A DNA stretch of 64,000 nt, taken from assembly GCA_003598025.1 (NCBI GenBank), contig QZKH01000003.1, positions 170,048 to 234,047 on the forward strand. Reading direction: 5' to 3'. The position numbers were made by a program, and so were the translations under genes. Within the stretch, counting starts at the first letter, position 1. Every line of letters begins with the position of its first letter. Below the pieces are notes generated by a model. It ran no database searches. It worked only from the letters and a program-made list of their open reading frames with translations, and was not told the DNA's origin. This document shows, piece after piece, positions 1-64,000 of this stretch. Origin of the DNA: Candidatus Omnitrophota bacterium (lineage in GTDB: Bacteria > Omnitrophota > Gorgyraeia > Gygaellales > Profunditerraquicolaceae).

Positions 1-1087
1 TTATCCCTTTAGTAATATCTGCGGCATGTGCTGCTATTCTTGAAGCGATGACCCCTTCTCTTACATCCTCTGCGTCAGGATGCCTTAAATGTTCCGCAGG
101 TGTGACATAACACAGGAAATCTGCGCCAAAGCTGGCAGCCATAGCCCCTCCAATAGCTGAAGTAATGTGATCATAGCCGGCAGCAACATCCGTAACCAAC
201 GGACCAAGCACATAAAAAGGCGCATTATCGCATAATTTCTTTTGAAGTAAGATGTTTTTTTGTATCTGATCAATAGGCACATGTCCTGGCCCTTCAATCA
301 TCACCTGCACACCTTTATTTCTTGCCCTTACTGCTAATTGCCCTAAAATCTTTAGTTCTGCCAGCTGTGGTTTATCCGTTGCGTCGAATATTGAGCCTGG
401 CCGTAATCCGTCTCCCAGGCTCAATGTTACGTCGTATTCACGGGCTATATCCAGGACTTCGTCAAAATATTCATAAAATGGATTCTCTTTACCATGCTTT
501 TTTATCCAGCTTGCAAGGATGGCCCCGCCGCGGGATACGATACTCATCAGGCGAAGGTTATCTTTCAATGAACTTAAGCTTTTACGGTTTACGCCTGCAT
601 GTATGGTAAAAAAATCAACCCCCTCTTTTGCCTGCTCTGTAAGAGCGCTTAAGACGTCCTTATGGTTAAATTCCAGCAAGCCGCCGTTATATTTTTTTGC
701 GTTTACTGATATTTGATAGACAGGGACTGTTCCCACGGGTATAGGGCTTCTTTTAATGACCTCTTTTCTTATCGCCCGCAGGTCTCCTCCGACGCTTAAA
801 TCCATTATAGCGTCAGCGCCGTATTTAACGGCAATATCAAGTTTATGCAGTTCTTCTTTGATGTCAGGGGAATCGGTTGACGTGCCTATATTTGCGTTTA
901 TTTTTGTTTTTAATCCGCTGCCGATCGCACAGGGTTTTTCTATGGAATGATTTTTATTAAGAGGAATTACTGCATGCCCTTTTTTTATTTTTTCTGCGAG
1001 GAATGAGTTTGTTACGCCTTCAAAACGCGCGACTTTTTCAAGCGTAACAGACTTAATATTTTTTCTTGCGCATTCTAATAAAGTCAT
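1..1087 (-). CDS. thiC: Phosphomethylpyrimidine synthase ThiC, 3' end truncated by the window edge (ATG at 1085-1087; no stop in window, which is why it is absent from the ORF track)
   Basis: Manual minus-strand translation gives [48 protein letters not shown]...[14 protein letters not shown]...[70 protein letters not shown]. These are hallmark ThiC motifs (MIEGPGHVP; [12 protein letters not shown]; LCYVTP.EHL). The frame continues past position 1. Confidence 0.8.
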
Positions 1088-1092
1088 ATCCT

Positions 1093-1734
1093 TTAAGGCC
1101 TTTTTAAATTTTTGCCAAGTATATCTTTTAATTTTTTACCGTGATTCGCAGCTCTTACTACTGCTATACGTTTAGCTCCGTTATCAATTATTTGTCTGAT
1201 AGTATTTATGTTTATCCCCCCTATTGCAAAATAAGGAATTTGTACTAGTTTGTTGATTTCCCTTAGGGTCTTTAAGCCGATAGGCAAGGTCTTTGGTTTT
1301 GTCGGAGTAGCAAAAATCGGGCCTATCCCAATATAGTCTGCTCCTTTATTCTGCGCGCTTACTGCCTGTTTTGGGCTATGGCAGGAAATCCCGACAAGTT
1401 TCTGTTTACCTAGTATTTTCCTGGCAGCTTCTATCGGCATATCGTCTTGCCCGAGGTGCACGCCGTCACAATCAGCGATTTTAGCAATATCAATAAAATC
1501 GTTAATAATAAAAAGCTTTTTCCTGGATTTAGCAAGTTTTGAAATGCTGTTCGCATATTCCAGGACTTGCTTTTTATTTGATATTTTATCACGCAGCTGT
1601 ATTATATCGGCACCCTGCGCAATCGCGTTACCGGCTGCTCCAATTACAGAATTATTCCTGCATGTTTCTTTATCAATGACCGCATAAAGCAATGAGCTTT
1701 TTAGCAGTCTTCTTCTCGAAAGAATAGATGGCAT
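1093..1734 (-). CDS. thiE: Thiamine-phosphate synthase ThiE
   Basis: 213 aa; motifs [23 protein letters not shown] and PYFAIGGIN are typical of ThiE. Only 5 nt separate it from the thiC start. Confidence 0.85.
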
Positions 1735-2113
1735 ATCTGATTTTTTTGAATTTAAGCGAAGTGCCTTTATCCGTAATTTTAGAAAATTCTTCTATAACCC
1801 TCGTAGATTCTTTAGCCCGTTGGATATTGGCAAAAAATACATCGGTTATATCTTTTCTTCTTAATTCGCTGCCGGTTGTTTTCTTGCCTATATCCTCTTC
1901 TATATTTCGATAACGGATCAGACGTTTATCTTTATTAATAAATGTTAACGCAGAGTCAATAGAATGCCGGATACGTTTTATCTCTGAAGTAAGAGAGCCG
2001 TCTTCTAAGATAAACCTGGCTACTTCTTCGCAGACCCTCAGGCCTTCTTTTAAGCGGTTTAAATTTGCGTCTATTATCCTTTCAATCGGTAATTTACCGG
2101 CAGCTTTTAGCAA
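1673..2113 (-). CDS. Hypothetical protein; its 3' end overlaps thiE by 62 nt (possibly a ThiE-associated N-terminal domain, see findings)
   Basis: 146-aa ORF in a different frame, overlapping the thiE start by 62 nt and the hldE-domain gene by 20 nt. No motif I can assign with confidence. Confidence 0.35.
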   Translation of the reverse strand: MLKAAGKLPIERIIDANLNRLKEGLRVCEEVARFILEDGSLTSEIKRIRHSIDSALTFINKDKRLIRYRNIEEDIGKKTTGSELRRKDITDVFFANIQRAKESTRVIEEFSKITDKGTSLKFKKIRYAIYSFEKKTAKKLIALCGH

Positions 2114-2600
2114 TTTTATTTATTATTTGGGATGTTGAACGGCCTGGAAGAAGTTTGATTGTTCTTACCCGGCCACCATAACTTTTAATAAAATCAGCGC
2201 CTACGATATTCTTTGTGCTCCAGTCAGCCCCTTTAACGAGAAAATCGGGCTTTAAGGCTTTTATCAGGTTAGCTGGTGTTTTTTCGCTGAATGTAACCAC
2301 AAAATCTACGCTTTCTAGACCTGAAATTACCCCTACTCTGTCCTTTTGATTGTTTACCGGCCTGTCCGGGCCTTTTATTTTTTTTACAGAGCTATCGGTG
2401 TTAATGCCAACTACCAGGATATCCCCGAGTTTTTTGGCTTCCTGCAGGTATTTGACGTGCCCATAATGGATGATATCAAAACAGCCATTTGTGAATACGA
2501 TAGTCTGCCCGCAGGATTTGATTTTCCTTAATATAGATTTTAACTCTGAAACACTTTTTATTTTATCTTCCAGTGTGCGCATCAGCTTTCCGTGCGGCAT
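2094..2600 (-). CDS. hldC: D-beta-D-heptose 1-phosphate adenylyltransferase (RfaE domain II / HldC, cytidylyltransferase-like)
   Basis: 168 aa; the segment IVFTNGCFDIIHYGHVKYLQEAKKLGDILVVGINTDSSVKKIKGPDRPVNNQKDRVGVISGLESVDFVVTF matches the nucleotidyltransferase HxGH core and the RfaE-II pattern. Confidence 0.75.
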   Translation of the reverse strand: MPHGKLMRTLEDKIKSVSELKSILRKIKSCGQTIVFTNGCFDIIHYGHVKYLQEAKKLGDILVVGINTDSSVKKIKGPDRPVNNQKDRVGVISGLESVDFVVTFSEKTPANLIKALKPDFLVKGADWSTKNIVGADFIKSYGGRVRTIKLLPGRSTSQIINKIAKSCR

Positions 2601-3160
2601 AATGTATGCTCAACAAGTTCGCATATTACATGGCCTATGGTTATATGTGATTCTTGTATTCTGGCAGTCACTGATGAAGGCACGATAAGCGAAACATCAG
2701 CAATCTTTGAGAGCTCTCCGCCATCGCATCCGGTAAGGGCAACGGTTTTAATCCCCATCTTCTTAGCTTGTTTTATGCCCAGGACGACATTTTTTGCCTT
2801 CCCGCTGGTTGATATGCCGATTGCTATATCATCTTTTTTACCCAAGGCCTCAATCTGTTTTGCAAATATGATGTCATAACCGTAATCATTTGCCAATGAA
2901 GTCATAACTGAAGTATTTGTTGTTAAGGCTATGGCTGAGAGCGCGGTCCGGTCTTTTTTAAACCTGCCGATGAATTCAGCAGCGATATGCTGGCTGTCGG
3001 CAGCTGAACCGCCGTTGCCGAAAATTATTACCTTGCCCCCTTTTTTCAGGGAATCAATGACGGTATCGGCAATATCTTTTATCAGGCCTATACTCGTGTG
3101 AAGCAGCTGCTCTTTTACCTGAATGCTTTCCAGAATCACATCTTTTATTTTGTCTCTCAT
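2582..3160 (-). CDS. gmhA: Phosphoheptose (sedoheptulose-7-phosphate) isomerase GmhA
   Basis: 192 aa SIS-domain protein; GNGGSAADSQHIAAEF closely matches the GmhA signature. Confidence 0.85.
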   Translation of the reverse strand: MRDKIKDVILESIQVKEQLLHTSIGLIKDIADTVIDSLKKGGKVIIFGNGGSAADSQHIAAEFIGRFKKDRTALSAIALTTNTSVMTSLANDYGYDIIFAKQIEALGKKDDIAIGISTSGKAKNVVLGIKQAKKMGIKTVALTGCDGGELSKIADVSLIVPSSVTARIQESHITIGHVICELVEHTLCRTES

Positions 3161-3172
3161 TTTATCCCCTTT

Positions 3173-4204
3173 TTAACCAAAAAATACTTTGGCGATTTCA
3201 TAAAATTCATCATCGACGGTTTTTAATGCGCTGACTGCTTTTTCTAAGGGAACGTCAACAATTTTGTTTCCTGCAAGCGCAACCATCTTACCGAAATCTT
3301 TTTTCATTATTAACTCAACTGCTTTAACGCCCATACGCGTGCCTAATACCCTGTCGAATGCTGTAGGCGTGCCGCCTCTTTGTATGTGGCCTAGTACGCT
3401 TACCCTGGTTTCGTAACCTGTCCGTGATTCGATCTCTTTTGCCAGGATTTCGCCGATGCCCCCGAGGCGAACATGGCCGAATGCATCAAGTTTTTCTTCT
3501 TTTAGAACCATGTCTTTTTCTTTGAATTGAGCTCCCTCGGCTACAACAACGATGCTAAAGGTTTTGCCGCGGCCATGCCTTCTTTTTATAATGTCGCAGA
3601 CTTCATCCATATCGATGGGTTTTTCAGGTATAAGTATAACATCGGCGCCCCCTGCCATTCCCGATTCGATAGCTATCCAACCCGCATGCCTGCCCATGAC
3701 TTCGACAACCATGATACGGTGATGGCTTTCAGCGGTAGTATGAAGCCTGTCAATGCATTCAGTGGCAATGTTAAGCGCGGTATCGAATCCAAAAGTATAA
3801 TCTGTGCAGGAAAGGTCGTTGTCTATTGTTTTGGGCACGCCTACTATATTCTTTATCCCATTCTTAATCAGCTTGGATGCTGCCCCCAGCGTATCCTCTC
3901 CGCCAACGGCTACTAAAGCATACAAACCCAGTTTCTTAAAATTATCCTGGACCTTTTTTAAATCTTCAGGTTTCTTAAAAGGGTTTGTGCGGCTTGTGCC
4001 TAAGATCGTGCCGCCTTTTGGAAGGATTCCTGAGACAGCTGTCAGGTCCAGTTTCATAGTATCATTTTCAACAAGCCCCTTCCAGCCGTTTTTTATGCCG
4101 ATGATTTCGTATCCTTCAATCAATGATTTCCTGACTACAGCCCTTATGACAGGGTTTAACCCCGGGCAATCTCCTCCGCCTGTAAGTATACCGATTCTCT
4201 CCAT
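3173..4204 (-). CDS. pfp: 6-phosphofructokinase, PfkA family, probably PPi-dependent
   Basis: 343 aa; MERIGILTGGGDCPGLN; GGEDT plus PKTIDND (Asp and Lys at the positions that separate PPi-PFK from ATP-PFK, which has GGDGS and PGTIDND). Confidence 0.75.
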   Translation of the reverse strand: MERIGILTGGGDCPGLNPVIRAVVRKSLIEGYEIIGIKNGWKGLVENDTMKLDLTAVSGILPKGGTILGTSRTNPFKKPEDLKKVQDNFKKLGLYALVAVGGEDTLGAASKLIKNGIKNIVGVPKTIDNDLSCTDYTFGFDTALNIATECIDRLHTTAESHHRIMVVEVMGRHAGWIAIESGMAGGADVILIPEKPIDMDEVCDIIKRRHGRGKTFSIVVVAEGAQFKEKDMVLKEEKLDAFGHVRLGGIGEILAKEIESRTGYETRVSVLGHIQRGGTPTAFDRVLGTRMGVKAVELIMKKDFGKMVALAGNKIVDVPLEKAVSALKTVDDEFYEIAKVFFG

Positions 4205-4243
4205 GAATTTCCTCCCTTGATTTTTTAAAGTTGTGCCTATTAT

Positions 4244-4846
4244 CTATCTGCTGTTGTAGGTGCTGAAGGGGACAATAGTAGGCTCTTTATCAGCGTCCCG
4301 CCTTCTTTTTTCTTCAACTGATATTATTTTTGCGATATGGATTTTGGTAACGATCTCTTCCTCTATTCCCAGTACTTCCTGCAGCTTAGCTTTAGTCATA
4401 TCTTGAAGCCTCTGGGTAAGATCAGGTATGTTTGCTTCTGATTTCAATATTACACGCAGGTCAACTATAAGGCTTCCTTTTTTAGTGGCTATTACATCCG
4501 GCCTCAGCTCTTTGATCTCAGGCAAGAAAACAGAAAGCCTTCTGATGAGGTCTTCGACTGCTGAAAGCGAAATAGTTACCTGGCCGGACTGGGTTGTAAA
4601 AGCTATAGTTTTTTCCCTCTGAAGCCTGCCGATTATAAGCTGAGCGAAAGAAAGGCAGACCAGTATCAGGAGAAGGCCTGAAAGGCCGAATATTACCCTT
4701 GAATCCATGTTCAACGCTACTAATGATAAGAAATCAATTATCCTGTCTAGATGCAGGATATTCAGGGAAAAGGCGATCATTGTGATTCCTATGATGGTAA
4801 GGACAACAGAATAAAATAATATTCCTAGAATTGTGAATATTCTCAT
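4244..4846 (-). CDS. Membrane protein resembling the alkaline-shock membrane anchor AmaP
   Basis: 200 aa; N-terminal transmembrane segments followed by a charged C-terminal domain. It sits directly upstream of an Asp23-family gene, the conserved AmaP-Asp23 arrangement. Confidence 0.45.
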   Translation of the reverse strand: MRIFTILGILFYSVVLTIIGITMIAFSLNILHLDRIIDFLSLVALNMDSRVIFGLSGLLLILVCLSFAQLIIGRLQREKTIAFTTQSGQVTISLSAVEDLIRRLSVFLPEIKELRPDVIATKKGSLIVDLRVILKSEANIPDLTQRLQDMTKAKLQEVLGIEEEIVTKIHIAKIISVEEKRRRDADKEPTIVPFSTYNSR

Positions 4847-4912
4847 ATTGCCTCCGCTTTTTATAAATTTTTTATAATTCCCAGGAAGCAGCCTGTTAAA
4901 ACAGGCTAAACT

Positions 4913-5266
4913 TCACTTTTCAATCCCCTGAACACTGATATTGATATCTTTGATGTCAAGGCTGGTCATTTTTTCCAATGCTGTTCTTACGTTCTCTTGG
5001 ACTTTATCTGCCACTTCAGGGATGTTGTAACCGTATTTTATCACCAGGGGTAAAGTTATGCGGGCTTCTTCGTTCTTATCAAATTCAACCTTGATAGCGA
5101 AATTAGCGGATTTCCCGATTATGCCCAGGATACCGCTGGCAAGGTTGCCTCCGACTCTTTTTACGCCTTCTATCTCGATGGCTGCGATGGCTGCGATGGA
5201 AGCCACGACATTTCTATGTATTTTAACGATACCTGAATCTGATTGCTTACTGTCTCTGTTCATCAT
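4913..5266 (-). CDS. Asp23/Gls24-family alkaline shock protein
   Basis: 117 aa; [22 protein letters not shown]...[15 protein letters not shown] matches the Asp23 family pattern. Confidence 0.7.
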
Positions 5267-6621
5267 TCCTCCGAGGCCTCATCTTTTAACAGGTCCTGTA
5301 CAAAATGCGTAGAAGTCTCACCTTTGACAAAAAGCGGATTATCCAGAAGCTGTCTATGGAAAGGAATAGTAGTCTTAATTGGTGAAACCGTAAATTCACT
5401 TAAGGCCCTTTGCATTGTTTTAATCGCTTCCTGCCTGTTAATGCCGAAAGTAATAACTTTTGCGACCAAAGAGTCATAATAAGGAGAGATTTTATAACCA
5501 GGATAAATATGCGTATCTACCCTTACACCGGGCCCGCCGGGCAGAATAAGTGTCTCGATTTTACCGGGACAGGGCAGGAAATTATTTTCATAGTCTTCGG
5601 CATTTATCCTACATTCAATGGCAGCCCCTTTTACCTGGACGTCTTCCTGCTGGATATTGAGCTTTTCACCGGATGCGATCTTTATCTGCTGTTTTATAAG
5701 ATCAATACCCGTTACCAGCTCTGTTACCGGATGCTCGACTTGAATGCGTGTATTCATTTCCATGAAGTAAAAATTCTGGTTGCTGTCTACGAGAAATTCT
5801 ATCGTCCCTGCGCTGGAGTAATTAGCGCTTTTAGCGCCTTTAACCGCTAATTCACCAAGCCTCTTGCGTAATTTATTATTTATGGCCGGGGATGGCGACT
5901 CTTCCAGGAGTTTTTGGTGCCTTCTTTGTATGCTGCAGTCCCTTTCTCCGAGGTGGATTACCCTGCCGTATTTATCCGCTAATATCTGTATCTCCACATG
6001 GCGCGGGTTTTTTATGTATTTTTCGATGTAAACCGCCGGATTGCCGAAATTTGCCTCAGCTTCCTGCTGGGCAACCATAAAACTGCTGATAAGCTTAATA
6101 TCATTATGGCATATACGCATGCCTTTGCCGCCGCCGCCGGCGGAAGCTTTTATGATGACAGGGTAGCCTATTCTTTTTGCAATTTTTAGGGCTTCTTCTT
6201 TTGTTTTTACTACGGAGGTGCTTCCGGGCACTATCGGGACATTTGCTTTTTCCATTAACAGCCGGGCATTCATTTTATCTCCCATCATACGTATGCTTTC
6301 CGGAGATGGCCCGATGAAAGTTATCTGGCATGATTCGCAGATCTCTGCAAAATGTGCATTCTCAGCTAAAAACCCATATCCTGGGTGGATAGCTTCTACA
6401 TCCGTGATTTCAGCTGCGCTTATTATGGCGGGAATATTAAGATAGCTGTTAATACTTTGAGCTTGCCCTATACATATGGCTTCGTCAGCAAAACGAACGT
6501 GCAGGGATTCCCGGTCAGCTTCTGAATATACAGCTACAGTGCGTATGCCCAGTTCTTTAGCTGCCCTTATAATCCTTAAGGCTATTTCGCCGCGATTGGC
6601 TATTAATATTTTTGAAAACAT
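5263..6621 (-). CDS. accC: Acetyl-CoA carboxylase, biotin carboxylase subunit
   Basis: 452 aa; [20 protein letters not shown]...; ATP-grasp motifs; start overlaps the Asp23 stop by 4 nt. Confidence 0.9.
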
Positions 6622-6658
6622 AGTTCTTAATGCTGTATGGGTACTTCTAACTTTTATA

Positions 6659-7111
6659 TTATACCGCTTCTATCAAAAACATCGGCTGTCCAAACTCAAC
6701 CGGCTCAGCATTATCTGCAAGTATTTCTATGATTTTTCCTTTTATCTCGGATTTTATTTCATTCATAAGTTTCATAGCTTCAATTATACAAATAACCTGC
6801 CCCGGCTCTATGACCTGTCCGACCTCAACATAAGGAGGGGCTTCCGGTGATGGTGCCCTGTAGAATGTGCCAACCATGGGTGCTTTTATTTCGATGGAGT
6901 TAGGGTTTTCCTTCTCCGTTATTTCCGAAACAGCCTTTGCGGCAGGCTGTACAATCCTTTCTTTCTCAATCAGTATCTGGGATTGCATATTTTCTCCTGC
7001 GGGAGAACTCTTTTTGAGCCTTATGCGCATCCCGTCTTTTTCAATCTCCATCTCCATCAGGGAATTCTCATTCATCAGGTTAATCATTTCTTTAATCTCT
7101 TTTATATTCAT
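6659..7111 (-). CDS. accB: Biotin carboxyl carrier protein
   Basis: 150 aa; C-terminal biotinyl domain with the EAMKLMNEI motif (biotinyl lysine). Confidence 0.85.
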
Positions 7112-7141
7112 CAGTTACCCCTTTTTTATGCTTTTCGAATC

Positions 7142-7702
7142 CTATGCCCTCTCTATGTATTCTCCGGTCCGGGTATCTACCCTGATTACATCCCCGGGAT
7201 TAACAAAGAGAGGTACTTGTATAGTTGCTCCAGTCTCAATCGTAGCAGGTTTTGTCCCGCTTTTGGCTGTATCTCCTTTGATGCCCGGTTCAGTGTGAGT
7301 CACTAAGAAATTAATAAAAAAAGGAAGAATTATATTGAGAACCTCTCCTTCATAAAAAGAGGCGTTTAATTCGCTGTTTTCTTTAAGGAATTTCTTTTTT
7401 TGCCCGACGACTTCCTCAGATATGGCTATGTCTTCAAAATTTTCCTGGTCCATAAAATGGTAAGTATTGCCTGAAGAATATAGATACTGCAGTTTTCTTT
7501 CTTCAATAAAGGCGGGGTCAATTTTTTCGTCTCCCCTGAATGTCCTCTCCTGGATCAGGTCATTTTTCAAGTTTTTTATTTTTACGCGGACAAAGGCCGC
7601 TCCCTTGCCTGGTTTTACGTGTTGGGCGTCTGTGACCAGGTAAGGTAATCCGTCTACCAGTATAGTTAAGCCTGATTTTATGTCATTTATCGATAGAGCC
7701 AC
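7142..7702 (-). CDS. efp: Elongation factor P
   Basis: 186 aa; KPGKGAAFVRVKIKNL (beta-lysylation loop KPGKG) is the EF-P signature. Confidence 0.9.
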   Translation of the reverse strand: MALSINDIKSGLTILVDGLPYLVTDAQHVKPGKGAAFVRVKIKNLKNDLIQERTFRGDEKIDPAFIEERKLQYLYSSGNTYHFMDQENFEDIAISEEVVGQKKKFLKENSELNASFYEGEVLNIILPFFINFLVTHTEPGIKGDTAKSGTKPATIETGATIQVPLFVNPGDVIRVDTRTGEYIERA

Positions 7703-8756
7703 TTAAAACCTCACATCCTTTCTTGGTAACCACAACCATGTCTTCTATTCTTATTCCGAATTTTCCGGGAAGGTATATGCCGGGTTCAATAGTAAATACC
7801 ATGCCTGGCTGCAGGCGAATTTTGTTATTGGCAGTGATGTTAGGCGCTTCGTGGACCTCTAGCCCCACTCCGTGTCCTAAGCTGTGCCCAAAAAAACCGC
7901 CATACCCATTATTGGCTATATGCTGGCGGGCTGCCTGATCTATTTCCTTTATACTGATTCCTGGCCTGACCTTCTTGATCGCTAATTCCTGAGCCTCAAG
8001 TACTATTTTATAAACCTTTCTTACAAGAGGAGTTATTTTACCCAAAAAGAAAACCCTTGTCAAGTCGCAATTATAACCTTTATATCTTGACCCTAAATCT
8101 ATCAGAAGAGGTTGATTTGCCTTGATTTTTGAACTTGAAGTAATGTGGTGCGGGTAGCTGGCGTTGCTTCCAGAAGCAACGATTATATTGAAACTCGAGC
8201 TTTCTGCGCCATGAAAACGTATAAACTGCTCTATTATACCGGATATTTCTAGCTCGGTTTTTCCGGCTTTAAGTTCCTTTGTTATGGATTTTAAGGCGTT
8301 GCCGGTTATAGCTAAGGCATCCCTTATAAGGCTAATCTCTGTCTCAGTTTTTATTATTCTTTCATTTTCTATTAACCCGGCAACTGCTTTAAGCCGGATC
8401 TCATTTTGGAATTCATTAACAAGCGATTCGTATTGTCCGTACGTTGTATAATTTTTCTCAAAACCGACTGACTTTATTTGAAGCTGGTTACAGTATTCTT
8501 TTATGCCGGGAAACAGCCTGCCTTTTATATCTATGATTTTTGCTATTCCTTTTAATGCAGCTGCCGCCTCCTGCGTGTATCTGGAATCGGTGAAATAGCA
8601 ATTTGCCTTAGCAGATGCCAGAAGCATAGAGTCCCTGCTGGGATAGCCTGTAAGGTATTCAATATTGCAGTTCGATGTCACCAAAAGAGCGCCGACTTTC
8701 TCAAATCGCAGTTTTTTGTATATATTATTTAATCTTTTGCTGCAGCTTGTTTTCAT
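7683..8756 (-). CDS. pepP: M24-family Xaa-Pro aminopeptidase (PepP-like)
   Basis: 357 aa; creatinase-N-like N-terminus and a pita-bread C-terminus with the [11 protein letters not shown] metal-binding motif. Confidence 0.75.
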
Positions 8757-9211
8757 TTAAAGAGATTGATTATGGCTTTCAGGCCCAGTATGTAGCTATG
8801 CATCCCAAAACCCATGATAGTGCCTTTGGCAACCGGGCTGATTAAGGATTTATGCCTGAAGTCTTCCCTCGCGTAAATATTAGAAAGGTGGACTTCAATC
8901 GCCGGCAGCCCACAGCCGGCGATAGCATCTCTTATTGCTACGCTGGTATGGGTATAGGCGGCAGGATTAATCAAAATTGCATTAAATTTTTGCTTGCTTT
9001 TTCCTATCAGGTCTACAATCTCGCCTTCGTGGTTAGATTGTTTTATTATCAAACCGATTTTATTTTTATCCGCTATTTTCTTAAGCTCGCTGTTTATCTT
9101 AGCCAGGGTCACCCTTCCGTAAACCTCGGGTTCTCTTTTGCCAAGCAGGTTTAAATTTGGGCCATGAATAACTAGTATTTTTTTCATAAGATTATCCTTC
9201 TGCTTCGTCAA
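8753..9211 (-). CDS. aroQ: 3-dehydroquinate dehydratase, type II
   Basis: 152 aa; [21 protein letters not shown]...[13 protein letters not shown] is the canonical type II DHQase. Confidence 0.9.
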
Positions 9212-9347
9212 CTAACATAACCGGTACACCGTTCTTAACAGGATATTTTTTCCCGCAACCCTTGCATACGATTTTATCGTTATTCAACGTAACATCTGAA
9301 CCGCATGCAGGGCATGCAAGCATATCCAAAAGTTCTTTATCTATCAT
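9192..9347 (-). CDS. Trm112/YcaR-family small zinc-ribbon protein (not in the ORF track)
   Basis: Manual translation: [51 protein letters not shown] (51 aa) with two CPxCG/CxGC pairs. Its start overlaps the stop of the upstream gene in an ATGA arrangement, and its 3' end overlaps the aroQ start by about 20 nt. Confidence 0.6.
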
Positions 9348-9694
9348 TTATTTTCTCCCTGTGCCTGGGAAGCGTAGTTGATCTTTAGCTCATAAACAAC
9401 GTTTTCGATGAGATTAGTTTCCTCCTCATTAAGATTGCCTTTTGTCTTATCTTTTAGCATGCTAAGAGTATCAATTATAAATTTAGCCTGATTTAAGTCA
9501 ACTTCCTTCTTTGAGGTAGAAGGGTTATCTATAAGGCCCAGGGCGATAGATGCCTGTATACCTAAAGTGGTTACGAAGAATTTAAAGTCAGGTTCAGGCA
9601 GCTTAAAATTTTCTTTATTTTTCAGCTCTTCTTTCTCCTGGCTGGCTTTTTCTTTCCAGCTCTCATCTACATTCTTATTTGAATCGTCCATCAA
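9344..9694 (-). CDS. DUF1844-family protein
   Basis: 116 aa; acidic N-terminus, then the ...FVTTLGIQASIALG...FIIDTLSMLKDKTKGNL... pattern I recognise from DUF1844 proteins. Confidence 0.5.
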   Translation of the reverse strand: MMDDSNKNVDESWKEKASQEKEELKNKENFKLPEPDFKFFVTTLGIQASIALGLIDNPSTSKKEVDLNQAKFIIDTLSMLKDKTKGNLNEEETNLIENVVYELKINYASQAQGENK

Positions 9695-9832
9695 TAACTC
9701 CTTTCATTTGATTTGAGTTAAAGGTTTATACGCTGGCGGCAACAAAACCGTACCTTTCAAGGTGTGAATGTAGTTTGTCCGCTCAGTATTTCGCTCCAAA
9801 GAACCTCGGACTAAAGCCTGAGGAGCCCCATT

Positions 9833-10654
9833 CTAATATATAACGATTCCCGCATAACCTACGACGCTTGATTCGTCACCGCTATTTTCCGCGCTGGTGG
9901 TATAAGATATAAGTTTTGTTTTTTTCGCATTTAATAGTTTTGCCGCGGAGATCATGGTTATGGCCGGCATGTACCCGCACATACTTATACCGTATTCTTT
10001 TATGTTCTTCATCAGGCCGTTTTCATCCAACTTTAATATGGAATCAATCGCAATATTGTCTTTTTTCCGGGCAGAATCTATATCTTCGTAATGAGTGAGG
10101 TCGGAACTGGCGATTATTAATGACTTTTGCTCGGCTCCGGATGATTTAATGCATCCTGCAATGGCCTCTCCTACCTTCTTGAGCTCATTAATGTCGTCGG
10201 AAGACATAGTAATCGGTATTATTTTGAAATTTTTATTAAAAAATTGCAGTATCGGAAGCTCTACTTCAAGTGAGTGTTCGAACATGTGCGCTGATGCATC
10301 ATCGGTAAGCAGATTGCAGTTCTCTAAGAGTTTGTTTGAAATAGCATCGTCAATTTCAACGTCTCCCATAGGGGTTTTCCACGACCCCTTAGCCATTATA
10401 CTGAACGGGCTACCGTAGCCTGTATGGTTAGGGCCTAACAGGAATACAGTTTCTTTTATGTGCATACTGGCAGCAGTTAATGTTGCGACTTTCCCGGAAT
10501 AAATATAGCCTGCGTGAGGCATCAGGCATCCGATAGCTTCATAAATCTGCCCGGGAGCTGCTATAAAAGAATTAAGCTGTTTCTTTATTTCATTTGCTGA
10601 ATTCGGATAGAATTGGCCGGAGACTACCGGGTTTCTAACTATTGAGCTTACCAT
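9833..10654 (-). CDS. MEMO1-family protein (AmmeMemoRadiSam system protein B-like)
   Basis: 273 aa; the MPHAGYIYSG motif and the overall Memo-like dioxygenase-fold pattern. Confidence 0.65.
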   Translation of the reverse strand: MVSSIVRNPVVSGQFYPNSANEIKKQLNSFIAAPGQIYEAIGCLMPHAGYIYSGKVATLTAASMHIKETVFLLGPNHTGYGSPFSIMAKGSWKTPMGDVEIDDAISNKLLENCNLLTDDASAHMFEHSLEVELPILQFFNKNFKIIPITMSSDDINELKKVGEAIAGCIKSSGAEQKSLIIASSDLTHYEDIDSARKKDNIAIDSILKLDENGLMKNIKEYGISMCGYMPAITMISAAKLLNAKKTKLISYTTSAENSGDESSVVGYAGIVIY

Positions 10655-11564
10655 CTAATAAGACCTCTAAAAATTCTTTGGCATCTATAATTTCATTTTT
10701 AGTAGCCGGATAGTGAGCCTCAATCACCTTGATCGTATCATTCTTAATATAAGAAGCAATTTTCTTAAAATCAAGGTTTCCCTTGAGCGGGGCAAGGTGG
10801 TCTTTGCAACCGTTTACATCATGCAGATGAATACCTAACATCTTTGTGCCGTAAAGGTCTAAGAAGTCCATATGTTTTATGAAACCAAGGTTTTCCATGA
10901 CTTGGGCATGCCCTGTGTCGTGCCAGTAATATATATTAGACCCTTGGAATTTATCTAAAATTATCCCTACCTCTCTTAGCGAGGGTATCTCTCGTAAATA
11001 GAACCTTGTTTCAACCCCAAGCAGGATATTCCTTGATTTAGCATAAGCGTTTAATTCTTCAAGGCTCTTTAGCGCGTTGTCAAGAAAAGGTTTATGCAGG
11101 CTTTCTCTTTCTTTAATTGCTTTATCACGGAGGTCTCTATATTCTTTGGTATCCTGCATGTTGATGGAATGCAGGTTTATAAGCGACCTGGTAGAATCCT
11201 CCATATCGACCCTGCCGCAGTGAAGGACTACGGCTCTTGCGCGTATTTCGTCAGCGGCATCGATAGTAAGTTTTGTATATTTTACAGCGGAGAGCCTTTC
11301 ACTCTCGTTTGTTGAAGCAATGGAAAATACATCTGGCAGGGCGTGTTTTCTTTCAAGGATCCCTGGTATTGGGCAGTAATTATGCAGGCTGCTTACGGAG
11401 ATCCTGTCATTCCTGGTTTCTTTAAGTATGTCCTTAAAAATTGATTCTGTTAAATTGAAGCTTAGTTCAACGCGCTTAAAACCTAACTGCGTGATTTCTG
11501 AAAGGATCTTTCTTCCATTATTGTGGTGAAAGGCGTTCCACGAGGTTGATAAAACTAAGGACAT
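10635..11564 (-). CDS. Sugar phosphate isomerase/epimerase (xylose-isomerase-like TIM barrel)
   Basis: 309 aa; the pattern of His/Asp/Glu metal ligands (HDTGH..., HLHD) is typical of the AP-endonuclease-2/TIM family. Confidence 0.5.
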   Translation of the reverse strand: MSLVLSTSWNAFHHNNGRKILSEITQLGFKRVELSFNLTESIFKDILKETRNDRISVSSLHNYCPIPGILERKHALPDVFSIASTNESERLSAVKYTKLTIDAADEIRARAVVLHCGRVDMEDSTRSLINLHSINMQDTKEYRDLRDKAIKERESLHKPFLDNALKSLEELNAYAKSRNILLGVETRFYLREIPSLREVGIILDKFQGSNIYYWHDTGHAQVMENLGFIKHMDFLDLYGTKMLGIHLHDVNGCKDHLAPLKGNLDFKKIASYIKNDTIKVIEAHYPATKNEIIDAKEFLEVLLDGKLNS

Positions 11565-11566
11565 CT

Positions 11567-11728
11567 CTATCTTCTGACCTTGGATTTCTTTCTTTTACGT
11601 TCACTGGGTTTTTCGTAGTGTTTCCGGTCTCTTACCTCCCTTAGAATGCCTTCTTGCTCGATCTTCTTCTTGAAACGGCGAAGGGCTGACTCAAACGATT
11701 CATCTTTTCTGATCTCAACTTGTGACAT
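11567..11728 (-). CDS. rpsU: Ribosomal protein S21 (not in the ORF track)
   Basis: Manual translation: MSQVEIRKDESFESALRRFKKKIEQEGILREVRDRKHYEKPSERKRKKSKVRR (53 aa). Strong match to S21 (E. coli [47 protein letters not shown]). AGGAG Shine-Dalgarno 8 nt upstream. Confidence 0.75.
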   Translation of the reverse strand: MSQVEIRKDESFESALRRFKKKIEQEGILREVRDRKHYEKPSERKRKKSKVRR

Positions 11729-11787
11729 ACTATCATCTCCTTTTAAGCAATACTATCACTCTTTGGCTACCTTGTCAATATGTACAG

Positions 11788-11857
11788 GTCCGTTTCTCCC
11801 ACTGACCACAGAAGTGCCCCCCGGGGGCACTTCTGTGATGGCTGACAGAAACGGACC
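11788..11857. repeat. 70-bp GC-rich imperfect palindromic REP-like element (copy A), immediately downstream of tonB
   Basis: ggtccgtttctcccactgaccacagaagtgcccc-ccgg-gggcacttctgtgatggctgacagaaacggacc. The outer 11 bp and inner 13 bp of each arm pair perfectly. Its exact reverse complement (with 1 extra central G:C) recurs at 12629-12699. Confidence 0.75.
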
Positions 11858-11899
11858 TATTACTCTTAGCTTACTATGAACTATCAACTATGAACTAAT

Positions 11900-12568
11900 C
11901 TACTCTACCTCAAATGAAATAACCACATTAAACGATAACTGGGGGTAATCAAGCTCTTTCGGAAAAGGCGGGAAAGGTGATGCTTCATCAATACTATCAA
12001 GGGTGATCTTTTTTAAGTATTGAGAGGCCGATGATTTTTCCTGAATCAGGCGGGCATCGCGAAGCGTGCCGTCAGCATCAATAATAAAAGTGATCTGTGT
12101 TTCACCCGTTTCCTGGCCGTTGTAATTCTGGTAAGCGGCGCGTTTTATCCTTTCTCTTACTATTTGGTAGTAAGATATGTATGAGGGATTATCTATTTTA
12201 TTAAGGTCTATCGGAGGCAGGGATATCTTCTTTTTGACAGAGATTATATCCGGTTTTGCATATGTAGGTTTCTTGAATACCGGCTCTGTTAAGCCAGGCG
12301 TTTTGTTTCCGGGTATAAATTTATCCTTCTCGATTATAGGCTTTAGCAAGCTGCTATCAGGAGCGGCTTTAGGCGCCTTCATCTCTAAAAGTTCGCTCTT
12401 AAACAACTGCTTCTCTTTTACCTGTTTTATCTCTTTTAAGTAATTAATCTCGACTTCTTTCTCTTTTATTTTGGCAGGATTATTGTGAAAGAAATTAGCT
12501 TGAATAAAAATAGCAGAATGCAAGAATAGGGAGATTAAAAGGGCTATCTGGAATTTATCGAGTCGCAT
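11900..12568 (-). CDS. tonB: TonB-family energy transducer (C-terminal TonB domain)
   Basis: 222 aa; N-terminal membrane anchor, Pro/Lys-rich spacer, C-terminal ...GETQITFIIDADGTLRDARLIQEKSSAS...SPFPPFP typical of the TonB C-terminal domain. Confidence 0.65.
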   Translation of the reverse strand: MRLDKFQIALLISLFLHSAIFIQANFFHNNPAKIKEKEVEINYLKEIKQVKEKQLFKSELLEMKAPKAAPDSSLLKPIIEKDKFIPGNKTPGLTEPVFKKPTYAKPDIISVKKKISLPPIDLNKIDNPSYISYYQIVRERIKRAAYQNYNGQETGETQITFIIDADGTLRDARLIQEKSSASQYLKKITLDSIDEASPFPPFPKELDYPQLSFNVVISFEVE

Positions 12569-12628
12569 AATAAGAATAAAATAACACGTAGGACAGCATA
12601 ATTCAATATATTAGTTCATGGTTGCTTA

Positions 12629-12699
12629 GGTCCGTTTCTGTCAGCCATCACAGAAGTGCCCCCGGGGGGCACTTCTGTGGTCAGTGGGAGAAACGGACC
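12629..12699. repeat. REP-like palindromic element (copy B), inverted copy of 11788-11857, between the TBDR gene and tonB
   Basis: The sequence equals the reverse complement of copy A (a single central-base difference). Confidence 0.75.
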
Positions 12700-12704
12700 T
12701 GGTT

Positions 12705-14600
12705 TTAGAAGGTGATTTTCACTCCTCCCATTACTGTCCGCCCTGGTTCGGCGTAATTTTTTACTTCTTCGTAATTTTCGTCAGTAATATTATCAACCCT
12801 GAAGAACAATTCTTTGCCTGAAAAGATTTCATAGTTCAAAATAAAATCAAGCTTGGTATAGGATTTAAGCAGCCTGTTGCCTGAATCCGGCCTGTGGCCG
12901 GTATATTGAGAGATTATATTCATTTCTAATTTATCGGTAGGCTCAAAATCAACCTTAAAATACACCTTGTTTTTTGGCCTCCTTAAAAGTTCATCCCCTG
13001 TCGCTTTATCTTCAGTGTCCTGCCAGGTGTATCCGGTGACGAGCTTTAATGATTTAAAAGGCCTGTAAGAGGCGTCCGCTTCGAAACCATATATCCTTGC
13101 TTTGCCGATATTAGAGTATTGGGCTGTGGTAAATGTCGCAGGGTTATATTTTGCATCGATAAGGTTCTTAATGTGCGTCCTGAAATAAGAGAATCCAAGA
13201 TTCAATTTATCATTAAACGCCGGCTGTTCTAAACCCACTTCATAAGACTGGCTCTCTTCAGGCTGAAGATTAGGATTGCCGCCCCCAAACCACGGGTCGC
13301 TTAGAGCATGAAGCTGGTAAAGTGTCGGAGCTTTGAATGCGGTTGCCCACATGCCTTTTAACTTTGTTTTTGAGCAAAAGGTATAAGCAGAGTCGATTTT
13401 ATAGGTTTCCTTTGTTCCGAAATAGGAGTGATTATCAAATCTTAGCCCGGTATTTAACACAAATTTATCATTTAAGTTAAACGAGTTTTGAAGATAATAA
13501 CCACGGTTCCTGCTTATAACTTTAGGAAAGTGAGTTTCGGATGATCCGCCGAGGTAATCAGTATAGTAATAATAATTCCCTTTTTCCCTCTGCCAGTCAA
13601 GGCCGAAAGTTATCGTATCAAAGTCAACAGGCGTTAAGGTGTGCTGCCAGTCAATTTGCTGGTTTTCACCGAGATACCAGTCCCTAAGGTAATCATCCGG
13701 GAACATGGCATCCTTATCATTTGAATCCGTGCGGTAATTTTGCATAAATGAAAGCTGAAGTTTTTGCTTCCAGATATCCGTAATATTATTATTTATAAAT
13801 GTCGTTACCATCAACTGCCTTTCCTTGGCAAGCATATCCGGGTCGTCTTTAAGCCCGATGGAGTTATCATATTCATGTCTTGAGTCAGAGAGCCTGAAAC
13901 TTGTGCCGATAGAATTATCCTTATTTATATCGTAATCTAACCTTAAAGAAAGATTCAGGTTTTCATACGGATCGTTCTCCGAGGTATTTTTAAGGCTGGA
14001 TATGCCGTGACTTTTATAGTGCATTATGCCTGCGCTATAAGAAAAATCATTGATCCTTCCTGAAGAATCAAATGCTTCTTTTAAGGTATCATAAGTGCCG
14101 TAAGAAGCCGAAAAGCTGCTCTGTGGCTTTCCTTTACCTTTCCTGGTTATTATATTTATTACTCCTCCTATTGCGTCCGAGCCGTAAAGGGTGCTTTGCG
14201 CTCCGCGGACTATTTCTATCCTCTCAACGTTATCAAGGCTAAGGTTGGCAAAGTCAAAAGCCCCGTTTGTAGCAATCGGGTCGTACATCCTCACATTATC
14301 AATCATTATTTTTGTGTGATTTGAGTTAGTCCCCCTTAAGAATACTGAAACCGGGCCGCCGAAACTTCCGGTTTGCACTATATCTAATCCTGCGGTTTCT
14401 TTTATGAAATCTTTTATATTTGTCTGTTTGCTTTCTTCTATATCCCTGCGGGTAAATACAGTGACTGCCTGCGTTGTGCCTTTAATGCTCTGCTCGTTCC
14501 TTAAAGGCGTAACTACGATTTTATCAAGGTCAATATTATCGGCAAAACTGTTTGTGCCGAAAAAAATCAAAGCGGCTGATAAAACCAATGTTTTTTTCAT
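12705..14600 (-). CDS. btuB: TonB-dependent outer-membrane receptor, BtuB-like (cobalamin/corrinoid transporter candidate)
   Basis: 631 aa; signal peptide, TonB box DKIVVTPLRNEQ, plug and barrel motifs, C-terminal ...GGVKITF ending in Phe. Located downstream of a cobalamin riboswitch. Confidence 0.8.
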   Translation of the reverse strand: MKKTLVLSAALIFFGTNSFADNIDLDKIVVTPLRNEQSIKGTTQAVTVFTRRDIEESKQTNIKDFIKETAGLDIVQTGSFGGPVSVFLRGTNSNHTKIMIDNVRMYDPIATNGAFDFANLSLDNVERIEIVRGAQSTLYGSDAIGGVINIITRKGKGKPQSSFSASYGTYDTLKEAFDSSGRINDFSYSAGIMHYKSHGISSLKNTSENDPYENLNLSLRLDYDINKDNSIGTSFRLSDSRHEYDNSIGLKDDPDMLAKERQLMVTTFINNNITDIWKQKLQLSFMQNYRTDSNDKDAMFPDDYLRDWYLGENQQIDWQHTLTPVDFDTITFGLDWQREKGNYYYYTDYLGGSSETHFPKVISRNRGYYLQNSFNLNDKFVLNTGLRFDNHSYFGTKETYKIDSAYTFCSKTKLKGMWATAFKAPTLYQLHALSDPWFGGGNPNLQPEESQSYEVGLEQPAFNDKLNLGFSYFRTHIKNLIDAKYNPATFTTAQYSNIGKARIYGFEADASYRPFKSLKLVTGYTWQDTEDKATGDELLRRPKNKVYFKVDFEPTDKLEMNIISQYTGHRPDSGNRLLKSYTKLDFILNYEIFSGKELFFRVDNITDENYEEVKNYAEPGRTVMGGVKITF

Positions 14601-15274
14601 ACTCTTTGCTCCTTTTCTATAATCTTGTATTCCTGGATGTCCAAGAACCAGTATTCTTTAATGAACAATTTGTCTGTTTTTGTTATTTCAATGCGGTTTT
14701 TAAAATTTGGGCCGTCAAATACAAAAGAGTGAAATTCACCCATTTCCCCGCATATATCCACATCGGAAATTTTTTCTATGTCTGCAATAAACTGCTTGTC
14801 AATGACCCGGCCGATCCAATCCTTTTGCAGTTTTTTTGCCTGCGCGCTGGTAACAATGGCCTTAAAACCAAAATCAACCAGCTCATTAAGCACGCTTTTT
14901 GTATCCTGGTGCCATATGGGAGATATTACGCCTAAGTCCTGGGCCTGGCACATGTTTTGCACCCAGTCTTTTAAATCCTGCAGGTATATGTCTCCCCTGA
15001 TGATTTGTCCGACGCCATAAGACTTGAGTTCCGAAAGAGTATTTCTAAATACCTCTTCATAATTACGCTCGTTTGTTGTCTTCTGAACTAATTCAACACC
15101 CAAAGAATCAGCCTGGAGTTTAACGAGCTCAGCTTTTGCGCCATGAAAAGTGACCCGCCTGTACTCTTCCGATATAAAGTTGAATAAATAATCGACTTTA
15201 TATCCCTGCTGTTGCGCCTTAAATAATGACAGGCAGCTATCTTTGCCGCTGCTCCATGAGCAAGCAACCTTCAT
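14597..15274 (-). CDS. DUF71/COG2102 PP-loop ATP pyrophosphatase (Dph6/MJ0570-like)
   Basis: 225 aa; N-terminal MKVACSWSSGKDS PP-loop (SGGKDS-type). First gene after the cobalamin riboswitch; 4-nt overlap with the btuB start. Confidence 0.7.
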   Translation of the reverse strand: MKVACSWSSGKDSCLSLFKAQQQGYKVDYLFNFISEEYRRVTFHGAKAELVKLQADSLGVELVQKTTNERNYEEVFRNTLSELKSYGVGQIIRGDIYLQDLKDWVQNMCQAQDLGVISPIWHQDTKSVLNELVDFGFKAIVTSAQAKKLQKDWIGRVIDKQFIADIEKISDVDICGEMGEFHSFVFDGPNFKNRIEITKTDKLFIKEYWFLDIQEYKIIEKEQRV

Positions 15275-15300
15275 TGATTTGTTTCTCCTTTCCCGGACAA

Positions 15301-15342
15301 ATAAAAAACCCCCGCACTTTCTTGTGAAATCAAGAGCGGGGG
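15301..15342 (-). terminator. Intrinsic terminator forming the expression platform of the cobalamin riboswitch
   Basis: Minus-sense RNA cccccgcucuug-auuuca-caagaaagugcggggg followed by uuuuuu (the plus-strand A-run at 15303-15308). A GGAGA Shine-Dalgarno for the DUF71 gene lies just downstream and is unpaired. Confidence 0.75.
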
Positions 15343-15520
15343 TTGCACCCTATTTACTTAGCCCTTATCCGCGAGGCGTTACATTTTGATATAGGCAGGT
15401 CTTCTGACTACGGGTTTAACCTATTGGCTGCGCCTTCCCGGTATTACCAGTGGCATCTGCAGCTGTTTTACCCTTTACAGCGGCGGGACCGTGGCCGATT
15501 TTCACGGCCTTCCCTTTACC
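15343..15520 (-). promoter_or_regulatory. Cobalamin (AdoCbl) riboswitch aptamer
   Basis: Minus-sense RNA contains ...aauagguaaagggaaggccgugaaaaucggccacggucccgccgcuguaaagggu...gcagaugccacugguaauaccgggaaggcgcagcc...gucagaagaccugccua. It includes the B12-box GCCACUG, the GGGAAGGC core and the 3' GUCAGaAGACCUGCC element characteristic of RF00174. Confidence 0.8.
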
Positions 15521-15547
15521 TATTCAAAATTCCAAATTGTTACTTCT

Positions 15548-15575
15548 ATTCTATTTTTAAATTTTCTTTTGTCAA
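15548..15575 (-). promoter_or_regulatory. Candidate sigma70-type promoter for the riboswitch-btuB transcript
   Basis: Minus-sense TTGACA-N16-TAGAAT about 30 nt upstream of the aptamer. The -35 overlaps the btuD stop codon. Confidence 0.4.
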
Positions 15576-16354
15576 TATTTATTTTTTGCAACCAGCAGTA
15601 CATGCGGTTTTCCCGATATGGGGTTTTTGTTTACGATAACCAGAGTCTTATAAACATTCTCAATGTTTTGATAAGTCAATACCTCTTCGGGCTGGCCGAT
15701 CTTTGAGACCATCCCTTCATGCAGCATGACAATTTTATCGCAATACTCACTAGCAAGGTTTAAGTCATGCAAGACTATAACAACTGTTATCTTTTCATTT
15801 TTATTAAGCTGTTTAAGCAGATTGAGCATCTGGACCTGATGGCCTATATCAAGATGGGATGTTGGTTCGTCCAGGAGTAAAACTTTTGGCTTTTGGGTAA
15901 GCGCTTTGGCAATAATGACCATTTGTTTTTCACCGGCGCTTAATTCATGGATAAACCTATCTTTAAGTTTATAGGTTCCGGTAAGCTCAAGCGCCTTAGC
16001 GGCGATCTCGTAATCAGCCTTTGATTCCCATTGTGTGCGTTTTAGAAAAGGTATCCTGCCAAGCATGGCTATATCCATTACGGTAAACGAGAAATTGATA
16101 TCTATACTTTGCGGCACAAAAGCAAATTCACAGCTTAACTCGTGGGGGTTAAAGCTTAAAAGATCTTTCTCCTTATAAGTGATTTTCCCCGCTGAGGGCT
16201 GTATGTATCTGCTTATTACCCTGAGCAAAGTGGATTTACCAGAGCCGTTTGGGCCGATAATGCCGGTGAATTGGCCGTCTTCTATCTTAAGAGAAATATC
16301 ATGCAGGACATCGTTTTTGAGATAACCGGCAGTAATACCTTTTAATTCAATCAT
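15572..16354 (-). CDS. btuD: ABC transporter ATP-binding protein, BtuD/FepC family
   Basis: 260 aa; Walker A GPNGSGKST, signature LSAGEKQ, Walker B LLLDEPTSHLD. Confidence 0.8.
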   Translation of the reverse strand: MIELKGITAGYLKNDVLHDISLKIEDGQFTGIIGPNGSGKSTLLRVISRYIQPSAGKITYKEKDLLSFNPHELSCEFAFVPQSIDINFSFTVMDIAMLGRIPFLKRTQWESKADYEIAAKALELTGTYKLKDRFIHELSAGEKQMVIIAKALTQKPKVLLLDEPTSHLDIGHQVQMLNLLKQLNKNEKITVVIVLHDLNLASEYCDKIVMLHEGMVSKIGQPEEVLTYQNIENVYKTLVIVNKNPISGKPHVLLVAKNKY

Positions 16355-16356
16355 TT

Positions 16357-17316
16357 TTAGAGTGTAATTTTCTGTTTCTTCCTAAGCAATAAAATAAAAA
16401 CAGGCCCGCCGATGACCGATGTAATGACGCCAATAGGAATCTCTACCGGCGCAAGCATTACCCTGCTTATTATATCGGCAATTATTAAAAATATAGCAGA
16501 TGAAACCGCGCTTACCGGTATCAGCGTCCTGTGGTCTGAACCGAATATGAACCTGATTGCATGCGGTATGATGAGGCCGATAAAGCCGATTATGCCGCAG
16601 ACGCATACAATGCTTGCAGTCATAATCGATGCTATTATAAATAATATCTTTCTTATTGTGTTTACATTTATTCCGAGATGATGCGCCTCTTCTTCACCAA
16701 GGCTTATGGCATTTAGGTCGCGCGCAAGGTATAAAGATATAGCAATACCACAAGATACTATTACTCCGACAATATAAAGCAGTTTGAAATCAAATAGCTG
16801 CAGGCTGCCCAAAAGCCACCAGGTTATGCTATGCATACCCTCATTTGTGGAGACAGAAATAAAAAACAGCAGCAGGCTTGAAAAAATAGCACCTGTAATC
16901 ACCCCGGATAAAAGCAGCCCCTGGGAAGAGATCTTACCGTTGATTTTAGCAAGGTTATAAACAATTAGCATGGTGGTTGCTGCTCCGATAAAAGCGATTA
17001 AAGGCAGGAAAATCAGTGATACTCCAAGCAACAATCCTATTATAGCCCCCAGCCCTGCGCCGCTTGATACGCCTAGAACATAAGGCTCAGCCAGCGGGTT
17101 TCTTAATATCGCCTGGAATATTAAACCTGACACCGCTAGCCCCGAACCTGCAATAAGCGCAAGTAGTATCCTTGATAACCTTAATTTCAATATTTCAGGA
17201 TTAGCGAGCAACTGGTTAAAGCCCACTTTGACTGCCCCGTTGGTTAAGCCAAGATAGGCCGCTAATAACAGTAATGACAATAATAGGCCGATAAATATTG
17301 ATTTTTTATCTTTCAT
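16357..17316 (-). CDS. btuC: FecCD-family ABC permease (BtuC-like)
   Basis: 319 aa; polytopic membrane protein with FecCD-family pattern; tightly coupled to the flanking genes. Confidence 0.8.
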   Translation of the reverse strand: MKDKKSIFIGLLLSLLLLAAYLGLTNGAVKVGFNQLLANPEILKLRLSRILLALIAGSGLAVSGLIFQAILRNPLAEPYVLGVSSGAGLGAIIGLLLGVSLIFLPLIAFIGAATTMLIVYNLAKINGKISSQGLLLSGVITGAIFSSLLLFFISVSTNEGMHSITWWLLGSLQLFDFKLLYIVGVIVSCGIAISLYLARDLNAISLGEEEAHHLGINVNTIRKILFIIASIMTASIVCVCGIIGFIGLIIPHAIRFIFGSDHRTLIPVSAVSSAIFLIIADIISRVMLAPVEIPIGVITSVIGGPVFILLLRKKQKITL

Positions 17317-18139
17317 CGTAGAATTTACTATGAAGGAATTCCGCGCCTTCTACCATTCTTGGACCCGGGCGTAAAATCATTTCCGGGGTCATATCCATTA
17401 TGATATGGTTGTTTTTTACTGCTTTTATATTCTTCCAGCCGATCCTTTTAGAAATATCATATTTAGTATTACTGCCCGCCATATACCCTAATATTATAAA
17501 ATCAGGGTCACGGTCGATGACAACCTCTGAAGAAAACCTGGAATATGGCTTTGGGGTATCATGAGCGATATTCAAACCTCCCGCAATCCCGATCAGCTCA
17601 TCAATGATAGAGCCTTTTCCTGCTGTCATTAACGGCTCTCCCCATATCTCAACAAAGACTTTCGGTTTCTTTTCATCAGGGATGTTTTGAGTTTTTTTCC
17701 CTATGAAGTCCAGTTTTTCTTTAAGCTTATCTACAAGATTCTTTGCTTCGCTTTGTTTTCCGGTGAGCCTGCCTATCTCTATGACTGAGTTAAACAACTC
17801 TTGAAAATTTTCAGGGTCACTGACAAACACTTTGATATCCATTGCCCGTAATTTATTCACCACAGGCGCCTGCTCTAAACCCGTGGCAAAAACAATATCC
17901 GGTTTCATGGACACTATCATCTCTATGTTGGGTTCTGAAAAAGTGCCTATCTTCTTAATCTGTTTTGCCTGTTCAGGGTAATCGCACCAAATCGTATTGG
18001 CGATAATATTGTTTCCTAAACCAAGGCTGAAGAGTATTTCCGTAGTTGCCGGAGAAAGAGAGATTATCCTTATGCCTTCGGCATTGCAGAATGAAAAAAT
18101 GAACGACAATATTAATGTTAATAGGCCAAGGCGCTTCAT
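17306..18139 (-). CDS. btuF: Periplasmic cobalamin/siderophore-type substrate-binding protein (BtuF-like)
   Basis: 277 aa; signal peptide and class III SBP pattern (RIISLSPATTEILFSLG...). Confidence 0.7.
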   Translation of the reverse strand: MKRLGLLTLILSFIFSFCNAEGIRIISLSPATTEILFSLGLGNNIIANTIWCDYPEQAKQIKKIGTFSEPNIEMIVSMKPDIVFATGLEQAPVVNKLRAMDIKVFVSDPENFQELFNSVIEIGRLTGKQSEAKNLVDKLKEKLDFIGKKTQNIPDEKKPKVFVEIWGEPLMTAGKGSIIDELIGIAGGLNIAHDTPKPYSRFSSEVVIDRDPDFIILGYMAGSNTKYDISKRIGWKNIKAVKNNHIIMDMTPEMILRPGPRMVEGAEFLHSKFYDER

Positions 18140-18143
18140 TATA

Positions 18144-18647
18144 TCAGTATTCGATGCCTCTTCTTGCTTTCTTGCCTTTGCTGTAGTAGTGTTTTACTTC
18201 GCGGATTTCGCTTACTAAGTCAGCGGCTTTTATTATTTTGGGATGCGCATAGCGGCCGGTAAGGATGATTTCGCAATCTTTGGGCACGTTGTTAATACAG
18301 CTTAATACATCGGTAATGCGGATTAGCCCCAGGTTTATGGCGACGTTAATTTCATCCAGTATGATCACATCGTAGCACTTTTTATTTACAGCCTTTTTTA
18401 CGGCGTCAATCCCCTTTTTTGTAAAATCTATATCTTTCTGCGATGGCTGCCTGCACACAAAACATCTGCTGCCGAATTGCTCAACCTTGATATTTTTGTG
18501 TTTCTTTAACGCTTTAATCTCGCTGCAGGCCCTGCCTTTAAGAAATTGACAGAAGTAAACTTTTTTCCCTGCTCCGCTGGCACGTAACGCAAGCCCGAGC
18601 GCTGCCGTAGTTTTTCCTTTTCCATTTCCGGTATATACTTGTATCAT
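18144..18647 (-). CDS. btuR: Cob(I)yrinic acid a,c-diamide / corrinoid adenosyltransferase (CobO/BtuR)
   Basis: 167 aa; MIQVYTGNGKGKTTAALGLALRASGAGKKVYFCQFLKG is the classic CobA/BtuR P-loop. Confidence 0.85.
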   Translation of the reverse strand: MIQVYTGNGKGKTTAALGLALRASGAGKKVYFCQFLKGRACSEIKALKKHKNIKVEQFGSRCFVCRQPSQKDIDFTKKGIDAVKKAVNKKCYDVIILDEINVAINLGLIRITDVLSCINNVPKDCEIILTGRYAHPKIIKAADLVSEIREVKHYYSKGKKARRGIEY

Positions 18648-19108
18648 TTTGTTAAAATTTTATATCCTGATATTCCAAGCGTGCATAATATTGAGACTAT
18701 TACGCCGGCTATTAAAACCCCGGCGGCAATGGAGATAAAAGCGTATTTAAACCTTATCTTAAATAAAGATGCGGCGATTGCCCCTGTCCATGCCCCTGTC
18801 ATAGGAAGCGGCACGGCGACAAACAACATGAGGCCGATGGATTCATACTTCTGTATAAGTTCAGACTTCTTTTTTGTCCGCTCAAAGAGCCAGTCAAAGA
18901 AATTCTTCCATAACGCAAATTTACGCAATCTTGCCGATACAGGCTCTAATAGCAACAGTAGAGGTATAACAGGCAATAAGTTTCCTATTATAGATATCCA
19001 GAACACTTTAATCAGGGGAAGATTAAAAGATAGCCCTAATGGTATAGCTCCCCTTAATTCAGATACCGGCAAAGCCGCTAAAATAAGTACTTTTATTTCA
19101 TTAGTCAT
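18644..19108 (-). CDS. Small polytopic membrane protein (COG2426 / putative small multidrug-export family-like); first gene of the btuR-btuFCD unit
   Basis: 154 aa, 4 predicted transmembrane segments, ELRGAIPLG motif; 4-nt overlap with the btuR start. Family assignment is from memory only. Confidence 0.4.
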   Translation of the reverse strand: MTNEIKVLILAALPVSELRGAIPLGLSFNLPLIKVFWISIIGNLLPVIPLLLLLEPVSARLRKFALWKNFFDWLFERTKKKSELIQKYESIGLMLFVAVPLPMTGAWTGAIAASLFKIRFKYAFISIAAGVLIAGVIVSILCTLGISGYKILTK

Positions 19109-19184
19109 GTTCTTTTAGGACCGCTTATCCTGCTCATCAGGAATGTTATTTCTTTGTTTTTATTTGTGATCTGTGAACTATGAA

Positions 19185-19207
19185 CTCGCCTGCTTTCGGC
19201 AGGCGAG
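19185..19207 (-). terminator. Hairpin downstream of pcm (possible weak terminator)
   Basis: ctcgcctgc-tttcg-gcaggcgag lies 10 nt after the pcm stop. There is no clear U-tract and it is followed by the GAACTA motif. Confidence 0.3.
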
Positions 19208-19217
19208 AAGTGTTCCC

Positions 19218-19877
19218 TTAGCAGGAGAAACGATCTTCCTTAATCATCCCGTATTTACCTACCAGGGGGACAAATACGCAAGCGCAAACTTCGGTGGACT
19301 TAAGCGCTCCGTAAATTTTCTCAAAAGAAATTAGGGTTTGCCTGAAATTATCCCCAATGGGAATAATGAGCCTTCCGCCTTCTTTAAGTTGTTCACCTAA
19401 AGGCAGCGGAACCCGTGGCGCGGCCGCAGTGATTATTATCCTGTCAAAGGGAGCATTCTCAGGCCACCCTAAAGTCCCGTCATCGATCTTTACTTTAATA
19501 TTATCAATGTTGAGTTTTTTAAATACCTGTGTTGCCCGCTCAGCTAATACACCAATACGCTCAACCGTAAAAACTTCTTTGGCCAGCTGGGAAAGTATAG
19601 CCGCTTGATACCCTGAACCTGTCCCGATTTCCAGGATTTTCTCGTCCCCTGCAAGGTCAAGGCAGCTTGTCATAAGCGCTACCATGTAAGGCTGCGATAT
19701 AGTTTGGTCATTGCCTATAGGCAGCGGCGAATCTGCATATGCGCTGTCTTTAACATCATCGGGCACAAATTCATGCCGCGCCACTTTATAAAAAGCATCG
19801 AGCACCCGCTCATTATTTATCCCGCGGTTTATAAGCTGCTCTTCAACCATCCTGGCCCTTAATTTTTCCCAATCCAT
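19218..19877 (-). CDS. pcm: Protein-L-isoaspartate O-methyltransferase
   Basis: 219 aa; the SQPYMVA and EIGTGSGYQAA motifs. Confidence 0.85.
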   Translation of the reverse strand: MDWEKLRARMVEEQLINRGINNERVLDAFYKVARHEFVPDDVKDSAYADSPLPIGNDQTISQPYMVALMTSCLDLAGDEKILEIGTGSGYQAAILSQLAKEVFTVERIGVLAERATQVFKKLNIDNIKVKIDDGTLGWPENAPFDRIIITAAAPRVPLPLGEQLKEGGRLIIPIGDNFRQTLISFEKIYGALKSTEVCACVFVPLVGKYGMIKEDRFSC

Positions 19878-20539
19878 AACTCTCTCCAGATAAATTTAAT
19901 AAACCTGACCGTGTCAATAAAAGGGTTAATATTGCTTTTTTCTCCCGAATAAACAGTAGTTACCGGTATTGAGCCGATTTTAAAACCTAAACGCGCCGCC
20001 TTTATTATAATCTCCGACTCAGTTTCGTATTTCTTTGTACTAAAAGATATTTTTTCCAACAACCTTTTCTTTATCAGCCTGAAACCGCATTGCGTATCAG
20101 GTATTTTCTGCCTTGCTATCAGCGAAAGAAGCCATGACATAAACCTGTTTGTGGCTAATCTGATAAGAGGCATATTCTTCCTGTTGATCAGCCTGTTGCC
20201 GATGATCAAGTCGTAGTTATGTTCCAAAGCTTTGACAAAATGTGGAATTTCTTCCGGAAGGTGTTGGCCGTCGCCGTCCATGGTTATCACGGCATCGAAA
20301 TTGCCGTTTAGGGCATATTCAAACCCTTTAATCAGCGAAGCGCCTTTCCCCTGGTTTACTTCATTGTGCAAGACAGTTACGCCTGCCTGCATTGCCAGCT
20401 GGTAGGTATTATCGGTTGAGCCGTCATCTATTACTAACACGCTTATCCCGGGATAGGTTATTCTTTTTAATAGTCTGGCAATAACCTTTTCCTCGTTATA
20501 TGTAGGTATGATTACACAAATCCTATAAGCGGTCTTCAT
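19859..20539 (-). CDS. Family 2 glycosyltransferase (polyprenol-phosphate / DPM1-like)
   Basis: 226 aa; ICVIIPTYNEE...VIDDGSTDNT...DGDGQH carries the GT-A DXD motifs. Confidence 0.75.
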   Translation of the reverse strand: MKTAYRICVIIPTYNEEKVIARLLKRITYPGISVLVIDDGSTDNTYQLAMQAGVTVLHNEVNQGKGASLIKGFEYALNGNFDAVITMDGDGQHLPEEIPHFVKALEHNYDLIIGNRLINRKNMPLIRLATNRFMSWLLSLIARQKIPDTQCGFRLIKKRLLEKISFSTKKYETESEIIIKAARLGFKIGSIPVTTVYSGEKSNINPFIDTVRFIKFIWRELWIGKN

Positions 20540-21392
20540 CTTTCCAGAAGTACCTGAACATATACCACTGCTCGGGGTATTTTCGAATAAATTTCTCGAA
20601 TAATGATTTATAAATATTGATTATATTTTTTATATCAACTGCGTTATCGCCGGTTGCGGCATACTCAATTGGTTTCTCGATAGTTAAGGTAAAACTGTCA
20701 TTGGGGTTCCTAACCATAAAACCGGGTATTATTACTGCCCCGGTACGCAGGGAAAGCGCAGCCGGACCTTCGGGTAGGCAAGCCTGTTTATTAAAAAACT
20801 CTACAGGTATGCCTTTTCCTGTAAAATCCCTGTCTCCGACAAGAGCAAGCAGGTTATTGCCCCTTAAGGCATTAAGCGATTGCCTGACTGCTTTTTTAAG
20901 AGGGATAACCCTCATCCCTTTGCTCTCGCGCTGGAAATTAAAAAAATCATTTACTCTTTTATGCTTATGCTCAAGCGCGACCGCATACAAAGGATAGCCC
21001 ATAAGCGCAGTAACTACCCCGCCTAATTCCCAGTTCCCTAAATGCGCCGTCAGGACTATTGCCCCCTTTTTTCTCTTAATTGCCTCGTCAAAATTTTCAA
21101 TATTGATTATTTTTATGTTTTTTTCTATATATTGGCGGTTGAGTTTCGGAAAGCGGAAAAAATCAACAAGGTATTTTGCAAAGTTCCTGAACATTTCTCT
21201 GCGTATCACGGAAATTTCCCTGTCAGTTTTATCCGGAAAGATCACCTTCAAATTCCTGGTGACATTTTTTCTGTCTATATTAGCAAAGATATAATGCACA
21301 TCCGAGACAAATACTGCAAACTTATAAGCGACTTTTAAAGGCAGAAACAGGGCGATGAATTGACCGATGCGGTAAAATATATAATTAAACAT
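20523..21392 (-). CDS. LpxL/HtrB-family lipid A (lysophospholipid) acyltransferase
   Basis: 289 aa; LTAHLGNWELGG (H-x4-E/D) acyltransferase motif and overall Lip_A_acyltrans pattern. Confidence 0.7.
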   Translation of the reverse strand: MFNYIFYRIGQFIALFLPLKVAYKFAVFVSDVHYIFANIDRKNVTRNLKVIFPDKTDREISVIRREMFRNFAKYLVDFFRFPKLNRQYIEKNIKIINIENFDEAIKRKKGAIVLTAHLGNWELGGVVTALMGYPLYAVALEHKHKRVNDFFNFQRESKGMRVIPLKKAVRQSLNALRGNNLLALVGDRDFTGKGIPVEFFNKQACLPEGPAALSLRTGAVIIPGFMVRNPNDSFTLTIEKPIEYAATGDNAVDIKNIINIYKSLFEKFIRKYPEQWYMFRYFWKDEDRL

Positions 21393-22509
21393 TACAAAGG
21401 CTTAATATGTGTCTTGCGATATTCATGCTCGACTCAGGTTTAGATATCTTTTTAGCTGCGTTTGCAAGTTCCTTAAGTTTTTCAGGCGATGCAATCAGCT
21501 CTTCGACTGCAAGGTTTATTCTGTTTGCTTTATCAATCTTAATAGCTGCTTTATGTTCGGTTAAATAAGCTGTGTTGGAAGCCTCTTGCCCGGGGATGGG
21601 ATGAACGATTATCATCGGAATATGCTTGGATAAGGCTTCAGCAGTTGTTATGCCCCCGGGTTTTGTTATTAATACATCTGCAATACTCATCAGTTCGTTT
21701 ATATTGTTTGCGTACCCGAATAAAACGACTTTTTTACGGTATTTGTTAAGTTTTTTCTTTATTGTCCGGTAGAGCTTCTTGTTAGTCCCTGTTACGATAA
21801 TTTCCTGTATATCTTGATTTACATGTTCAAGAGATGATATTATGCTTTTAACAGGTCCGAGGCCCTGGCCTCCGCCCATAATAAGGGCAGTAAATTTATT
21901 GCTCTTAAGCCCGAGTTTGCTAAATACCTGGTCTTTGTTTACAGGCCGGTTGAAATCAGGGTCAAAAGGTATTCCAAAGGGCTTTATTTTTGAATGCGGG
22001 ACTCCTTTTTGCATAAGGCGTATGGATACCTCTTCGGAAGGCGTTATATAGGTGTTGACGTCGTCATAAACCCAATAAGCATGAGGTATATAATCTGTAA
22101 GTACGGCTATAAGAGGTATTGAAGAATGCGTTACCTTTTTATAGTCTGCTACCATGCCGCATGGAAAAGCCTGGGAGCAGACAACCGCATCCGGTTTGAA
22201 GCTGTTAAAAAGCTTTTCCAGCTTAGGCGAATTGAACTTATGTATCGACTCTTTTATCCTGGATATGCTTTTTGCAATCTTTTGGTTGTCGTATAAATAA
22301 CTCCAGATTGCCGGGGTCCTCTTTATTATCGCCATATAAAGGCGGTTAACTACCTTTTCTGATATGGGATTGGTGTAGTTAAAAGCGTTTATATTCAATA
22401 TTTCAGTTTCCGGCTCAAGCCGTTTTATAGACTTTTCTATAGCCTCTGTCGCGCAGCGGTGCCCTGACACCTCGGAGATATACATCAAGATGATTCTTTT
22501 TGCCGGCAT
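21385..22509 (-). CDS. MGDG-synthase/UgtP-like GT28 glycosyltransferase (diacylglycerol glycosyltransferase)
   Basis: 374 aa; N-terminal MGDG_synth-like region and a C-terminal GT28 C-domain (GGGQGLGP...). Confidence 0.65.
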   Translation of the reverse strand: MPAKRIILMYISEVSGHRCATEAIEKSIKRLEPETEILNINAFNYTNPISEKVVNRLYMAIIKRTPAIWSYLYDNQKIAKSISRIKESIHKFNSPKLEKLFNSFKPDAVVCSQAFPCGMVADYKKVTHSSIPLIAVLTDYIPHAYWVYDDVNTYITPSEEVSIRLMQKGVPHSKIKPFGIPFDPDFNRPVNKDQVFSKLGLKSNKFTALIMGGGQGLGPVKSIISSLEHVNQDIQEIIVTGTNKKLYRTIKKKLNKYRKKVVLFGYANNINELMSIADVLITKPGGITTAEALSKHIPMIIVHPIPGQEASNTAYLTEHKAAIKIDKANRINLAVEELIASPEKLKELANAAKKISKPESSMNIARHILSLCNV

Positions 22510-22511
22510 TA

Positions 22512-23678
22512 TCAGATTTTTCCTTCCTTATAAAGCTCGGTAAATACAGCGGATATTTGGGGGTGAAATTGCTTGCCTGCCAAGGTCTCAATCTCTTTTA
22601 CTGCCTCTTCGTTAGTCAGGCCTTCGTGATACGGCCTGTTTGTGGTCATGGCATCAAAAGAATCTGCCACGGAAATAATTGCAGCTATCAAAGGAATTTC
22701 TTCTCCTTTTAATCCCTCGGGATATCCGGTACCGTCATAGCGTTCATGATGGTATTTGACTCCCAAAATAGCATCTTCAAGCTCTCTTATCGGGATGAGG
22801 ATGTTAACACCGACAACAGGATGCGATTTAATGACTTTTCTTTCGTCATCATCCAGAGGACCCTTTTTATTTAAAATAGATTCCGGGATGCCTATTTTAC
22901 CGATGTCATGCAAGAGGCTTGCAATATGCAGATTTTCAATAAATTTATCATCAATTCTGAAATAGCTTTTTTCCATAAGCTTGCGTGCAATCTCAAGGCA
23001 AATACTGCTGACGCGCTCAGTGTGCCCGTGGGTGTAGTGGTCTTTAGCGTCGATTGCTGCGGCAAGCGCAATAGTCGTATGTATAAACAGCCGTTTTTCT
23101 CTCTGCAGCTGAAGCTCTAATTCTTTAAAAAGCTGGGCATTCCTGATAGCCATGGCAACATCTGAAGCCAAAGCGCTAAAAAAACTTAGCTCATCGCGGG
23201 AGAACTCTTTACCGTCTTTTTTATGGCCAAGCAGCAGGATGCCGAGCAGTTCATCCCTGTAGTAGCTCGGGATACAGGCAACAGCTTCAAATATCTCCAT
23301 CTGATATAAGGCGCTGTTTAAAAGCTCTTTGCTCGTAAAATCAAGCTCATTGCCCAGGACAGCATCTTTCGCTTCGCTATAAACTAATGAGCCGTTATTG
23401 AATATTTTTTTGTCTTCCCTGTTTATAAAAAATTTGATCAACGGATTATCGGAATCAAGGCGGGCAAAGCCTTCCGGTATTTTTATTCCGGCAGGGCCGC
23501 GGGAAACGGTTAAAACATAGCTGTCTTTATCTTTAACATGCAGCAAGATCCCCGCATGGCTGACGCTTACTTTTTGGACAAGCATGCGGATGATCAGCTT
23601 GAGAAGAAGCTCAGGCTCATGCACAAGGATCATATTCCTTGCTGCTTCTTCCAATTCTCTCTTATAATCTAAAGCCAT
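22512..23678 (-). CDS. GAF-domain HD-GYP phosphodiesterase (c-di-GMP)
   Basis: 388 aa; HD (HDIGKIGIP) and HHERYDGTGYP motifs after a GAF-like N-terminal domain. Confidence 0.8.
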   Translation of the reverse strand: MALDYKRELEEAARNMILVHEPELLLKLIIRMLVQKVSVSHAGILLHVKDKDSYVLTVSRGPAGIKIPEGFARLDSDNPLIKFFINREDKKIFNNGSLVYSEAKDAVLGNELDFTSKELLNSALYQMEIFEAVACIPSYYRDELLGILLLGHKKDGKEFSRDELSFFSALASDVAMAIRNAQLFKELELQLQREKRLFIHTTIALAAAIDAKDHYTHGHTERVSSICLEIARKLMEKSYFRIDDKFIENLHIASLLHDIGKIGIPESILNKKGPLDDDERKVIKSHPVVGVNILIPIRELEDAILGVKYHHERYDGTGYPEGLKGEEIPLIAAIISVADSFDAMTTNRPYHEGLTNEEAVKEIETLAGKQFHPQISAVFTELYKEGKI

Positions 23679-23693
23679 TTTTATGGGGGTGAC

Positions 23694-24056
23694 TTAGGAT
23701 AATTCTTTTAAAACAACTTTTTCCAATTCTTCCAGCCTTAGGGGCTTATGGATATAATCAGTTGCGCCAAATTCCTTACATTTATTGAATGATTCTTCTT
23801 CGTCAGGCTTTTTGCCGGTTACCATGATTACTTTAGTGGAAGGATTGATTTTTTTTATTTGCTTGAGCGTTTCTATGCCGTCAATGCCTTCCATTTTAAT
23901 ATCGAGCAGGATCAGCTGGGGCGGCGCTTCAGAGACGATTTTTAAAGCCTCTTCACCGCTTGCTGCAATCCCGACGTCAATTTTTCTTTTCTTAAAAAAA
24001 TTGGCGGCAAATTCCCTTACGTCCAATTCATCATCTACTATTAAAAGCCTTGGCAT
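23694..24056 (-). CDS. Single-domain response regulator (CheY-like receiver)
   Basis: 120 aa; LIVDDE...D(55)...K pattern. Confidence 0.8.
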   Translation of the reverse strand: MPRLLIVDDELDVREFAANFFKKRKIDVGIAASGEEALKIVSEAPPQLILLDIKMEGIDGIETLKQIKKINPSTKVIMVTGKKPDEEESFNKCKEFGATDYIHKPLRLEELEKVVLKELS

Positions 24057-24172
24057 CTTATCCTCGCTTATTTAAACTTATCCCGGAAACCGAAACAATC
24101 TTATCATAACAAATACGCTCAAACAAGTAGAAATAGAATAGTTCATGGTACATAGTTGATTGGTTAAGACTT

Positions 24173-26359
24173 TTACTCTGCTGTTGCAATTGGTAACTCA
24201 AGTATGAAACGCGTTCCGACCTTATAAGAAGATTCAAAAGCAATCCTGCCTTTATGAGTGTCGGTTATAATCTTTTTGATAACATACAAGCCAAGCCCTG
24301 TGCCTTTGCGCGATGAAGTTTTTGTAGTAAAAAACGGGGTAAATACCTTCTTAATGTTGTCTTCTTTTACCCCCATGCCGTTATCCTCGATGATCATTTC
24401 AAGGAAATCATCCTTAGGCTTAGCGCTTATAGTCAGTCTTCCCCTATAGTTTGGCTCATTCAGGGCAGCTTTGCGTTCGTTCGTGGCATCATAAGCATTA
24501 TCGATGAAGTTAAAAAATGCTTCCTGAAGCTGTACAAGATTACCTTTTATTTTAGGAGTATCTTTACTGTAGTTACGGATAATGTCAATTTCTGAAAGCT
24601 TGATTTTAAACTGTATCATATCAAGCGTAGCATCTAAAATCTGGTCAATGGTCAGCTCACCAAAATTATCTTCTCCCTTACGGGTATATTTAAGCATGCC
24701 TTTTACAACTTCGCCTCCCTGCATGACGTTGGCCTGGATCCTTTCAAGGGCATGTCCTACGCTTTTTATCATCTCCCGGACTTCCGGTGTGCAGTTAGCC
24801 GTATCTGTTAACTTTATAGTATCAATCGTATCCCCGGCAATAAGGGATAAAGCATAAAACCTGTTGTTTATTTGATGAGAAAGCCCGTCTGCCATGGTTC
24901 CGATTGTCGCCATTTTCTCAGCCTGGGCAACCTGTTCCTGCATCTCTTTTGTTTCCTCGTAGAATTGGGCGTTCTCAATAGCCAAAGCAGCCTGGCTAGC
25001 CAATACCTGGAAAACATTTAAGTCATCATGAGTGTATATTTCGCCGGACATCTTATCTCCAAGCACGACAAAACCGATAAATTTATCCTCAAGGAAGCTG
25101 GGAATGATTACAGTGGCTGTTAAAAGGCGCATATTTTCTTCCAGATGCGCATAGGTAATATCGTTTGTATCAAGCATCTTGCGTTTGATTTCGTCGTATA
25201 TTAATGGCTGCCTCCTGAAAACTATCCAGTTGACGAGCGGATTATCGGAACTTAATTTTGGAATGGGGATGCGGCCCTTATCTCTGCTTACCTGTAGCAT
25301 GTATTCATCGCTTTCCTGGTTATAAAGATAAATGGCGGCGTAAGAGATTTTTACGGTTTTAGTTACTATGTGCGTTATCAGGTCAAGGAGCTTTCTTAAG
25401 TTTCGGATACGGGTCATGCCAACCGAAGCCTGCTTTAATACATCCTGGTATCTTTTCTGCTCTCTTAAAAGCCTTGCTTCGGCTTTTCTTTCCAAATAAA
25501 TGTAGATAAACGGCCCGACTGTTGCCAAGCCTGCCATTAAACCTAATGGCGCAATCCACCAGCGCGTACCTAAATTTGTTATCAGCCATGTCCTGAACCA
25601 GACTACAAGCGCAAAAGGTAAACCAAGGACTATTGTATAAACAGCGATAAATGTTCCGGTCCTGCTGATAGCAACCCGGATATCCATTAGACGGTATTTG
25701 AGAATTGCATATGAGATAATAAGAGGGAAAGTTGTAAATAGTATTAATGGATAAGGTGGGAAATTTATATTAAAAGAAAGCAAAAAAGTGCTACCTCCTC
25801 CAGTAAATCCCATAACTGAGGCCAAAAATATATATTTTATTTGATTTGCTTTAAAAGCGGTTGTTTTTTTATATTCCCTCGATAGTAAATTTAATCCGTA
25901 AAGAACAATAAGAGAAAAATAGATAGCAAATAAATAATATCCAATGCCAGGCACTATGTAGTATTGGAATATTGATTTTGACGTTAAATCTTTTATATAT
26001 AGTGGAGTAAAGTTTAGTAAGAAAATTATCGAACTGAGTATTAAGACAATATTAAAAATAAGTTTAATTCTGCTGAGTTTTTGTAACTCAAGAAATACAA
26101 TTATAAAGCGTAACCATAAAAATGCAACAAGCATGCCAGAGATTTCAACAAACTTAAGAATTATAAAGCTCGCTTGCTTATTATCAGAATTTATGGCTAA
26201 AAAATAAAAAACACTCCAAAACGAAGCATTGATACATAGCATTGCCCAGGCATTATTGACAACACTTTTACGGTTTCTTAAATAAACCAGAATACCAATG
26301 CCAAAAACAGTAAAGAATCCTAATAAAGTTATTGTGTTAAAATAAAGTTTTGCTATCAA
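24173..26359 (-). CDS. Sensor histidine kinase with N-terminal 7TM sensor region, GAF domain, HisKA and HATPase domains
   Basis: 728 aa; about 7 N-terminal transmembrane helices, GAF-like middle domain, H-box DGLSHQINN, N/G boxes (DNGMGV..., GTGLGL). Confidence 0.8.
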   Translation of the reverse strand: MIAKLYFNTITLLGFFTVFGIGILVYLRNRKSVVNNAWAMLCINASFWSVFYFLAINSDNKQASFIILKFVEISGMLVAFLWLRFIIVFLELQKLSRIKLIFNIVLILSSIIFLLNFTPLYIKDLTSKSIFQYYIVPGIGYYLFAIYFSLIVLYGLNLLSREYKKTTAFKANQIKYIFLASVMGFTGGGSTFLLSFNINFPPYPLILFTTFPLIISYAILKYRLMDIRVAISRTGTFIAVYTIVLGLPFALVVWFRTWLITNLGTRWWIAPLGLMAGLATVGPFIYIYLERKAEARLLREQKRYQDVLKQASVGMTRIRNLRKLLDLITHIVTKTVKISYAAIYLYNQESDEYMLQVSRDKGRIPIPKLSSDNPLVNWIVFRRQPLIYDEIKRKMLDTNDITYAHLEENMRLLTATVIIPSFLEDKFIGFVVLGDKMSGEIYTHDDLNVFQVLASQAALAIENAQFYEETKEMQEQVAQAEKMATIGTMADGLSHQINNRFYALSLIAGDTIDTIKLTDTANCTPEVREMIKSVGHALERIQANVMQGGEVVKGMLKYTRKGEDNFGELTIDQILDATLDMIQFKIKLSEIDIIRNYSKDTPKIKGNLVQLQEAFFNFIDNAYDATNERKAALNEPNYRGRLTISAKPKDDFLEMIIEDNGMGVKEDNIKKVFTPFFTTKTSSRKGTGLGLYVIKKIITDTHKGRIAFESSYKVGTRFILELPIATAE

Positions 26360-27027
26360 TTACTATTTCTCCTACAAAATTGAAGAAAAGGTATAATCAT
26401 TGGTACGGTCTTTTTGTAGTGCAAATACTCATCACCAAACTTGATAAAAGACAATTTTTCCTCATAAATAGCTCTAATTATATACAATGGCGTATTAATA
26501 AATATAATTATAAAAAGCGCGTAAAATGCATTGGCAATCAACGATATGCCTATTAACTCAAAAATAATTCCTAAATAAATCGGATGCCTTATAAAACTAT
26601 AGGGACCAGTTTTAACACAAGAGTATTTTATTTCAGATTCATCTTCATTTACTAAATGTATCTTCCAATGTTCCCCTAAACTTTTGACAGACCAATATCT
26701 GATTACCCCTGCTAAAATAAATACTGAGATTCCGAACATACTAACCGCGAAATACTTAATACCGTTAGTGACAAAAAACTCAGCTATTACAACTAAACAT
26801 GTAACTAAGTACATAATTGAAGTAACTACCATTGTCCAGTCACCTTTGTACTTATATTTGTTTGTTTCCTTAGTTGTAAAAAAAGTTTCCCATACTCTCT
26901 CAAACATAATCAATACTGCAAAAATACTAAAAATTATTCCTCCTCTTGCCTCAGGGTAGAATATATTTAAAACTATTAATAGTACTGGAATTAATAAAAG
27001 AGAAAAAGCAATGAAAATAATAATCAT
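26356..27027 (-). CDS. ICMT/PEMT-superfamily membrane methyltransferase
   Basis: 223 aa; polytopic membrane protein with C-terminal ...GPYSFIRHPIYLG...E motif of isoprenylcysteine carboxyl methyltransferase-family enzymes. Very AT-rich gene; its stop overlaps the histidine kinase start by 4 nt. Confidence 0.6.
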   Translation of the reverse strand: MIIIFIAFSLLLIPVLLIVLNIFYPEARGGIIFSIFAVLIMFERVWETFFTTKETNKYKYKGDWTMVVTSIMYLVTCLVVIAEFFVTNGIKYFAVSMFGISVFILAGVIRYWSVKSLGEHWKIHLVNEDESEIKYSCVKTGPYSFIRHPIYLGIIFELIGISLIANAFYALFIIIFINTPLYIIRAIYEEKLSFIKFGDEYLHYKKTVPMIIPFLQFCRRNSN

Positions 27028-27797
27028 AAGTCTTCCAAATATTTAGGCGATCCAATAATCTTTAAAGTATCACGATAATATCTTGTATATAATGGTTTTT
27101 TTGATATTTTTAAGTTTTTTAACAATTTTGATAGTTCTTGGTCACCAAGCTTGAATTCAACAGCTTTTGAATCGCCAAAAACTCCAAAAGTTTCCAATTT
27201 TATTTTTGATACCTTCATATCTTTAAGAGAATATGTTGTGTGGTACTCATATTTAACTTTTTCTTTTAATGGTTTTTTTATTTTGAACTTTAATATCCAC
27301 TCATTGTTAGAGTAAGCATCTACTTCAATAAATTTGTCAGTTTTAGCAAAATTTGCCACCGTTAACTGTTTATAATGAGGATAACCTGTAATTATATTGC
27401 CATGCTCAATTGCCAAATCAGTACTTTGGGCTACCGAAATAGGGATGAATCCGAATTTTTTTGTCACATATTTTATGGGAAAGGATATAAAAGGAATGTT
27501 AAACTTAGTTGCATGGCCAACAATGAGCGAAAAAGTCAATTCAGTAAAGCGGCCGACCGGTGTATCATAAAAATTCAATATTGTAATACACATTAGGCTT
27601 CGTCCGGGTAATAGTACAAGTGGTTTTAGCTTTTTTGTACCAATAATTTCAGCAGCTGTTTTTGATGATATTGTAAATAAGGCATTGATAGCTTCGCACT
27701 TATATTTAATAGGGATATCAATTAGTAAATCTCTAACTTTTACTTTTTTTTCAACATTTATCTTGAACGAATCCAGATCTACTTTTAAATTTTTCAC
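27024..27797 (-). CDS. Hypothetical Lys-rich protein (possibly acetoacetate-decarboxylase-like fold; weak)
   Basis: 257 aa, no transmembrane segment, very AT-rich; 4-nt overlaps with both neighbours. The family call is tentative and from memory only. Confidence 0.3.
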   Translation of the reverse strand: MKNLKVDLDSFKINVEKKVKVRDLLIDIPIKYKCEAINALFTISSKTAAEIIGTKKLKPLVLLPGRSLMCITILNFYDTPVGRFTELTFSLIVGHATKFNIPFISFPIKYVTKKFGFIPISVAQSTDLAIEHGNIITGYPHYKQLTVANFAKTDKFIEVDAYSNNEWILKFKIKKPLKEKVKYEYHTTYSLKDMKVSKIKLETFGVFGDSKAVEFKLGDQELSKLLKNLKISKKPLYTRYYRDTLKIIGSPKYLEDL

Positions 27798-27799
27798 CT

Positions 27800-29023
27800 T
27801 CAGTCTCCTTTTAAATTGTTTTTTAACTTAATCATTAGATCAATCAAACAATCTATCTGTTCTTTTGTATGTGTTGCTTTGACTGTGAGCCTTAATCTGG
27901 CTTTTCCCCAGGGTACTGCTGGCCAGCGCACGCATGGTGCCAAAATTCCGTTTTCAAGTAACTTTTTAGAAAACTCTATTGCTTTTTCTTCTTTTCCTAT
28001 TAAAACCGGGATGATTTGGGTTTCGCTGTTAAGCGTATCAAACCCTGATTTTGTCAGATTAGTTTTAAGATAGCTGACATTTGACCATAGGTTTTCTCTA
28101 AGAGAATGATTATTTTTTGCTTCTTTTACAGCTGCAATCAGGGCAGCAGCGATTGAAGGTGGTATTGGCGCAGAAAAAATATAGGAACGCGCGCTTATTC
28201 TTAAATAATCAATCAGGGCTTTTGTGCCGCAAACAAATCCGCCTACACCGCCAAACGATTTAGTGAAAGTCCCCATTGTGATATCAATATCGTTTTCATC
28301 AAGCCCAAAATGCTCGGCAGTTCCCCTGCCGTTTTTACCCAAAACTCCGGATGCGTGCGCATCATCTACCATAACAATTGAATTATATTTTTTCGCAAGC
28401 TCAACAATTCCCGGCAACGGAGCGATGTCACCGTCCATGCTGAATACACCGTCAGTAACGATCATTTTCCGTATTTTTTTTAATTTCTTAAGTTTTCCTT
28501 CGAGGTCCTTCATGTCCTTATGTTTATATACAACGATTTGGGCATGGCTTAGCCTGCAGCCGTCAATTATACTTGCGTGGTTTAATTCATCGCTTAAGAT
28601 TATTCTTTTCCCCTGGAAAGGAGCTGGTATCAGCCTGCCTGCTATCTTATGAAGGCCGCTTACAGCATCCATTACTGCAGGAATTGTTCCGGTATTTGCC
28701 ATATAACCGGTAGAAAAAGTTATTGCGGATTTGCTATTCTTAAAATCTGCTATTGCCTTTTCAAGCTCTACCTGGATATCGGTATTCCCGGAAACAAGCC
28801 GCGAACCACCGGAGCCAACTCCGTATTTGTCAATTGCTTCCTTTGCTGCCTTTTTTAGAAGCTCGCTATTGGCCAGGCCTAAATAATCATTTGAGCAGAA
28901 AATCAGCACTTTTTTACCGTTAGCGACAACTTCTAATGATGTTGGTGAGCCGGATATTAAACTGATATCAGGGTAAAGCCCAAAATCACGGATATTTTTA
29001 AGTATGTTTTCTATATTCTCCAT
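27800..29023 (-). CDS. PLP-dependent alpha-oxoamine synthase (BioF/KBL/serine-palmitoyltransferase/CqsA family)
   Basis: 407 aa; GGSRLVSGN, DDAHASGVLGKNGRG and the PLP-lysine motif TFTKSFGGVGGF. Confidence 0.8.
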   Translation of the reverse strand: MENIENILKNIRDFGLYPDISLISGSPTSLEVVANGKKVLIFCSNDYLGLANSELLKKAAKEAIDKYGVGSGGSRLVSGNTDIQVELEKAIADFKNSKSAITFSTGYMANTGTIPAVMDAVSGLHKIAGRLIPAPFQGKRIILSDELNHASIIDGCRLSHAQIVVYKHKDMKDLEGKLKKLKKIRKMIVTDGVFSMDGDIAPLPGIVELAKKYNSIVMVDDAHASGVLGKNGRGTAEHFGLDENDIDITMGTFTKSFGGVGGFVCGTKALIDYLRISARSYIFSAPIPPSIAAALIAAVKEAKNNHSLRENLWSNVSYLKTNLTKSGFDTLNSETQIIPVLIGKEEKAIEFSKKLLENGILAPCVRWPAVPWGKARLRLTVKATHTKEQIDCLIDLMIKLKNNLKGD

Positions 29024-29030
29024 TTATAAA

Positions 29031-30032
29031 TTATATTACCGGCGCTTCCGGCAGCCAGGTCTCAAAGCCGTATTTAGCAGCTATATTGGCTATTTCTTCA
29101 AGGTTGTCAGGGTTGATATTATCACCTAAAGAATAATTATTGAATCTTGATTCTTTTGCCAGCAAAAGCGTTTCGGCAAAAGGCGCGTTCACGACATTTC
29201 TAGGCAGGCATTTATTAATAAAAATATCTGCCTCGAAAGGCAGCTTAATCAATCCCGTCCTTATAATAGTGATGTCATTTCTTAATTTTTTGTTATTAAC
29301 CATGCAAAACGGCGCAGAGGCATCAAAGATTATACAGCCGGGTTTTGGAATATCAAGATTAATGATTGTGCTTAATGGCGCGTTGCCGATAGCAACGATT
29401 ACATCAGACGCAGAGGTTAATTCGGAAAGGTTATCTTCTATATTTACGGTAAGCCCGCCATATTGGGAAGCAAGTTCTGTTTTCAGCCTGATGACAGATT
29501 CAATCTCGGTATCGTTAAGCGTTATGTCAGAAGTAAAATCAATTATTTTTTTTGTAAAAAGCTTACCTACTGCCGTACCTGCCCCGACTACAGAAAACTT
29601 CATTTTAGCAAGGTCAATCCCCCTGCTCTTGACAGTCCTGTAAACAGATTCAACAATCGACCATGCGAGCAAAGTATTGCCCGTTGTCATCGGCATGCGT
29701 ACTTTTTTTAACAAAGTAACTGCGCTGGTAGACTCGACAAGGTTGTATCTCTCCAGGCCGATCATTTCTATATCTAAGTTCTTAGAAATATCTTCATCGG
29801 AAAGGATAGAATTTAAAATCAAGGCTTCTCCCTGAAGGAGAAGGTCTTTAGGCGGTGTGGACGGGATAACCAGGTAGCTGAGGATATCCTGTGAACCAAA
29901 AATTATCCTTTTGGGCTTGAGAATTTTGTAAATCGGTGTCTTTTTTAATGCAGGGTTGAATAAATCCCAAAACCAGCCTTTTTTAAGGTATTTTATTGTC
30001 CGGGGATGGATAATAAACGCAAATGACCTCAT
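29031..30032 (-). CDS. Acyl-ACP reductase (AAR)-family NAD(P)-dependent reductase, paralog 1
   Basis: 333 aa. Aligns by eye along its whole length with cyanobacterial AAR: FIIHPRT vs GLIGHLTS; TTGNTLLAWSIV...SVVGAGTAVGK vs TTGNTHTAYVIC...AVVGATGDIGS; CIIFDASAP vs CVLIDGGYP; C-terminal APFAETLLLAKE...YSLG...AKYGFE vs ACFAEAMLLEFE...FSWG...VRHGFQ. Confidence 0.65.
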   Translation of the reverse strand: MRSFAFIIHPRTIKYLKKGWFWDLFNPALKKTPIYKILKPKRIIFGSQDILSYLVIPSTPPKDLLLQGEALILNSILSDEDISKNLDIEMIGLERYNLVESTSAVTLLKKVRMPMTTGNTLLAWSIVESVYRTVKSRGIDLAKMKFSVVGAGTAVGKLFTKKIIDFTSDITLNDTEIESVIRLKTELASQYGGLTVNIEDNLSELTSASDVIVAIGNAPLSTIINLDIPKPGCIIFDASAPFCMVNNKKLRNDITIIRTGLIKLPFEADIFINKCLPRNVVNAPFAETLLLAKESRFNNYSLGDNINPDNLEEIANIAAKYGFETWLPEAPVI

Positions 30033-30033
30033 T

Positions 30034-31122
30034 TCATCTCCAAAGCAATATCCTGCTTTTAGATTTTTTCTTTATGTTTGCCTTAATCCTGCTTATCTCA
30101 ATGTCAGATATCGGTTTCTCCTTGCTTGTGAGGCTGTCAATTTCAAATCCGTGTTTTGCCCCAAGCCTCAAAATTTCTTTGACCTTAAAAGCATCAAAAT
30201 CTTTTCCCAGGGAATAATCCTCGAATTTCTTCTCCAGCGCCAAAATCATCGGTTCGGCCATGCATGGATAACACAATCCTTCGGGAAGGCCAAAATCAAA
30301 ATTGAATTTTACGTCTCCGGGAGGCTTAACTGTTACTCCGTCAATAACCAGCACGTCGTTGCGAATGCTCGGAAGGATGCGCCGCGGGTAAGAAGCATCA
30401 AAGATAAGGCTGCCCGGCTCAACCTTGCTTATATCAAATTCTGCAGGTATGCGGTTAGTCGCAACAATTATAATTTTAGTTTTATTTAAAATGGAGTTTA
30501 TGTCAAATTTACTATGTATTTTTGCTCTTTTTTCTTTGGGGATGCCGGCTAGTGCAATATTTAATTTATCTACATTGTGCGCGCTGACATAAGTCCCGCG
30601 CACGAAATGGGAAAGTATATCAAGGCAGTACTTTCCGACGCTTGAAGTCCCTCCCAGGATCAGGATGTAAGTATCATCTAGGGGGATATCCATTAAATCA
30701 GCGCCTCTTAATATTGCTTCGGGTATAGTAGAAAGAGTATAATTGGAGCCGGTTGTCATCGGGCAAGGAATGATCTTTTTTAAATCCGCTCCTTTATTGC
30801 CGCTGAATGCCGCATAAGCAGTCAACCCTATCAATTTAGGCGAAATCGAACTTGCAAATTTAAGTGTGTTAATGACTGCCTTCATCACTTTTGTAGGGCT
30901 TAAGGAAACCATCTGTTCCATAAGCAGCGGGCACATTACGAGTGCGCCTTTTGCTGTCCTGCCTAAATCTGAATATAACCCTCTGATTTCGGAAGCCTTA
31001 AAAGGCTGCATCCATTCCAACACCTTTTTTACTAATGGCCGAGGTTTATTTTTCATCCCCGGCTCATATTTATATAACAGCTCTTCGTTAGTCGGATGGA
31101 TTATGAGGGTGTAGTCATACAT
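30034..31122 (-). CDS. AAR-family reductase, paralog 2 (start revised to the internal ATG at 31120-31122; the ORF-track start at 31236 adds a spurious W/R-rich 38 aa)
   Basis: From MYDYTLIIHPTNEEL... onward it parallels paralog 1 and AAR (TTGSNYTL...LILGGTSSVGK; LIFDASYP; PCMAEPMILALEKKFEDYSLGKD...AKHGFE). The revised start gives an 8-nt ATGTATGA overlap with the upstream SRPBCC stop. Confidence 0.6.
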   Translation of the reverse strand: MYDYTLIIHPTNEELLYKYEPGMKNKPRPLVKKVLEWMQPFKASEIRGLYSDLGRTAKGALVMCPLLMEQMVSLSPTKVMKAVINTLKFASSISPKLIGLTAYAAFSGNKGADLKKIIPCPMTTGSNYTLSTIPEAILRGADLMDIPLDDTYILILGGTSSVGKYCLDILSHFVRGTYVSAHNVDKLNIALAGIPKEKRAKIHSKFDINSILNKTKIIIVATNRIPAEFDISKVEPGSLIFDASYPRRILPSIRNDVLVIDGVTVKPPGDVKFNFDFGLPEGLCYPCMAEPMILALEKKFEDYSLGKDFDAFKVKEILRLGAKHGFEIDSLTSKEKPISDIEISRIKANIKKKSKSRILLWR

Positions 31123-31561
31123 TTGAGTTCTCCGCCTTATTCTTAATAGCCAGCACCATACCGGTGAGCCCCCGCTCAGCTTTTTTCTTAAGGACTGAAC
31201 CAACATACTCTTCCAGGATGGGTATTCCCCAGTCAAAATCAGCTTTTAAGGTCAGTTTGCTGCCGTCATGCCATTCCTTTACGTGCCAAATCCCCTGATA
31301 GCTTTGGTAGTAACCCTCGACCATATTAAATTTAATTATTCCTGCAGGTTCATCTATATTGTCTTCTTCCTTCCAGTTTACCGGAGCGCCTTCAATCTCA
31401 GTTTCCCATGAAGTAATAAATTTGGTATCGGATAGAGATTTAATGACCTTAAGGTTTTTAACGTCACGCATAAAAGAAGGGTATGATTCCATATCCCTAA
31501 GTATTTCAAATACTTTTTCTTTCGGTTTCTTTATTACGCAAGATGCTTCAATAGTTACCAT
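31115..31561 (-). CDS. SRPBCC-superfamily protein (polyketide cyclase/dehydrase / lipid-binding START-like)
   Basis: 148 aa; MVTIEASCVIKKPKEKVFEILRDMESYPSFMRDVK...W is the usual SRPBCC N-terminal pattern. Confidence 0.5.
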   Translation of the reverse strand: MVTIEASCVIKKPKEKVFEILRDMESYPSFMRDVKNLKVIKSLSDTKFITSWETEIEGAPVNWKEEDNIDEPAGIIKFNMVEGYYQSYQGIWHVKEWHDGSKLTLKADFDWGIPILEEYVGSVLKKKAERGLTGMVLAIKNKAENSNV

Positions 31562-31566
31562 ATTTT

Positions 31567-31812
31567 TTATATAAGACTTTTTTCTGCGCGTTCTTCCTCT
31601 GTTTTGCGCCTGTCTTTTTTTCCGCTTTCATGATATTCCAGTTTATCCTTAATCCACTTTTCTATGTACTTTTTGTGGAACCGCCAGTCAGCGCCGATTT
31701 TGAACGCCGGTATCCTGCCGTCTCGAGCATAACGATGCACAGTCAGTGGATGCAAGTTCAAATAATCTGCAACTTCTTTTGCTGTAAGGATTTCCTTATC
31801 TTTTTTTGCCAT
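31567..31812 (-). CDS. Excisionase/MerR-like helix-turn-helix DNA-binding protein
   Basis: 81 aa; LTAKEVADYLNLHPLTVHRYARDGRIPAFKIGADWRF matches the excisionase-family HTH consensus; basic C-terminal tail. Confidence 0.6.
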   Translation of the reverse strand: MAKKDKEILTAKEVADYLNLHPLTVHRYARDGRIPAFKIGADWRFHKKYIEKWIKDKLEYHESGKKDRRKTEEERAEKSLI

Positions 31813-31848
31813 ATTACCACCTCTTTTAGCATATTTTATGTAACTATA

Positions 31849-31877
31849 TGTATACAGGCAAAATCTAAAGTTGTCAA
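31849..31877 (-). promoter_or_regulatory. Near-consensus sigma70-type promoter upstream of the HTH gene
   Basis: Minus-sense TTGACA-N17-TATACA about 36 nt upstream of the ATG, with an AAAAGAGGTGG Shine-Dalgarno. Confidence 0.45.
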
Positions 31878-31895
31878 GACATATCCAACCGCAAT

Positions 31896-32575
31896 GGACC
31901 GTTTCCTTCCAACCCTCTATCCCGCTAGGTGTTATAAAGGAAGTGTCCTGCTTTCTTTAGCCTTTATTCGGTGAATTTATCTAAGCAAATCAAGCCTTCT
32001 AAAGGATTTGTTTTACTATGATAGAAATGATAGCTGCTCCATAGATAATCATTGGGGCTAACAACGATCCCTGCCCTTACAGGATTATTATGGATGTATT
32101 CAATGCAGGAAAGTATATAATCGTAGCCAGTAATGACGTTACTTTTAAATCTGCCTTGCCAAACATGTCCCGTATAGCCGTATTTTTCACGGAATTTAAA
32201 GCTGTAGGAAAGTTCAATTGCATGCATTATTTTTGAAATGTTTATATTGCAAGAGGGCTCTATAATTAGATGCGGATGCGTGTCCATCAAAACAAGCGAA
32301 TATACCTTAAACCCAAATCTTTCTTTAAATTTGGATAACGTTTTTAGGAAAATTATTTTATCTTCATCTGTACGCAAAACATATTGACGGTTATTTCCCC
32401 TAATACAAATGTGGTATATTGCTGATGTAAAATATATGCGCTTATGTTGTGTCATATTGCCTCCTTCCACATTAGTAGACGAAGGAAACATGATATTCTA
32501 ACTGAATAAGAATGCTTTAGGGGGACACTTCCTTTGTAACACCTAGCGGGATAGAGGGTTGGAAGGAAACGGTCC
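31896..32575 (-). mobile_element. REPtron: RAYT gene flanked by 53-bp inverted REP sequences
   Basis: 31896-31948 (ggaccgtttccttccaaccctctatcccgctaggtgttataaaggaagtgtcc) and 32523-32575 are reverse complements with 1 mismatch and flank the Y1 transposase gene. Confidence 0.7.
31964..32491 (-). CDS. REP-associated tyrosine transposase (RAYT; IS200/IS605-like Y1 HUH transposase)
   Basis: 175 aa (true start possibly M13); HUH motif THPHLII, catalytic Tyr region WSSYHFY, N-terminal YHICIRGNNRQ. Matches the TnpA_REP pattern. Confidence 0.75.
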   Translation of the reverse strand: MFPSSTNVEGGNMTQHKRIYFTSAIYHICIRGNNRQYVLRTDEDKIIFLKTLSKFKERFGFKVYSLVLMDTHPHLIIEPSCNINISKIMHAIELSYSFKFREKYGYTGHVWQGRFKSNVITGYDYILSCIEYIHNNPVRAGIVVSPNDYLWSSYHFYHSKTNPLEGLICLDKFTE

Positions 32576-33288
32576 TATTTGAGGAGTTTAAGCAGGCAAA
32601 GCGGGTATTCGCCTTCTGTAGCATCGAAAGTTTCAGCTTTTTGACGGCTGCATTCAGCCCAATCTCCGCTTTCATCAATCATAAAGTAAGCATCTTTAAC
32701 TATTTTTAAGGGCTTGATAAGCTCTTCTACAAGTTTTGAATCATATATCCTGGCATATGGCCGTATAATCTTAGCTTTACCAAAAGGGATCGTTAATATA
32801 ATTGTGCCCTGGTTTTTTAGTATCCTGACCATTTCAGCCAGAGCCTTCTTATCAGCCTGCAGGTCTTCTTTCTCTCCGTGCCTTCCAGAAATACCGATAT
32901 GCTCAAGAGTAGAGATTGCCGTTATTGCATCAAAAAAATTGTCCTGGAAACTGGTTTTTATCACGCTTTCTTTAACAAAATTAAAATTCTTGAAACTTAT
33001 CTTATTTGTTATCGCATACTCCCTTATATCCAGTCCGTAAGTTTGATATCCAAAACCCGCCAGTAAAAGCGGGAAAAAGCTGCCGGCGCAGCCTACATCA
33101 AGAATTTTAGCAGGGGTCGAAGGAAGATTTTCAGTGGCAAAGCTGTATTCTATATACCTATCGGTAGGCCTTAAAGGCTGTTTGGCAAAATATTCAGGGA
33201 AGATTTTCTGTATTACTGCAATCCCGGACTTACTTATAACTTCATAAGCCTTTTCTTTTATTGTCTTTTTTTCTTTTGTTTTTGACAT
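32575..33288 (-). CDS. Class I SAM-dependent methyltransferase
   Basis: 237 aa; ILDVGCAGSFF (motif I) and downstream motifs. Its stop codon abuts the right REP. Confidence 0.65.
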   Translation of the reverse strand: MSKTKEKKTIKEKAYEVISKSGIAVIQKIFPEYFAKQPLRPTDRYIEYSFATENLPSTPAKILDVGCAGSFFPLLLAGFGYQTYGLDIREYAITNKISFKNFNFVKESVIKTSFQDNFFDAITAISTLEHIGISGRHGEKEDLQADKKALAEMVRILKNQGTIILTIPFGKAKIIRPYARIYDSKLVEELIKPLKIVKDAYFMIDESGDWAECSRQKAETFDATEGEYPLCLLKLLK

Positions 33289-33299
33289 TATTTTTCCTG

Positions 33300-33530
33300 T
33301 TAACTTATCTCTGCAAGCACTTCTCCTACACTGACATTATCTCCTTCGGTAAAATAAATCTTGGAAATTTTACCGTTAACAGGAGAAGGCACATTAAAAG
33401 TAGCTTTATCTGTTGCCAACTCTACTAAATCATCTTTTTCTTTGACAGTGTCGCCTTCACTAAAATACCAGTAAGAAACTGTTGCTTTTGTAATATTTTC
33501 TCCCAGCTCAGGCAAAATTACCTTTGTCAT
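33300..33530 (-). CDS. Stand-alone lipoyl/biotinyl-attachment domain protein
   Basis: 76 aa; ...DLVELATDKATFNVPSP... (E-x-DKA lipoyl-lysine motif). It overlaps the lipB start by 23 nt. Confidence 0.6.
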   Translation of the reverse strand: MTKVILPELGENITKATVSYWYFSEGDTVKEKDDLVELATDKATFNVPSPVNGKISKIYFTEGDNVSVGEVLAEIS

Positions 33531-34176
33531 ATAAACCCTCCCTTAATAACAGAAAATTATCTTTAAAACTGGTTATAAGCTTTGTTTTTATTATATCCAT
33601 ATTAACCTCTTTTTCAAGCAATGATTCAAGCGAAGTCATTTTTACGTCCAGCCCGCAAGGTTTGATAAACTCGAAGTTTTTTAAATCACTGTGTTTTACG
33701 TTAAACGCCAGGCCGTGAAATGTTATCCAGTTCCGTATACCGATCCCTATCGAACAGATCTTATTGTTTCCAACCCATACTCCTGTAAATCCGGGTTTTT
33801 TAACCCCTGGTATATTAAAACTTTTGAGCAGGTCAATTACAGTATCCTCAAGGCTTCGTAAAAATAGATGTATATCTTTTTTTACATATTTAAGGTTGAA
33901 TATGGGATAAGCTATGATTTGGCCGGGGCCATGGTAGGTGATGTCGCCGCCCCTGTCAGACTGCAGTATATCAATATTAAGCTGTTTAAGAACGGATTGC
34001 TTTATAATAATATTATCGTAATTAAGCTTCCTGCCGGATGTAAATACTGGTTTATGGCTGCAGAGTATCAGCACGGATTTGCTTAATCCGCTCTTTACGC
34101 GTAAATGTATTTCTTTTTGAAGCGTTAGCCCGGCAGAAAAATCAATTATCCCTGCGTCTAATATATCAAAATCCAT
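33508..34176 (-). CDS. lipB: Octanoyltransferase (lipoyl(octanoyl) transferase)
   Basis: 222 aa; RGGDITYHGPGQ and the catalytic region are typical of LipB. Confidence 0.85.
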   Translation of the reverse strand: MDFDILDAGIIDFSAGLTLQKEIHLRVKSGLSKSVLILCSHKPVFTSGRKLNYDNIIIKQSVLKQLNIDILQSDRGGDITYHGPGQIIAYPIFNLKYVKKDIHLFLRSLEDTVIDLLKSFNIPGVKKPGFTGVWVGNNKICSIGIGIRNWITFHGLAFNVKHSDLKNFEFIKPCGLDVKMTSLESLLEKEVNMDIIKTKLITSFKDNFLLLREGLYDKGNFA

Positions 34177-35498
34177 TATAGAGCTTCGATTATTGCCTCT
34201 GATAAAGTAGGGTGAGCAAATATATATGATTTCAGTTTATCTACGGTCAGTTTGCTGTTAACGGCTACTGTGAATATCCCGATCAACTCAGTAGCGTTCG
34301 CTCCGATGATGCTAGCCCCGATTATAATACCGCTGGGTTTGTCTATAAGTATTTTTACAAAGCCATCAGTTTCATCCATTATGCGGGCCATGGAAGAACC
34401 AAGAAAATCAAACTTTTTGATTTCAACCTTTGATCTTTGCTCCTGGCTAAGCAAGCTTTCTTTAATACCGATACTGGCAATTTCAGGGCCGGTGAATATA
34501 CAGGCAGGTATAAATTCAGTATCTGATCTTACATTGTCCCGGGATAAATTATCAACAGCTATATTGGCCTGGTAAGCAGCATAATGAGCCAGCATTATTC
34601 TTGATGAGCAGTCGCCAGCGCTTAATATATTTTTAATATTAGTCCTTTGATAGTTGTCCGTTACAATAAAGCCATTTTCGGTATTTAACCCTATATTGTC
34701 CAATCCCAGGCCTCCGATAACGGGTCTTCTCCCTACACAGACCAGTATTTTATCAAATTCAGCAAGGTTTAAAGATGAAAAATCAGCATTAGTGAATACT
34801 CTTATCCCTCTTTTTTTAAAAGACTGCTCGAGTTTCTTTGCTATGTCGCTGTCTTCTCCTGGCAAGATCTGGGGCATCTTATCAATTAATGTTACAAACG
34901 AACCGAAGATAGAAAATAAATTAGCGAATTCACAGCCGATTACCCCTGCCCCGATAATGAGAATTTTTGCGGGGATCTCGCTTAGGTCAAGCGCTTCATC
35001 GCTGGATATAATTCTCTTGGCGTCAAATCTTAATCCAGGCAATTCTACCGGGGCCGAACCGGTAGCGATTAAAATATACTTTGTCTCAAATTTGTTTCCT
35101 TTATCATCAACAACTATGCCGGATGATACGATTTTTGCTTGAGAATTTACAAATTCAATACCGCTTAACCTGTTTTTCATAGCAGATTTAAGCTGCTCAA
35201 TAATTTTATTCTTCCGGTCAATAACTTTGGGGTGATTCAGGATCGGATTATCAACATTTATGCCAAAAGAAGCAGATTTTTTTATGAGGGAGAATTTCTT
35301 TGCTGTCTGAATTAATGTTTTGGTAGGTATACAACCTTTATTGAGGCATATTCCGCCCAACTCTGCTTTCTCAAATAATACTACATTAAGTCCAGAGTCT
35401 TTTGCCTTTACCGCTGCGTTAAAGCCGGCCCATCCTGAGCCTATAACTATAAGGTCATAAGGCATAATTATAAGGTTACATGAGGTTGCCAGAAGCAA
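34176..35498 (-). CDS. lpd: Dihydrolipoyl dehydrogenase (E3); probable true start at M12 (35465)
   Basis: 440 aa; MPYDLIVIGSGWAGFNAA (FAD), GGICLNKGCIPTK redox-active disulfide, NAD and interface domains. Confidence 0.85.
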   Translation of the reverse strand: MLLATSCNLIIMPYDLIVIGSGWAGFNAAVKAKDSGLNVVLFEKAELGGICLNKGCIPTKTLIQTAKKFSLIKKSASFGINVDNPILNHPKVIDRKNKIIEQLKSAMKNRLSGIEFVNSQAKIVSSGIVVDDKGNKFETKYILIATGSAPVELPGLRFDAKRIISSDEALDLSEIPAKILIIGAGVIGCEFANLFSIFGSFVTLIDKMPQILPGEDSDIAKKLEQSFKKRGIRVFTNADFSSLNLAEFDKILVCVGRRPVIGGLGLDNIGLNTENGFIVTDNYQRTNIKNILSAGDCSSRIMLAHYAAYQANIAVDNLSRDNVRSDTEFIPACIFTGPEIASIGIKESLLSQEQRSKVEIKKFDFLGSSMARIMDETDGFVKILIDKPSGIIIGASIIGANATELIGIFTVAVNSKLTVDKLKSYIFAHPTLSEAIIEAL

Positions 35499-35523
35499 CA
35501 GCCACTAACTTCATGTAACATAT

Positions 35524-36447
35524 TCATCCGCTTTTTAGTTTATTTAACGATCCTAATGATTGCGCCGACTTATATAACTGCTCTTTTTCTTCTTTTGTTA
35601 ATTGTAGCTCGAGGATCTGCTCTATGCCTTTTTTACCTATGCGGCAAGGTACACCTAAACAGATATCTTTTAATCCGTATTGGCCGTTTAAATATGCCGA
35701 TACACCTATGATTCTTTTTTCATCCTTAGCCACAGACTTGACAAGCGATGCGATTGCAGCAGATGGCGCAAAGAAGGCGCTCCCTGAGCCTAGATGATCA
35801 ACTATTTCTTTGCCGCGCTGAATAGTTCTGACCGACAATTCTTTAATTTTTTCTTCATCAAGGAAATTTGGCAAAGGTATCCCTTTTATAGAGGTCAGGC
35901 TGCCCAGGGGAAGCATCCCTTCACCGTGAACACCTATTACTACCGGCTCTATTTCATAAACAGGAATATTCAGCTCAAGGCTGATTAGATTTGCAAATCT
36001 TGATGCGTCTAACGAAATCCCCATGCCCAGCACCCTTTCCGGGTCAAAACCCGTAGATTTAAGGGCAATCATGGTCATTAAATCCAGTGGATTGGTAACT
36101 ATTATGACTACAGCATCTTTAGATATCTTCTTAATTTTACTGCAGAGATCACTAACAATATCTGCGTTTTTCCGGAATAATTCTTCTCTTAGCATCCCGG
36201 GTTTACGTGCTAGCCCTGCGGTTATAACAATTATATCTGAGCCCGATGCAATATCCAGGTCTTCCGAACCATCTACGTTATAATGCAGCTTTAATAAACT
36301 GCGGGCATCCATGAGGTCAAGAGACTTACCCTTTGCTATGCCTTTAACGATATCAATCAAAGCGATTTCTGCATCGGGCAATTCCTGAGCTATGCGCATC
36401 GCAGAAAGACTGCCTACATTTCCGGAACCGATAATTGAGATTTTCAT
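35524..36447 (-). CDS. mdh: Malate dehydrogenase (LDH-like MDH family)
   Basis: 307 aa; IIGSGNVGS, IVTNPLD, and ITAGLARKPGMLREEL with Arg at the substrate-specificity position (Gln in LDH). Confidence 0.75.
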   Translation of the reverse strand: MKISIIGSGNVGSLSAMRIAQELPDAEIALIDIVKGIAKGKSLDLMDARSLLKLHYNVDGSEDLDIASGSDIIVITAGLARKPGMLREELFRKNADIVSDLCSKIKKISKDAVVIIVTNPLDLMTMIALKSTGFDPERVLGMGISLDASRFANLISLELNIPVYEIEPVVIGVHGEGMLPLGSLTSIKGIPLPNFLDEEKIKELSVRTIQRGKEIVDHLGSGSAFFAPSAAIASLVKSVAKDEKRIIGVSAYLNGQYGLKDICLGVPCRIGKKGIEQILELQLTKEEKEQLYKSAQSLGSLNKLKSG

Positions 36448-36487
36448 TGATTATTGGCTAATGAAGATTCTGTAACTTTACGCAACC

Positions 36488-37579
36488 TCATCTAACTTTT
36501 TTTAACTTCTTTATAACCGCATCCGCCATCTCCTGTGTTCCCACAGCTGTAGGGTCATTACGGTCAGGTTTTAAATCGTAAGTCACATATTTGCCCTCGG
36601 AGATAATATCTTTAACGGCTTTCTCAAGCGCAAAAGCCGCTTTTGATTCTCCCATATGTTTGAGCATGAGTACTGCGGATAGGATCATGGCAGTAGGATT
36701 TACTTTGTTTAAGCCTTTATATTTTGGCGCAGAGCCGTGTACGGCCTCAAATACTGCCATATCATTTCCGATATTTGCGCCAGGAGCGATTCCAAGTCCG
36801 CCGATTAATCCTGCGCACAGGTCGGAAATAATATCACCATACAAATTAGGCAAAACTATGACATCATAATTATGCGGCCTTTGCACCAACTGCATTGACA
36901 TGTTATCTACAATAGCATTTTCAAACTCTATTTTGTTTGCGTATCTCTTAGCTACCTCTATCGCTGTTTTTAAGAATAAACCGTCGGTAAACTTCATAAT
37001 ATTTGCTTTGTGTACCGCGGTAACCTTTTTTCTGTTATTGGCAAGCGCATATTCGAAGGCGTATTCAACGATTCTTTCTGATGCCTCCTTTGAAATCGGT
37101 TTAATGCTTATTGCTGATCCCTTGGTGATTTTTTTACCGGAATTCTTCTGTATAAGGCTTATTAATTCTTCAGTATAGGGTTTACAGGCTTCAAATTCAA
37201 TACCGGCATACAAATCCTCAGTATTCTCTCTTATTATAACCAGATCGATATTATCAAATTTACTTTTTACACCCTTATATGATTTTGCCGGCCGTACACA
37301 GGCAAACAACCCTAAACTTTGCCTTATTGCTACATTTACAGAACGGAATCCCGTGCCCACCGGAGTGATTATCGGACCCTTCAAAGCTATTTTGTTCCTG
37401 CGTATTGAATCTAAGACGCTGTCAGGAAGGATACTTCCTTGCGATTTTAGCGTTTCTTCTCCGGCATTCTCAATTTCCCATTCAATTTTAACACCGGTTG
37501 CATCAACGCATCTTTGCGCCGCCAAAGCCACTTCGGGGCCGATCCCGTCACCGGGTATGAGAGTGATTTTATAAGCCAT
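36488..37579 (-). CDS. Isocitrate/isopropylmalate dehydrogenase-family enzyme (NAD-IDH-like; could act as IDH, LeuB or homoisocitrate DH)
   Basis: 363 aa; [29 protein letters not shown] closely resembles NAD-dependent IDH. Genomic context (leuD/leuC adjacent, mdh adjacent) is ambiguous. Confidence 0.7.
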
Positions 37580-38085
37580 TATTTTATTTCCGGTAAAGAG
37601 TTGAACTTTTTAAAATAACTTACTATTCCGCCATTACTCAGTATATTTTGCATAAAGTCCGGTAAAGGCTTTACAGATAATTCAAATCCCTGGGTGAGAT
37701 TTTTAACTATTCCTTTAGATAAATCAATTTCAATTGAGTCTTTTTCCCGTATTCTGTCTGTATCCGTCTCAATCAGCGGCAATCCGATATTGAAGCCATT
37801 ACGGTAAAAAATACGCGCAAAAGATTTAGCCATTACGGCGGTTATTCCGGACTCCTTTATTACCAGAGGGGCCTGCTCTCTTGATGAACCCATACCGAAG
37901 TTTTTGCCGGCCACAAGTATGCTTTTACCCGGCACGATCTTCTTTGGAAAATCCGGGTCAATATCTTCCATTATATGCTTTGCAAGCTCTTTCATATCAG
38001 TAATAGCAAACTTATAACGGCCTGAAATTATAAAATCAGTATTTATGTTGTCGCCCAGGTTTATAGCGTTTCCGGATAATTTCAT
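37579..38085 (-). CDS. leuD: 3-isopropylmalate/(homo)aconitate dehydratase small subunit (LeuD-like)
   Basis: 168 aa; [26 protein letters not shown] swivel-domain motifs (archaeal-type short LeuD). Confidence 0.75.
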
Positions 38086-39128
38086 AGTTGTTTGAATTCC
38101 TCAGGATTCTTTACCTTAGAAAGGGCCACATCCATAGAGATCATTCCGGTCCTGAATAATTCCTTAAGTGATTTATCCATTGTTTTCATCCCGTACTGGC
38201 TTCCTGTCTGCATAAGAGTAGGTATCTGTTCGATTTCCTGCTCGCGGATTAAATTTCTTATACCCGGGGTAGCCACCATGACTTCTGTTGCCAGTACCCT
38301 GCCTATGCCTCCTGCTTTAGGAAGCAAAAGCTGTGAAACTACGCCCTGAAGACAGTCAGCAAGCTGGAGTTTGACCTGTTGCTGCTGATGCGGAGGAAAA
38401 ACATCTATAATCCTTTCAATCGTCTGAGGAGCATCCGGGGTATGCAATGTAGCCAGGACAAGATGGCCTGTTTCAGCCGCTGTTAAGGCAGTTGAGATTG
38501 TCTCTAAATCACGCATTTCTCCTACAACTATTACATTAGGATCCTGTCTTAACGTATGCCTTAGCGCATTAGCAAAACTGTGCGTATCAGCATAGACTTC
38601 TCTTTGTTTAATTATACTTTTATCATTCTTAAAAATGAATTCGATCGGGTCTTCGATAGTCACCATCAGGCATTCCCGTTCGTTGTTTATTAAGTTTATC
38701 ACAGCAGCCAAAGTAGTTGTTTTACCCACGCCTGTAGGGCCGGTGACTAATACGAGGCCATTTGGTTTTCTGGCAAGCTCAATAACCACTGGAGGAAGGC
38801 CAAGGTCTTCAATTTTTGGGATTACAAGCGGAACTCTCCTGAATGCAGCTTCAACAGAGCCTTTTTGCTGATGCACGTTAACCCTGAACCTGTCCATGCC
38901 TGGAAGGGCAAGAGAAAAATCAAGCTCCAGGTCTTTTTCAAACGTTTCTTTTTGAGAATTTGTCAGTACTGCATAAATCATTTTTTTCAGCTCAGCCCTG
39001 ACAACCATAGGATGCTCGGTCCTGAGAAGCTTCCCGTCAATCCTTAAAACAGGAGGTTCATTTTCAGTAAGGTGCAAGTCGGAAGCGGCTTTATCAATAC
39101 ATAATTTGAGTAATTCACCTATTTCCAT
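38082..39128 (-). CDS. pilT: Type IV pilus retraction ATPase PilT
   Basis: 348 aa; Walker A GPTGVGKTT, Asp box, His box, and the PilT-specific AIRNLIRE-like motif (GIRNLIRE). Confidence 0.85.
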   Translation of the reverse strand: MEIGELLKLCIDKAASDLHLTENEPPVLRIDGKLLRTEHPMVVRAELKKMIYAVLTNSQKETFEKDLELDFSLALPGMDRFRVNVHQQKGSVEAAFRRVPLVIPKIEDLGLPPVVIELARKPNGLVLVTGPTGVGKTTTLAAVINLINNERECLMVTIEDPIEFIFKNDKSIIKQREVYADTHSFANALRHTLRQDPNVIVVGEMRDLETISTALTAAETGHLVLATLHTPDAPQTIERIIDVFPPHQQQQVKLQLADCLQGVVSQLLLPKAGGIGRVLATEVMVATPGIRNLIREQEIEQIPTLMQTGSQYGMKTMDKSLKELFRTGMISMDVALSKVKNPEEFKQL

Positions 39129-39174
39129 TATTGCCTCCTCTTATTTTTTATCTATCAAAAGATTAGCCGGCCTA

Positions 39175-40446
39175 TTATAAATATTTTCTTGGATCAGCGA
39201 TCCTGCCCTCTATCGCCGAGGCTGCAACCGTAGCCGGCGAAGCCAGGTATATGAACGCTTTTGGATTACCCATCCTCCCGATGAAATTCCTGTTAGCGGT
39301 TGATATCACATTATCCCCATCGGAAGGGATCCCGCAATGCGTCCCAACGCACGGGCCGCATCCCGGAGCTATTACAACGGCATTCGCTTTTATAAAAGTA
39401 TCGATTATGCCCTGGCTTAATGCTTCAAGGTAAATCTCCTTTGACACGGGCGCAACTATCATTTTAACACTTTTTGCGACTTTTCTCGAGCTTAAAATTT
39501 TAGCAGCGGCTTTTAAATCCGATAACCTGCCATTGGTGCAGGTACCCAAAAACGCTTCATCAACCTTGACTTTACTGAAATTACCAATATCTTTTACATT
39601 ATCAACCTGATGAGGAGCTGCCACCTGAGGTTTTATTTTTGAAATATCGAACTCTAAAGTTTGACAGTATTTTGCATTTTTATCGGCATAAATACGTTCA
39701 ATCTTTTTAATTCCTTTTATTTGATTCTTGAGCCAAGTAATGGTTTTATCGTCTTGAGGCATGAAACCGGCTTTTGCCCCCATCTCAACTACCATATTAC
39801 ACATTGTAAATCTGCCGTCCATATCAATCTTATTGATCACCGGACCACCGAATTCAATTGCTTTATATGTGGCTCCGTCTGCACCTACCTTCTTAATTAT
39901 ATATAAAATTATATCTTTTGCGTATATTCCTTTGGGTATGTTTCCTTTTACCACGATCTTAATTGTTTCGGGGACCTTAAACCAGTTCTTTCCTGTTGCC
40001 AGCGTTATTGAAATGTCGGTTGAGCCTACCCCCGTTGAAAATATTCCTAAAGCGCCATAAGTACAGGTATGAGAATCAGCGCCTAAAACCAGGTCTCCGG
40101 GCAATATCCTGCCAGACTGCGGTATTACCTGGTGGCATACTCCGCATCCGATATCAAAGAGTTTCTGGTTATAATCTAAGCCAAACTGCCGCATCTTTTT
40201 ATGCACCCTGGAAACACCCTCGCTTGGCGAAGGCGCGCTATGGTCTATAACCATGCAGAAATCTGTTTCTAATTTATTGAGCCCTAACTCTTTTACCCGG
40301 TCAATTATAATTGAAGACGTCCCGTCTTGCCCGAATGTAAAATCCACTTTACATATTGCAAAATCTCCTGCCTTGAGCAGTCTTTGCGAATGACTGCTCA
40401 ATATTTTTTCAGCTATAGTTTGCGGAATTAAAGACCGTTTAACCAT
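39175..40446 (-). CDS. leuC: 3-isopropylmalate/(homo)aconitate dehydratase large subunit (LeuC-like, archaeal-type about 420 aa)
   Basis: 423 aa; aconitase-family Cys ligands (GTCTNGR, PGCGPCVG) and DSHT motif. Confidence 0.8.
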   Translation of the reverse strand: MVKRSLIPQTIAEKILSSHSQRLLKAGDFAICKVDFTFGQDGTSSIIIDRVKELGLNKLETDFCMVIDHSAPSPSEGVSRVHKKMRQFGLDYNQKLFDIGCGVCHQVIPQSGRILPGDLVLGADSHTCTYGALGIFSTGVGSTDISITLATGKNWFKVPETIKIVVKGNIPKGIYAKDIILYIIKKVGADGATYKAIEFGGPVINKIDMDGRFTMCNMVVEMGAKAGFMPQDDKTITWLKNQIKGIKKIERIYADKNAKYCQTLEFDISKIKPQVAAPHQVDNVKDIGNFSKVKVDEAFLGTCTNGRLSDLKAAAKILSSRKVAKSVKMIVAPVSKEIYLEALSQGIIDTFIKANAVVIAPGCGPCVGTHCGIPSDGDNVISTANRNFIGRMGNPKAFIYLASPATVAASAIEGRIADPRKYL

Positions 40447-41603
40447 TTTTCAATCCTATCCATGCCTTTTTCTATTTGTGCGTGGCTTGCGGCAAAACTT
40501 AATCTTATAAAATTATCCTGGCCAAAGGCGACACCAGGGATTACGGCGACTTCAGCTTCATCTAAAAGCCTGGTCGCAAAAGCCATGGAATCAATGCCGC
40601 TTTTTGAAATATCGCAAAATATATAGAATGCGCCTTTTGGCAATATAAAATCAATTTTTGGTATATTATTAAGCCTTCCAATAATATAATCTCTTCTTTT
40701 TTGAAATTCCGCACTCATCATAGAGCTGAATTCATCTGAACCTGACAGCGCCGCAAAAGCAGCTTTCTGGCTTATTGATGAGGGGTTAGATGTCGAATGG
40801 TCCTGGATTTTTGAAATTGCTTTGGCAATCTCAAGGGGAGCGCCTAAATACCCTATCCTCCAGCCGGTCATTGAGTGGCTCTTTGATAAACCGTTAACAG
40901 TAATAGTATGTTCGTAAGCGCGCTTGCTTAACGAAGCTACTGAGGTATGCTTGAGCCCGTCAAAGATAATTTTTTCATAGATCTCGTCGGAAATGATATA
41001 GATTTTTTTATGGACACACATCTCTACAAGCGCTTGAAGTTCGTCTTTCTCATAAATGCTGCCTGTAGGATTGGAAGGGCTGTTGATGATTATCGCTTTT
41101 GTCTTTGTATGGATGTGCTTTTTAAGGTCATCGGTTGATATCTTGAAGTCATTCTTAGGGGACGTTTTAATAAACCTGGGGATCCCACCGCAGAGATTTA
41201 CCATTTCAGGATAGCTTACCCAATAAGGAGACGGGATTAGAACCTCGTCTTTTTCGTCAATTATAGAAAAAAGGGCGTTAAAGATGCTATGCTTGGCTCC
41301 GCAGGAAACTACGATTTGCTCAGAAGAATATTCAAGCCCGTTATCTTTTAAAAATTTTTGGCAGATTTTTTCTTTTAACTCCGGAGTCCCGGTGGTGGGT
41401 GTATACTTTGTAAACCCCGATTGGATAGCGCTGATAGCCGCATCTTTTATATATTGAGGAGTGTCAAAATCCGGCTCACCTGCAGCAAGCGTAACAACAT
41501 CCCTTCCCTGCATTTTGAGCTTCTTGGCTTTTGCAGTTATAGCAAGGGTTGCTGACGGGTTAATTTTTTTCAAACGCTCAGCAAGCTGCGTATCGATTCG
41601 CAT
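40428..41603 (-). CDS. aspC: Aspartate/aromatic aminotransferase (class I PLP aminotransferase)
   Basis: 391 aa; INSPSNPTG and SKSHSMTGWRIGY (PLP lysine) motifs. Confidence 0.8.
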   Translation of the reverse strand: MRIDTQLAERLKKINPSATLAITAKAKKLKMQGRDVVTLAAGEPDFDTPQYIKDAAISAIQSGFTKYTPTTGTPELKEKICQKFLKDNGLEYSSEQIVVSCGAKHSIFNALFSIIDEKDEVLIPSPYWVSYPEMVNLCGGIPRFIKTSPKNDFKISTDDLKKHIHTKTKAIIINSPSNPTGSIYEKDELQALVEMCVHKKIYIISDEIYEKIIFDGLKHTSVASLSKRAYEHTITVNGLSKSHSMTGWRIGYLGAPLEIAKAISKIQDHSTSNPSSISQKAAFAALSGSDEFSSMMSAEFQKRRDYIIGRLNNIPKIDFILPKGAFYIFCDISKSGIDSMAFATRLLDEAEVAVIPGVAFGQDNFIRLSFAASHAQIEKGMDRIEKWLNGL

Positions 41604-41613
41604 CAGTATATGC

Positions 41614-42198
41614 TTATAGTGAATCTCTTTCCTTCTTAAAAATCTTCCTCAAACCGCCGAGGAATTTCTTTGAAGGCTGCTTTGAAATAGGAGGTTTTTC
41701 CTTAGTCGCAATTTCAGTTTTTTGCTTTCCGGAATCTTCCTGTTGGGTATGCTCTTTAGCTTGCCCGGAAGTATCTGCTTTTAAACCTTCTTGAGGCTCC
41801 TTTGAAACTTTGCTTTTCTTCGCCTTCTTGGCTTCCGGTTTTTTTATTTCTGTTAACTCAAACAAAACCAGCTCTGCGTCGTCCCCCCGCCTTCTGCCCA
41901 GGCTTAATATCCTGGAATAGCCGCTAGTTCTTTTGGCAAACCTGGGGCCGATTTCACTGAAAAGCGTACTTACCAGCCTATGGTCATTAAGAATTTTAAA
42001 AGCGGCTCTTTTTGCGGTAAGTGTGTTCTTTTTGGCAAGATGGATCAGCTTCTCTATCACCGGCCTTACAGCTTTTGCTTTGGCTTTTGTCGTCCTGATC
42101 CTTTGATAGATTACGAGGTTTCTTGCCATACTAAGGATAGTAGCTTTTCTCCAGCTGGTGAATCTATTAAGTCTGTTTTTGGATTTTGAATGTCTCAT
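41614..42198 (-). CDS. rplQ: Ribosomal protein L17 with about 75-aa Lys/Glu-rich C-terminal extension
   Basis: 194 aa; N-terminal 120 aa match L17 (MRHSKSKNRLNR...); the tail is a low-complexity basic/acidic extension. Confidence 0.85.
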   Translation of the reverse strand: MRHSKSKNRLNRFTSWRKATILSMARNLVIYQRIRTTKAKAKAVRPVIEKLIHLAKKNTLTAKRAAFKILNDHRLVSTLFSEIGPRFAKRTSGYSRILSLGRRRGDDAELVLFELTEIKKPEAKKAKKSKVSKEPQEGLKADTSGQAKEHTQQEDSGKQKTEIATKEKPPISKQPSKKFLGGLRKIFKKERDSL

Positions 42199-42219
42199 TT
42201 TTTATATAAGTTATAGAGG

Positions 42220-43209
42220 TTAAACAATTTTTAATTTTTTTGTATCGACCTTCATACCTAAGCCCAGGCCCATACCGGCCAAAAGTTCTTTTATTTCAGT
42301 AAGAGATTTCTTACCAAAGTTCTTGAATCCGAGCATCTCCTCCTCTGGCCTTTTGACCAGGTCCGCTATGGTTTTGATATTGGCCTCGCGTAAACAATTA
42401 GAACTGCGTACTGAAAGCTCAAGTTCAGATATCGGCAGCCTTAGTTTCTCGTAAAGCTCTACTTCTTCCTTGGTCATCATCGGTTCTTCTTCCGCATCTT
42501 CAGGAAGCTGGCCAAAGCTGACAAAAATATCCAAGTGCCTTTGAAGAATATTAGAGGCATATAAGAGGGCATCTTTAGGATTAATGGCCCCGTTAGTTGT
42601 TATTTCCAAAATAAGTTTATCGTAATCCGTACGCTGGCCGACTCGCGTATTTTCAATGGTGAAATTTACCTGCTTAACCGGCGTGAAAATTGAATCTACG
42701 GGGATTACGCCGATAGCCATATCCTCTTTTTTATTGAGTTCCTGAGGCACATATCCGCGCCCCCTTGCTACTTCCATCTCAATGTGGAATTTAGTATCTT
42801 TGGTCAACGTAGCTATATGGTGTTCGGGATTAATGATCTCGACTGATTCATCAGTAATGATATCCTTGGCTTTGATCTCGCCTTTCTTATCCTTCTTTAT
42901 TGATATAGTCTTGGGGATCTTTGAATGTGAATTTATAACCAGCCCTTTGATATTAAGAATTATCTCTGTTGTGTCTTCAAGCACGCCTGGTATCGTTGAG
43001 AATTCATGCTGGACTCCGTCAAATTTGACTGAGGTAACAGCACTTCCTTCGATAGAAGAAAGCAGGACACGCCTTAAGGAATTGCCTAAAGTAACCCCGT
43101 ATCCTCTTTCAAACGGCGCAGCATAAAATCTGCCATAAGTATTCGTATAAGTTGACTCATCGCATTCAAGTCTTTTTGGCAACTGAAAATCAGACCATTT
43201 TATTCCCAT
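42220..43209 (-). CDS. rpoA: DNA-directed RNA polymerase alpha subunit
   Basis: 329 aa; N-terminal domain plus C-terminal alphaCTD (...ELSVRSSNCLREANIKTIADL...). Confidence 0.9.
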   Translation of the reverse strand: MGIKWSDFQLPKRLECDESTYTNTYGRFYAAPFERGYGVTLGNSLRRVLLSSIEGSAVTSVKFDGVQHEFSTIPGVLEDTTEIILNIKGLVINSHSKIPKTISIKKDKKGEIKAKDIITDESVEIINPEHHIATLTKDTKFHIEMEVARGRGYVPQELNKKEDMAIGVIPVDSIFTPVKQVNFTIENTRVGQRTDYDKLILEITTNGAINPKDALLYASNILQRHLDIFVSFGQLPEDAEEEPMMTKEEVELYEKLRLPISELELSVRSSNCLREANIKTIADLVKRPEEEMLGFKNFGKKSLTEIKELLAGMGLGLGMKVDTKKLKIV

Positions 43210-43248
43210 TTTTCCTCCTGAGATTATTTAACTTAGCTAAAGCCTTGA

Positions 43249-43875
43249 TTACTTCGAATAAAGCTCGACTATTAATTGTTCTTGGATCGGCAATTGTATA
43301 TCTGACTTTTCTGGTAACCTGTTTATTTTTGCTTTCAGGTCCTGGGCATTGGCTTCTATCCATGATACAATCGCCCTGTCTTTGGAAAATTCTATGTTTT
43401 CCCGTATTTTATTCAAAGCGCCGTCCTTACCCTTTACCTCTATGGAATCACCGGCTGCTACTAAATAAGACGGAATATTGACTCTCTTGCCATTGATGTA
43501 AATGAGGTTATGCCTGACAATCTGTCTTGCCTGAGCACGGGAGGTAGCGAAATTCATCCTAAAGATGACATTGTCAAGCCTTCTTTCAAGTAATTGCAAG
43601 AGTATCTTACCGGTTACACCTTTTGATTTTGAAGCGATTCCGAAATATCTGCGGAATTGTCTCTCCAGCACGCCGTATACCCTCTTAACCTTCTGTTTTT
43701 CTCTTAACTGTATACCGTAGTTAGAATGTTTCTGCTTACCCTGGCCATGCTGGCCCGGGGCATATGCTCTTTTAGCAATCGCGCATTTAGGAGTATTGCA
43801 CCTTGCGCCTTTTAAGAATAATTTTTCACCTTCACGCCTGCATAACCTGCAAACAGCATCCTTATAACGAGCCAT
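43249..43875 (-). CDS. rpsD: Ribosomal protein S4
   Basis: 208 aa; MARYKDAVCRLCRREGEKLFLKG... Confidence 0.9.
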   Translation of the reverse strand: MARYKDAVCRLCRREGEKLFLKGARCNTPKCAIAKRAYAPGQHGQGKQKHSNYGIQLREKQKVKRVYGVLERQFRRYFGIASKSKGVTGKILLQLLERRLDNVIFRMNFATSRAQARQIVRHNLIYINGKRVNIPSYLVAAGDSIEVKGKDGALNKIRENIEFSKDRAIVSWIEANAQDLKAKINRLPEKSDIQLPIQEQLIVELYSK

Positions 43876-43881
43876 TATTAA

Positions 43882-44271
43882 TTATACTCTCCTTTTCTTC
43901 TTGGGACGGCAACCATTATGAGGTATAGGAGTTACGTCTTTAATGCAGGTCACCGTTAAACCCGAAGCCTGTAAGGCCCTTATCGCTGATTCTCTACCGA
44001 ATCCGGGGCCCTTTACAAAAACTTCCACTTCTTTAATCCCTATATCTTTAGCTTTTTTAGCCGCATCAGTTGCTGCTACCTGAGCAGCAAAAGGCGTAGA
44101 CTTTTTTGATCCGCCATAACCAACTATTCCCGGAGCAGACCAGACTAAAGCATTACCCTGCTTATCAGTAATTGTTATTATGGTATTATTAAAACTTGCC
44201 TGGATATGTGCAATCCCGCTGGTAATGCCTCTGGCTATTTTCTTTTTTTTTGCTTTATCTTTTGTTGCCAT
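43882..44271 (-). CDS. rpsK: Ribosomal protein S11
   Basis: 129 aa; ...[18 protein letters not shown]... Confidence 0.9.
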
Positions 44272-44286
44272 TAAATATGACCTCCG

Positions 44287-44673
44287 TTATTTGGTTTCAA
44301 CCTTTTTGACTACTATACTTCCGCCTTTTCTCGGACCTTTTCTTGTCCTTGCGTTTGTGCGCGTTCTCTGCCCTCTGACCGGAAGGCCCTTTTTATGACG
44401 CATGCCACGCCAGGCCCCTATATCCATAAGTCTTTTTATGTTTTGGGATATATCCCTGCGCAGGTCACCTTCGACCCGGTAACCGCTTTTTTGAAGTATA
44501 ATGGTAATCCTGGAAATTTCTTCTTCGCTTAAATCTTTAGCTCTCTTAAGCGGTTCTATGTTCGCTTCTTTAAGGATTTTATTAGACATGAACCTGCCGA
44601 CTCCGTAAAGGTAAGTCAGGGCAGTTTCAATGGTTTTTTCTTTCGGTAAGTCAACGCCTATAATTCTTGGCAC
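44287..44673 (-). CDS. rpsM: Ribosomal protein S13
   Basis: 128 aa; [13 protein letters not shown]... Confidence 0.9.
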
Positions 44674-44703
44674 TTTTTCCTCCTTGTATACTGCTAAAGG
44701 GAA

Positions 44704-44817
44704 TTATCCTTGTTTTTGTTTATGCTTAGGTGTAGAGCATATGACGCGCGCAACACCACGCCTTTTGATTATCTTACACTTGTCGCAAATTTTTCTTATA
44801 GATGATTTTACTTTCAT
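44704..44817 (-). CDS. rpmJ: Ribosomal protein L36 (not in the ORF track)
   Basis: Manual translation: [37 protein letters not shown] (37 aa); ATGA overlap with the infA stop. Confidence 0.8.
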
Positions 44818-45032
44818 TTTATCCTGAATGTTATTCTTCCCCTGCTTAAATCATAGGGGGACAATTCTAGTTTTACCTTATCTCCGGGCAATATTCTGAT
44901 AAAGTGCATACGCATTTTTCCCGAAACGTGTGCCAGAACCACATGTCCGTTATCAAGCTCAACCCTGAACATCGCATTAGGCAGAGCTTCTAAAATTTTA
45001 CCTTCTGTTTCGATCAGTTCTTCTTTTGCCAT
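44814..45032 (-). CDS. infA: Translation initiation factor IF-1
   Basis: 72 aa; S1-like fold pattern ...[31 protein letters not shown]... Confidence 0.9.
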
Positions 45033-45034
45033 AG

Positions 45035-45778
45035 TTAAGCGGTTAAAATCTCTGTTCCTCTGTCGGTAATGGCAACCGTGTGTTCAAAATGAGCAGATGC
45101 CATTCTATCTTTTGTCAGGGCAGTCCAGCCATTAGGTGCGATTTCAACCTCCCACGCACCCATATTAACCATGGGCTCAACAGCAAATACCATTCCTTCA
45201 GTCAATAACGGCCCTGTGCCCTTGCGGCCGAAATTAGGAATCTCCGGTTCTTCGTGAAGCGACTTGCCTATGCCATGGCCTACAAATTCCCGGACTATTG
45301 AGAAACCGTTTTTCTCTACGTATTCCTGTATAGCATAAGAAATATCGTAAAGATGGTTATTTGCTTTTACTTTTTCTATACCGATCTTCAGGGATTTTTC
45401 AGTTACTTCCAGCAGTTTCTTTATCTGGCCGCTGACAATTCCGATCGGAATAGTCAACGCAGCATCTGAAAAGTACCCCTTATAATTTATTCCGACATCC
45501 AAGCTCAATATATCGCCGTTTAAAAGCACCCTCTCTGACGGTATGCCATGAACTACCTCATCATTGACAGATGTGCATATATTGGCGGGATATCCTCTGT
45601 ATCCTTTAAAAGCAGAGATGACACTTTCTTTTTTAATCAGGGTTTCCGCATAGGCGTCGATCTCTTTCGTTGTCATCCCTTCGCTTACAAACAATCTCAA
45701 AGAACGGATAATCCTTGATAAAATCTTTCCTGACTCCCCCATCATATGAATATCTTCTTTAGACTTTAGAGGGATCAT
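45035..45778 (-). CDS. map: Methionine aminopeptidase type I
   Basis: 247 aa; the metal-ligand pattern (D, D, H, E, E) in ...[14 protein letters not shown]... Confidence 0.9.
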
Positions 45779-46424
45779 TCAAACCTTTTACTAATTCAAT
45801 TATTTCCTTTAATACATCATTGGCCTGCCCATCAGCAGAAACTTTAAGCAGGCTCCCTTTATTTTTATAATAATCTAACAGTGAAGAGACCTCATTTTTG
45901 TAGACTATGAGGCGGTTTTTTATAGTTTCTTCCTTATCATCATCGCGCTGGTATAATTGCCCGCCGCACGCATCGCAGACCATTGTTTTCTTGGGGGGCA
46001 TATTTATCTTATGGAAAAGCATATTACAGCTTCGGCATACCAGCCTTCCGCTTAATCTTTGTATGATAACTCCGTCGCTTGAATCAAGATATATAACCGT
46101 ATCAATTTTGATATTCCTCTGGCTTAGTATTGAGTCTAATGTTTTGGCCTGAGAGATATTTCTGGGATAACCATCAAGTATAAAGCCTTTTTTTGTATCC
46201 GGCAAACCCAGGCGGCTGTTTAGCATTTTTGTTACCAGCTCATCAGGCACCAATCCGCCTTTATTCATATAATCTTTGGCTTTCCTGCCTAGCTCGGTAT
46301 CAAGCTTTACATTTTCCCTTAGAATATCGCCGGTAGATATATGCGGGAGGTTTAGTGACTTAGCCAGCTGTTTTGACTGAGTCCCTTTACCCGCACCCGG
46401 AGGGCCTAATAATATTATATTCAT
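45759..46424 (-). CDS. adk: Adenylate kinase (Zn-lid type)
   Basis: 221 aa; GPPGAGKGTQ P-loop; lid CRSC...CDAC. Confidence 0.9.
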   Translation of the reverse strand: MNIILLGPPGAGKGTQSKQLAKSLNLPHISTGDILRENVKLDTELGRKAKDYMNKGGLVPDELVTKMLNSRLGLPDTKKGFILDGYPRNISQAKTLDSILSQRNIKIDTVIYLDSSDGVIIQRLSGRLVCRSCNMLFHKINMPPKKTMVCDACGGQLYQRDDDKEETIKNRLIVYKNEVSSLLDYYKNKGSLLKVSADGQANDVLKEIIELVKGLNDPSKV

Positions 46425-47770
46425 TATCTTCTTCCCTTGATCCTGCCGCTTTTAATGAATCCTTCATAGTGATGCATTAACAAATGTGATTCTATCTGCT
46501 TAATAGTGTCAAGCATGACCCCGACGATAATCAGAACGCCCGTGCCGCCAAAGAAGGATGCAACCATATAAGGCACACCCAGCCAGTTCATTGTAAGATG
46601 CGGAAAAACAGCGACAAAAGCGATAAAAATAGCCCCGGCTAAAGTGATCCGCGTCATTACAAAATCTAAGTATTCCGCCGTTGATTTTCCGGGACGGATC
46701 CCTGGCACAAAACCTCCGTATTTCTTCATATTCTCCGAAAGGTCAAGCGGATTAAACACGATAGCAGTATAGAAATAACAGAAAAATATTATCAAAAGAG
46801 CATAAAGAAAAGTATATAAAATGTGCCCGGGGCCTAAGCTTTGGGCCAGCCTTTGAAACGCCGGGTTAGGTATAAAAGTCGCTATTGTTGCAGGAAATGA
46901 AATAATAGATTGGGCAAATATGATTGCGATAACGCCAGCCGTATCTACTTTTAAAGGGATATATGTGCTTTGCCCTCCAAAGATTTTTCTTCCTACAACC
47001 CTGCGCGCGTATTGCACAGGGATCTTTCTCTGCCCTTGCGTGACAAAAATTACCGCTAATACAACTCCGACCAAAAGGACAGCCATAATAATGAGCGTAA
47101 AAAACGGCAGCGCTCTTTTTGATGGAGAATTCGGCGATAGAAGTATGTAAAGCTGGTTCAACGCCGGGCTTATCCTGGAAATAATGCCGGCGGTAATAAC
47201 AAGTGATATGCCGTTTCCAATACCCTTTTCCTGTATTTGTTCTCCAAGCCACATAATAAAAATGGTGCCGGTAGTAAGGGTAAGTACGGTTAATATCCTG
47301 AAAGAAATCCCGGGACTGCCGACAATTTTAATCCCTTCAAACCTTGCCGGGTTCTCAAGCCACAGGGCGATAAAAAACGATTGTATTACGGCAAGCACAA
47401 TAGTGCCGTAACGAGTATATTGATTTATTTTTTCATATCCTACACGGCCTTCTTTGGATAATTTTTCCAGTGCCGGTATAACAGCAGTCAAGAGTTGCAA
47501 GATGATCGAAGACGAGATATAAGGCATTATCCCCAAGGCAAATATGGTCATCTGCTCCATCGCTCCGCCCGAAAACATGTTTATAATACCCAGTAATGCC
47601 CCGCCGGAAGTCCTTGCCATTTCGGCAAAAAATTTAGAAAGAGCAGCTCCATCAATACCCGGAGTAGGTATAAAACATCCCACCCTGTAAACAAGAAGTA
47701 AAGCCCCGGTTATTAAAAGCCGTTTCTTTAAATCGGGTATTTTAAAAGAATTTGCTAAAGCCTTTAACAC
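46424..47770 (-). CDS. secY: Preprotein translocase SecY
   Basis: 448 aa; 10 transmembrane segments; conserved SecY motifs (GIMPYISSSII...). Confidence 0.9.
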   Translation of the reverse strand: MLKALANSFKIPDLKKRLLITGALLLVYRVGCFIPTPGIDGAALSKFFAEMARTSGGALLGIINMFSGGAMEQMTIFALGIMPYISSSIILQLLTAVIPALEKLSKEGRVGYEKINQYTRYGTIVLAVIQSFFIALWLENPARFEGIKIVGSPGISFRILTVLTLTTGTIFIMWLGEQIQEKGIGNGISLVITAGIISRISPALNQLYILLSPNSPSKRALPFFTLIIMAVLLVGVVLAVIFVTQGQRKIPVQYARRVVGRKIFGGQSTYIPLKVDTAGVIAIIFAQSIISFPATIATFIPNPAFQRLAQSLGPGHILYTFLYALLIIFFCYFYTAIVFNPLDLSENMKKYGGFVPGIRPGKSTAEYLDFVMTRITLAGAIFIAFVAVFPHLTMNWLGVPYMVASFFGGTGVLIIVGVMLDTIKQIESHLLMHHYEGFIKSGRIKGRR

Positions 47771-48300
47771 TAAATAACCTCAGCCTTTCCGCCGGCATTG
47801 ATAATCTTTTCTCGTGCTGCCTTTGAAAACGCATGTGCCTGTAAATTTATAGACTTTTTTAAGTCGCCTTTAGCTAAGATCTTAACTTTCTTATCCTTAG
47901 AAGAGATCAGGCCTTTATCATATAAAACCTCAGGATTGATCATTTCTTCTTTTAAATTCTTTAGATCTATTAGATTAACTATCTGATATACCTGTTTAAA
48001 TATGCTGGTAAACCCTCTTTTAGGGAATTTACGGATTAAAGGCGATTGCCCGCCTTCAAAACCAAGGTAAAAATGGCGGCCTGCCCTAGAAGTCTGGCCC
48101 TTGCTGCCTCTTGTAGAAGTTTTTCCATGGCCTGAACTAGAGCCTCTGCCTAATATCCTTTTTCTTTTTTTACTGCCGGCAGCGGGTTTTAAATTGTGCA
48201 ACCCAAGAAAAACAGCCTTCTCTTTGGAGGTTTTTAAATCTTTTCTAAATGTTTTTGTTTTAGGTGATGGCCTTTTAGCCTTGATCTTCTTTTCTTTCAT
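47770..48300 (-). CDS. rplO: Ribosomal protein L15 (ORF-track start probably about 28 codons too far upstream)
   Basis: 176 aa; the canonical L15 start ...[29 protein letters not shown] begins at about residue 33. Confidence 0.85.
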
Positions 48301-48303
48301 ATT

Positions 48304-48756
48304 TTATGCCTTCAGATTGGTTAACCCATCCATAGTTGCCTTGATTACATTAATCGGATTATTAGATTTAAGGGATTTAGTAAGGATATCCTTAATGCCG
48401 ACGGCCTCACAGATAGCCCTTACCGGCCCGGCGGCAATGACTCCAGTTCCTTCGGAGGCAGGTTTAAGCATGACTTTAGCAGCTCCATATTCACCGATGA
48501 TCTCATGAGGGATGGTAGAGCCTTCTATGCTTATCTTGACCAGGTTCTTTTTCGCCTTGCCTAATGATTTTCTTATTGCGTCTGCGACTTCATTAGCTTT
48601 ATCCAAGGCATAACCTACTCTTCCTTTGGTATCACCGACAACAACAAGCGCCCGAAAATGTAGTTTTTTACCGCCTTTTGTTACTTTGGTAACACGGTTT
48701 ATTGCTATTACTCTTTCAATGAATTCTACGTTTTCGCTACTGGTAGTGTCTTTCAT
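48304..48756 (-). CDS. rpsE: Ribosomal protein S5
   Basis: 150 aa; ...[27 protein letters not shown]... Confidence 0.9.
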
Positions 48757-48758
48757 AT

Positions 48759-49121
48759 TTAAAATTCAACCCCGCCTTTTCTTAGTGAGTCGGCAAATGC
48801 CTTGACACGACCGTGATATTTCAATCCGGCACGGTCAAATATTATTTTCTTTATGCCTTTTTCTTTGGCTTTTCTTGCAAAAACTTCTCCCAAAAATACA
48901 GCCGCTTTTACGTTCCCGCCGTACGGGAAACGTTCTTTTACTTCCTTATCCATAGTAGATGACGACAACACTGTCCTCTTTTTTGAATCATCTACTACCT
49001 GGATAAAAAGGTTCTTTAAGCTCCTGTGAATAATCAAACGCGGCTTGGATTCTTCACCGAACATTCTTAATTTGATTCTTCTGTGCCTCTTTAACCTCGC
49101 TACTTCCCTGTTATTTTTCAT
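48759..49121 (-). CDS. rplR: Ribosomal protein L18
   Basis: 120 aa. Confidence 0.9.
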
Positions 49122-49135
49122 ATTTGATATTCTGT

Positions 49136-49684
49136 TTACTTTCCGGCAGTTGCCTGAGCTTTACCGATCTTCTTCTTTACAAATTCACCGACATACCTGA
49201 TCCCCTTGCCTTTATAAGGCTCGGGAGGATAAATCATGCGTATCTCCGAGGCTACTTTTCCGATTTTTTCTTTATCGGTTCCGCTTATAACAATAATATT
49301 CTGTTTCGGGGCCTCAATTTTTACCCCTTCAGGCGCTTTAAATATTACCGGGTGCGAAAAACCAAGCTGCATGCTCAAGTTAGCCCCCTGCATCTGGGCG
49401 CGAAAACCTACCCCGATTATCTCTAATTGCTTACTAAAACCCTCGGTTACCCCTTTTATCATATTTACCAGCAATGCGCGTGTAAGCCCATGCAATGACC
49501 GGTCAATCTTACTGTCGGTTGCACGCTGTACAATAAGCTGTGAATCTTTCTTTTCAATTTTTATACGCGGAGAAAAACTCCTGGTAAGTTTTCCTTTTGC
49601 GCCTTCGATTAAAACAGTATTATCGTTGATCTCTACTTTTACGCCTTGAGGCACTAAGACTGGTTTTTTACCTATTCTGGACAT
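49136..49684 (-). CDS. rplF: Ribosomal protein L6
   Basis: 182 aa; MSRIGKKPV... Confidence 0.9.
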   Translation of the reverse strand: MSRIGKKPVLVPQGVKVEINDNTVLIEGAKGKLTRSFSPRIKIEKKDSQLIVQRATDSKIDRSLHGLTRALLVNMIKGVTEGFSKQLEIIGVGFRAQMQGANLSMQLGFSHPVIFKAPEGVKIEAPKQNIIVISGTDKEKIGKVASEIRMIYPPEPYKGKGIRYVGEFVKKKIGKAQATAGK

Positions 49685-49685
49685 T

Positions 49686-50081
49686 TTACCAAACGTAGCT
49701 GATTATTTCGCCACCGACTTTCAGTTCCCTGGCCTGGGCATCGGTTAATATGCCCCTGGAGGTGGAAACAATGGCTAAGCCCCTGCCGCGCAATACAGAA
49801 GGGACTTTTTGATGTTTAACATATACTCTTAACCCCGGCTTAGATATCCTTTTTATATTTTTAATCGCCGGTTTGCCTGAAATATATTTTAAATAGACCC
49901 TGATTATCCCCTGCTTTTTATCATCAATGGATTTAAAGTCATCAATATAATTTTCCTTCTTTAATATATCTACTATGGACTTTAAAGTTGAAGAAGCGGG
50001 TATATCCACAGCCTCTTTTTTGATCATTATTGCATTTCTAATTATCGTGAATGCATCTGCTAACAAATCTGTTCTAGACAT
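49686..50081 (-). CDS. rpsH: Ribosomal protein S8
   Basis: 131 aa. Confidence 0.9.
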   Translation of the reverse strand: MSRTDLLADAFTIIRNAIMIKKEAVDIPASSTLKSIVDILKKENYIDDFKSIDDKKQGIIRVYLKYISGKPAIKNIKRISKPGLRVYVKHQKVPSVLRGRGLAIVSTSRGILTDAQARELKVGGEIISYVW

Positions 50082-50100
50082 ATTTTCTCCGTAAATTTAA

Positions 50101-50286
50101 TTACCAGCTTGCCTTTTTTACTCCGGGGATCATTCCGGCCCAAGCCAGCTCCCTGAAGCAGATCCTGCACAGCTTAAACCTTCTCAAGAAACCACCTGAC
50201 CTTCCGCAAAGAGGGCAACGATTATATTTTCTTGAGGAAAATTTTGGTTTCCTGCTGCACCTAGCTTTTTGTGACTGTTTTGCCAT
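50101..50286 (-). CDS. rpsZ: Ribosomal protein S14, type Z (zinc-binding)
   Basis: 61 aa; [10 protein letters not shown]...CRICFRE. Confidence 0.85.
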
Positions 50287-50288
50287 AA

Positions 50289-50843
50289 TTATTGCTCGCC
50301 TGTTTTAAAGGGCATACCAAACAATTTAAGCAATTCTTTGGACTGCTCTTTACTTTTTGAATTTTTAATTACGAATGTTATATCCATACCCTGAGTCCTG
50401 GTAATTTTATCATAATCTATCTCGGGAAAAATATTTTGCTCGGTCAGACCCAGCGTATAATTACCTGCCCTGTCAAACGAAGTATCAGATATCCCTCTAA
50501 AGTCCCTTATCCTTGGCATCGCGACGTTAATCAACCTGTCCATAAACTCATACATGATGTTTTTCCTCAAAGTCACCTTACAGCCGACAGCCTGATTTTG
50601 CTTAATTTTGAAATTAGATATGGCTTTTTTAGCCCTCCTGATAACAGGCTTCTGCCCGACTATAACTGCCAATTCGTCCATTGATTTTTCCAGCAGTTTC
50701 ACATCCTGTATGGCTTCGCCTACGCCCATATTGACCACGATCTTATCGACACGCGGGACAGCATACTTATTTTTTATGCTGAAAACCTTCATCATCTCAG
50801 GGATGATTTCATCTCTATATCTGATTAATAATCTTGGGGTCAT
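50289..50843 (-). CDS. rplE: Ribosomal protein L5
   Basis: 184 aa. Confidence 0.9.
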
Positions 50844-50844
50844 T

Positions 50845-51156
50845 TTAAATTGCCTCTTTACACGATTTACAGGTTCTAGTTTTTGTACCGTCTTTTAGCA
50901 GGGTATAGCCGATCCTGACGGCCTTATTACACTGCTTGCATAATATGGATATATTGGCAATGCTGATAGGCGCTTCGATAGCGACGACGCCGCCCTGCTG
51001 GTCCTGCTGGGTCTTTCTTTTGTGCTTCTTAACCAAATTTACCCCTTCGACAATAGCGCGTTTAGTTTCTCCAAAGATTTTAAGGACCTTTCCCTTCTTG
51101 CCTTTATCTTTTCCTTTTGTAAGAATTACCGTGTCGCCTTTTTTAAGTTTGAACAT
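50845..51156 (-). CDS. rplX: Ribosomal protein L24 with atypical CxxC...CxxC C-terminus
   Basis: 103 aa; KOW motif KKGDTVILTKGKDKGKKGKV; C-terminal ILCKQCNKAVRIGYTLLKDGTKTRTCKSCKEAI. Confidence 0.85.
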   Translation of the reverse strand: MFKLKKGDTVILTKGKDKGKKGKVLKIFGETKRAIVEGVNLVKKHKRKTQQDQQGGVVAIEAPISIANISILCKQCNKAVRIGYTLLKDGTKTRTCKSCKEAI

Positions 51157-51524
51157 TATATTACCTCTGGTGCTAATGAAATAATTTTTGTGAAATTCTT
51201 ATCCCTAAGCTCTCTTGCGACAGGCCCAAACACCCTGGTCCCTCTGGGATTAAGCTGGGCGTCAATAAAAACAACCGCATTGCGGTCAAACCGCAATACC
51301 GAGCCATTCTCTCTTTTAATAGCATTTTTCGTTCTGACGATGACCGCCTTAGCCACTTCTCCTTTTTTAATCGTAGCCCCGGGAGAAGATTCTTTAACAT
51401 TTACGTTTATAATATCCCCTATTCCAGCGATTAAGCAGTTCTTTTTTCCCAGGACCGAAATAAAAGACACTTTCTTAGCTCCTGTATTATCCGCGACATC
51501 AAGAATTGAACGAATGTATATCAT
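51156..51524 (-). CDS. rplN: Ribosomal protein L14 (start trimmed to MIYIRSIL...; the ORF-track start at 51632 is too long)
   Basis: 122 aa from the internal ATG; MIYIRSILDVADNTGAKKV is the universal L14 N-terminus. Confidence 0.9.
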   Translation of the reverse strand: MIYIRSILDVADNTGAKKVSFISVLGKKNCLIAGIGDIINVNVKESSPGATIKKGEVAKAVIVRTKNAIKRENGSVLRFDRNAVVFIDAQLNPRGTRVFGPVARELRDKNFTKIISLAPEVI

Positions 51525-51525
51525 T

Positions 51526-51801
51526 TTATTCCGCCTTCTCCTGTGCGTGCAACCTGGCTGAAGCCTTAACGACTGAAACCAGCTTAAACCTCTTGTCCTT
51601 AGATAAAGGCCTGGTCTCCTGAATCTTAACAATATCGCCTATTTTAGCGGCATTCTTCTCATCATGCACCTTGTATCTGCTGAACCTCTTTATTGTCTTT
51701 TTATATTTAGGATGCTTGGCAACGAGTACCGTGCTTACGACGATAGTTTTGTTCATTTTATCACGTATAACTGTGCCTAATAGTTCTTTAGTTTTACCCA
51801 T
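51526..51801 (-). CDS. rpsQ: Ribosomal protein S17
   Basis: 91 aa. Confidence 0.85.
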   Translation of the reverse strand: MGKTKELLGTVIRDKMNKTIVVSTVLVAKHPKYKKTIKRFSRYKVHDEKNAAKIGDIVKIQETRPLSKDKRFKLVSVVKASARLHAQEKAE

Positions 51802-51994
51802 TTTTTGTCTCTTTTCTTTCCTTAAGTATACTCTTTATCCTGGCTATGTCTTTCTTAATCAATGAAAACATGTGCGGTTTTTCTACTCTTGAAGCAAACC
51901 TCTGCTGGTTAAGTTTAAAGAGCTCTTCCCTTAAATTCACTTCCTTCTGGTTGAGTTCCTGGTCTGATAATGCGCGTAGGTCTTTTATCTTCAT
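51794..51994 (-). CDS. rpmC: Ribosomal protein L29
   Basis: 66 aa. Confidence 0.85.
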   Translation of the reverse strand: MKIKDLRALSDQELNQKEVNLREELFKLNQQRFASRVEKPHMFSLIKKDIARIKSILKERKETKNG

Positions 51995-52410
51995 TACTTA
52001 TGTGTCCTCGTGATAAATTTTGATCTTACGGGAAGCTTGTATGCGGCAAGCCTGAAACACTGCCTGGCGAATTCTTCAGGGACACCGCCCATTTCAAATA
52101 AAATCCTTCCTCTTTTTACGACTGCTACCCAGTGGCTCAGGTCTCCCTTGCCTTTTCCCATTCTTACTTCGGCAGGCTTCTTAGTAATTGACTTATCGGG
52201 AAATATCCTTATCCACAATTTTCCGCCTTTGTTCAGCTGCCTTGCCAGGACAACCCTTACTGCTTCTATTTGATTATTTTTAATCCAGCCGTTAGCAAGT
52301 GCTTTGAGGCCAAATTCACCAAAGGCTAATTCCGAACCAGCGACTGCAATCCCTCTGCGGTTGCCTTTTTGTAATTTTCTATATTTAACTCTTTTAGGCA
52401 TTAATACCAT
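51994..52410 (-). CDS. rplP: Ribosomal protein L16
   Basis: 138 aa; [11 protein letters not shown]... Confidence 0.9.
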
Positions 52411-52412
52411 AG

Positions 52413-53123
52413 TTAACTCCCGATATTAGGCTTAGCTGTTTCCTGTGACTCTTCTTTATCCTCAGCTATTTGAGTACTCAAGCTGGCGCCTCTAGCCAGA
52501 AGCACATCTCCTTTATAAAGCCACACCTTTACGCCTATAAGGCCATAGGTAGTTAAAGCCTCGGCAAATCCATAATCAATATCTGCCCTAAGGGTCTGCA
52601 GAGGAACCTTGCCCTGTTTATAAGTCTCTGTCCTTGACATCTCTGCTCCGTTTAACCTTCCGGAACATGTTACTTTTATACCTTTAGCACCTGAAGAAAG
52701 GGATTGTTCCATTGCGCGTTTTACAGCCCTTCTAAAAGCTACTCTCTTTTCAATCTGTAGAGATACATTCTCGGCAACCAGCTGGGCATCAATGCCGGGA
52801 TTCTTTACTTCTTCAATATCAATTGAAATTTCTCTTTTTACCATGGCGTTCAAGTCTTCTCTTAGCCGCTCTATATCAGCACCATGGCGCCCGATTATTA
52901 TACCGGGCCTGGCGCTTAAAATCCTGATCTTAATCCTTTCGGCAAGCCTTTCAATTATAATTTTTGAAATAGCTGCCTGCTTAAAACGCTTCTTTATAAA
53001 CTTGCGTATATTGAAATCTTCTTTTATAAACGTGGCATAATCTTTGGGTTTAGCAAACCAACGGCTATGCCATGTCCTGATAAAACCTACCCTCAATACG
53101 AACGGATTTACTTTCTGCCCCAT
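52413..53123 (-). CDS. rpsC: Ribosomal protein S3
   Basis: 236 aa; [13 protein letters not shown]... Confidence 0.9.
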
Positions 53124-53464
53124 TAATTATTCTCCTGCTTAATATCTAACTCGATTTTTATATGACAAGTCCTCTTTTTTATCGGGCTTGCCCTTCCGAA
53201 AGCGGCTGCCTTGTATCTTTTCCATGATGGGCCAATATTGCAGACTGCTTTTGAGATATATAACTGCTCTTGCTTAATCCCTTTTACTTTTGCATTTGCT
53301 ATCGCCTGTTTAAGTATTTTAATCAGGAATTCCTTCGCTCTTTTATTCAAATTTGACAAGATAGCCAAGGCATCGGTAGCATCTTCTTTGCGTATAAGCT
53401 CCAAAACCTGCCTGACTTTACGGCTTGACATCCTGACATATCTTGATTCGGCTTTTGCTATCAT
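53123..53464 (-). CDS. rplV: Ribosomal protein L22
   Basis: 113 aa. Confidence 0.9.
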   Translation of the reverse strand: MIAKAESRYVRMSSRKVRQVLELIRKEDATDALAILSNLNKRAKEFLIKILKQAIANAKVKGIKQEQLYISKAVCNIGPSWKRYKAAAFGRASPIKKRTCHIKIELDIKQENN

Positions 53465-53473
53465 CTTTGTTTA

Positions 53474-53761
53474 TTATGTTTTTTCCGGCGCCTTCTTCGC
53501 CTTAACTCCACCATGTTTCCTGAAAATCCTTGTCGGTGCGAATTCTCCGAGTTTATGGCCTACCATATTCTCAGTGACAAATACAGGTGCGTGCTTTTTG
53601 CCATCGTAAACCGCAAAGGTCAACCCTACAAAATCAGGTATTATTGTAGAGCGCCTTGACCAAGTTTTTATTGCTAACCTTTGGCCTGAACGCCTTGCTC
53701 TATCCGCTTTTTTTACCAATTTTTCTTCTACGAACGGGCCTTTTTTTAATGATCTGGGCAT
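53474..53761 (-). CDS. rpsS: Ribosomal protein S19
   Basis: 95 aa; [11 protein letters not shown]... Confidence 0.9.
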
Positions 53762-53763
53762 TT

Positions 53764-54597
53764 TTATTTCCTTCTCTTTACGATAAATTTGTTGGAATAC
53801 CTTTTATCAAGCCTGGTCTTATAACCTTTTGTGGGCTTGCCCCAGGGTGTTACAGGATGAGGATTGCCTTGCCCTGATTTTCCTTCGCCGCCACCGTGCG
53901 GGTGGTCAACAGGATTCATAGCCGCGCCTCTTACCGTAGGCCTTACACCGGCCCAACGTGCCCTGCCGGCTTTACCTATGCTTATAGCCTCGTGTTCTAT
54001 ATTGCCAATTTGGCCGATAGTGGCATGACAATCAAGGTTTATTAATCTGATTTCGCCTGACGGAAGCTTAACTTGGGCGTATTCGCCTTCTTTAGCCATG
54101 ATCTGAGCGCTTGCTCCAGCGCTTCTTACGATCTGGCCGCCCTTACCTTTAAAAAGCTCAACATTATGTATCATCGTACCGGTTGGTATATATCTAAGCA
54201 ACAGGCTGTTGCCGGTTTTAATCTCCACATCCTTTTGCTTTGTGGCTATTATTTCATCGTTAACATTAAGCCCGACAGGAGCTAAAATATATTTTTTGAT
54301 CTTATTATTGTATTCAACTAATGCTATTCTTGCAGAACGGTTAGGATCGTATTCGATAGCGATAACTTTTGCCGGTATGTCATAAATATCCCTGCGAAAA
54401 TCTATCAAGCGCAACATTCTTTTGTGCCCGCCGCCCTGATGCCTGACTGTTAATCTGCCGCTTGAGTTACGCCCGCCTTTTCTTTTGAGCGGCGCAATCA
54501 ATGATTTTTCAGGCGTACTCTTAGTGATCTCTGCAAAATCCGAACCTGTTATCCATCTGCGTGAAGGTGTTACTGGTCTATATTTTTTTATTCCCAT
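53764..54597 (-). CDS. rplB: Ribosomal protein L2
   Basis: 277 aa. Confidence 0.9.
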
Positions 54598-54611
54598 GGC
54601 TACACTTTTCT

Positions 54612-54890
54612 TTAAGAGATTGTTATTTTTTCGCCTTTTTTAAGGGTGACTATTGCCTTCTTTGTATCGGGAGTCCTTCCAAGCTGATACCTGACTCTTT
54701 TTGATTTCCCTGTCTCTACTAAAGTGTTTACATTCTTTACCTTTACTTTGTATATTTCCTCGACGGACCTTTTTATCTCTGTTTTATTGGCATCGTTTCT
54801 CACCAGAAAAAGGTATTTCCCTTCCGGTTCTGACAAAGTTGATTTCTCCGTCTGAAGTAAAGCAAGAAGTATATCATAACTTAATTTCAT
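54612..54890 (-). CDS. rplW: Ribosomal protein L23
   Basis: 92 aa. Confidence 0.85.
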
Positions 54891-54904
54891 TTTCTACTCT
54901 TTTT

Positions 54905-55558
54905 TTATTTTTTTATTCTCTGAACTAGTTGTTTAATACTGTCTTTTGTAATCAGGACTCTCCTTGCAAGCATAAGCTCTAATGAATTGGCGTCTTTGGC
55001 TGATGCTGTGTCCAAAAATTTAAGGTTCCTCGTTGCTAAAACTGCATTGGCAGATAATTTATCGGATAATAAAAGCAGTCTTTTATTCTTCGGTCCATCT
55101 TTTCCGATAAGCTTTAAATTCTTGAATATTTTTTCTACCTCTTTTGTTTTTGGCGAAGATACTTCAAATCTATCCAAAACCATTAAATTGCCTTCGTTTA
55201 ATTTAGCGTTAAGCGCAGATTTTAAAGCCAGTGTCTTAAGCTTCTTAGGTATTGAAATAAAGAAGCTTCTTGGATGAGGGCCGAAAACAACTCCACCGTG
55301 CCGCCATAACGGTGAACGTATGGAACCTACCCTTGCCCGGCCTGTGCCTTTTTGCCTCCAGGGTTTGATGCCACCGCCGGAAACTTCTCCCCTGGTCTTA
55401 GTTGCAGCCAGTCCTTTTCTCTGATTAGAGCGGTACACGGTAAGCACCCTGTGCAATAAATTTTTATTTACCGAGCCGTCAAACACTGATGCATCCAGTT
55501 TGAGCGATTCTACTTCTTTGCCATCCATATTAAATACACTTATAGTCAAGTTTTCCAT
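54905..55558 (-). CDS. rplD: Ribosomal protein L4
   Basis: 217 aa. Confidence 0.9.
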   Translation of the reverse strand: MENLTISVFNMDGKEVESLKLDASVFDGSVNKNLLHRVLTVYRSNQRKGLAATKTRGEVSGGGIKPWRQKGTGRARVGSIRSPLWRHGGVVFGPHPRSFFISIPKKLKTLALKSALNAKLNEGNLMVLDRFEVSSPKTKEVEKIFKNLKLIGKDGPKNKRLLLLSDKLSANAVLATRNLKFLDTASAKDANSLELMLARRVLITKDSIKQLVQRIKK

Positions 55559-55560
55559 TT

Positions 55561-56202
55561 TTATTTCTTCGCAGTTTTATCGGCAGCTGGCTTTCTTTTC
55601 TTTGCCTTATTTATGATAACGTAATTATTATCATGCCCTGGTATAGCGCCCTTTACTACTAAAATATTATTTTCAGGGTCCACCATCACTACCTTAAGAT
55701 TCTGAACAGTTACCTTCACATTACCCATATGGCCTGGGAGATGATGCCCTTTCCATACCCTTCCCGGAGTCGTACTTGAGCCAATGGAACCGATCCTTCT
55801 GTGTGACATCGAACCGTGAGTCATCGGCCCGCCGCTCCAGTTCCATCTTTTCATGCCTCCCTGGAAGCCTTTTCCGATGGATATACCAGACACATCCACA
55901 TAATCCCCGACCTGAAAAACATCAACCTTGATCTCTTCGCCAACTTTATATTCTCTGCCGCTGTGCTTGGAGAACTCCCTGATTACTTTTCTGGGGGATA
56001 GTTTAAGTTTATTAAAATATCCGGAAACAGGTTTTTTAATCTTTTTTTCATTGCTTAAAGGTTCAAAACCAACCTGGACATTTTTATCATTTACCGACAA
56101 GACCATGCACGGGCCTGCTTCGATAGCCGTAACACCGATCGCATCGCCCTGTTCGTTAAAAACCTGAGTCATCCCAATTTTTTTCCCTATTAATCCGCTC
56201 AT
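55561..56202 (-). CDS. rplC: Ribosomal protein L3
   Basis: 213 aa. Confidence 0.9.
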   Translation of the reverse strand: MSGLIGKKIGMTQVFNEQGDAIGVTAIEAGPCMVLSVNDKNVQVGFEPLSNEKKIKKPVSGYFNKLKLSPRKVIREFSKHSGREYKVGEEIKVDVFQVGDYVDVSGISIGKGFQGGMKRWNWSGGPMTHGSMSHRRIGSIGSSTTPGRVWKGHHLPGHMGNVKVTVQNLKVVMVDPENNILVVKGAIPGHDNNYVIINKAKKRKPAADKTAKK

Positions 56203-56242
56203 TTTATTTACGCTCTTTAGTTAAAGCCGGGCAAGTTGAAAA

Positions 56243-56545
56243 TTACATTTTGATTTCAACATCAACACCAGCAGGCAAATTCAGCTTTCTTAACGCATCG
56301 ATTGTTTTTGCGGTAGGCTCAAAAATATCAATCAACCTCTTATGAGTAGCCAGTTCAAACTGTTCGCGCGACTTTTTGTCAATCACAGGTGAACGCAGGA
56401 CGGTATAAATCTCTCTTTTTGTCGGCAACGGCACCGGCCCCGATATTTTGGCCCCGGTACGCTTTACCGTGTCAACGATTTCAATGACCGCCTGGTCTAA
56501 CAAACGATGGTCGTAAGCTTTTAACCTTATTCTTATCTTTTGCAT
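56243..56545 (-). CDS. rpsJ: Ribosomal protein S10
   Basis: 100 aa; [13 protein letters not shown]... Confidence 0.9.
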
Positions 56546-56563
56546 TTTCTTCTTTCAATTTAC

Positions 56564-56601
56564 TTCCGGGCTCACCAGGCTCGGCCTGATAAGCCCGGAA
56601 G
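56564..56601 (-). promoter_or_regulatory. Stable hairpin between tuf and rpsJ (partial terminator/attenuator or processing site)
   Basis: 10-bp stem cttccgggct / agcccggaag with a structured loop, 12 nt after the tuf stop; no strong U-tract. Confidence 0.35.
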
Positions 56602-56613
56602 ATTATGTGTAAA

Positions 56614-57813
56614 TTAGGCGATTATTTCTGAAACAACTCCTGCGCCTACTGTGTGCCCACCTTCACGTATAGCAAACCTTGATTCTTTTTCCATAGCTAT
56701 AGGCATAATCAATTCAACTTCAACGCTGACATTATCCCCGGGCATGATCATTTCCACCCCTTGAGGAAGCTTAACTGAACCGGTAACATCAGTTGTGCGG
56801 AAATAAAACTGCGGCCTGTATCCGCTGAAGAATGGTGTATGCCTTCCGCCTTCTTCTTTTGTCAAAACGTAAACCTGCGCCTTGAACTTGGTATGAGGAG
56901 TTATTGATTTTGGAGCTGAAAGAACCATTCCTCTTTCCAGTGATTCTTTAGAAACACCTCTTAAGAGCAACCCGAGGTTATCTCCGGCCTGGCCTTCATC
57001 AAGTATCTTTCTGAACATTTCAATGCCGGTAACAACAGTCTTGCCTACTTCGGGTTTTAAACCGACGATCTCGACTTCGTCGTTTAACTTTACCTTGCCT
57101 CTTTCAACCCTGCCTGTACCTACCGTACCTCTACCTTCAATCGTAAAAACGTCTTCCACTGCCATGAGGAACGGTTTATCTAAGTCTCTTTTTGGCAAGG
57201 GGATAAAATCATCTACTGCTTTCATAAGTTCTAAAATAGCTGCTGCATCCGGGCTGCTTGGGTCCCCGCCAGCTTCCATTGCCTTTAAAGCACTCCCCTT
57301 AACTATAGGGGTTTTATCTCCAGGGAAACCATATTTGGTCAAAAGTTCCCTTACTTCCATCTCAACAAGGTCAATTAATTCCTTGTCTGAAACCATATCG
57401 ACCTTATTCAGGAAAACAACCATTGCCGGAACGTTAACCTGCCTGGCCAGCAAGATATGCTCTCTTGTCTGAGGCATAGGGCCGTCAGCCGCAGAAACAA
57501 CCAGGATTGCACCATCCATCTGCGCTGCGCCGGTAATCATGTTCTTGATATAGTCAGCATGCCCAGGGCAGTCAATATGTGCATAGTGGCGCGTATCAGT
57601 CTGGTACTCGACGTGTGAAATATTAATAGTAACGCCGCGTTCCCTCTCTTCAGGAGCATTGTCAATTGAATCATATGTCCTTGCCTCTGCATAACCCTTC
57701 TTGTTAAGAACCATTGTTATTGCTGCTGTCAAAGTAGTCTTGCCATGGTCAACGTGACCAATGGTGCCGATATTTAAGTGGGGTTTTGACCTTACAAATT
57801 TTTCCTTAGCCAT
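56614..57813 (-). CDS. tuf: Elongation factor Tu
   Basis: 399 aa; [21 protein letters not shown]. Confidence 0.95.
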
Positions 57814-57835
57814 TAAAACACCTCCTGATTTTTTA

Positions 57836-59926
57836 TTAAGTCTTAGATGCTGTTGTAAGCCCGGTTATAATTTTTTCCGCTATATGTGCAGGCACCTCTG
57901 AATAAAAAGAGGGCTCCATTGTATAGGAAGCACGCCCTTGTGTCAAGGACCTTGAAACAGTGGCATAATTAAACACTTCAGCCAAAGGGACATGTGCTCT
58001 TATATAACACAAATTGTTCTTTGTAACAAGAGAAACTATTTTTGCCCGTCGTGAACTTAAATCCCCGATAATCTGGCCCATGAATTCTTCGGGCGTTGTA
58101 ATCTCCATATCCATAATCGGTTCCAGAAGGATTGAACCTGATTTCCTTAATCCGTCGCTGAAGGCAATCCCCGCGGCCATCTGGAAAGCAAGCTCTGAAG
58201 AATCAACATCATGGTATGAGCCATCGACCAGCGTGACATGAACATCAGTCACGGGATAGCCTGCAAGAACACCGGTCTTTGATGCGGCATTGACTCCTTT
58301 TTTTACAGCTGGAATAAATTCCCTGGGTATAGCGCCGCTCTTTATCTTATCCTCAAAAACAATTCCCTGGCCCGGAGTTTCAGTCGGCCCCATCTCAAAA
58401 ACCACATGCCCGTATTGGCCGCGTCCGCCGCTCTGCTGAATGAATTTACCGACCGAGCTTATCTTTTTGGTCAACGTCTCCCTATATGCAACCTGCGGCT
58501 GGCCAACTTGAGCCTCGACATTAAATTCTCTTAAAATCCGGTCAATTATAATTTCAAGATGCAATTGGCCCATCCCGGCGATAATAGTCTCGCCTGTTTC
58601 CTGGTTATAAAACACCCGGAATGAAGGGTCTTCTTCTTCAAGTTTATGCAAAGCAAAACCGAGTTTTTCCTGCGCATCTTTGGACTTAGGTTCTACTGCC
58701 TGCTGGATTACCGGCTCCGGGAAACGCATTGCTTCAAGTAGTATATGATTATTTTCTGTGCAGAGGGTATCCCCGGTTTTTGTTTCTCTAAGGCCTACAG
58801 CGGCTGCGATATCACCGGCAACGATACTATCTACGATTTCCTGCCTGTTAGCGTGCATCTTGACAATCTTAGTCACTCTTTCTTTCTCGCGCTTAGTCGC
58901 ATTATAAACGTAGGTGCCTGATTTCAGAGTGCCTGAATATACCCTGACGTAATTTATCTTACCTACATAAGGGTCTGTAGCTACTTTAAAACATAACGCG
59001 CAAAAGGGCGCTTTTTCAGACGGTATTATCTCTTCAAATTCTCCGGTTTCAGGATTAGTGCCTTTGACCGGAGGCAAATCAATCGGAGAAGGCAGATAAT
59101 CACAGACAGCATCAAGGACCAGCTGTATGCCTTTATTCCTGAAAGCAGTGCCGCACAGCACAGGGACAAATTTATTTGCGATTACACTCCTTCTGATAGT
59201 CTCCTTAATCTGCGCGGACGAAATTTCTTTACCGTGCAGGAAATCCTCCATCATCGTATCGTCAACCTCAGCAAGCCTCTCAATAAGTATATTCCTGTAT
59301 TTTTCAACTTCAGGCATCATTTCTTTCGGTATTTCTGCATCTTCATAATTCTTCCCAGCATCATCTTTATAAAGCCTGAATTTAAGGTCTACCAAATCAA
59401 CTATTCCTGTAAAATCAGCTTCTTTGCCGTATGGCAATTGGATTGCCGCAGCATTAGCAGCCAGTTTCTTATGCATCTGGTCTATAGCATCATAGAAATT
59501 ACTGCCTGTCCTGTCCATTTTATTTACGAAGGCTATCCTTGGGACACCGTATCTGTCCGCCTGGCGCCATACTGTCTCTGATTGTGGCTCCACGCCGCCA
59601 ACACCGCAAAACACAACTACCGCTCCGTCAAGCACCTTAAGCGAACGCTCAACCTCAACCGTGAAATCAACGTGCCCGGGGGTATCAATAATATTTATTC
59701 TGTAATCTCCCCAGAAGCATGTGGTTGCTGCAGCCGTAATGGTGATGCCTCTTTCCTGTTCCTGCACCATCCAATCCATAGTCGCAGTCCCTTCATGGAC
59801 TTCGCCGATCTTATGCGTCCTGCCGGTATAATAAAGTATGCGTTCAGTAGTAGTTGTTTTACCCGCATCTATATGCGCGATTATACCAATATTCCTTAAT
59901 TTAGTTAAATCCAGGTTAGCTGCCAT
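57836..59926 (-). CDS. fusA: Elongation factor G
   Basis: 696 aa; [23 protein letters not shown] and domains III-V. Confidence 0.95.
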
Positions 59927-59929
59927 AAT

Positions 59930-60400
59930 TTACCATCTAAAGTGGGCAAAAGCCTTGTTAGCTTCAGCCATCTTATGAGTGTCATCCCTTTTCTTGATAC
60001 TTGAACCTTCGCCTTTATACGCAGATACGATTTCATCAGCAAGCTTAACATACATAGGCTTGCCTTTTTTGCCAGCTGCAAAATCCTTCATCCATCTCAA
60101 CGCGATAGAAGTCCCGCGTTCCTGTTTGACCTCAACAGGCACTTGGTAAGTCGCTCCGCCCACACGCCTTGGCTTGACCTCAAGCCTTGGGCGGGCATTA
60201 TCTATAGCTTTATAGAAAACTTTTATTACATCCTGTTCATTAGTCTGCTTTTTGATTATCTCAAAGGCATCATACACTATCTTTTCAGCAACTGCTTTTT
60301 TGCCTTTGATCATTATCATATTGATAAACTTGGCTACTATCTTGCTGTTAAATTTTGGATCTGGCAGTATTTCTCTTTCCTGTGCTTTTCTTCTTCTCAT
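59930..60400 (-). CDS. rpsG: Ribosomal protein S7
   Basis: 156 aa. Confidence 0.9.
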
Positions 60401-60768
60401 TTCGGCCTCTTAGCTCCGTACTTTGAACGTGATTTTTTTCTATTAGCTACACCAGCGGTATCAAGTGTGCCTCTTACAATATGATAACGCACACCCGGAA
60501 GATCTTTTACCCTGCCGCCTCTTACAAGTACTATCGAGTGCTCCTGGAGATTATGGCCTTCACCAGGTATGTATGAAGTGACTTCTATACCCGTAGTAAG
60601 CCTAACCCTGGCTATTTTTCTTAAAGCCGAATTAGGTTTTTTAGGCGTCATTGTCCTTACCTGTAAACAGACCCCTCTTCTCTGAGGGCATCTTTTAAGC
60701 GCAGGAGATTTTGTCTTTTTAATCTTCGATATTCTTCCGTATTTTATTAATTGCGAAATTGTCGGCAT
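60397..60768 (-). CDS. rpsL: Ribosomal protein S12
   Basis: 123 aa; [12 protein letters not shown]...[10 protein letters not shown]. Confidence 0.9.
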
Positions 60769-60771
60769 AAA

Positions 60772-63700
60772 TTAATCCTTTTTTTCCTCTTTATCTTCTG
60801 TTTTATCCGCGAATTTAACAACCTCTATCTCCCTGTGCTGGCGGAACCCCGTGCCTGCAGGGATAAGATGGCCCACAATTACATTTTCTTTCAGGCCGAA
60901 TAAATCATCTTTCTTTCCTGAAGCAGCAGCATCGGTAAGAACCCTGGTTGTCTCCTGGAAGCTTGCCGCTGAAATAAAGCTTTCTGTGGTTAAGGATGCT
61001 TTGGTTATACCAAGCAATAACGGAGTAGCGGATGCTGCTTTGCCGTCCTTTTTTGATACCCGGTTATTTTCTTTCTGGAAGTTCCATTTATCGACCTGTT
61101 GGCCGGGCAGGAATTCCGTATCCCCGGATTCTTCAATTTTTACTTTCTTCAGCATTTGTTTTATTATTAACTCAATATGCTTGTCATTTATGCGGACACC
61201 CTGCAGCCTGTAAACTTCCTGGACCTCATTAACAAGATACTCCTGTAAAACTTTATCGCCGCATACTCTTAAGATATCCTGCAGGACAACTGGCCCGTCG
61301 GTCAACTGCTGGCCCGCGATAACTTTATCGCCCTTATAAACATTGGGATGTTTACCATGAGGTATTACATATTCCCTGGCCATGCCGGTAGAGGATTTCA
61401 CCACGATTATTCTCTGGCCTTTTTTAGTCTCACCGAATTCGACAAAGCCGTCGATTTCACTTATTACGGCAGGGTCTTTCGGCCTTCTTGCTTCAAAAAG
61501 CTCAGCCACTCTTGGCAAACCGCCGGTGATATCCCTTGTTTTAGCAAGTAATCTGGGGATCTTGGCTAACATATCGCCGCCATCAACCTTCTGGCCGTCT
61601 TTCACTATGATATGCGCGCCTATCGGTATAGGATAGATCCCGGCGACTTCCTTGCTCTGATCCAGGATCAATATCTGCGGATGATATTCAGCTTTATGCT
61701 CGACAACTACTCTTTCAGTCAATTTAGTTACAGGGTTTAATTCTTCCCTTACAGTAGTGTTTTCTTTCAGGTCCTCGAACATCACTGTCCCGCCCACTTC
61801 TGTCAGAATAGGCAAGGTATAAGGATCCCAACGCACAAAGGAAATATTTTCGTTTACCGTTTCCCCGTCCTTAATGTTGATAAAAGCGCCCTGGGGCACC
61901 GGATAACGCTCTAATTCCCTGCCGTCTTTATCATTTATACTTACATAACCATTTCTGTTTAAGACAATATATTCTTTATTCTTTGTAGCGCATCTTAAAC
62001 TATGGTATTTAACAAAACCCTTGTTCTTAGATTTAATAAACGATTGGGCGACTATTCTTGAAGCCGTACCACCAATATGGAATGTCCTCATTGTCAACTG
62101 TGTACCCGGCTCACCTATGCTCTGGGCCGCAATAATACCTACGGATTCGCCTATCTCAACTATCCTGCCCGTAGCAAGGTTACGCCCATAGCATTTAGTA
62201 CACACGCCTTTGCCCGATTCGCATGTAAGCACGCTTCTTATACGTATCTTTTCAATACCGAGCCGCTCTATCATATCTGCTTTTTCTTCCGTAATCTGGC
62301 TGCCCTGCTCGACAATAACTTCATCGGTTATAATATCGACGATATTATCCAACGCGACCCTGCCCACAATCCTATCCTTAAGAGAAACTACGACTTCGTC
62401 GCCCTCGATTATAGCTGAGACGGTTATACCGTTTAAGGTCCCGCAATCAGGCTCGGTAACTATTACGTCCTGGGCGACATCCACTAACCTTCTGGTTAGA
62501 TATCCGGCGTCAGCTGTCTTTAAAGCAGTATCTGCCAAACCTTTTCTTGCGCCGTGAGTCGAAATAAAGTACTCCAAAACGGTAAGGCCTTCCCTGAAAT
62601 TTGCAGTAATAGGGCTTTCGATGATTTCGCCTGATGGTTTAGCCATGAGGCCGCGCATACCGGCAAGCTGCCTGACCTGAAGCCTTGAACCTCTTGCTCC
62701 GGAATCAGCCATCATAAATATGGGGTTAAAAGGCTCCATCTCCTTAAATAACAAGTCGGAGACCTTGTCAGTGGCATGTGTCCAGATATCAATTACCTTA
62801 TTATATCTTTCCCTGTCTGTGATTATACCTTTATGGTATTGATCTTCCACTTTTGCCACTTCCGCCTTTGCCTCTTTAAGCACCACGTCTTTTGCTTTCG
62901 GTATATATAAATCATTTATACCTATAGATATGCCCCCGACAGTAGCGAATTCAAAACCAAGTTCTTTTAAATCGTCAAGCAGCTGCACAGTCCTCTGATG
63001 GCCGAATCTCTTATAGCATTCAGCAACGATGTCGCCGACTGTGCCCTTTTTAAGCTCCTTATTCACAAAACCAAAACCTTCCGGCAGCGCCCTGTTAAAT
63101 AAAACCCTGCCAACCGTAGTTGTAACCAGCTGCTTTTCATTGATCAATTTCTTTTCGCTAAGGTCAAACGAGCTGTCTATCCTGACTTTAATTTTTGCAT
63201 GCAGGTCTATCGCTTTGTCGTTGAAGGCAACGACTACTTCATCGCAGTCAGAAAATATTTTATTTTCGCCCTTTGCTCCGCTCTTTTCTTTCGAGATATA
63301 AGAAGAACCCAGGATTATATCCTGAGTAGGAGTAAGGATCGGCCTTCCGTCTGCAGGTGAAAATATGTTATTAATAGACAGCATGAGTATTTTTGCCTCA
63401 AGCTGCGCCTCTAAAGACAACGGCACATGCACTGCCATCTGGTCGCCGTCAAAATCAGCGTTAAAGGCAGTACAAACCAGAGGGTGTATTTTAATGGATT
63501 TACCCTCAATCAAAACAGGCTGGAATGCCTGTATACTTAACCTATGCAAAGTAGGGGCTCTGTTAAGAAGCACCGGATGGTCACGGATTACCTCATCAAG
63601 CATGTCCCATACCTCAATCTTGCCGCGTTCAACCATTCTTCTTGCGCCTTTTATTGTGTGCACAAACCCTTTTTCCCGTAACTTCTTTATAATAAAAGGT

Positions 63701-64000
63701 TCGAATAATTCCAGCGCCATCTGTTTAGGAAGGCCGCACTGATGAAGTTTTAAATTAGGGCCGACAACGATAACTGACCTGCCTGAATAATCTACTCTTT
63801 TACCTAAAAGGTTCTGCCTGAATCTGCCCTGTTTGCCCTTAAGCATATCAGACAGCGATTTTAGCGGCCTGTTATTCGCTGCCATGACCGGACGGCCATG
63901 CCTGCCATTATCCAACAGCGCATCAACAGCCTCCTGAAGCATCCTTTTTTCGTTACGGATGATTATCTCGGGAGCATTAAGCTCCATCAATTTCTTTAAA
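60772..64000 (-). CDS. rpoC: DNA-directed RNA polymerase beta' subunit, C-terminal portion (about 1075 aa; 5' end lies beyond the window)
   Basis: Contains [12 protein letters not shown] (catalytic Mg loop), the G-loop/trigger-loop and C-terminal regions. The 'M' at 63990 is internal; the frame stays open to the window end. Confidence 0.9.

Follow-up and report, generated by a model that had tools for sequence, protein, structure and literature searches.

We found that the region is composed of two modules behind one conserved promoter, within a 64-kb stretch of DNA analysed as a whole (hereafter, the window). Module A (HTH, SRPBCC and AAR1, with or without AAR2) is the older one, and it is both Omnitrophota-wide and Omnitrophota-specific. 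The second module contains the genes of an α-oxoamine synthase (AOS), an acetoacetate-decarboxylase-fold (ADC-fold) protein and an ICMT-type methyltransferase, followed by a histidine kinase gene that is a mosaic, with a break in base composition at the same place. As judged from sequence comparisons, the 7TM sensor portion of this kinase is co-inherited with the ADC/ICMT cassette. The two-module architecture and the enzyme–sensor coupling, taken jointly, are very probably correct. More tentatively, the sequences may point to a horizontally exchanged small-molecule signal synthase with a matching sensor, a reading that we hold to be possible, if short of probable.

Table 1. Features of the region, in the direction of transcription
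Feature	Position	Strand	Basis
Promoter	31849..31877	-	TTGACA (31877-31872), 17-nt spacer, TATACA (31854-31849); read from sequence
Candidate operator (inferred)	31838..31869	-	two ATAGTTnTnT-like direct repeats about 21 nt apart
HTH_17/excisionase-type DNA-binding protein, 81 aa	31567..31812	-	Pfam PF12728, 1.2e-15
SRPBCC/START-fold ligand-binding protein, 148 aa	31115..31561	-	Pfam Polyketide_cyc, 2.6e-15
AAR/PigE-N-fold protein 1 (AAR1), 362 aa	30034..31122	-	ATG at 31122; family profile
AAR-fold protein 2 (AAR2), 333 aa	29031..30032	-	degenerate paralogue; alignments
PLP-dependent AOS, 407 aa	27800..29023	-	Pfam Aminotran_1_2, 1.2e-67
ADC-fold protein, 257 aa	27024..27797	-	AF2 model, Foldseek
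Integral-membrane ICMT/PEMT-type SAM methyltransferase, 223 aa	26356..27027	-	Pfam ICMT 7.2e-15, PEMT 5.3e-11
Kinase, HisKA_7TM sensor portion, about residues 1-215	25715..26359	-	Pfam PF16927
Same kinase, GAF + HATPase cytoplasmic portion, resident	24173..25714	-	identity to Omnitrophota orthologues
Stand-alone receiver domain, 120 aa	23694..24056	-	orthologues after kinase in L003, L022; Pfam Response_reg in L003
GAF/HD-GYP-type protein, 388 aa	22512..23678	-	L003 orthologue matches HD_5/HD

Gene packing and promoter

All seven co-directional, packed ORFs of the initial annotation, from HTH to ICMT, were confirmed on the minus strand at its coordinates, with successive junctions of +5, -8, +1, +7, +2 and -4 nt. 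HMM searches agreed with its family calls (HTH_17, SRPBCC, two AAR/PigE-N homologues, AOS and ICMT/PEMT), and the gene neighbourhood proved to be conserved in relatives. Tight packing is the rule in the window, where the spacing is at most 10 nt at 32 of the 62 junctions, and thus it does not define a unit by itself. The unit had been thought to end at 26356. The array runs past this point: the ICMT gene overlaps by 4 nt with the 7TM-GAF histidine kinase gene (24173-26359), and this omitted kinase is the most consistent partner of AOS, ADC and ICMT. The packed co-directional run goes on as far as 19218 and takes in the receiver gene, the HD-GYP gene and four envelope genes, with no gap larger than 116 nt.

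The near-consensus TTGACA-N17-TATACA promoter described previously is present. A consensus promoter scan did not list this site, as the last T is missing from its -10 hexamer. In eight Omnitrophota loci, TTGACA followed by TATA(T/C)N is nevertheless kept in front of the HTH gene, while the remaining intergenic DNA is divergent; the spacer is 17 nt where counted (the window and L001) and about 20 nt in L007. In an alignment of the eight upstream regions, an ATAGTTnTnT-like direct repeat, clearest in L009 and L010, overlaps the promoter spacer and the start region and is a possible operator. The HTH_17 protein is a probable local regulator, and its orthologues (60–79% identity) lie upstream of the SRPBCC gene in L001, L006, L007, L009, L010, L021 and L023.

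The Omnitrophota-wide module

The SRPBCC gene adjoins the AAR1 gene in 16 of the 17 loci of our genome scan, and we regard SRPBCC as an obligate partner of AAR1. All SRPBCC–AAR1 loci in the scan are labelled Omnitrophota, except for one contig binned as Planctomycetia, and the 8-nt overlap of the two genes is found in the window, L001, L004/L005 and L023. In the PDB, the SRPBCC protein matches TTHA0849 (1.8e-10). The AAR1 family profile matches PigE (4ppm, 8.5e-54) and AAR (6jzq, 2.5e-40) far better than GluTR (2.6e-6). AAR1 keeps the acyl-accepting catalytic Cys (PCMAEP), which is present in 72 of 74 homologues in a motif census. Its dinucleotide loop is GGTSSVG, not GATGxIG, and the Arg after β2 is replaced by His. 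The AAR1 clade as a whole lacks the canonical loop, which occurs only in the most distant of the 74 homologues (P0059 and P0063–P0080). The two of these that have a named source belong to Anaerolineales.

In the AAR2 of the window, Pro replaces the catalytic Cys, the loop is GAGTAVG and the N-terminal segment is partly missing. This protein is only 32–37% identical to the AAR2 proteins of relatives whose AAR1 proteins are 43–68% identical. Neither AAR1 nor this AAR2 looks, from its motifs, like a standard thioester reductase, and the two thioester reductases of the initial annotation are not borne out. AAR1 probably still passes through an acyl-Cys intermediate, but standard NAD(P)H-dependent reduction by this protein is unlikely. 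By analogy with ADO as the partner of AAR, SRPBCC is likely to be the ligand-receiving partner of AAR1.

These features bear on the earlier proposal of a single seven-gene pathway, in which AAR reductases would produce aldehydes or alcohols and, together with AOS, SRPBCC and ICMT, lead to one long-chain amino-ketone or methylated lipid. The one conserved promoter and the tight packing of all seven genes speak for it, as do the three Omnitrophota lineages (the window, L023 and L003) that carry both modules side by side. AAR-fold and PLP enzymes are also known as a pair from PigE (PMC8341465), and the same logic is seen as two genes in L020. However, most loci have SRPBCC–AAR1 without AOS (among the 17 loci, AOS with ADC is limited to L003/L011, which are one contig), and loci of the ultra-small candidate phyla radiation (CPR) bacteria have AOS–ADC–ICMT without any AAR. 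In L023, a Fic gene, and no AAR2, lies between AAR1 and AOS. Moreover, AOS enzymes take thioesters, not aldehydes, and the motif losses of AAR1 (the NAD(P)H loop) and AAR2 (the catalytic Cys) also count against such a pathway. We consider it very improbable: the shared promoter stands, and the single pathway gives way to two separately inherited modules.

The cassette and the mosaic kinase

AOS passes the NCBIfam bioF model TIGR00858 (443.6 vs a cut-off of 426.45), just misses that of KBL (422 vs 460) and is far below the cut-off of all three SPT HMMs, scoring 392 bits with the CFB-type SPT. It is not a member of the CqsA family, because it scores only 181 bits against PRK07179 (cut-off, 428). 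The best PDB match is ThAOS (4e-91), the SPT structure 3a2b matches at 1.2e-88, and BioFs of known structure come much lower in the ranking than ThAOS, SPT and KBL. The 'lipid-type' label given previously is not supported as it stands, since the broad-specificity ThAOS and the KBL/SPT group are the nearest matches of AOS. Public annotations name it 8-amino-7-oxononanoate synthase.

The bioF score and this annotation, together with the near miss of the KBL cut-off and the tight spacing that is normal in this window, would suit a chance assembly of unrelated housekeeping genes in a compact genome, with AOS serving as BioF (biotin) or KBL (threonine/glycine). This is very doubtful. The initial annotation had named a BioF identity as what would undermine its proposal. 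No bioA, bioB or bioD was found within the window, and AOS shares only 31% identity with the BioF from a true bioB-bioF-bioDA locus (L047). Judged from its relatives and its context, AOS is not a contextual BioF. Its closest relatives come from Omnitrophota and CPR, and the ADC–ICMT–7TM adjacency recurs across phyla.

The ADC-fold protein, previously left as hypothetical, gave an AF2 model (pLDDT, 79.5; pTM, 0.81) whose top 22 Foldseek PDB matches all belong to the ADC superfamily, and 37 of 50 members of its family match Pfam ADC. It lacks the Schiff-base Lys, with His141 in place of the Lys of the GFPKK motif. The ICMT-type protein matches 4a2n (1.3e-6) in the PDB, and the LmtA and PEMT models weakly. 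The ADC and ICMT genes share a 4-nt overlap in the window, L025–L027, L051 and L052.

The order AOS–ADC–ICMT–7TM kinase is found in the Omnitrophota loci L023, L024 and L028, and also in L052 (WWE3, a CPR lineage), where another AOS and another 7TM kinase follow. In L051, the AOS gene is separated from ADC–ICMT–7TM kinase, and Berkelbacteria (L025 and L026), also CPR, have ADC–ICMT–7TM kinase. Among 14 distinct, readable contexts of AOS relatives with at least 45% identity, a HisKA_7TM protein is encoded zero to four genes downstream in 11 (the window, L003, L023, L029, L030, L031, L034, L039, L051, L052 and L053). The 7TM gene is lacking nearby or distant in L050, L054 and Berkelbacteria, where AOS is 14 genes off. 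The window has a single HisKA_7TM protein. Such kinases are numerous on some Omnitrophota contigs (L003, L020 and L022), so that within this phylum an adjacency could more easily arise by chance. For CPR, 51 cases of a CqsA homologue adjacent to a sensor kinase are on record (PMC7567580), and the AOS–kinase adjacency there has been known since 2020.

The 7TM part of the kinase shares 54, 47, 44 and 41% identity with the cassette-linked sensors of L023, L051, L052 and L025, respectively, vs 27–33% with those of cassette-less L001, L007 and L008. The cytoplasmic part behaves in the opposite way: it is 66–70% identical to the same cassette-less Omnitrophota kinases (66–78% with L023 included) and 17–24% identical to CPR-type kinases. 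The crossover lies at residues ~200–225. The GC3 values of ADC (0.24), ICMT (0.26) and the 7TM part (0.25) differ from that of 55 other ORFs (0.413±0.039), the membrane-protein controls (0.39–0.43) and the cytoplasmic part of the kinase (0.45), and GC falls to 0.27–0.33 across 25600-27800. In Omnitrophota lacking the cassette, the cargo does not predict the 7TM type; L008 and L017 both have AAR2 and a B12-radical SAM gene, yet their 7TM parts are only 23% identical. The 7TM domain showed no match to named sensor families, including CqsS. Both findings weigh against the signal-and-sensor reading, as do the AOS scores for CqsA and bioF, the missing Lys of the ADC-fold protein and the three AOS relatives with no 7TM gene close by.

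Possible roles: signal or envelope lipid

From these sequences, we infer the chemistry and the signalling role as follows. The exchanged cassette would consist of AOS, the Lys-less ADC-fold protein, the ICMT-type methyltransferase and the HisKA_7TM portion of the kinase. AOS would condense an amino acid and an acyl-thioester into an α-aminoketone. This product may be handled or modified by the ADC-fold protein, whose translation would be coupled to that of the membrane methyltransferase, probably with a methylation step, and the hydrophobic product would be sensed by the matching 7TM domain. The kinase would then act through the stand-alone receiver on the GAF/HD-GYP protein, probably via c-di-GMP turnover. 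The GAF/HD-GYP gene is kept after the receiver gene in L003 and L022, and its product is the probable output of the pathway.

Alternatively, the region might be an envelope-lipid remodelling island, with AOS as the source of a sphingoid or aminolipid base and a membrane lipid as the methyl acceptor of the ICMT/PEMT-type enzyme, as for PEMT and the lipid A methyltransferase LmtA; the 7TM kinase would read the membrane state and not a diffusible signal. The weak LmtA/PEMT matches and the AOS scores near SPT (392 bits; 3a2b) favour this, and the envelope enzymes encoded just downstream (an MGDG-synthase-like GT, an LpxL-like acyltransferase and a GT2) also fit a membrane-remodelling role. The cargo of relatives at the same spot is PlsC, an NAD_binding_4 reductase or B12-radical SAM, and the SRPBCC–AAR1 pair of L004 comes after lpxD-lpxC/fabZ-lpxA-lpxI. 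In L034, an acyl-AMP ligase and an epimerase-type reductase precede AOS, and they resemble the Caulobacter ceramide genes. On the other hand, the SPT HMM scores are far under cut-off, the cluster lacks an ACP, a ceramide synthase and a ketoreductase, and the cassette is also found in CPR bacteria, which are not known to synthesise lipids de novo. The co-inheritance of sensor domain and enzymes, even with an in-gene crossover, is typical of ligand–receptor pairs. An envelope-lipid island is rather unlikely.

The signal-synthase-and-sensor reading corresponds to a secondary idea of the initial annotation, a CAI-1-like signal, which is the best fit to the evidence. The proposed synthase–sensor logic is similar to that of cqsA-cqsS and lqsA-lqsS, and the co-variation of synthesis genes with a sensor domain is like that of the agr and comQXP systems.

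Gene layout and promoter

The window derives from a Candidatus Omnitrophota MAG, and its AAR1 and AOS proteins are 100% matches to NCBI/JGI entries of a 567-kb contig; an exact-sequence search with the AOS gave no record. All seven minus-strand open reading frames of the initial annotation were recovered at their positions, with junctions of +5, -8, +1, +7, +2 and -4 nt. They encode an HTH protein, an SRPBCC protein, two paralogues of the AAR/PigE-N fold (AAR1 and AAR2), a PLP-dependent alpha-oxoamine synthase (AOS), an ADC-fold protein and an ICMT-type methyltransferase. In the following, we call HTH-SRPBCC-AAR1, with or without AAR2, module A, and AOS, the ADC-fold protein and the ICMT-type methyltransferase module B.

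Positions and assignments of the features discussed (window numbering unless another locus is named)
Feature	Position	Strand	Assignment and basis
Seven-gene run, HTH to ICMT, with promoter	26356-31877	-	
HTH			HTH_17/excisionase type
SRPBCC			Polyketide_cyc; PDB TTHA0849
AAR1, AAR2			AAR/PigE-N family; profile matches PigE 4ppm 8.5e-54 and AAR 6jzq 2.5e-40 versus GluTR 2.6e-6 and shikimate DH 2.3e-4
AOS			Apparently active alpha-oxoamine synthase
ADC-fold protein (formerly hypothetical)			ADC fold without the catalytic Lys; AF2 model and Foldseek
ICMT			Pfam-level ICMT/PEMT membrane methyltransferase; PDB 4a2n 1.3e-6
Promoter	31877-31849	-	TTGACA-N17-TATACA
Direct repeat	31838-31869	-	ATAGTTnTnT
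7TM-GAF histidine kinase	24173-26359	-	
Envelope genes	19218-22509	-	MGDG-synthase-like glycosyltransferase, LpxL-like lipid A acyltransferase, GT2, PCMT
Transposase	31964-32491		RAYT/IS200-like Y1
Class-I methyltransferase	32575-33288	-	
Insertion-like segment	31964-33288	-	Transposase and class-I methyltransferase
Cobalamin riboswitch	15377-15538	-	RF00174, 97 bits
BtuR and B12-type ABC uptake cluster	15572-18647		
Diphthami_syn_2-like gene	14597-15274		
L004/L005/L014 (divergent Omnitrophota)	3044-9113		lpxD-lpxC/fabZ-lpxA-lpxI, then SRPBCC-AAR1, then coaB/coaC; also in L013, L015 and L016
L020	7902-10456		AAR1 orthologue (38% identity), overlapping class-III aminotransferase, then 7TM kinase
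L052 (WWE3)	8048-11195		AOS-ADC-ICMT-7TM, then second AOS (51% identity), formyltransferase, second HisKA_7TM kinase

The near-consensus promoter proposed upstream of the HTH gene is present, and it is conserved in relatives. An alignment of the 160 nt upstream of HTH, taken from the window and from seven related loci, shows TTGACA and a TATA(T/C)N hexamer to be conserved within DNA that otherwise is not; where counted, the spacer measures 17 nt, and in the Omnitrophota locus L007 it is about 20 nt. Because the hexamers persist amid divergent flanking DNA, this promoter is better supported than could be known from the window sequence alone. The promoter is overlapped by a conserved direct repeat, with copies spaced about 21 nt, in the window as well as upstream of L001, L006, L007, L009, L010, L021 and L023; this repeat is a possible operator for the HTH_17 protein.

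Tight packing, previously taken as a sign of a single transcription unit, is indeed present but is the norm here, since 32 of the 62 window junctions are of 10 nt or less. Nor does the packed run end at the ICMT gene, as had been assumed: ICMT overlaps the gene of a 7TM-GAF histidine kinase by 4 nt, and the run continues through the kinase, a receiver, a GAF/HD-GYP protein and envelope genes down to 19218. Between HTH and the kinase, a scan for minus-strand terminators gave no convincing candidate. The envelope genes are closely packed after the HD-GYP gene and may share its transcription unit. At the other end, the transposase and class-I methyltransferase genes lie between a lipoyl-domain gene and HTH; this segment looks like an insertion, as the lipoyl-domain gene is directly followed by HTH in L001 and L006. 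Elsewhere in the window, a cobalamin riboswitch is located beside the BtuR and B12-type ABC uptake cluster and, on the minus strand, upstream of the Diphthami_syn_2-like gene.

Module B and the mosaic sensor kinase

We investigated the family membership of the AOS. It carries the PLP Lys and the His/Asp motifs (TFTKS and DDAHA). It narrowly passes the equivalog cut-off of the BioF model TIGR00858 (443.6 versus 426.45 bits), but scores higher with the BioF/Kbl subfamily model TIGR01825 (449.3 bits), whose cut-off it does not reach. It misses the cut-offs for KBL (glycine C-acetyltransferase, PRK06939; 422.3 versus 460 bits), serine palmitoyltransferase (SPT; NF047600/599/603; 392.5, 335.7 and 279.6 versus 640, 500 and 670 bits) and CqsA/LqsA (PRK07179; 181.1 versus 428 bits). 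The best solved structure is ThAOS of Thermus (4e-91), an enzyme of broad specificity that accepts many amino acids and acyl-CoAs (PMC10230504). Sphingobacterium SPT and KBL come next, the solved BioFs lie well below, and the PDB match to CqsA is at 1.4e-22. The nearest relatives are found in Omnitrophota and CPR (Parcubacteria 70%, WWE3 55%, Berkelbacteria 53%). The AOS thus resembles ThAOS and the BioF/KBL/SPT group in structure match and motifs, but differs from this group in being encoded next to a sensor kinase instead of biotin, threonine or sphingolipid genes. This genomic context disfavours a housekeeping BioF or KBL, for which the passed BioF model would speak. Among the findings that would overturn its proposal, the initial annotation had named an AOS robustly inside the BioF clade in a genome with bioA, bioD and bioB. 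No biotin context appears in the window, where tblastn queries with BioB and BioD/A of the true bioB-bioF-bioDA locus (L047) match nothing, or in the related AOS contexts, where bio genes occur in 0 of 14; the locus L047 is only 31% identical. The name "BioF" in CPR and Omnitrophota genomes is an annotation trap, and the enzyme is probably not one of biotin synthesis.

The ADC-fold protein had been left as hypothetical. Its AF2 model (pLDDT 79.5, pTM 0.81) has the ADC superfamily in all of its top 22 Foldseek PDB matches (E 2e-9 to 1e-7, TM 0.5-0.68). Pfam ADC (PF06314) matches 37 of 50 relatives, at best with 1.3e-22, and gives no direct match to the window protein itself. A PDB profile search with the family alignment A3 returned no ADC entry, and one with the alignment A6 returned a marginal ADC match (E 1.3). 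In a weak HMM alignment to 3c8w, together with the conserved GYP motif, the Schiff-base Lys (K115, GFPKK) corresponds to His141 in the window protein, and the position is occupied by His, Thr, Leu or Arg in the roughly 30 members closest to it. The Glu of GxYxE is retained. Accordingly, this protein shares the beta-cone fold and the GxYxE Glu with the ADC superfamily (ADC, Sbi00515, MppR and Swit_4259), but differs from the solved members in the replaced Schiff-base Lys and in a sequence identity of only 7-12%. With 293 of 1.84 billion representatives, this family is a rare one. The methyltransferase exceeds the gathering thresholds of both ICMT (PF04140; 55.6 versus 24 bits) and PEMT (PF04191; 43.3 versus 25 bits), and six predicted hydrophobic segments mark it as a polytopic membrane protein; it stays below the protein-S-isoprenylcysteine O-methyltransferase equivalog NF040696 (57.2 versus 160 bits).

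In Berkelbacteria, WWE3, Omnitrophota and the unclassified bacterium of L051, the ADC-like and ICMT genes form a pair that overlaps by 4 nt and immediately precedes a HisKA_7TM gene. A HisKA_7TM protein is encoded 0-4 genes downstream of the AOS in 11 of the 14 distinct contexts sampled with at least 45% identity, so that the adjacent cognate membrane sensor kinase of CqsA/LqsA systems has a counterpart here; this adjacency is to be read with the caveat of a limited sampling of contexts, and some Omnitrophota contigs carry many HisKA_7TM kinases. The 64-kb window encodes one HisKA_7TM protein only. As judged from these gene neighbourhoods, the co-inherited unit is the ADC-fold protein, ICMT and the 7TM sensor, usually with AOS; we refer to module B plus the HisKA_7TM sensor part as the cassette. 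In WWE3, the second AOS and kinase of L052 look like a tandem second system. A contig labelled as a Pacearchaeota archaeon (L053) carries sigma-70 and OMP beta-barrel genes beside AOS and a 7TM kinase, and is probably a bacterial contig misplaced in an archaeal MAG.

We then divided the kinase where its 7TM region ends and made separate comparisons for the two parts.

Separate comparison of the two parts of the kinase with related kinases
Locus	Source and gene content	7TM	Cytoplasmic
L023	Omnitrophota, with cassette	54%	78%
L051	Unclassified, with cassette	47%	24%
L052	WWE3, with cassette	44%	17%
L025	Berkelbacteria, ADC-ICMT	41%	24%
L001/L007/L008	Omnitrophota, without cassette	33/28/27%	70/68/66%

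A sliding-window comparison places the crossover at kinase residues 200-225 or thereabouts. The base composition changes as well: GC3 is 0.24 in the ADC-like gene, 0.26 in ICMT and 0.25 in the 7TM part, versus 0.45 in the kinase core and 0.413+-0.039 in 55 other ORFs. We rejected the idea that this dip is a membrane-protein artefact, as GC3 is affected and two unrelated membrane proteins in the window have values of 0.39 and 0.43. In every Omnitrophota orthologue checked (L001, L007, L008, L013, L003 and L023), GC3 of the 7TM part is much lower than that of the cytoplasmic part (for example, 0.31 versus 0.51 and 0.25 versus 0.45). This recurrent drop points to repeated replacement of the sensor part by sequence from low-GC donors. 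An NCBIfam search with the isolated 7TM domains found neither CqsS nor any named sensor family. As expected of a pherotype locus, the variable block consists of the synthesis genes and the sensor domain only, the kinase core is conserved, and the GC3 break falls in the same place.

Module A and the variable slot

The earlier assignment of AAR1 and AAR2 to the AAR family holds, as the profile search places both with AAR and PigE-N and fails to make them unrelated enzymes of the shikimate dehydrogenase or GluTR type. Neither reaches the cut-off of the long-chain acyl-ACP reductase equivalog TIGR04058 (AAR1 37.9 and AAR2 67.7 versus 449.7 bits). AAR1 keeps the acyl-enzyme Cys (C294 in S. elongatus), its PCMAEP aligning with aCFAE/gCMAE, and this Cys is retained in 72 of the 74 homologues. 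The dinucleotide loop of AAR1 is GGTSSVG, not the canonical GATGxIG. Across the Omnitrophota AAR1 clade, the loop ranges from GATSSVG to GL-NPLS and is canonical in no member; GATGxIG is confined to the homologues furthest removed, P0059 and P0063-P0080, of which the two with a source name are from Anaerolineales. In the window AAR2, Pro replaces the catalytic Cys, the loop GAGTAVG is off-register and the N-terminus is shortened, unlike its orthologues in L008 and L017, which keep every feature. The reported lack of ADO was borne out, with no ferritin-like or ADO match among the cluster genes or their neighbours.

For the N-domain of PigE, which has a conserved Cys, a thioester reductase function is backed by experiment, and product channelling has been described for AAR, GluTR and PigE (PMC8341465), which the adjacency of AAR1 and SRPBCC recalls. 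Like cyanobacterial AAR with its ADO and the N-terminal reductase of PigE, AAR1 has the fold, the family membership, the catalytic Cys and a dedicated partner encoded next to it. It differs in that the scores are far below the equivalog cut-offs and the partner is SRPBCC in place of ADO, as well as in the non-canonical loop of the whole clade and the missing catalytic Cys of the window AAR2. In module A, an acyl-thioester is probably processed by way of an acyl-Cys intermediate, and something hydrophobic is passed to SRPBCC. Standard NAD(P)H reduction appears doubtful from these motifs, although the loss of the canonical loop is not proof of lost cofactor binding. The label "AAR-like reductase" is another annotation trap: proteins in which the cofactor loop or the Cys is missing should not be taken as aldehyde-forming. 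As far as we have checked, the apparent erosion of the cofactor loop in the SRPBCC-linked AAR clade is new. In the 505-aa protein P0028, encoded on a 2-kb Logan contig, an SRPBCC domain and AAR1 form one chain. This may reflect a frameshift over the customary 8-nt overlap; if the fusion is natural, it would speak for a physical association of the two partners.

Scanning genomes with AAR1 gave 17 loci; one lies on a contig assigned to a Planctomycetia bin, and the others are labelled Omnitrophota. Of these 17, 16 have the SRPBCC-AAR1 pair, with the 8-nt overlap in the window, L001, L004/L005 and L023; HTH occurs in about 7, and AAR2 in 3 plus one paralogue. AOS together with the ADC-like gene was found on a single contig among these loci. 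The neighbourhood of the seven genes is conserved in relatives and falls into two modules, not one. A single seven-gene biosynthetic pathway, as first proposed, is disfavoured by this separate inheritance and by the motif losses in AAR1 and AAR2.

Between AAR1 and the downstream 7TM kinase lies a variable slot, whose cargo differs among relatives. It may hold AAR2 with a B12-radical SAM enzyme; a radical SAM enzyme, AAR2 and an NAD_binding_4 reductase; PlsC, DUF362 and a reductase; a class-III aminotransferase; coaB/coaC; or toxin-antitoxin, Fic and PDDEXK genes. The aminotransferase follows the logic of PigE, and its arrangement in L020 is the PigE reductase-plus-transaminase architecture in two separate genes. 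AbiE toxin-antitoxin, Fic, PDDEXK and AAA genes are gathered in the slots of L001, L003, L006, L007 and L023, indicating that the slot acts as an insertion hot spot. The locus as a defence island was rejected, PADLOC giving a generic HTH match only (mad1, 1e-9). Pantetheine-pathway neighbours (coaB/coaC) recur beside SRPBCC-AAR1 in divergent Omnitrophota; the adjacency to lipB/lpd and coaBC was treated as clade-specific synteny and dropped as functional evidence. Among the loci lacking the cassette, the type of cargo does not track the type of 7TM domain, and the 7TM domains of L008 and L017 are 23% identical. A role of the locus in envelope-lipid remodelling is plausible: relatives carry lipid-type cargo, L004 has lpx genes as neighbours, and envelope genes follow downstream of the window kinase.

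Candidate signalling function and known systems

In the favoured, though still uncertain, reading of the sequence comparisons, the locus would combine the logic of cqsA-cqsS with a co-variation of synthesis genes and sensor domain like that of agr and comQXP. AOS would make an alpha-aminoketone, the ADC-fold/ICMT pair would tailor this product at the membrane, and the matching 7TM domain would read it and pass the signal via the receiver to the HD-GYP protein. A wider scenario, possible but on balance unlikely, is that the Omnitrophota and CPR/Patescibacteria, two unrelated lineages of ultra-small and probably host-dependent bacteria, exchange a self-contained communication cassette, which is joined in frame to kinases already present and yields pherotype-like signal/receptor variants. 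In this scenario, the signal would be a new class of methylated aminoketone made by an undescribed ADC-fold/ICMT chemistry, and the AAR-fold enzyme of the SRPBCC-AAR1 pair would have exchanged its reductase function for acyl transfer or a role as acyl carrier.

The Omnitrophota and CPR comprise abundant, uncultivated bacteria thought to depend on other cells, and this locus is a compact, testable candidate for how they sense partners or kin. The three cassette enzymes can be expressed in E. coli, which opens the candidate to testing. The mosaic kinase would be a natural domain swap with mapped boundaries, linking the HisKA_7TM sensor, for which the literature checked names no ligand, to a defined set of enzymes.

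In CPR, 51 adjacencies of a CqsA homologue and a sensor kinase were found in silico and read as possible AHK quorum sensing, in a study that mentions neither Omnitrophota nor a methyltransferase or 7TM domain (Bernard et al. 2020, PMC7567580). Nor does that study describe the four-part cassette, its components with ADC fold and of ICMT type, the mosaic kinase or the break in composition. Our literature searches found no paper combining ADC, ICMT and a histidine kinase, and nothing specific tying Omnitrophota to quorum sensing or sphingolipids. Thus, the AOS-kinase adjacency in CPR was already known; the four-part cassette, the subfamily of ADC-fold proteins apparently lacking the Lys, and the putative in-gene sensor swap with its composition break are new as far as we have checked.

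As in CqsA/CqsS of Vibrio and LqsA/LqsS of Legionella, a PLP enzyme of the AOS superfamily adjoins a polytopic-membrane sensor histidine kinase, and the expected product would be a hydrophobic aminoketone or hydroxyketone. Unlike CqsA/CqsS, the AOS lies outside the CqsA family and the HisKA_7TM sensor has no CqsS match. Genes for an ADC-fold protein lacking the Lys and an ICMT-type methyltransferase stand between synthase and sensor, which is the case in neither system, and the output is a receiver and an HD-GYP protein instead of LuxU/LuxO or LqsR. In agrBDCA of Staphylococcus and comQXPA of Bacillus, the signals are modified peptides, and the hypervariable segment comprises only the signal-making genes and the membrane sensor part, with the cytoplasmic kinase part conserved. 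The present locus differs from these in its PLP- and SAM-dependent enzymes, with no peptide precursor evident at the locus, but shares with them a variable block that ends within the kinase, after the sensor.

Follow-up and report, generated by a model that had tools for sequence, protein, structure and literature searches.

A probable acyl-thioester reductase and its Cys-less paralogue of the acyl-ACP reductase fold in a variable gene cassette of Candidatus Omnitrophota

Gene organisation of the locus

The window analysed in the present study is a stretch of 64,000 nt from the Candidatus Omnitrophota contig QZKH01000003.1 (assembly GCA_003598025.1, positions 170,048 to 234,047 of the forward strand). 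Our ORF check of the window showed two adjacent minus-strand ORFs exactly at positions 29031-31122, here called P1 (29031..30032, 333 aa) and P2 (30034..31122, 362 aa). [quoted passage not shown] All the neighbouring genes described here are also on the minus strand. Upstream of P2 are the genes for a small SRPBCC/START-like lipid-binding protein (31115..31561, 148 aa) and for an HTH_17 (excisionase-family) DNA-binding protein (31567..31812, 81 aa), which is conserved in Omnitrophota as the gene that opens the locus. P1 is followed by an alpha-oxoamine synthase (AOS) of the BioF/Kbl/SPT family (27800..29023, 407 aa), a protein with the acetoacetate-decarboxylase-superfamily (ADC) fold (27024..27797, 257 aa) and an ICMT/PEMT-like membrane methyltransferase (26356..27027, 223 aa). 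Next to these lie a HisKA_7TM-GAF histidine kinase (24173..26359, 728 aa), a stand-alone receiver-domain response regulator (23694..24056, 120 aa) and a GAF-HD-GYP protein (22512..23678, 388 aa), which forms the output of the sensor module and is a putative c-di-GMP phosphodiesterase.

The longest ORF of P2 begins with TTG at 31236, has 400 aa and runs 122 nt into the SRPBCC gene upstream. With the internal ATG at 31122 as start, the product has 362 aa and begins with MYDYTLIIHP; it agrees fully with the gene calls of NCBI and JGI (P0038) and fits the homologues, in which M1 is invariant and the length is 361-363 aa. This ATG has GGAG 7 nt upstream and forms an ATGTATGA overlap with the upstream gene, and hence the start and the overlap proposed in a preliminary description of this DNA agree with all these data. 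The SRPBCC gene and P2 share 8 nt, P1 starts 1 nt past the stop codon of P2 with GGAG 5 nt upstream, and only 7 nt separate P1 from the AOS gene that directly follows it. We infer an operon structure from these overlaps and short gaps only. When the 22-33 kb region was scanned for promoters and terminators, shuffled sequence gave more promoter-like sites than the region itself, and no terminator of informative value turned up.

Two diverged members of the acyl-ACP reductase superfamily

P1 and P2 matched each other by BLASTP with E=1e-21 (26% identity over 260 residues), a similarity far beyond chance which identifies them as true paralogues. Both are assigned by profile and PDB searches to the AAR / PigE-N / TAD thioester-reductase superfamily (COG5322-type fold). 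The NCBIfam profile TIGR04058 gave E=1e-18 for P1 and 1e-9 for P2, and the PigE model (NF053554) gave 2e-22 and 9e-37, respectively. Among PDB sequences, AAR (6jzu/6jzz) was matched with 2e-10 by P1 and 2e-5 by P2, and PigE (4ppm) with 2e-6 and 4e-21. Both proteins missed the TIGR04058 equivalog cutoff of 449.7 bits (67.7 bits for P1 and 37.9 bits for P2), and by this measure they are not orthologues of AAR. In the HMM alignments, approximately residues 93-325 of P1 and 122-327 of P2 are matched to AAR. In the AF2 model of P1 (pLDDT 80, pTM 0.84), the top 7 PDB fold matches were all AAR with TM 0.74-0.76, as expected of the three-domain AAR fold. The preliminary description had recognised tandem paralogous AAR-family genes outside the cyanobacterial alkane context and had proposed profile searches and structure prediction as checks, and the profile searches for both proteins and the structure prediction for P1 came out in its favour, although the profile matches stay below the equivalog cutoff. 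The whole-length alignment with AAR that it reported is not reproduced by the HMM alignments, but it is supported for P1 by the superposition of the AF2 model on AAR. Of the claimed C-terminal block, the HGF ending does not hold for P1, which ends in YGF. As also stated earlier, no ADO gene was found in the window, where tblastn with an ADO query gave a best E of 2.3.

Cyanobacterial AAR (S. elongatus orf1594; 6JZQ/6JZU) forms an acyl-enzyme on Cys294 and hands the aldehyde to a partner (PMC7089970). It has the three-domain fold modelled for P1, shares a TTG-type motif with P1 and P2, and carries the dipeptide Ala296-Glu297, which both proteins keep after the nucleophile position; the equivalent of Cys294 is found in P2. 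A small partner protein for the hydrophobic product is likewise encoded next door, but this partner is ADO in cyanobacteria and would be the SRPBCC protein here. The identity is only 21-25%, the loop GATGDIG of AAR reads GGTSSVG in P2, and equivalents of Cys294, R189, R193, R314 and Y247 are missing from P1.

[quoted passage not shown] This Cys aligns with that of P2, and both systems combine the reductase with a PLP enzyme. However, PigE carries a fused class III aminotransferase that aminates the aldehyde, whereas P1 and P2 stand alone and their PLP neighbour is an AOS, an enzyme condensing with thioesters and not aldehydes, which is not a constant neighbour. KecF-type and transaminase fusions have also been described (PMC6498172, PMC10829540). 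In addition, the AAR-like structure of TAD, the putative terminal amidation domain of the NRPS CarI (9E4S/9E4U/9E4X), has been solved, with a TTG-Cys active-site pair and a dimer formed via the N-terminal domain (bioRxiv 10.1101/2024.10.28.620694). TAD matches P1 in sequence (E=8e-5) and in fold (TM 0.68), and it indicates that this fold is able to dimerise and to do non-canonical chemistry. It differs from P1 and P2 in being a C-terminal domain of an NRPS and in its selectivity for NAD(H), and its Cys is invariant, in contrast to the variable Cys position of the P1 clade. With PigE, the fusions and TAD at hand, the earlier remark that non-cyanobacterial members of the family are uncharacterised is outdated.

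P2 keeps the nucleophilic Cys in the motif YPCMAEP, and its TTG-type motif is TTGSN; the exact TTGNT motif that had been reported for both proteins is present in P1 alone. The nucleotide loop of P2 is GGTSSVG against 162-GATGDIG-168 of AAR, with the middle Gly (G165) replaced by Ser. At the positions of the AAR 2'-phosphate pocket (R189, R193 and R314) P2 has H, K and K, and the pocket is thus partly basic. Across the P2 clade, the Cys was found in 60 of 62 sequences and the middle Gly of the loop in 2 of 62. In the main sub-clade the loop is conserved as G-[AV]-T-S-S-[VI]-G-[KR], and positions 193 and 314 are basic. Deeper members are without the nucleotide loop (GA-NPLVY and similar), and this loop-less sub-clade still has the Cys, the SRPBCC protein and the kinase (locus L004). 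Since the middle Gly is lost and the loop is gone in these deeper members, NAD(P)H-dependent reduction is not assured. By analogy with the characterised relatives, P2 is probably a functional enzyme, namely an acyl-thioester reductase. Its identity was 66-68% in every pair across four genomes.

In P1, the TTGNT motif is exact but there is no Cys, and the position of Cys294 is occupied by Pro (APFAET). The preliminary description had set the absence of the catalytic Cys beforehand as evidence against its own proposal; the residue is present in P2 and absent from P1, and for P1 the proposed role as a working reductase therefore fails by that measure. The loop of P1 is GAGTAVG, with Thr at AAR G165, and the residues at AAR R189, R193, R314 and Y247 are T, S, D and A. 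The C-terminal domain is conserved, as is the tail WLPEAPVI. In the P1 clade (61 sequences) the Cys was found in 3 members, and Ser (34), Ala (11) and Pro (7) make up most of the remainder; S, A, P, D, G, H and W are all tolerated at this position. G165 of the loop is present in 16/61 and H7 in 21/61, and Arg314 is changed to Asp or Glu in 49/61. The Gly loop itself is varied (INASGSLG, IRASDTVG, INRKESVLG). The ORFs of the clade are intact (300-340 aa) with a conserved tail, EVWVPEAPVL, and within the C-terminal domain the identity is 62%, close to the 63% of the catalytic clades. Among the same four genomes, P1 is 46-57% identical between the other three and the P1 of the window is 31-36% identical to any of them, and P1 is the fastest-evolving gene of the locus. 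Catalytic residues that are unconstrained, in a protein with conserved fold, length and other regions, are the pattern by which a pseudoenzyme is recognised, and we read P1 as a pseudoenzyme and not as a second reductase. The pair would then be one enzyme and a member of a pseudoenzyme clade of the AAR fold instead of duplicated reductases, which corrects an attractive reading; no description of such a clade was found in the literature searched. At about 12 P1 loci, where KAS, FabG and FabZ genes lie beside P1, there is no catalytic AAR-like gene within 10 kb, and given this absence an obligate P1-P2 complex is unlikely.

A side observation on the window P1 is the pattern GxGxxxG...D in its sequence, with which NAD(H) binding may still be possible. 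We also considered a heterodimer of complementary degeneracy, in which P2 would give the Cys and P1 the NADPH loop, and rejected it, since no constraint is seen on the loop of P1 either (G165 in 16/61) and since P1 is also found with the long, SRPBCC-fused type, in which both the loop (GGTGDIG) and the Cys are intact. A BioU-like role beside the so-called BioF was dismissed too: BioU structures are presumably available in the PDB, and no chain named BioU was seen among the PDB sequence matches of P1 and P2 or the fold matches of P1.

The closest stand-alone relatives outside Omnitrophota among the matches listed form a third, 'standard' clade (COG5322; Bacillota, Chloroflexota and Eremiobacterota) with 30-40% identity. 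P2 and this clade share the motifs FNFDFGLP and CMAE, which were those used for the scan. Unlike the P1 and P2 clades, the standard clade has YACMAET and GATGSIG in 97/97 sequences (Cys in 97/97, middle Gly in 97/97). Its partner is a 304-aa protein in a birA-coaX-dusB...greA-lysS block and not an SRPBCC protein with a kinase. A relationship of P1 to this 304-aa partner (cl1) was rejected, since hmmsearch gave nothing and hhalign a probability of 2.5%. In this way three uncharacterised clades of stand-alone proteins are defined, each with clear sequence signatures, in a family that forms aldehydes and is important to biotechnology.

Neighbouring genes and the sensor module

In the alignment to ThAOS (8s1y), the PLP Lys (TFTKSFG) and the NHAS and DDAH motifs of the PLP enzyme beside P1 are intact, and by these motifs it is an alpha-oxoamine synthase of fold-type I. 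The model scores were 449 bits (TIGR01825), 444 (bioF), 422 (KBL) and 392 (SPT). The protein lies above the TIGR00858 bioF cutoff (443.6 vs 426.45) and is named BioF by NCBI, and SPT-type enzymes are among its best matches (3a2b, 1e-88). In all AOS-carrying loci (the window, L003, L093 and L131/132), bioA, bioD and bioB are absent beside the AOS gene. The AOS is present without P1 in two independent loci (L003 and L131/132) and most P1 loci are without AOS, which argues against the suggested functional link to the PLP condensing enzyme. The order SRPBCC-P2-(x)-AOS-ADC-like-(ICMT) was found in three separate Omnitrophota lineages (the window, L003 and L131/132).

The 257-aa protein is predicted to have the ADC double-barrel fold. 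In its AF2 model (pLDDT 79.5), the top 22 PDB matches were all ADC, MppR, Sbi00515 or Swit_4259, the best having E=2e-9, and Pfam ADC matched 5 of 8 family members. In hhalign against CaADC, only 58 N-terminal columns were aligned, with a probability of 0.25%. By eye, the GYPHY motif of the family may align with AYPKK of ADC, in which case the Schiff-base Lys (Lys115 in Clostridium) would be absent. The genes for this protein and for the ICMT-like methyltransferase form a low-GC island (GC 0.29-0.30 vs 0.40-0.44).

The gene context in Omnitrophota was drawn from metagenomes scanned with the P1 profile and from look-ups of exact proteins, because the matches listed in the GTDB scan with the P2 profile were mostly Bacillota relatives (32-40% identity) and not close Omnitrophota. 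Across about 50 loci the content of the cassette is variable, and toxin-antitoxin, Abi, Fic and IS200 insertions have been gathered by the locus. A HisKA_7TM-GAF kinase lies downstream of the cassette in the examined loci that extend far enough. A 4-nt overlap joins the AAR-like gene to that of the HisKA_7TM kinase in L014 and L073, and in the Shapirobacteria locus L010 the SRPBCC and AAR-like genes are followed by a single 7TM-GAF-HD-GYP protein. These minimal modules of SRPBCC, AAR-like protein and kinase (L010, L014, L073) have fully canonical Cys and Gly-loop signatures. In other genomes the SRPBCC is fused to the AAR-like domain (P0065, L014 and the 'long' type of 520-550 aa). The recurring unit is SRPBCC, AAR-like protein and 7TM-GAF sensor with HD-GYP output; several loci of Omnitrophota have it, and outside the phylum its sole support is one locus of Shapirobacteria. 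P1, AOS, the ADC-fold protein and the ICMT-like methyltransferase are interchangeable parts of the cassette. In Berkelbacteria loci, only the ADC-fold protein and the ICMT-like methyltransferase are linked to the kinase. The link between cassette and sensor could be one of conserved synteny rather than of shared function.

Proposed function and alternative readings

The reading that we consider rather probable is that P2 makes a fatty aldehyde and hands it to the SRPBCC protein, that P1 is a non-catalytic acyl-binding partner, and that both belong to a lipid-gene cassette wired to a sensor. P1 and P2 would be anciently diverged paralogues of the superfamily. By analogy with AAR and PigE, P2 would load an acyl chain from acyl-ACP or acyl-CoA onto the conserved Cys and then probably use NAD(P)H to reduce the thioester to a fatty aldehyde, which the translationally coupled SRPBCC/START-like protein may take over. 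P1, without the nucleophile and the NADPH 2'-phosphate pocket but with the fold kept, would most likely be an adaptor binding the acyl chain or acyl-ACP, or a partner subunit. The hypervariable cassette would have as its core the SRPBCC and AAR-like proteins and the 7TM-GAF sensor signalling to HD-GYP, with the AOS, ADC-fold and ICMT-like genes as add-ons.

It was suggested earlier that both proteins are active acyl-thioester reductases, working in sequence (acyl-ACP to aldehyde to alcohol) or on two chain lengths and feeding or following the PLP enzyme. They are indeed full-length superfamily members encoded in one operon with good Shine-Dalgarno sites, and neither has lost the TTG-type motif or the Ala-Glu dipeptide. 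However, the nucleophile of P1 is replaced by Pro in a clade of relaxed constraint at that position, AAR C294S cannot form the acyl-enzyme (PMC7089970), the pocket residues have become T, S and D, and the AOS is not a constant neighbour, so that this reading is highly improbable. P1 could instead be a Cys-independent NAD(H) ketoreductase acting on the alpha-aminoketone of the AOS, the two forming a sphingoid-base-like amino-alcohol pathway. The 7-nt gap between them, the SPT-type matches of the AOS and the loop of the window P1, which with an Asp about 18 residues further on resembles a Rossmann NAD(H) fingerprint, are in line with this. The Gly loop is, however, not conserved across the P1 clade and the two genes mostly occur apart; moreover, we know of no ketoreductase in the AAR fold family, and we regard such an activity as quite unlikely.

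Doubt about the reduction step of P2 leads to another view, in which its Cys would serve for an acyl-S-enzyme only, in an acyl transferase, in TAD-like non-reductive chemistry or in a sensor of acyl-ACP status for the 7TM-GAF kinase. The loss of the middle Gly in 60/62 sequences and the deletion of the whole loop in a sub-clade that keeps Cys, SRPBCC and kinase favour it, and TAD shows that the fold supports more than simple reduction (10.1101/2024.10.28.620694). Against it stand the canonical minimal modules and the main sub-clade, in which the conserved loop and the basic positions 193 and 314 mean that a phosphate-containing ligand is arguably still bound; we consider a non-reductive P2 unlikely. 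A coincidental neighbourhood, in which the AOS would be a genuine biotin BioF and the AOS, ADC-fold and methyltransferase genes would share an insertion hot spot and no pathway, appears improbable as well. The bioF cutoff passed by the AOS, its NCBI name, the low-GC island and the insertions collected at the locus speak for chance, but the gene order kept in three lineages, the absence of bioA, bioD and bioB and the approximately equal scores against the KBL, SPT and BioF models do not fit it.

Beyond the preferred reading of an aldehyde-forming P2 with a non-catalytic P1, a more speculative and doubtful proposal is that SRPBCC and the AAR-like protein are the arm which makes and presents the ligand in a lipid-signalling module, not described so far, of ultra-small bacteria (Omnitrophota and some CPR). 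If this were true, the fatty aldehyde would here be further elaborated by the AOS, the ADC-fold protein and the ICMT-like methyltransferase, and the 7TM-GAF receptor would sense the product and act through the receiver protein and the HD-GYP enzyme on c-di-GMP levels. The hypervariable cassette, including the dead P1, would then diversify the signal between lineages, like quorum-sensing dialects. Omnitrophota is an uncultured phylum of mostly ultra-small cells (PMC10066038), and homologues of ether-lipid (ElbD) and membrane-spanning-lipid (Mss) genes have been reported in its MAGs (PMC11868695). The recurrent coupling of an AAR-like enzyme, a START-like carrier and a 7TM-GAF/HD-GYP sensor gives a testable entry into the lipid metabolism and signalling of this phylum. 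We take CqsA/CqsS, with an AOS-family synthase, and PhcB/PhcS, with a methyltransferase, to be functional analogies to the pairing of cassette and kinase. In these systems, as here, the gene of an AOS-family enzyme or of a carboxyl-type methyltransferase lies directly upstream of that of a histidine kinase with several membrane passes. There is no orthology with the present locus; the AOS scored 181 bits on the CqsA model against a cutoff of 428 bits, and the kinase of the locus, unlike the CqsS and PhcS systems, is of the HisKA_7TM-GAF type with HD-GYP output.

Fold family and gene order of the P1/P2 locus

P1 (333 aa) and P2 (362 aa), which are identical to the products of C4533_03395 and C4533_03400 (NCBI tags, Candidatus Omnitrophota MAG), are members of the wider fold family of cyanobacterial acyl-ACP reductase (AAR), the prodigiosin thioester-reductase domain PigE-N and the NRPS terminal domain TAD. 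They share 26% identity (BLASTP, E=1e-21). The NCBIfam PigE model for the N-terminal reductase region matched P1 at E=2e-22 and P2 at 9e-37, and the AAR equivalog TIGR04058 matched them at E=1e-18 and 1e-9, with scores of 67.7 and 37.9 bits, where the cutoff is 449.7. Hence, the tandem AAR-family paralogues of the preliminary description were upheld at superfamily level, but neither is an orthologue of the alkane enzyme of cyanobacteria. In the PDB, sequence relatives were limited to AAR (6JZQ/6JZU/6JZZ) and PigE (4PPM), with carmabin TAD (9E4S/9E4X) for P1 only. In the AlphaFold2 model of P1 (pLDDT 80, pTM 0.84), the seven best PDB matches were AAR chains over the full length (TM 0.74-0.76), followed by TAD (0.68); generic Rossmann enzymes reached TM ≤0.47. 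A homologue search of the 64-kb window with an aldehyde-deformylating oxygenase (ADO) query was negative, as previously noticed.

The genes lie on the minus strand, in the order HTH_17 protein (31567-31812), SRPBCC/START-like protein (31115-31561), P2 (30034-31122), P1 (29031-30032), alpha-oxoamine synthase (AOS, 27800-29023), a 257-aa protein of the acetoacetate decarboxylase (ADC) superfamily fold (27024-27797), an ICMT/PEMT-like membrane methyltransferase (26356-27027), a HisKA_7TM-GAF histidine kinase (24173-26359), a stand-alone receiver protein (23694-24056) and a GAF-HD-GYP protein (22512-23678). They overlap or are separated by ≤15 nt; only the receiver gene is set further off from the one before it, by 116 nt. 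The P2 start proposed earlier, ATG 31122, was confirmed by GGAG 7 nt upstream, the ATGTATGA overlap and a length of 362 aa as in the NCBI and JGI calls, and its Met1 agrees with an invariant Met1 in 20 homologues. The 400-aa TTG ORF, which runs into the SRPBCC gene, was rejected as P2. P1 starts 1 base past the P2 stop, with GGAG 5 nt upstream.

Catalytic signatures of P1, P2 and their relatives

In total, 229 relatives were aligned to an AAR reference, whose numbering was verified against C294 and 162-GATGDIG-168 (PMC7089970). In the "standard" clade (Bacillota, Chloroflexota, Eremiobacterota and others; n=97), the Cys294 column held Cys in 97/97 (YACMAET), G165 was Gly in 97/97 (GATGSIG) and Arg189 was present in 95/97. 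The "long" type (520-550 aa with an N-terminal SRPBCC fusion) carried Cys (LYGCF[SA]E) and Gly at 165 (GGTGDIG) in all 5 members, and its motifs are the nearest to cyanobacterial AAR. The P2 clade of Omnitrophota retained Cys in 60 of 62 ([YF]PCMAEP), with Gly at 165 in only 2 (Ser 42, Asn 16); its loop is typically G-[AV]-T-S-S-[VI]-G and positions 189/193/314 are mainly His/Lys/Lys, while a deeper sub-clade is without the nucleotide loop (GA-NPLVY, GV-NIFTE). In the P1 clade (300-340 aa, tail EVWVPEAPVL; n=61), Cys was found in 3 members, Ser in 34, Ala in 11, Pro in 7, Asp in 2, Trp in 1 and other states in the rest; Gly at 165 occurred in 16/61, His7 in 21/61, and position 314 was Asp or Glu, not Arg, in 49/61.

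The Cys is thus kept in P2 and lost in P1. P2 of the window has TTGSN, the GGTSSVG loop, H/K/K at 189/193/314 and Tyr247. P1 has Pro in the Cys294 column, where HMMER posteriors were high and two independent MAFFT alignments concurred, together with a GAGTAVG loop, T/S/D at 189/193/314 and Ala at 247. Cys294 of AAR bears the acyl-enzyme intermediate, which the C294S mutant is unable to form (PMC7089970), and its equivalent is kept in PigE (PMC8341465) and TAD (10.1101/2024.10.28.620694). Since AAR, PigE and TAD rely on or keep this Cys and P1 has Pro instead, P1, judged from its sequence, would be unable to act as a thioester reductase of the AAR type. The preliminary description had suggested a two-step reductive pathway or two chain-length specificities, and had named absence of the Cys as refuting; P1 has no such Cys, and for P1 this reading is not supported.

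Across four genomes, P2 identity was 66-68% in every pair and that of the remaining locus genes 52-68%; P1 identity was 46-57% among the three other genomes, and 31-36% between the P1 of the window and any of those. The N-terminal and middle (nucleotide-binding) domains of the P1 clade are 42% and 40% conserved, against 51% and 47% in the catalytic clades, and the C-terminal domain 62% against 63%. Because the ORFs are intact, the length stable, the tail motif conserved and the fold prediction confident, we argue for P1 as a pseudoenzyme, functional but non-catalytic. Some proteins of its clade, few in number, still bear Cys with a GATGS[IT]G-type loop (P0004, P0005, P0023, and P0026 with GGGGSIG), therefore the clade derives from an active enzyme.

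A variable cassette at a conserved position

In Omnitrophota, the locus position is conserved, with aconitase, T2SSE, IDH, MDH, Lpd, LipB, a 79-aa lipoyl/biotinyl protein and the HTH_17 gene upstream, and the HisKA_7TM kinase, receiver protein and HD-GYP on the downstream side. Gene content between HTH_17 and the kinase is highly variable. The first gene to follow the HTH gene is usually of P1 type. What comes next differs between loci and may be a PlsC-type acyltransferase; SRPBCC-P2, or instead the long type with its SRPBCC fusion; B12-radical-SAM (DUF4070) genes; an acyltransferase of LuxD-like type fused to a methyltransferase; KAS/FabG/FabZ sets together with amine-oxidase-like flavoproteins; or extended-SDR reductases. 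Insertions of toxin-antitoxin, Abi and Fic genes are dispersed across the cassette, at what appears to be a hot spot of insertion. The order SRPBCC-P2-P1 is also found in loci L001/L124 and L094, and P1-SRPBCC-P2 in L093, L113 and L122. Loci with AOS are that of the window, L003, L093 and L131/132, of which L003 and L131/132 are without P1, and in about 12 loci with P1 no paralogue bearing the Cys lies within 10 kb; thus P1 is not an obligate partner of P2, nor is it tied to AOS.

Some minor features were also observed. AbiEii/AbiEi, Fic, MNT/HepT and ParE genes repeatedly lie inside the lipid cassette (L001 10370-12247, L131 5792-6697, L090 13497-14330, L093 12795-13088). Two cassette variants carry B12-binding radical-SAM proteins with DUF4070 and another the LuxD-like fusion (L090 14334-15818, L093 13085-14554, L094 2442-4124). 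In the window, the stretch from lipB to the HTH_17 gene contains an IS200-like Y1 transposase (31964-32491) and a class I methyltransferase (32575-33288), where other Omnitrophota have the 79-aa lipoyl/biotinyl-domain protein.

Among the loci examined that have an AAR-like gene, the recurring unit consists of SRPBCC, AAR-like gene and 7TM sensor. The SRPBCC protein, whose sole solved relative is the START-like TTHA0849, is encoded by a gene overlapping P2 in the window; P0065, L014 and the long type have the two as a fusion. In L014 and L073, the AAR-like gene and the kinase gene share a 4-nt overlap. In L010 of Shapirobacteria (CPR; 326-4072), SRPBCC and an AAR-like gene (canonical Cys, GATGSIG) precede one 679-aa protein, a fusion of HisKA_7TM region, GAF and HD-GYP, which is the kinase, receiver and HD-GYP pathway of the window merged into one polypeptide. 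The SRPBCC-AAR fusions are 507-550 aa long (L090 11885-13450, L086, L089, L091, L105, L014 6311-7834); those of L086-L105 have GGTGDIG and GCF[SA]E, nearest to cyanobacterial AAR, and L014 has the standard-clade AYACMAET and GASGAIG. In Bacillota and other phyla, a conserved 304-aa protein, without Pfam, NCBIfam or PDB match, almost always precedes the canonical AAR-like gene (66 of genome loci L005-L083; e.g. L056 9063-9977); both sit within a birA-coaX-dusB-...-greA-lysS housekeeping block as a widespread, uncharacterised two-gene module.

AOS, named BioF by NCBI, scored nearly equally against BioF, KBL and SPT models, and biotin genes were absent beside it from every AOS locus. The structures that matched it best were Sphingobacterium SPT and the broad-specificity Thermus AOS, and it has intact PLP Lys, NHAS and DDAH motifs; residues ~119-136 hold a ~17-residue insertion (avsglhkiagrlipapfqg) relative to Thermus AOS 8S1Y. 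For the 257-aa protein, the AF2 model (pLDDT 79.5) has the ADC-superfamily fold, the top 22 PDB matches being all ADC, MppR, Sbi00515 or Swit_4259, and Pfam ADC was matched by 5/8 family members. This gene and the methyltransferase (26356-27797) form a sharp low-GC island (GC 0.29-0.30, GC3 0.24-0.26; flanking genes 0.40-0.44), which suggests recent horizontal acquisition. In Berkelbacteria (CPR; L133 8001-11113, L134 1858-4970), the same pair immediately precedes a HisKA_7TM kinase, in loci with no AOS and no AAR-like gene; therefore, the three-gene unit crosses phyla.

Proposed mechanism and role

P2 would take an acyl group from acyl-ACP or acyl-CoA as an acyl-S-Cys intermediate and probably reduce this to an aldehyde, which the SRPBCC protein would then pick up, as AAR hands its own to ADO via a tunnel (PMC7089970). 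Use of NAD(P)H by P2 is the main uncertainty, because G165 is replaced by Ser and the loop is lost in deeper relatives. P1 may bind acyl chains or acyl-ACP non-catalytically, or partner the catalytic enzyme or an acyltransferase; for a partner role, TAD is a precedent of dimerisation via the N-terminal domain.

The cassette can be read as serving membrane-lipid tailoring; ElbD and Mss homologues are frequent in Omnitrophota MAGs (PMC11868695). It can also be read as making a lipid-derived ligand for the 7TM-GAF sensor, and, if true, this would sharply raise the interest of the locus. We favour some functional tie between cassette and sensor, in either direction, since links exist in two other phyla, namely the Shapirobacteria fusion after SRPBCC and the AAR-like gene, and the Berkelbacteria ADC-fold and ICMT-like pair upstream of the kinase. 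Both the fold family and the Cys mechanism have precedents in AAR, PigE and TAD. New are the Omnitrophota clade of stand-alone proteins whose nucleotide loop is altered, its sister clade, which looks like a pseudoenzyme, and the setting of both, together with an SRPBCC carrier, within a variable cassette adjoining a c-di-GMP-linked sensor.

Elsewhere on the minus strand, an MGDG-synthase-like glycosyltransferase of the glycolipid synthase family (21385-22509) is the next gene after HD-GYP, 2 nt downstream, and a cobalamin riboswitch was found at 15377-15538 (Rfam RF00174, 97.3 bits, E=5e-23).
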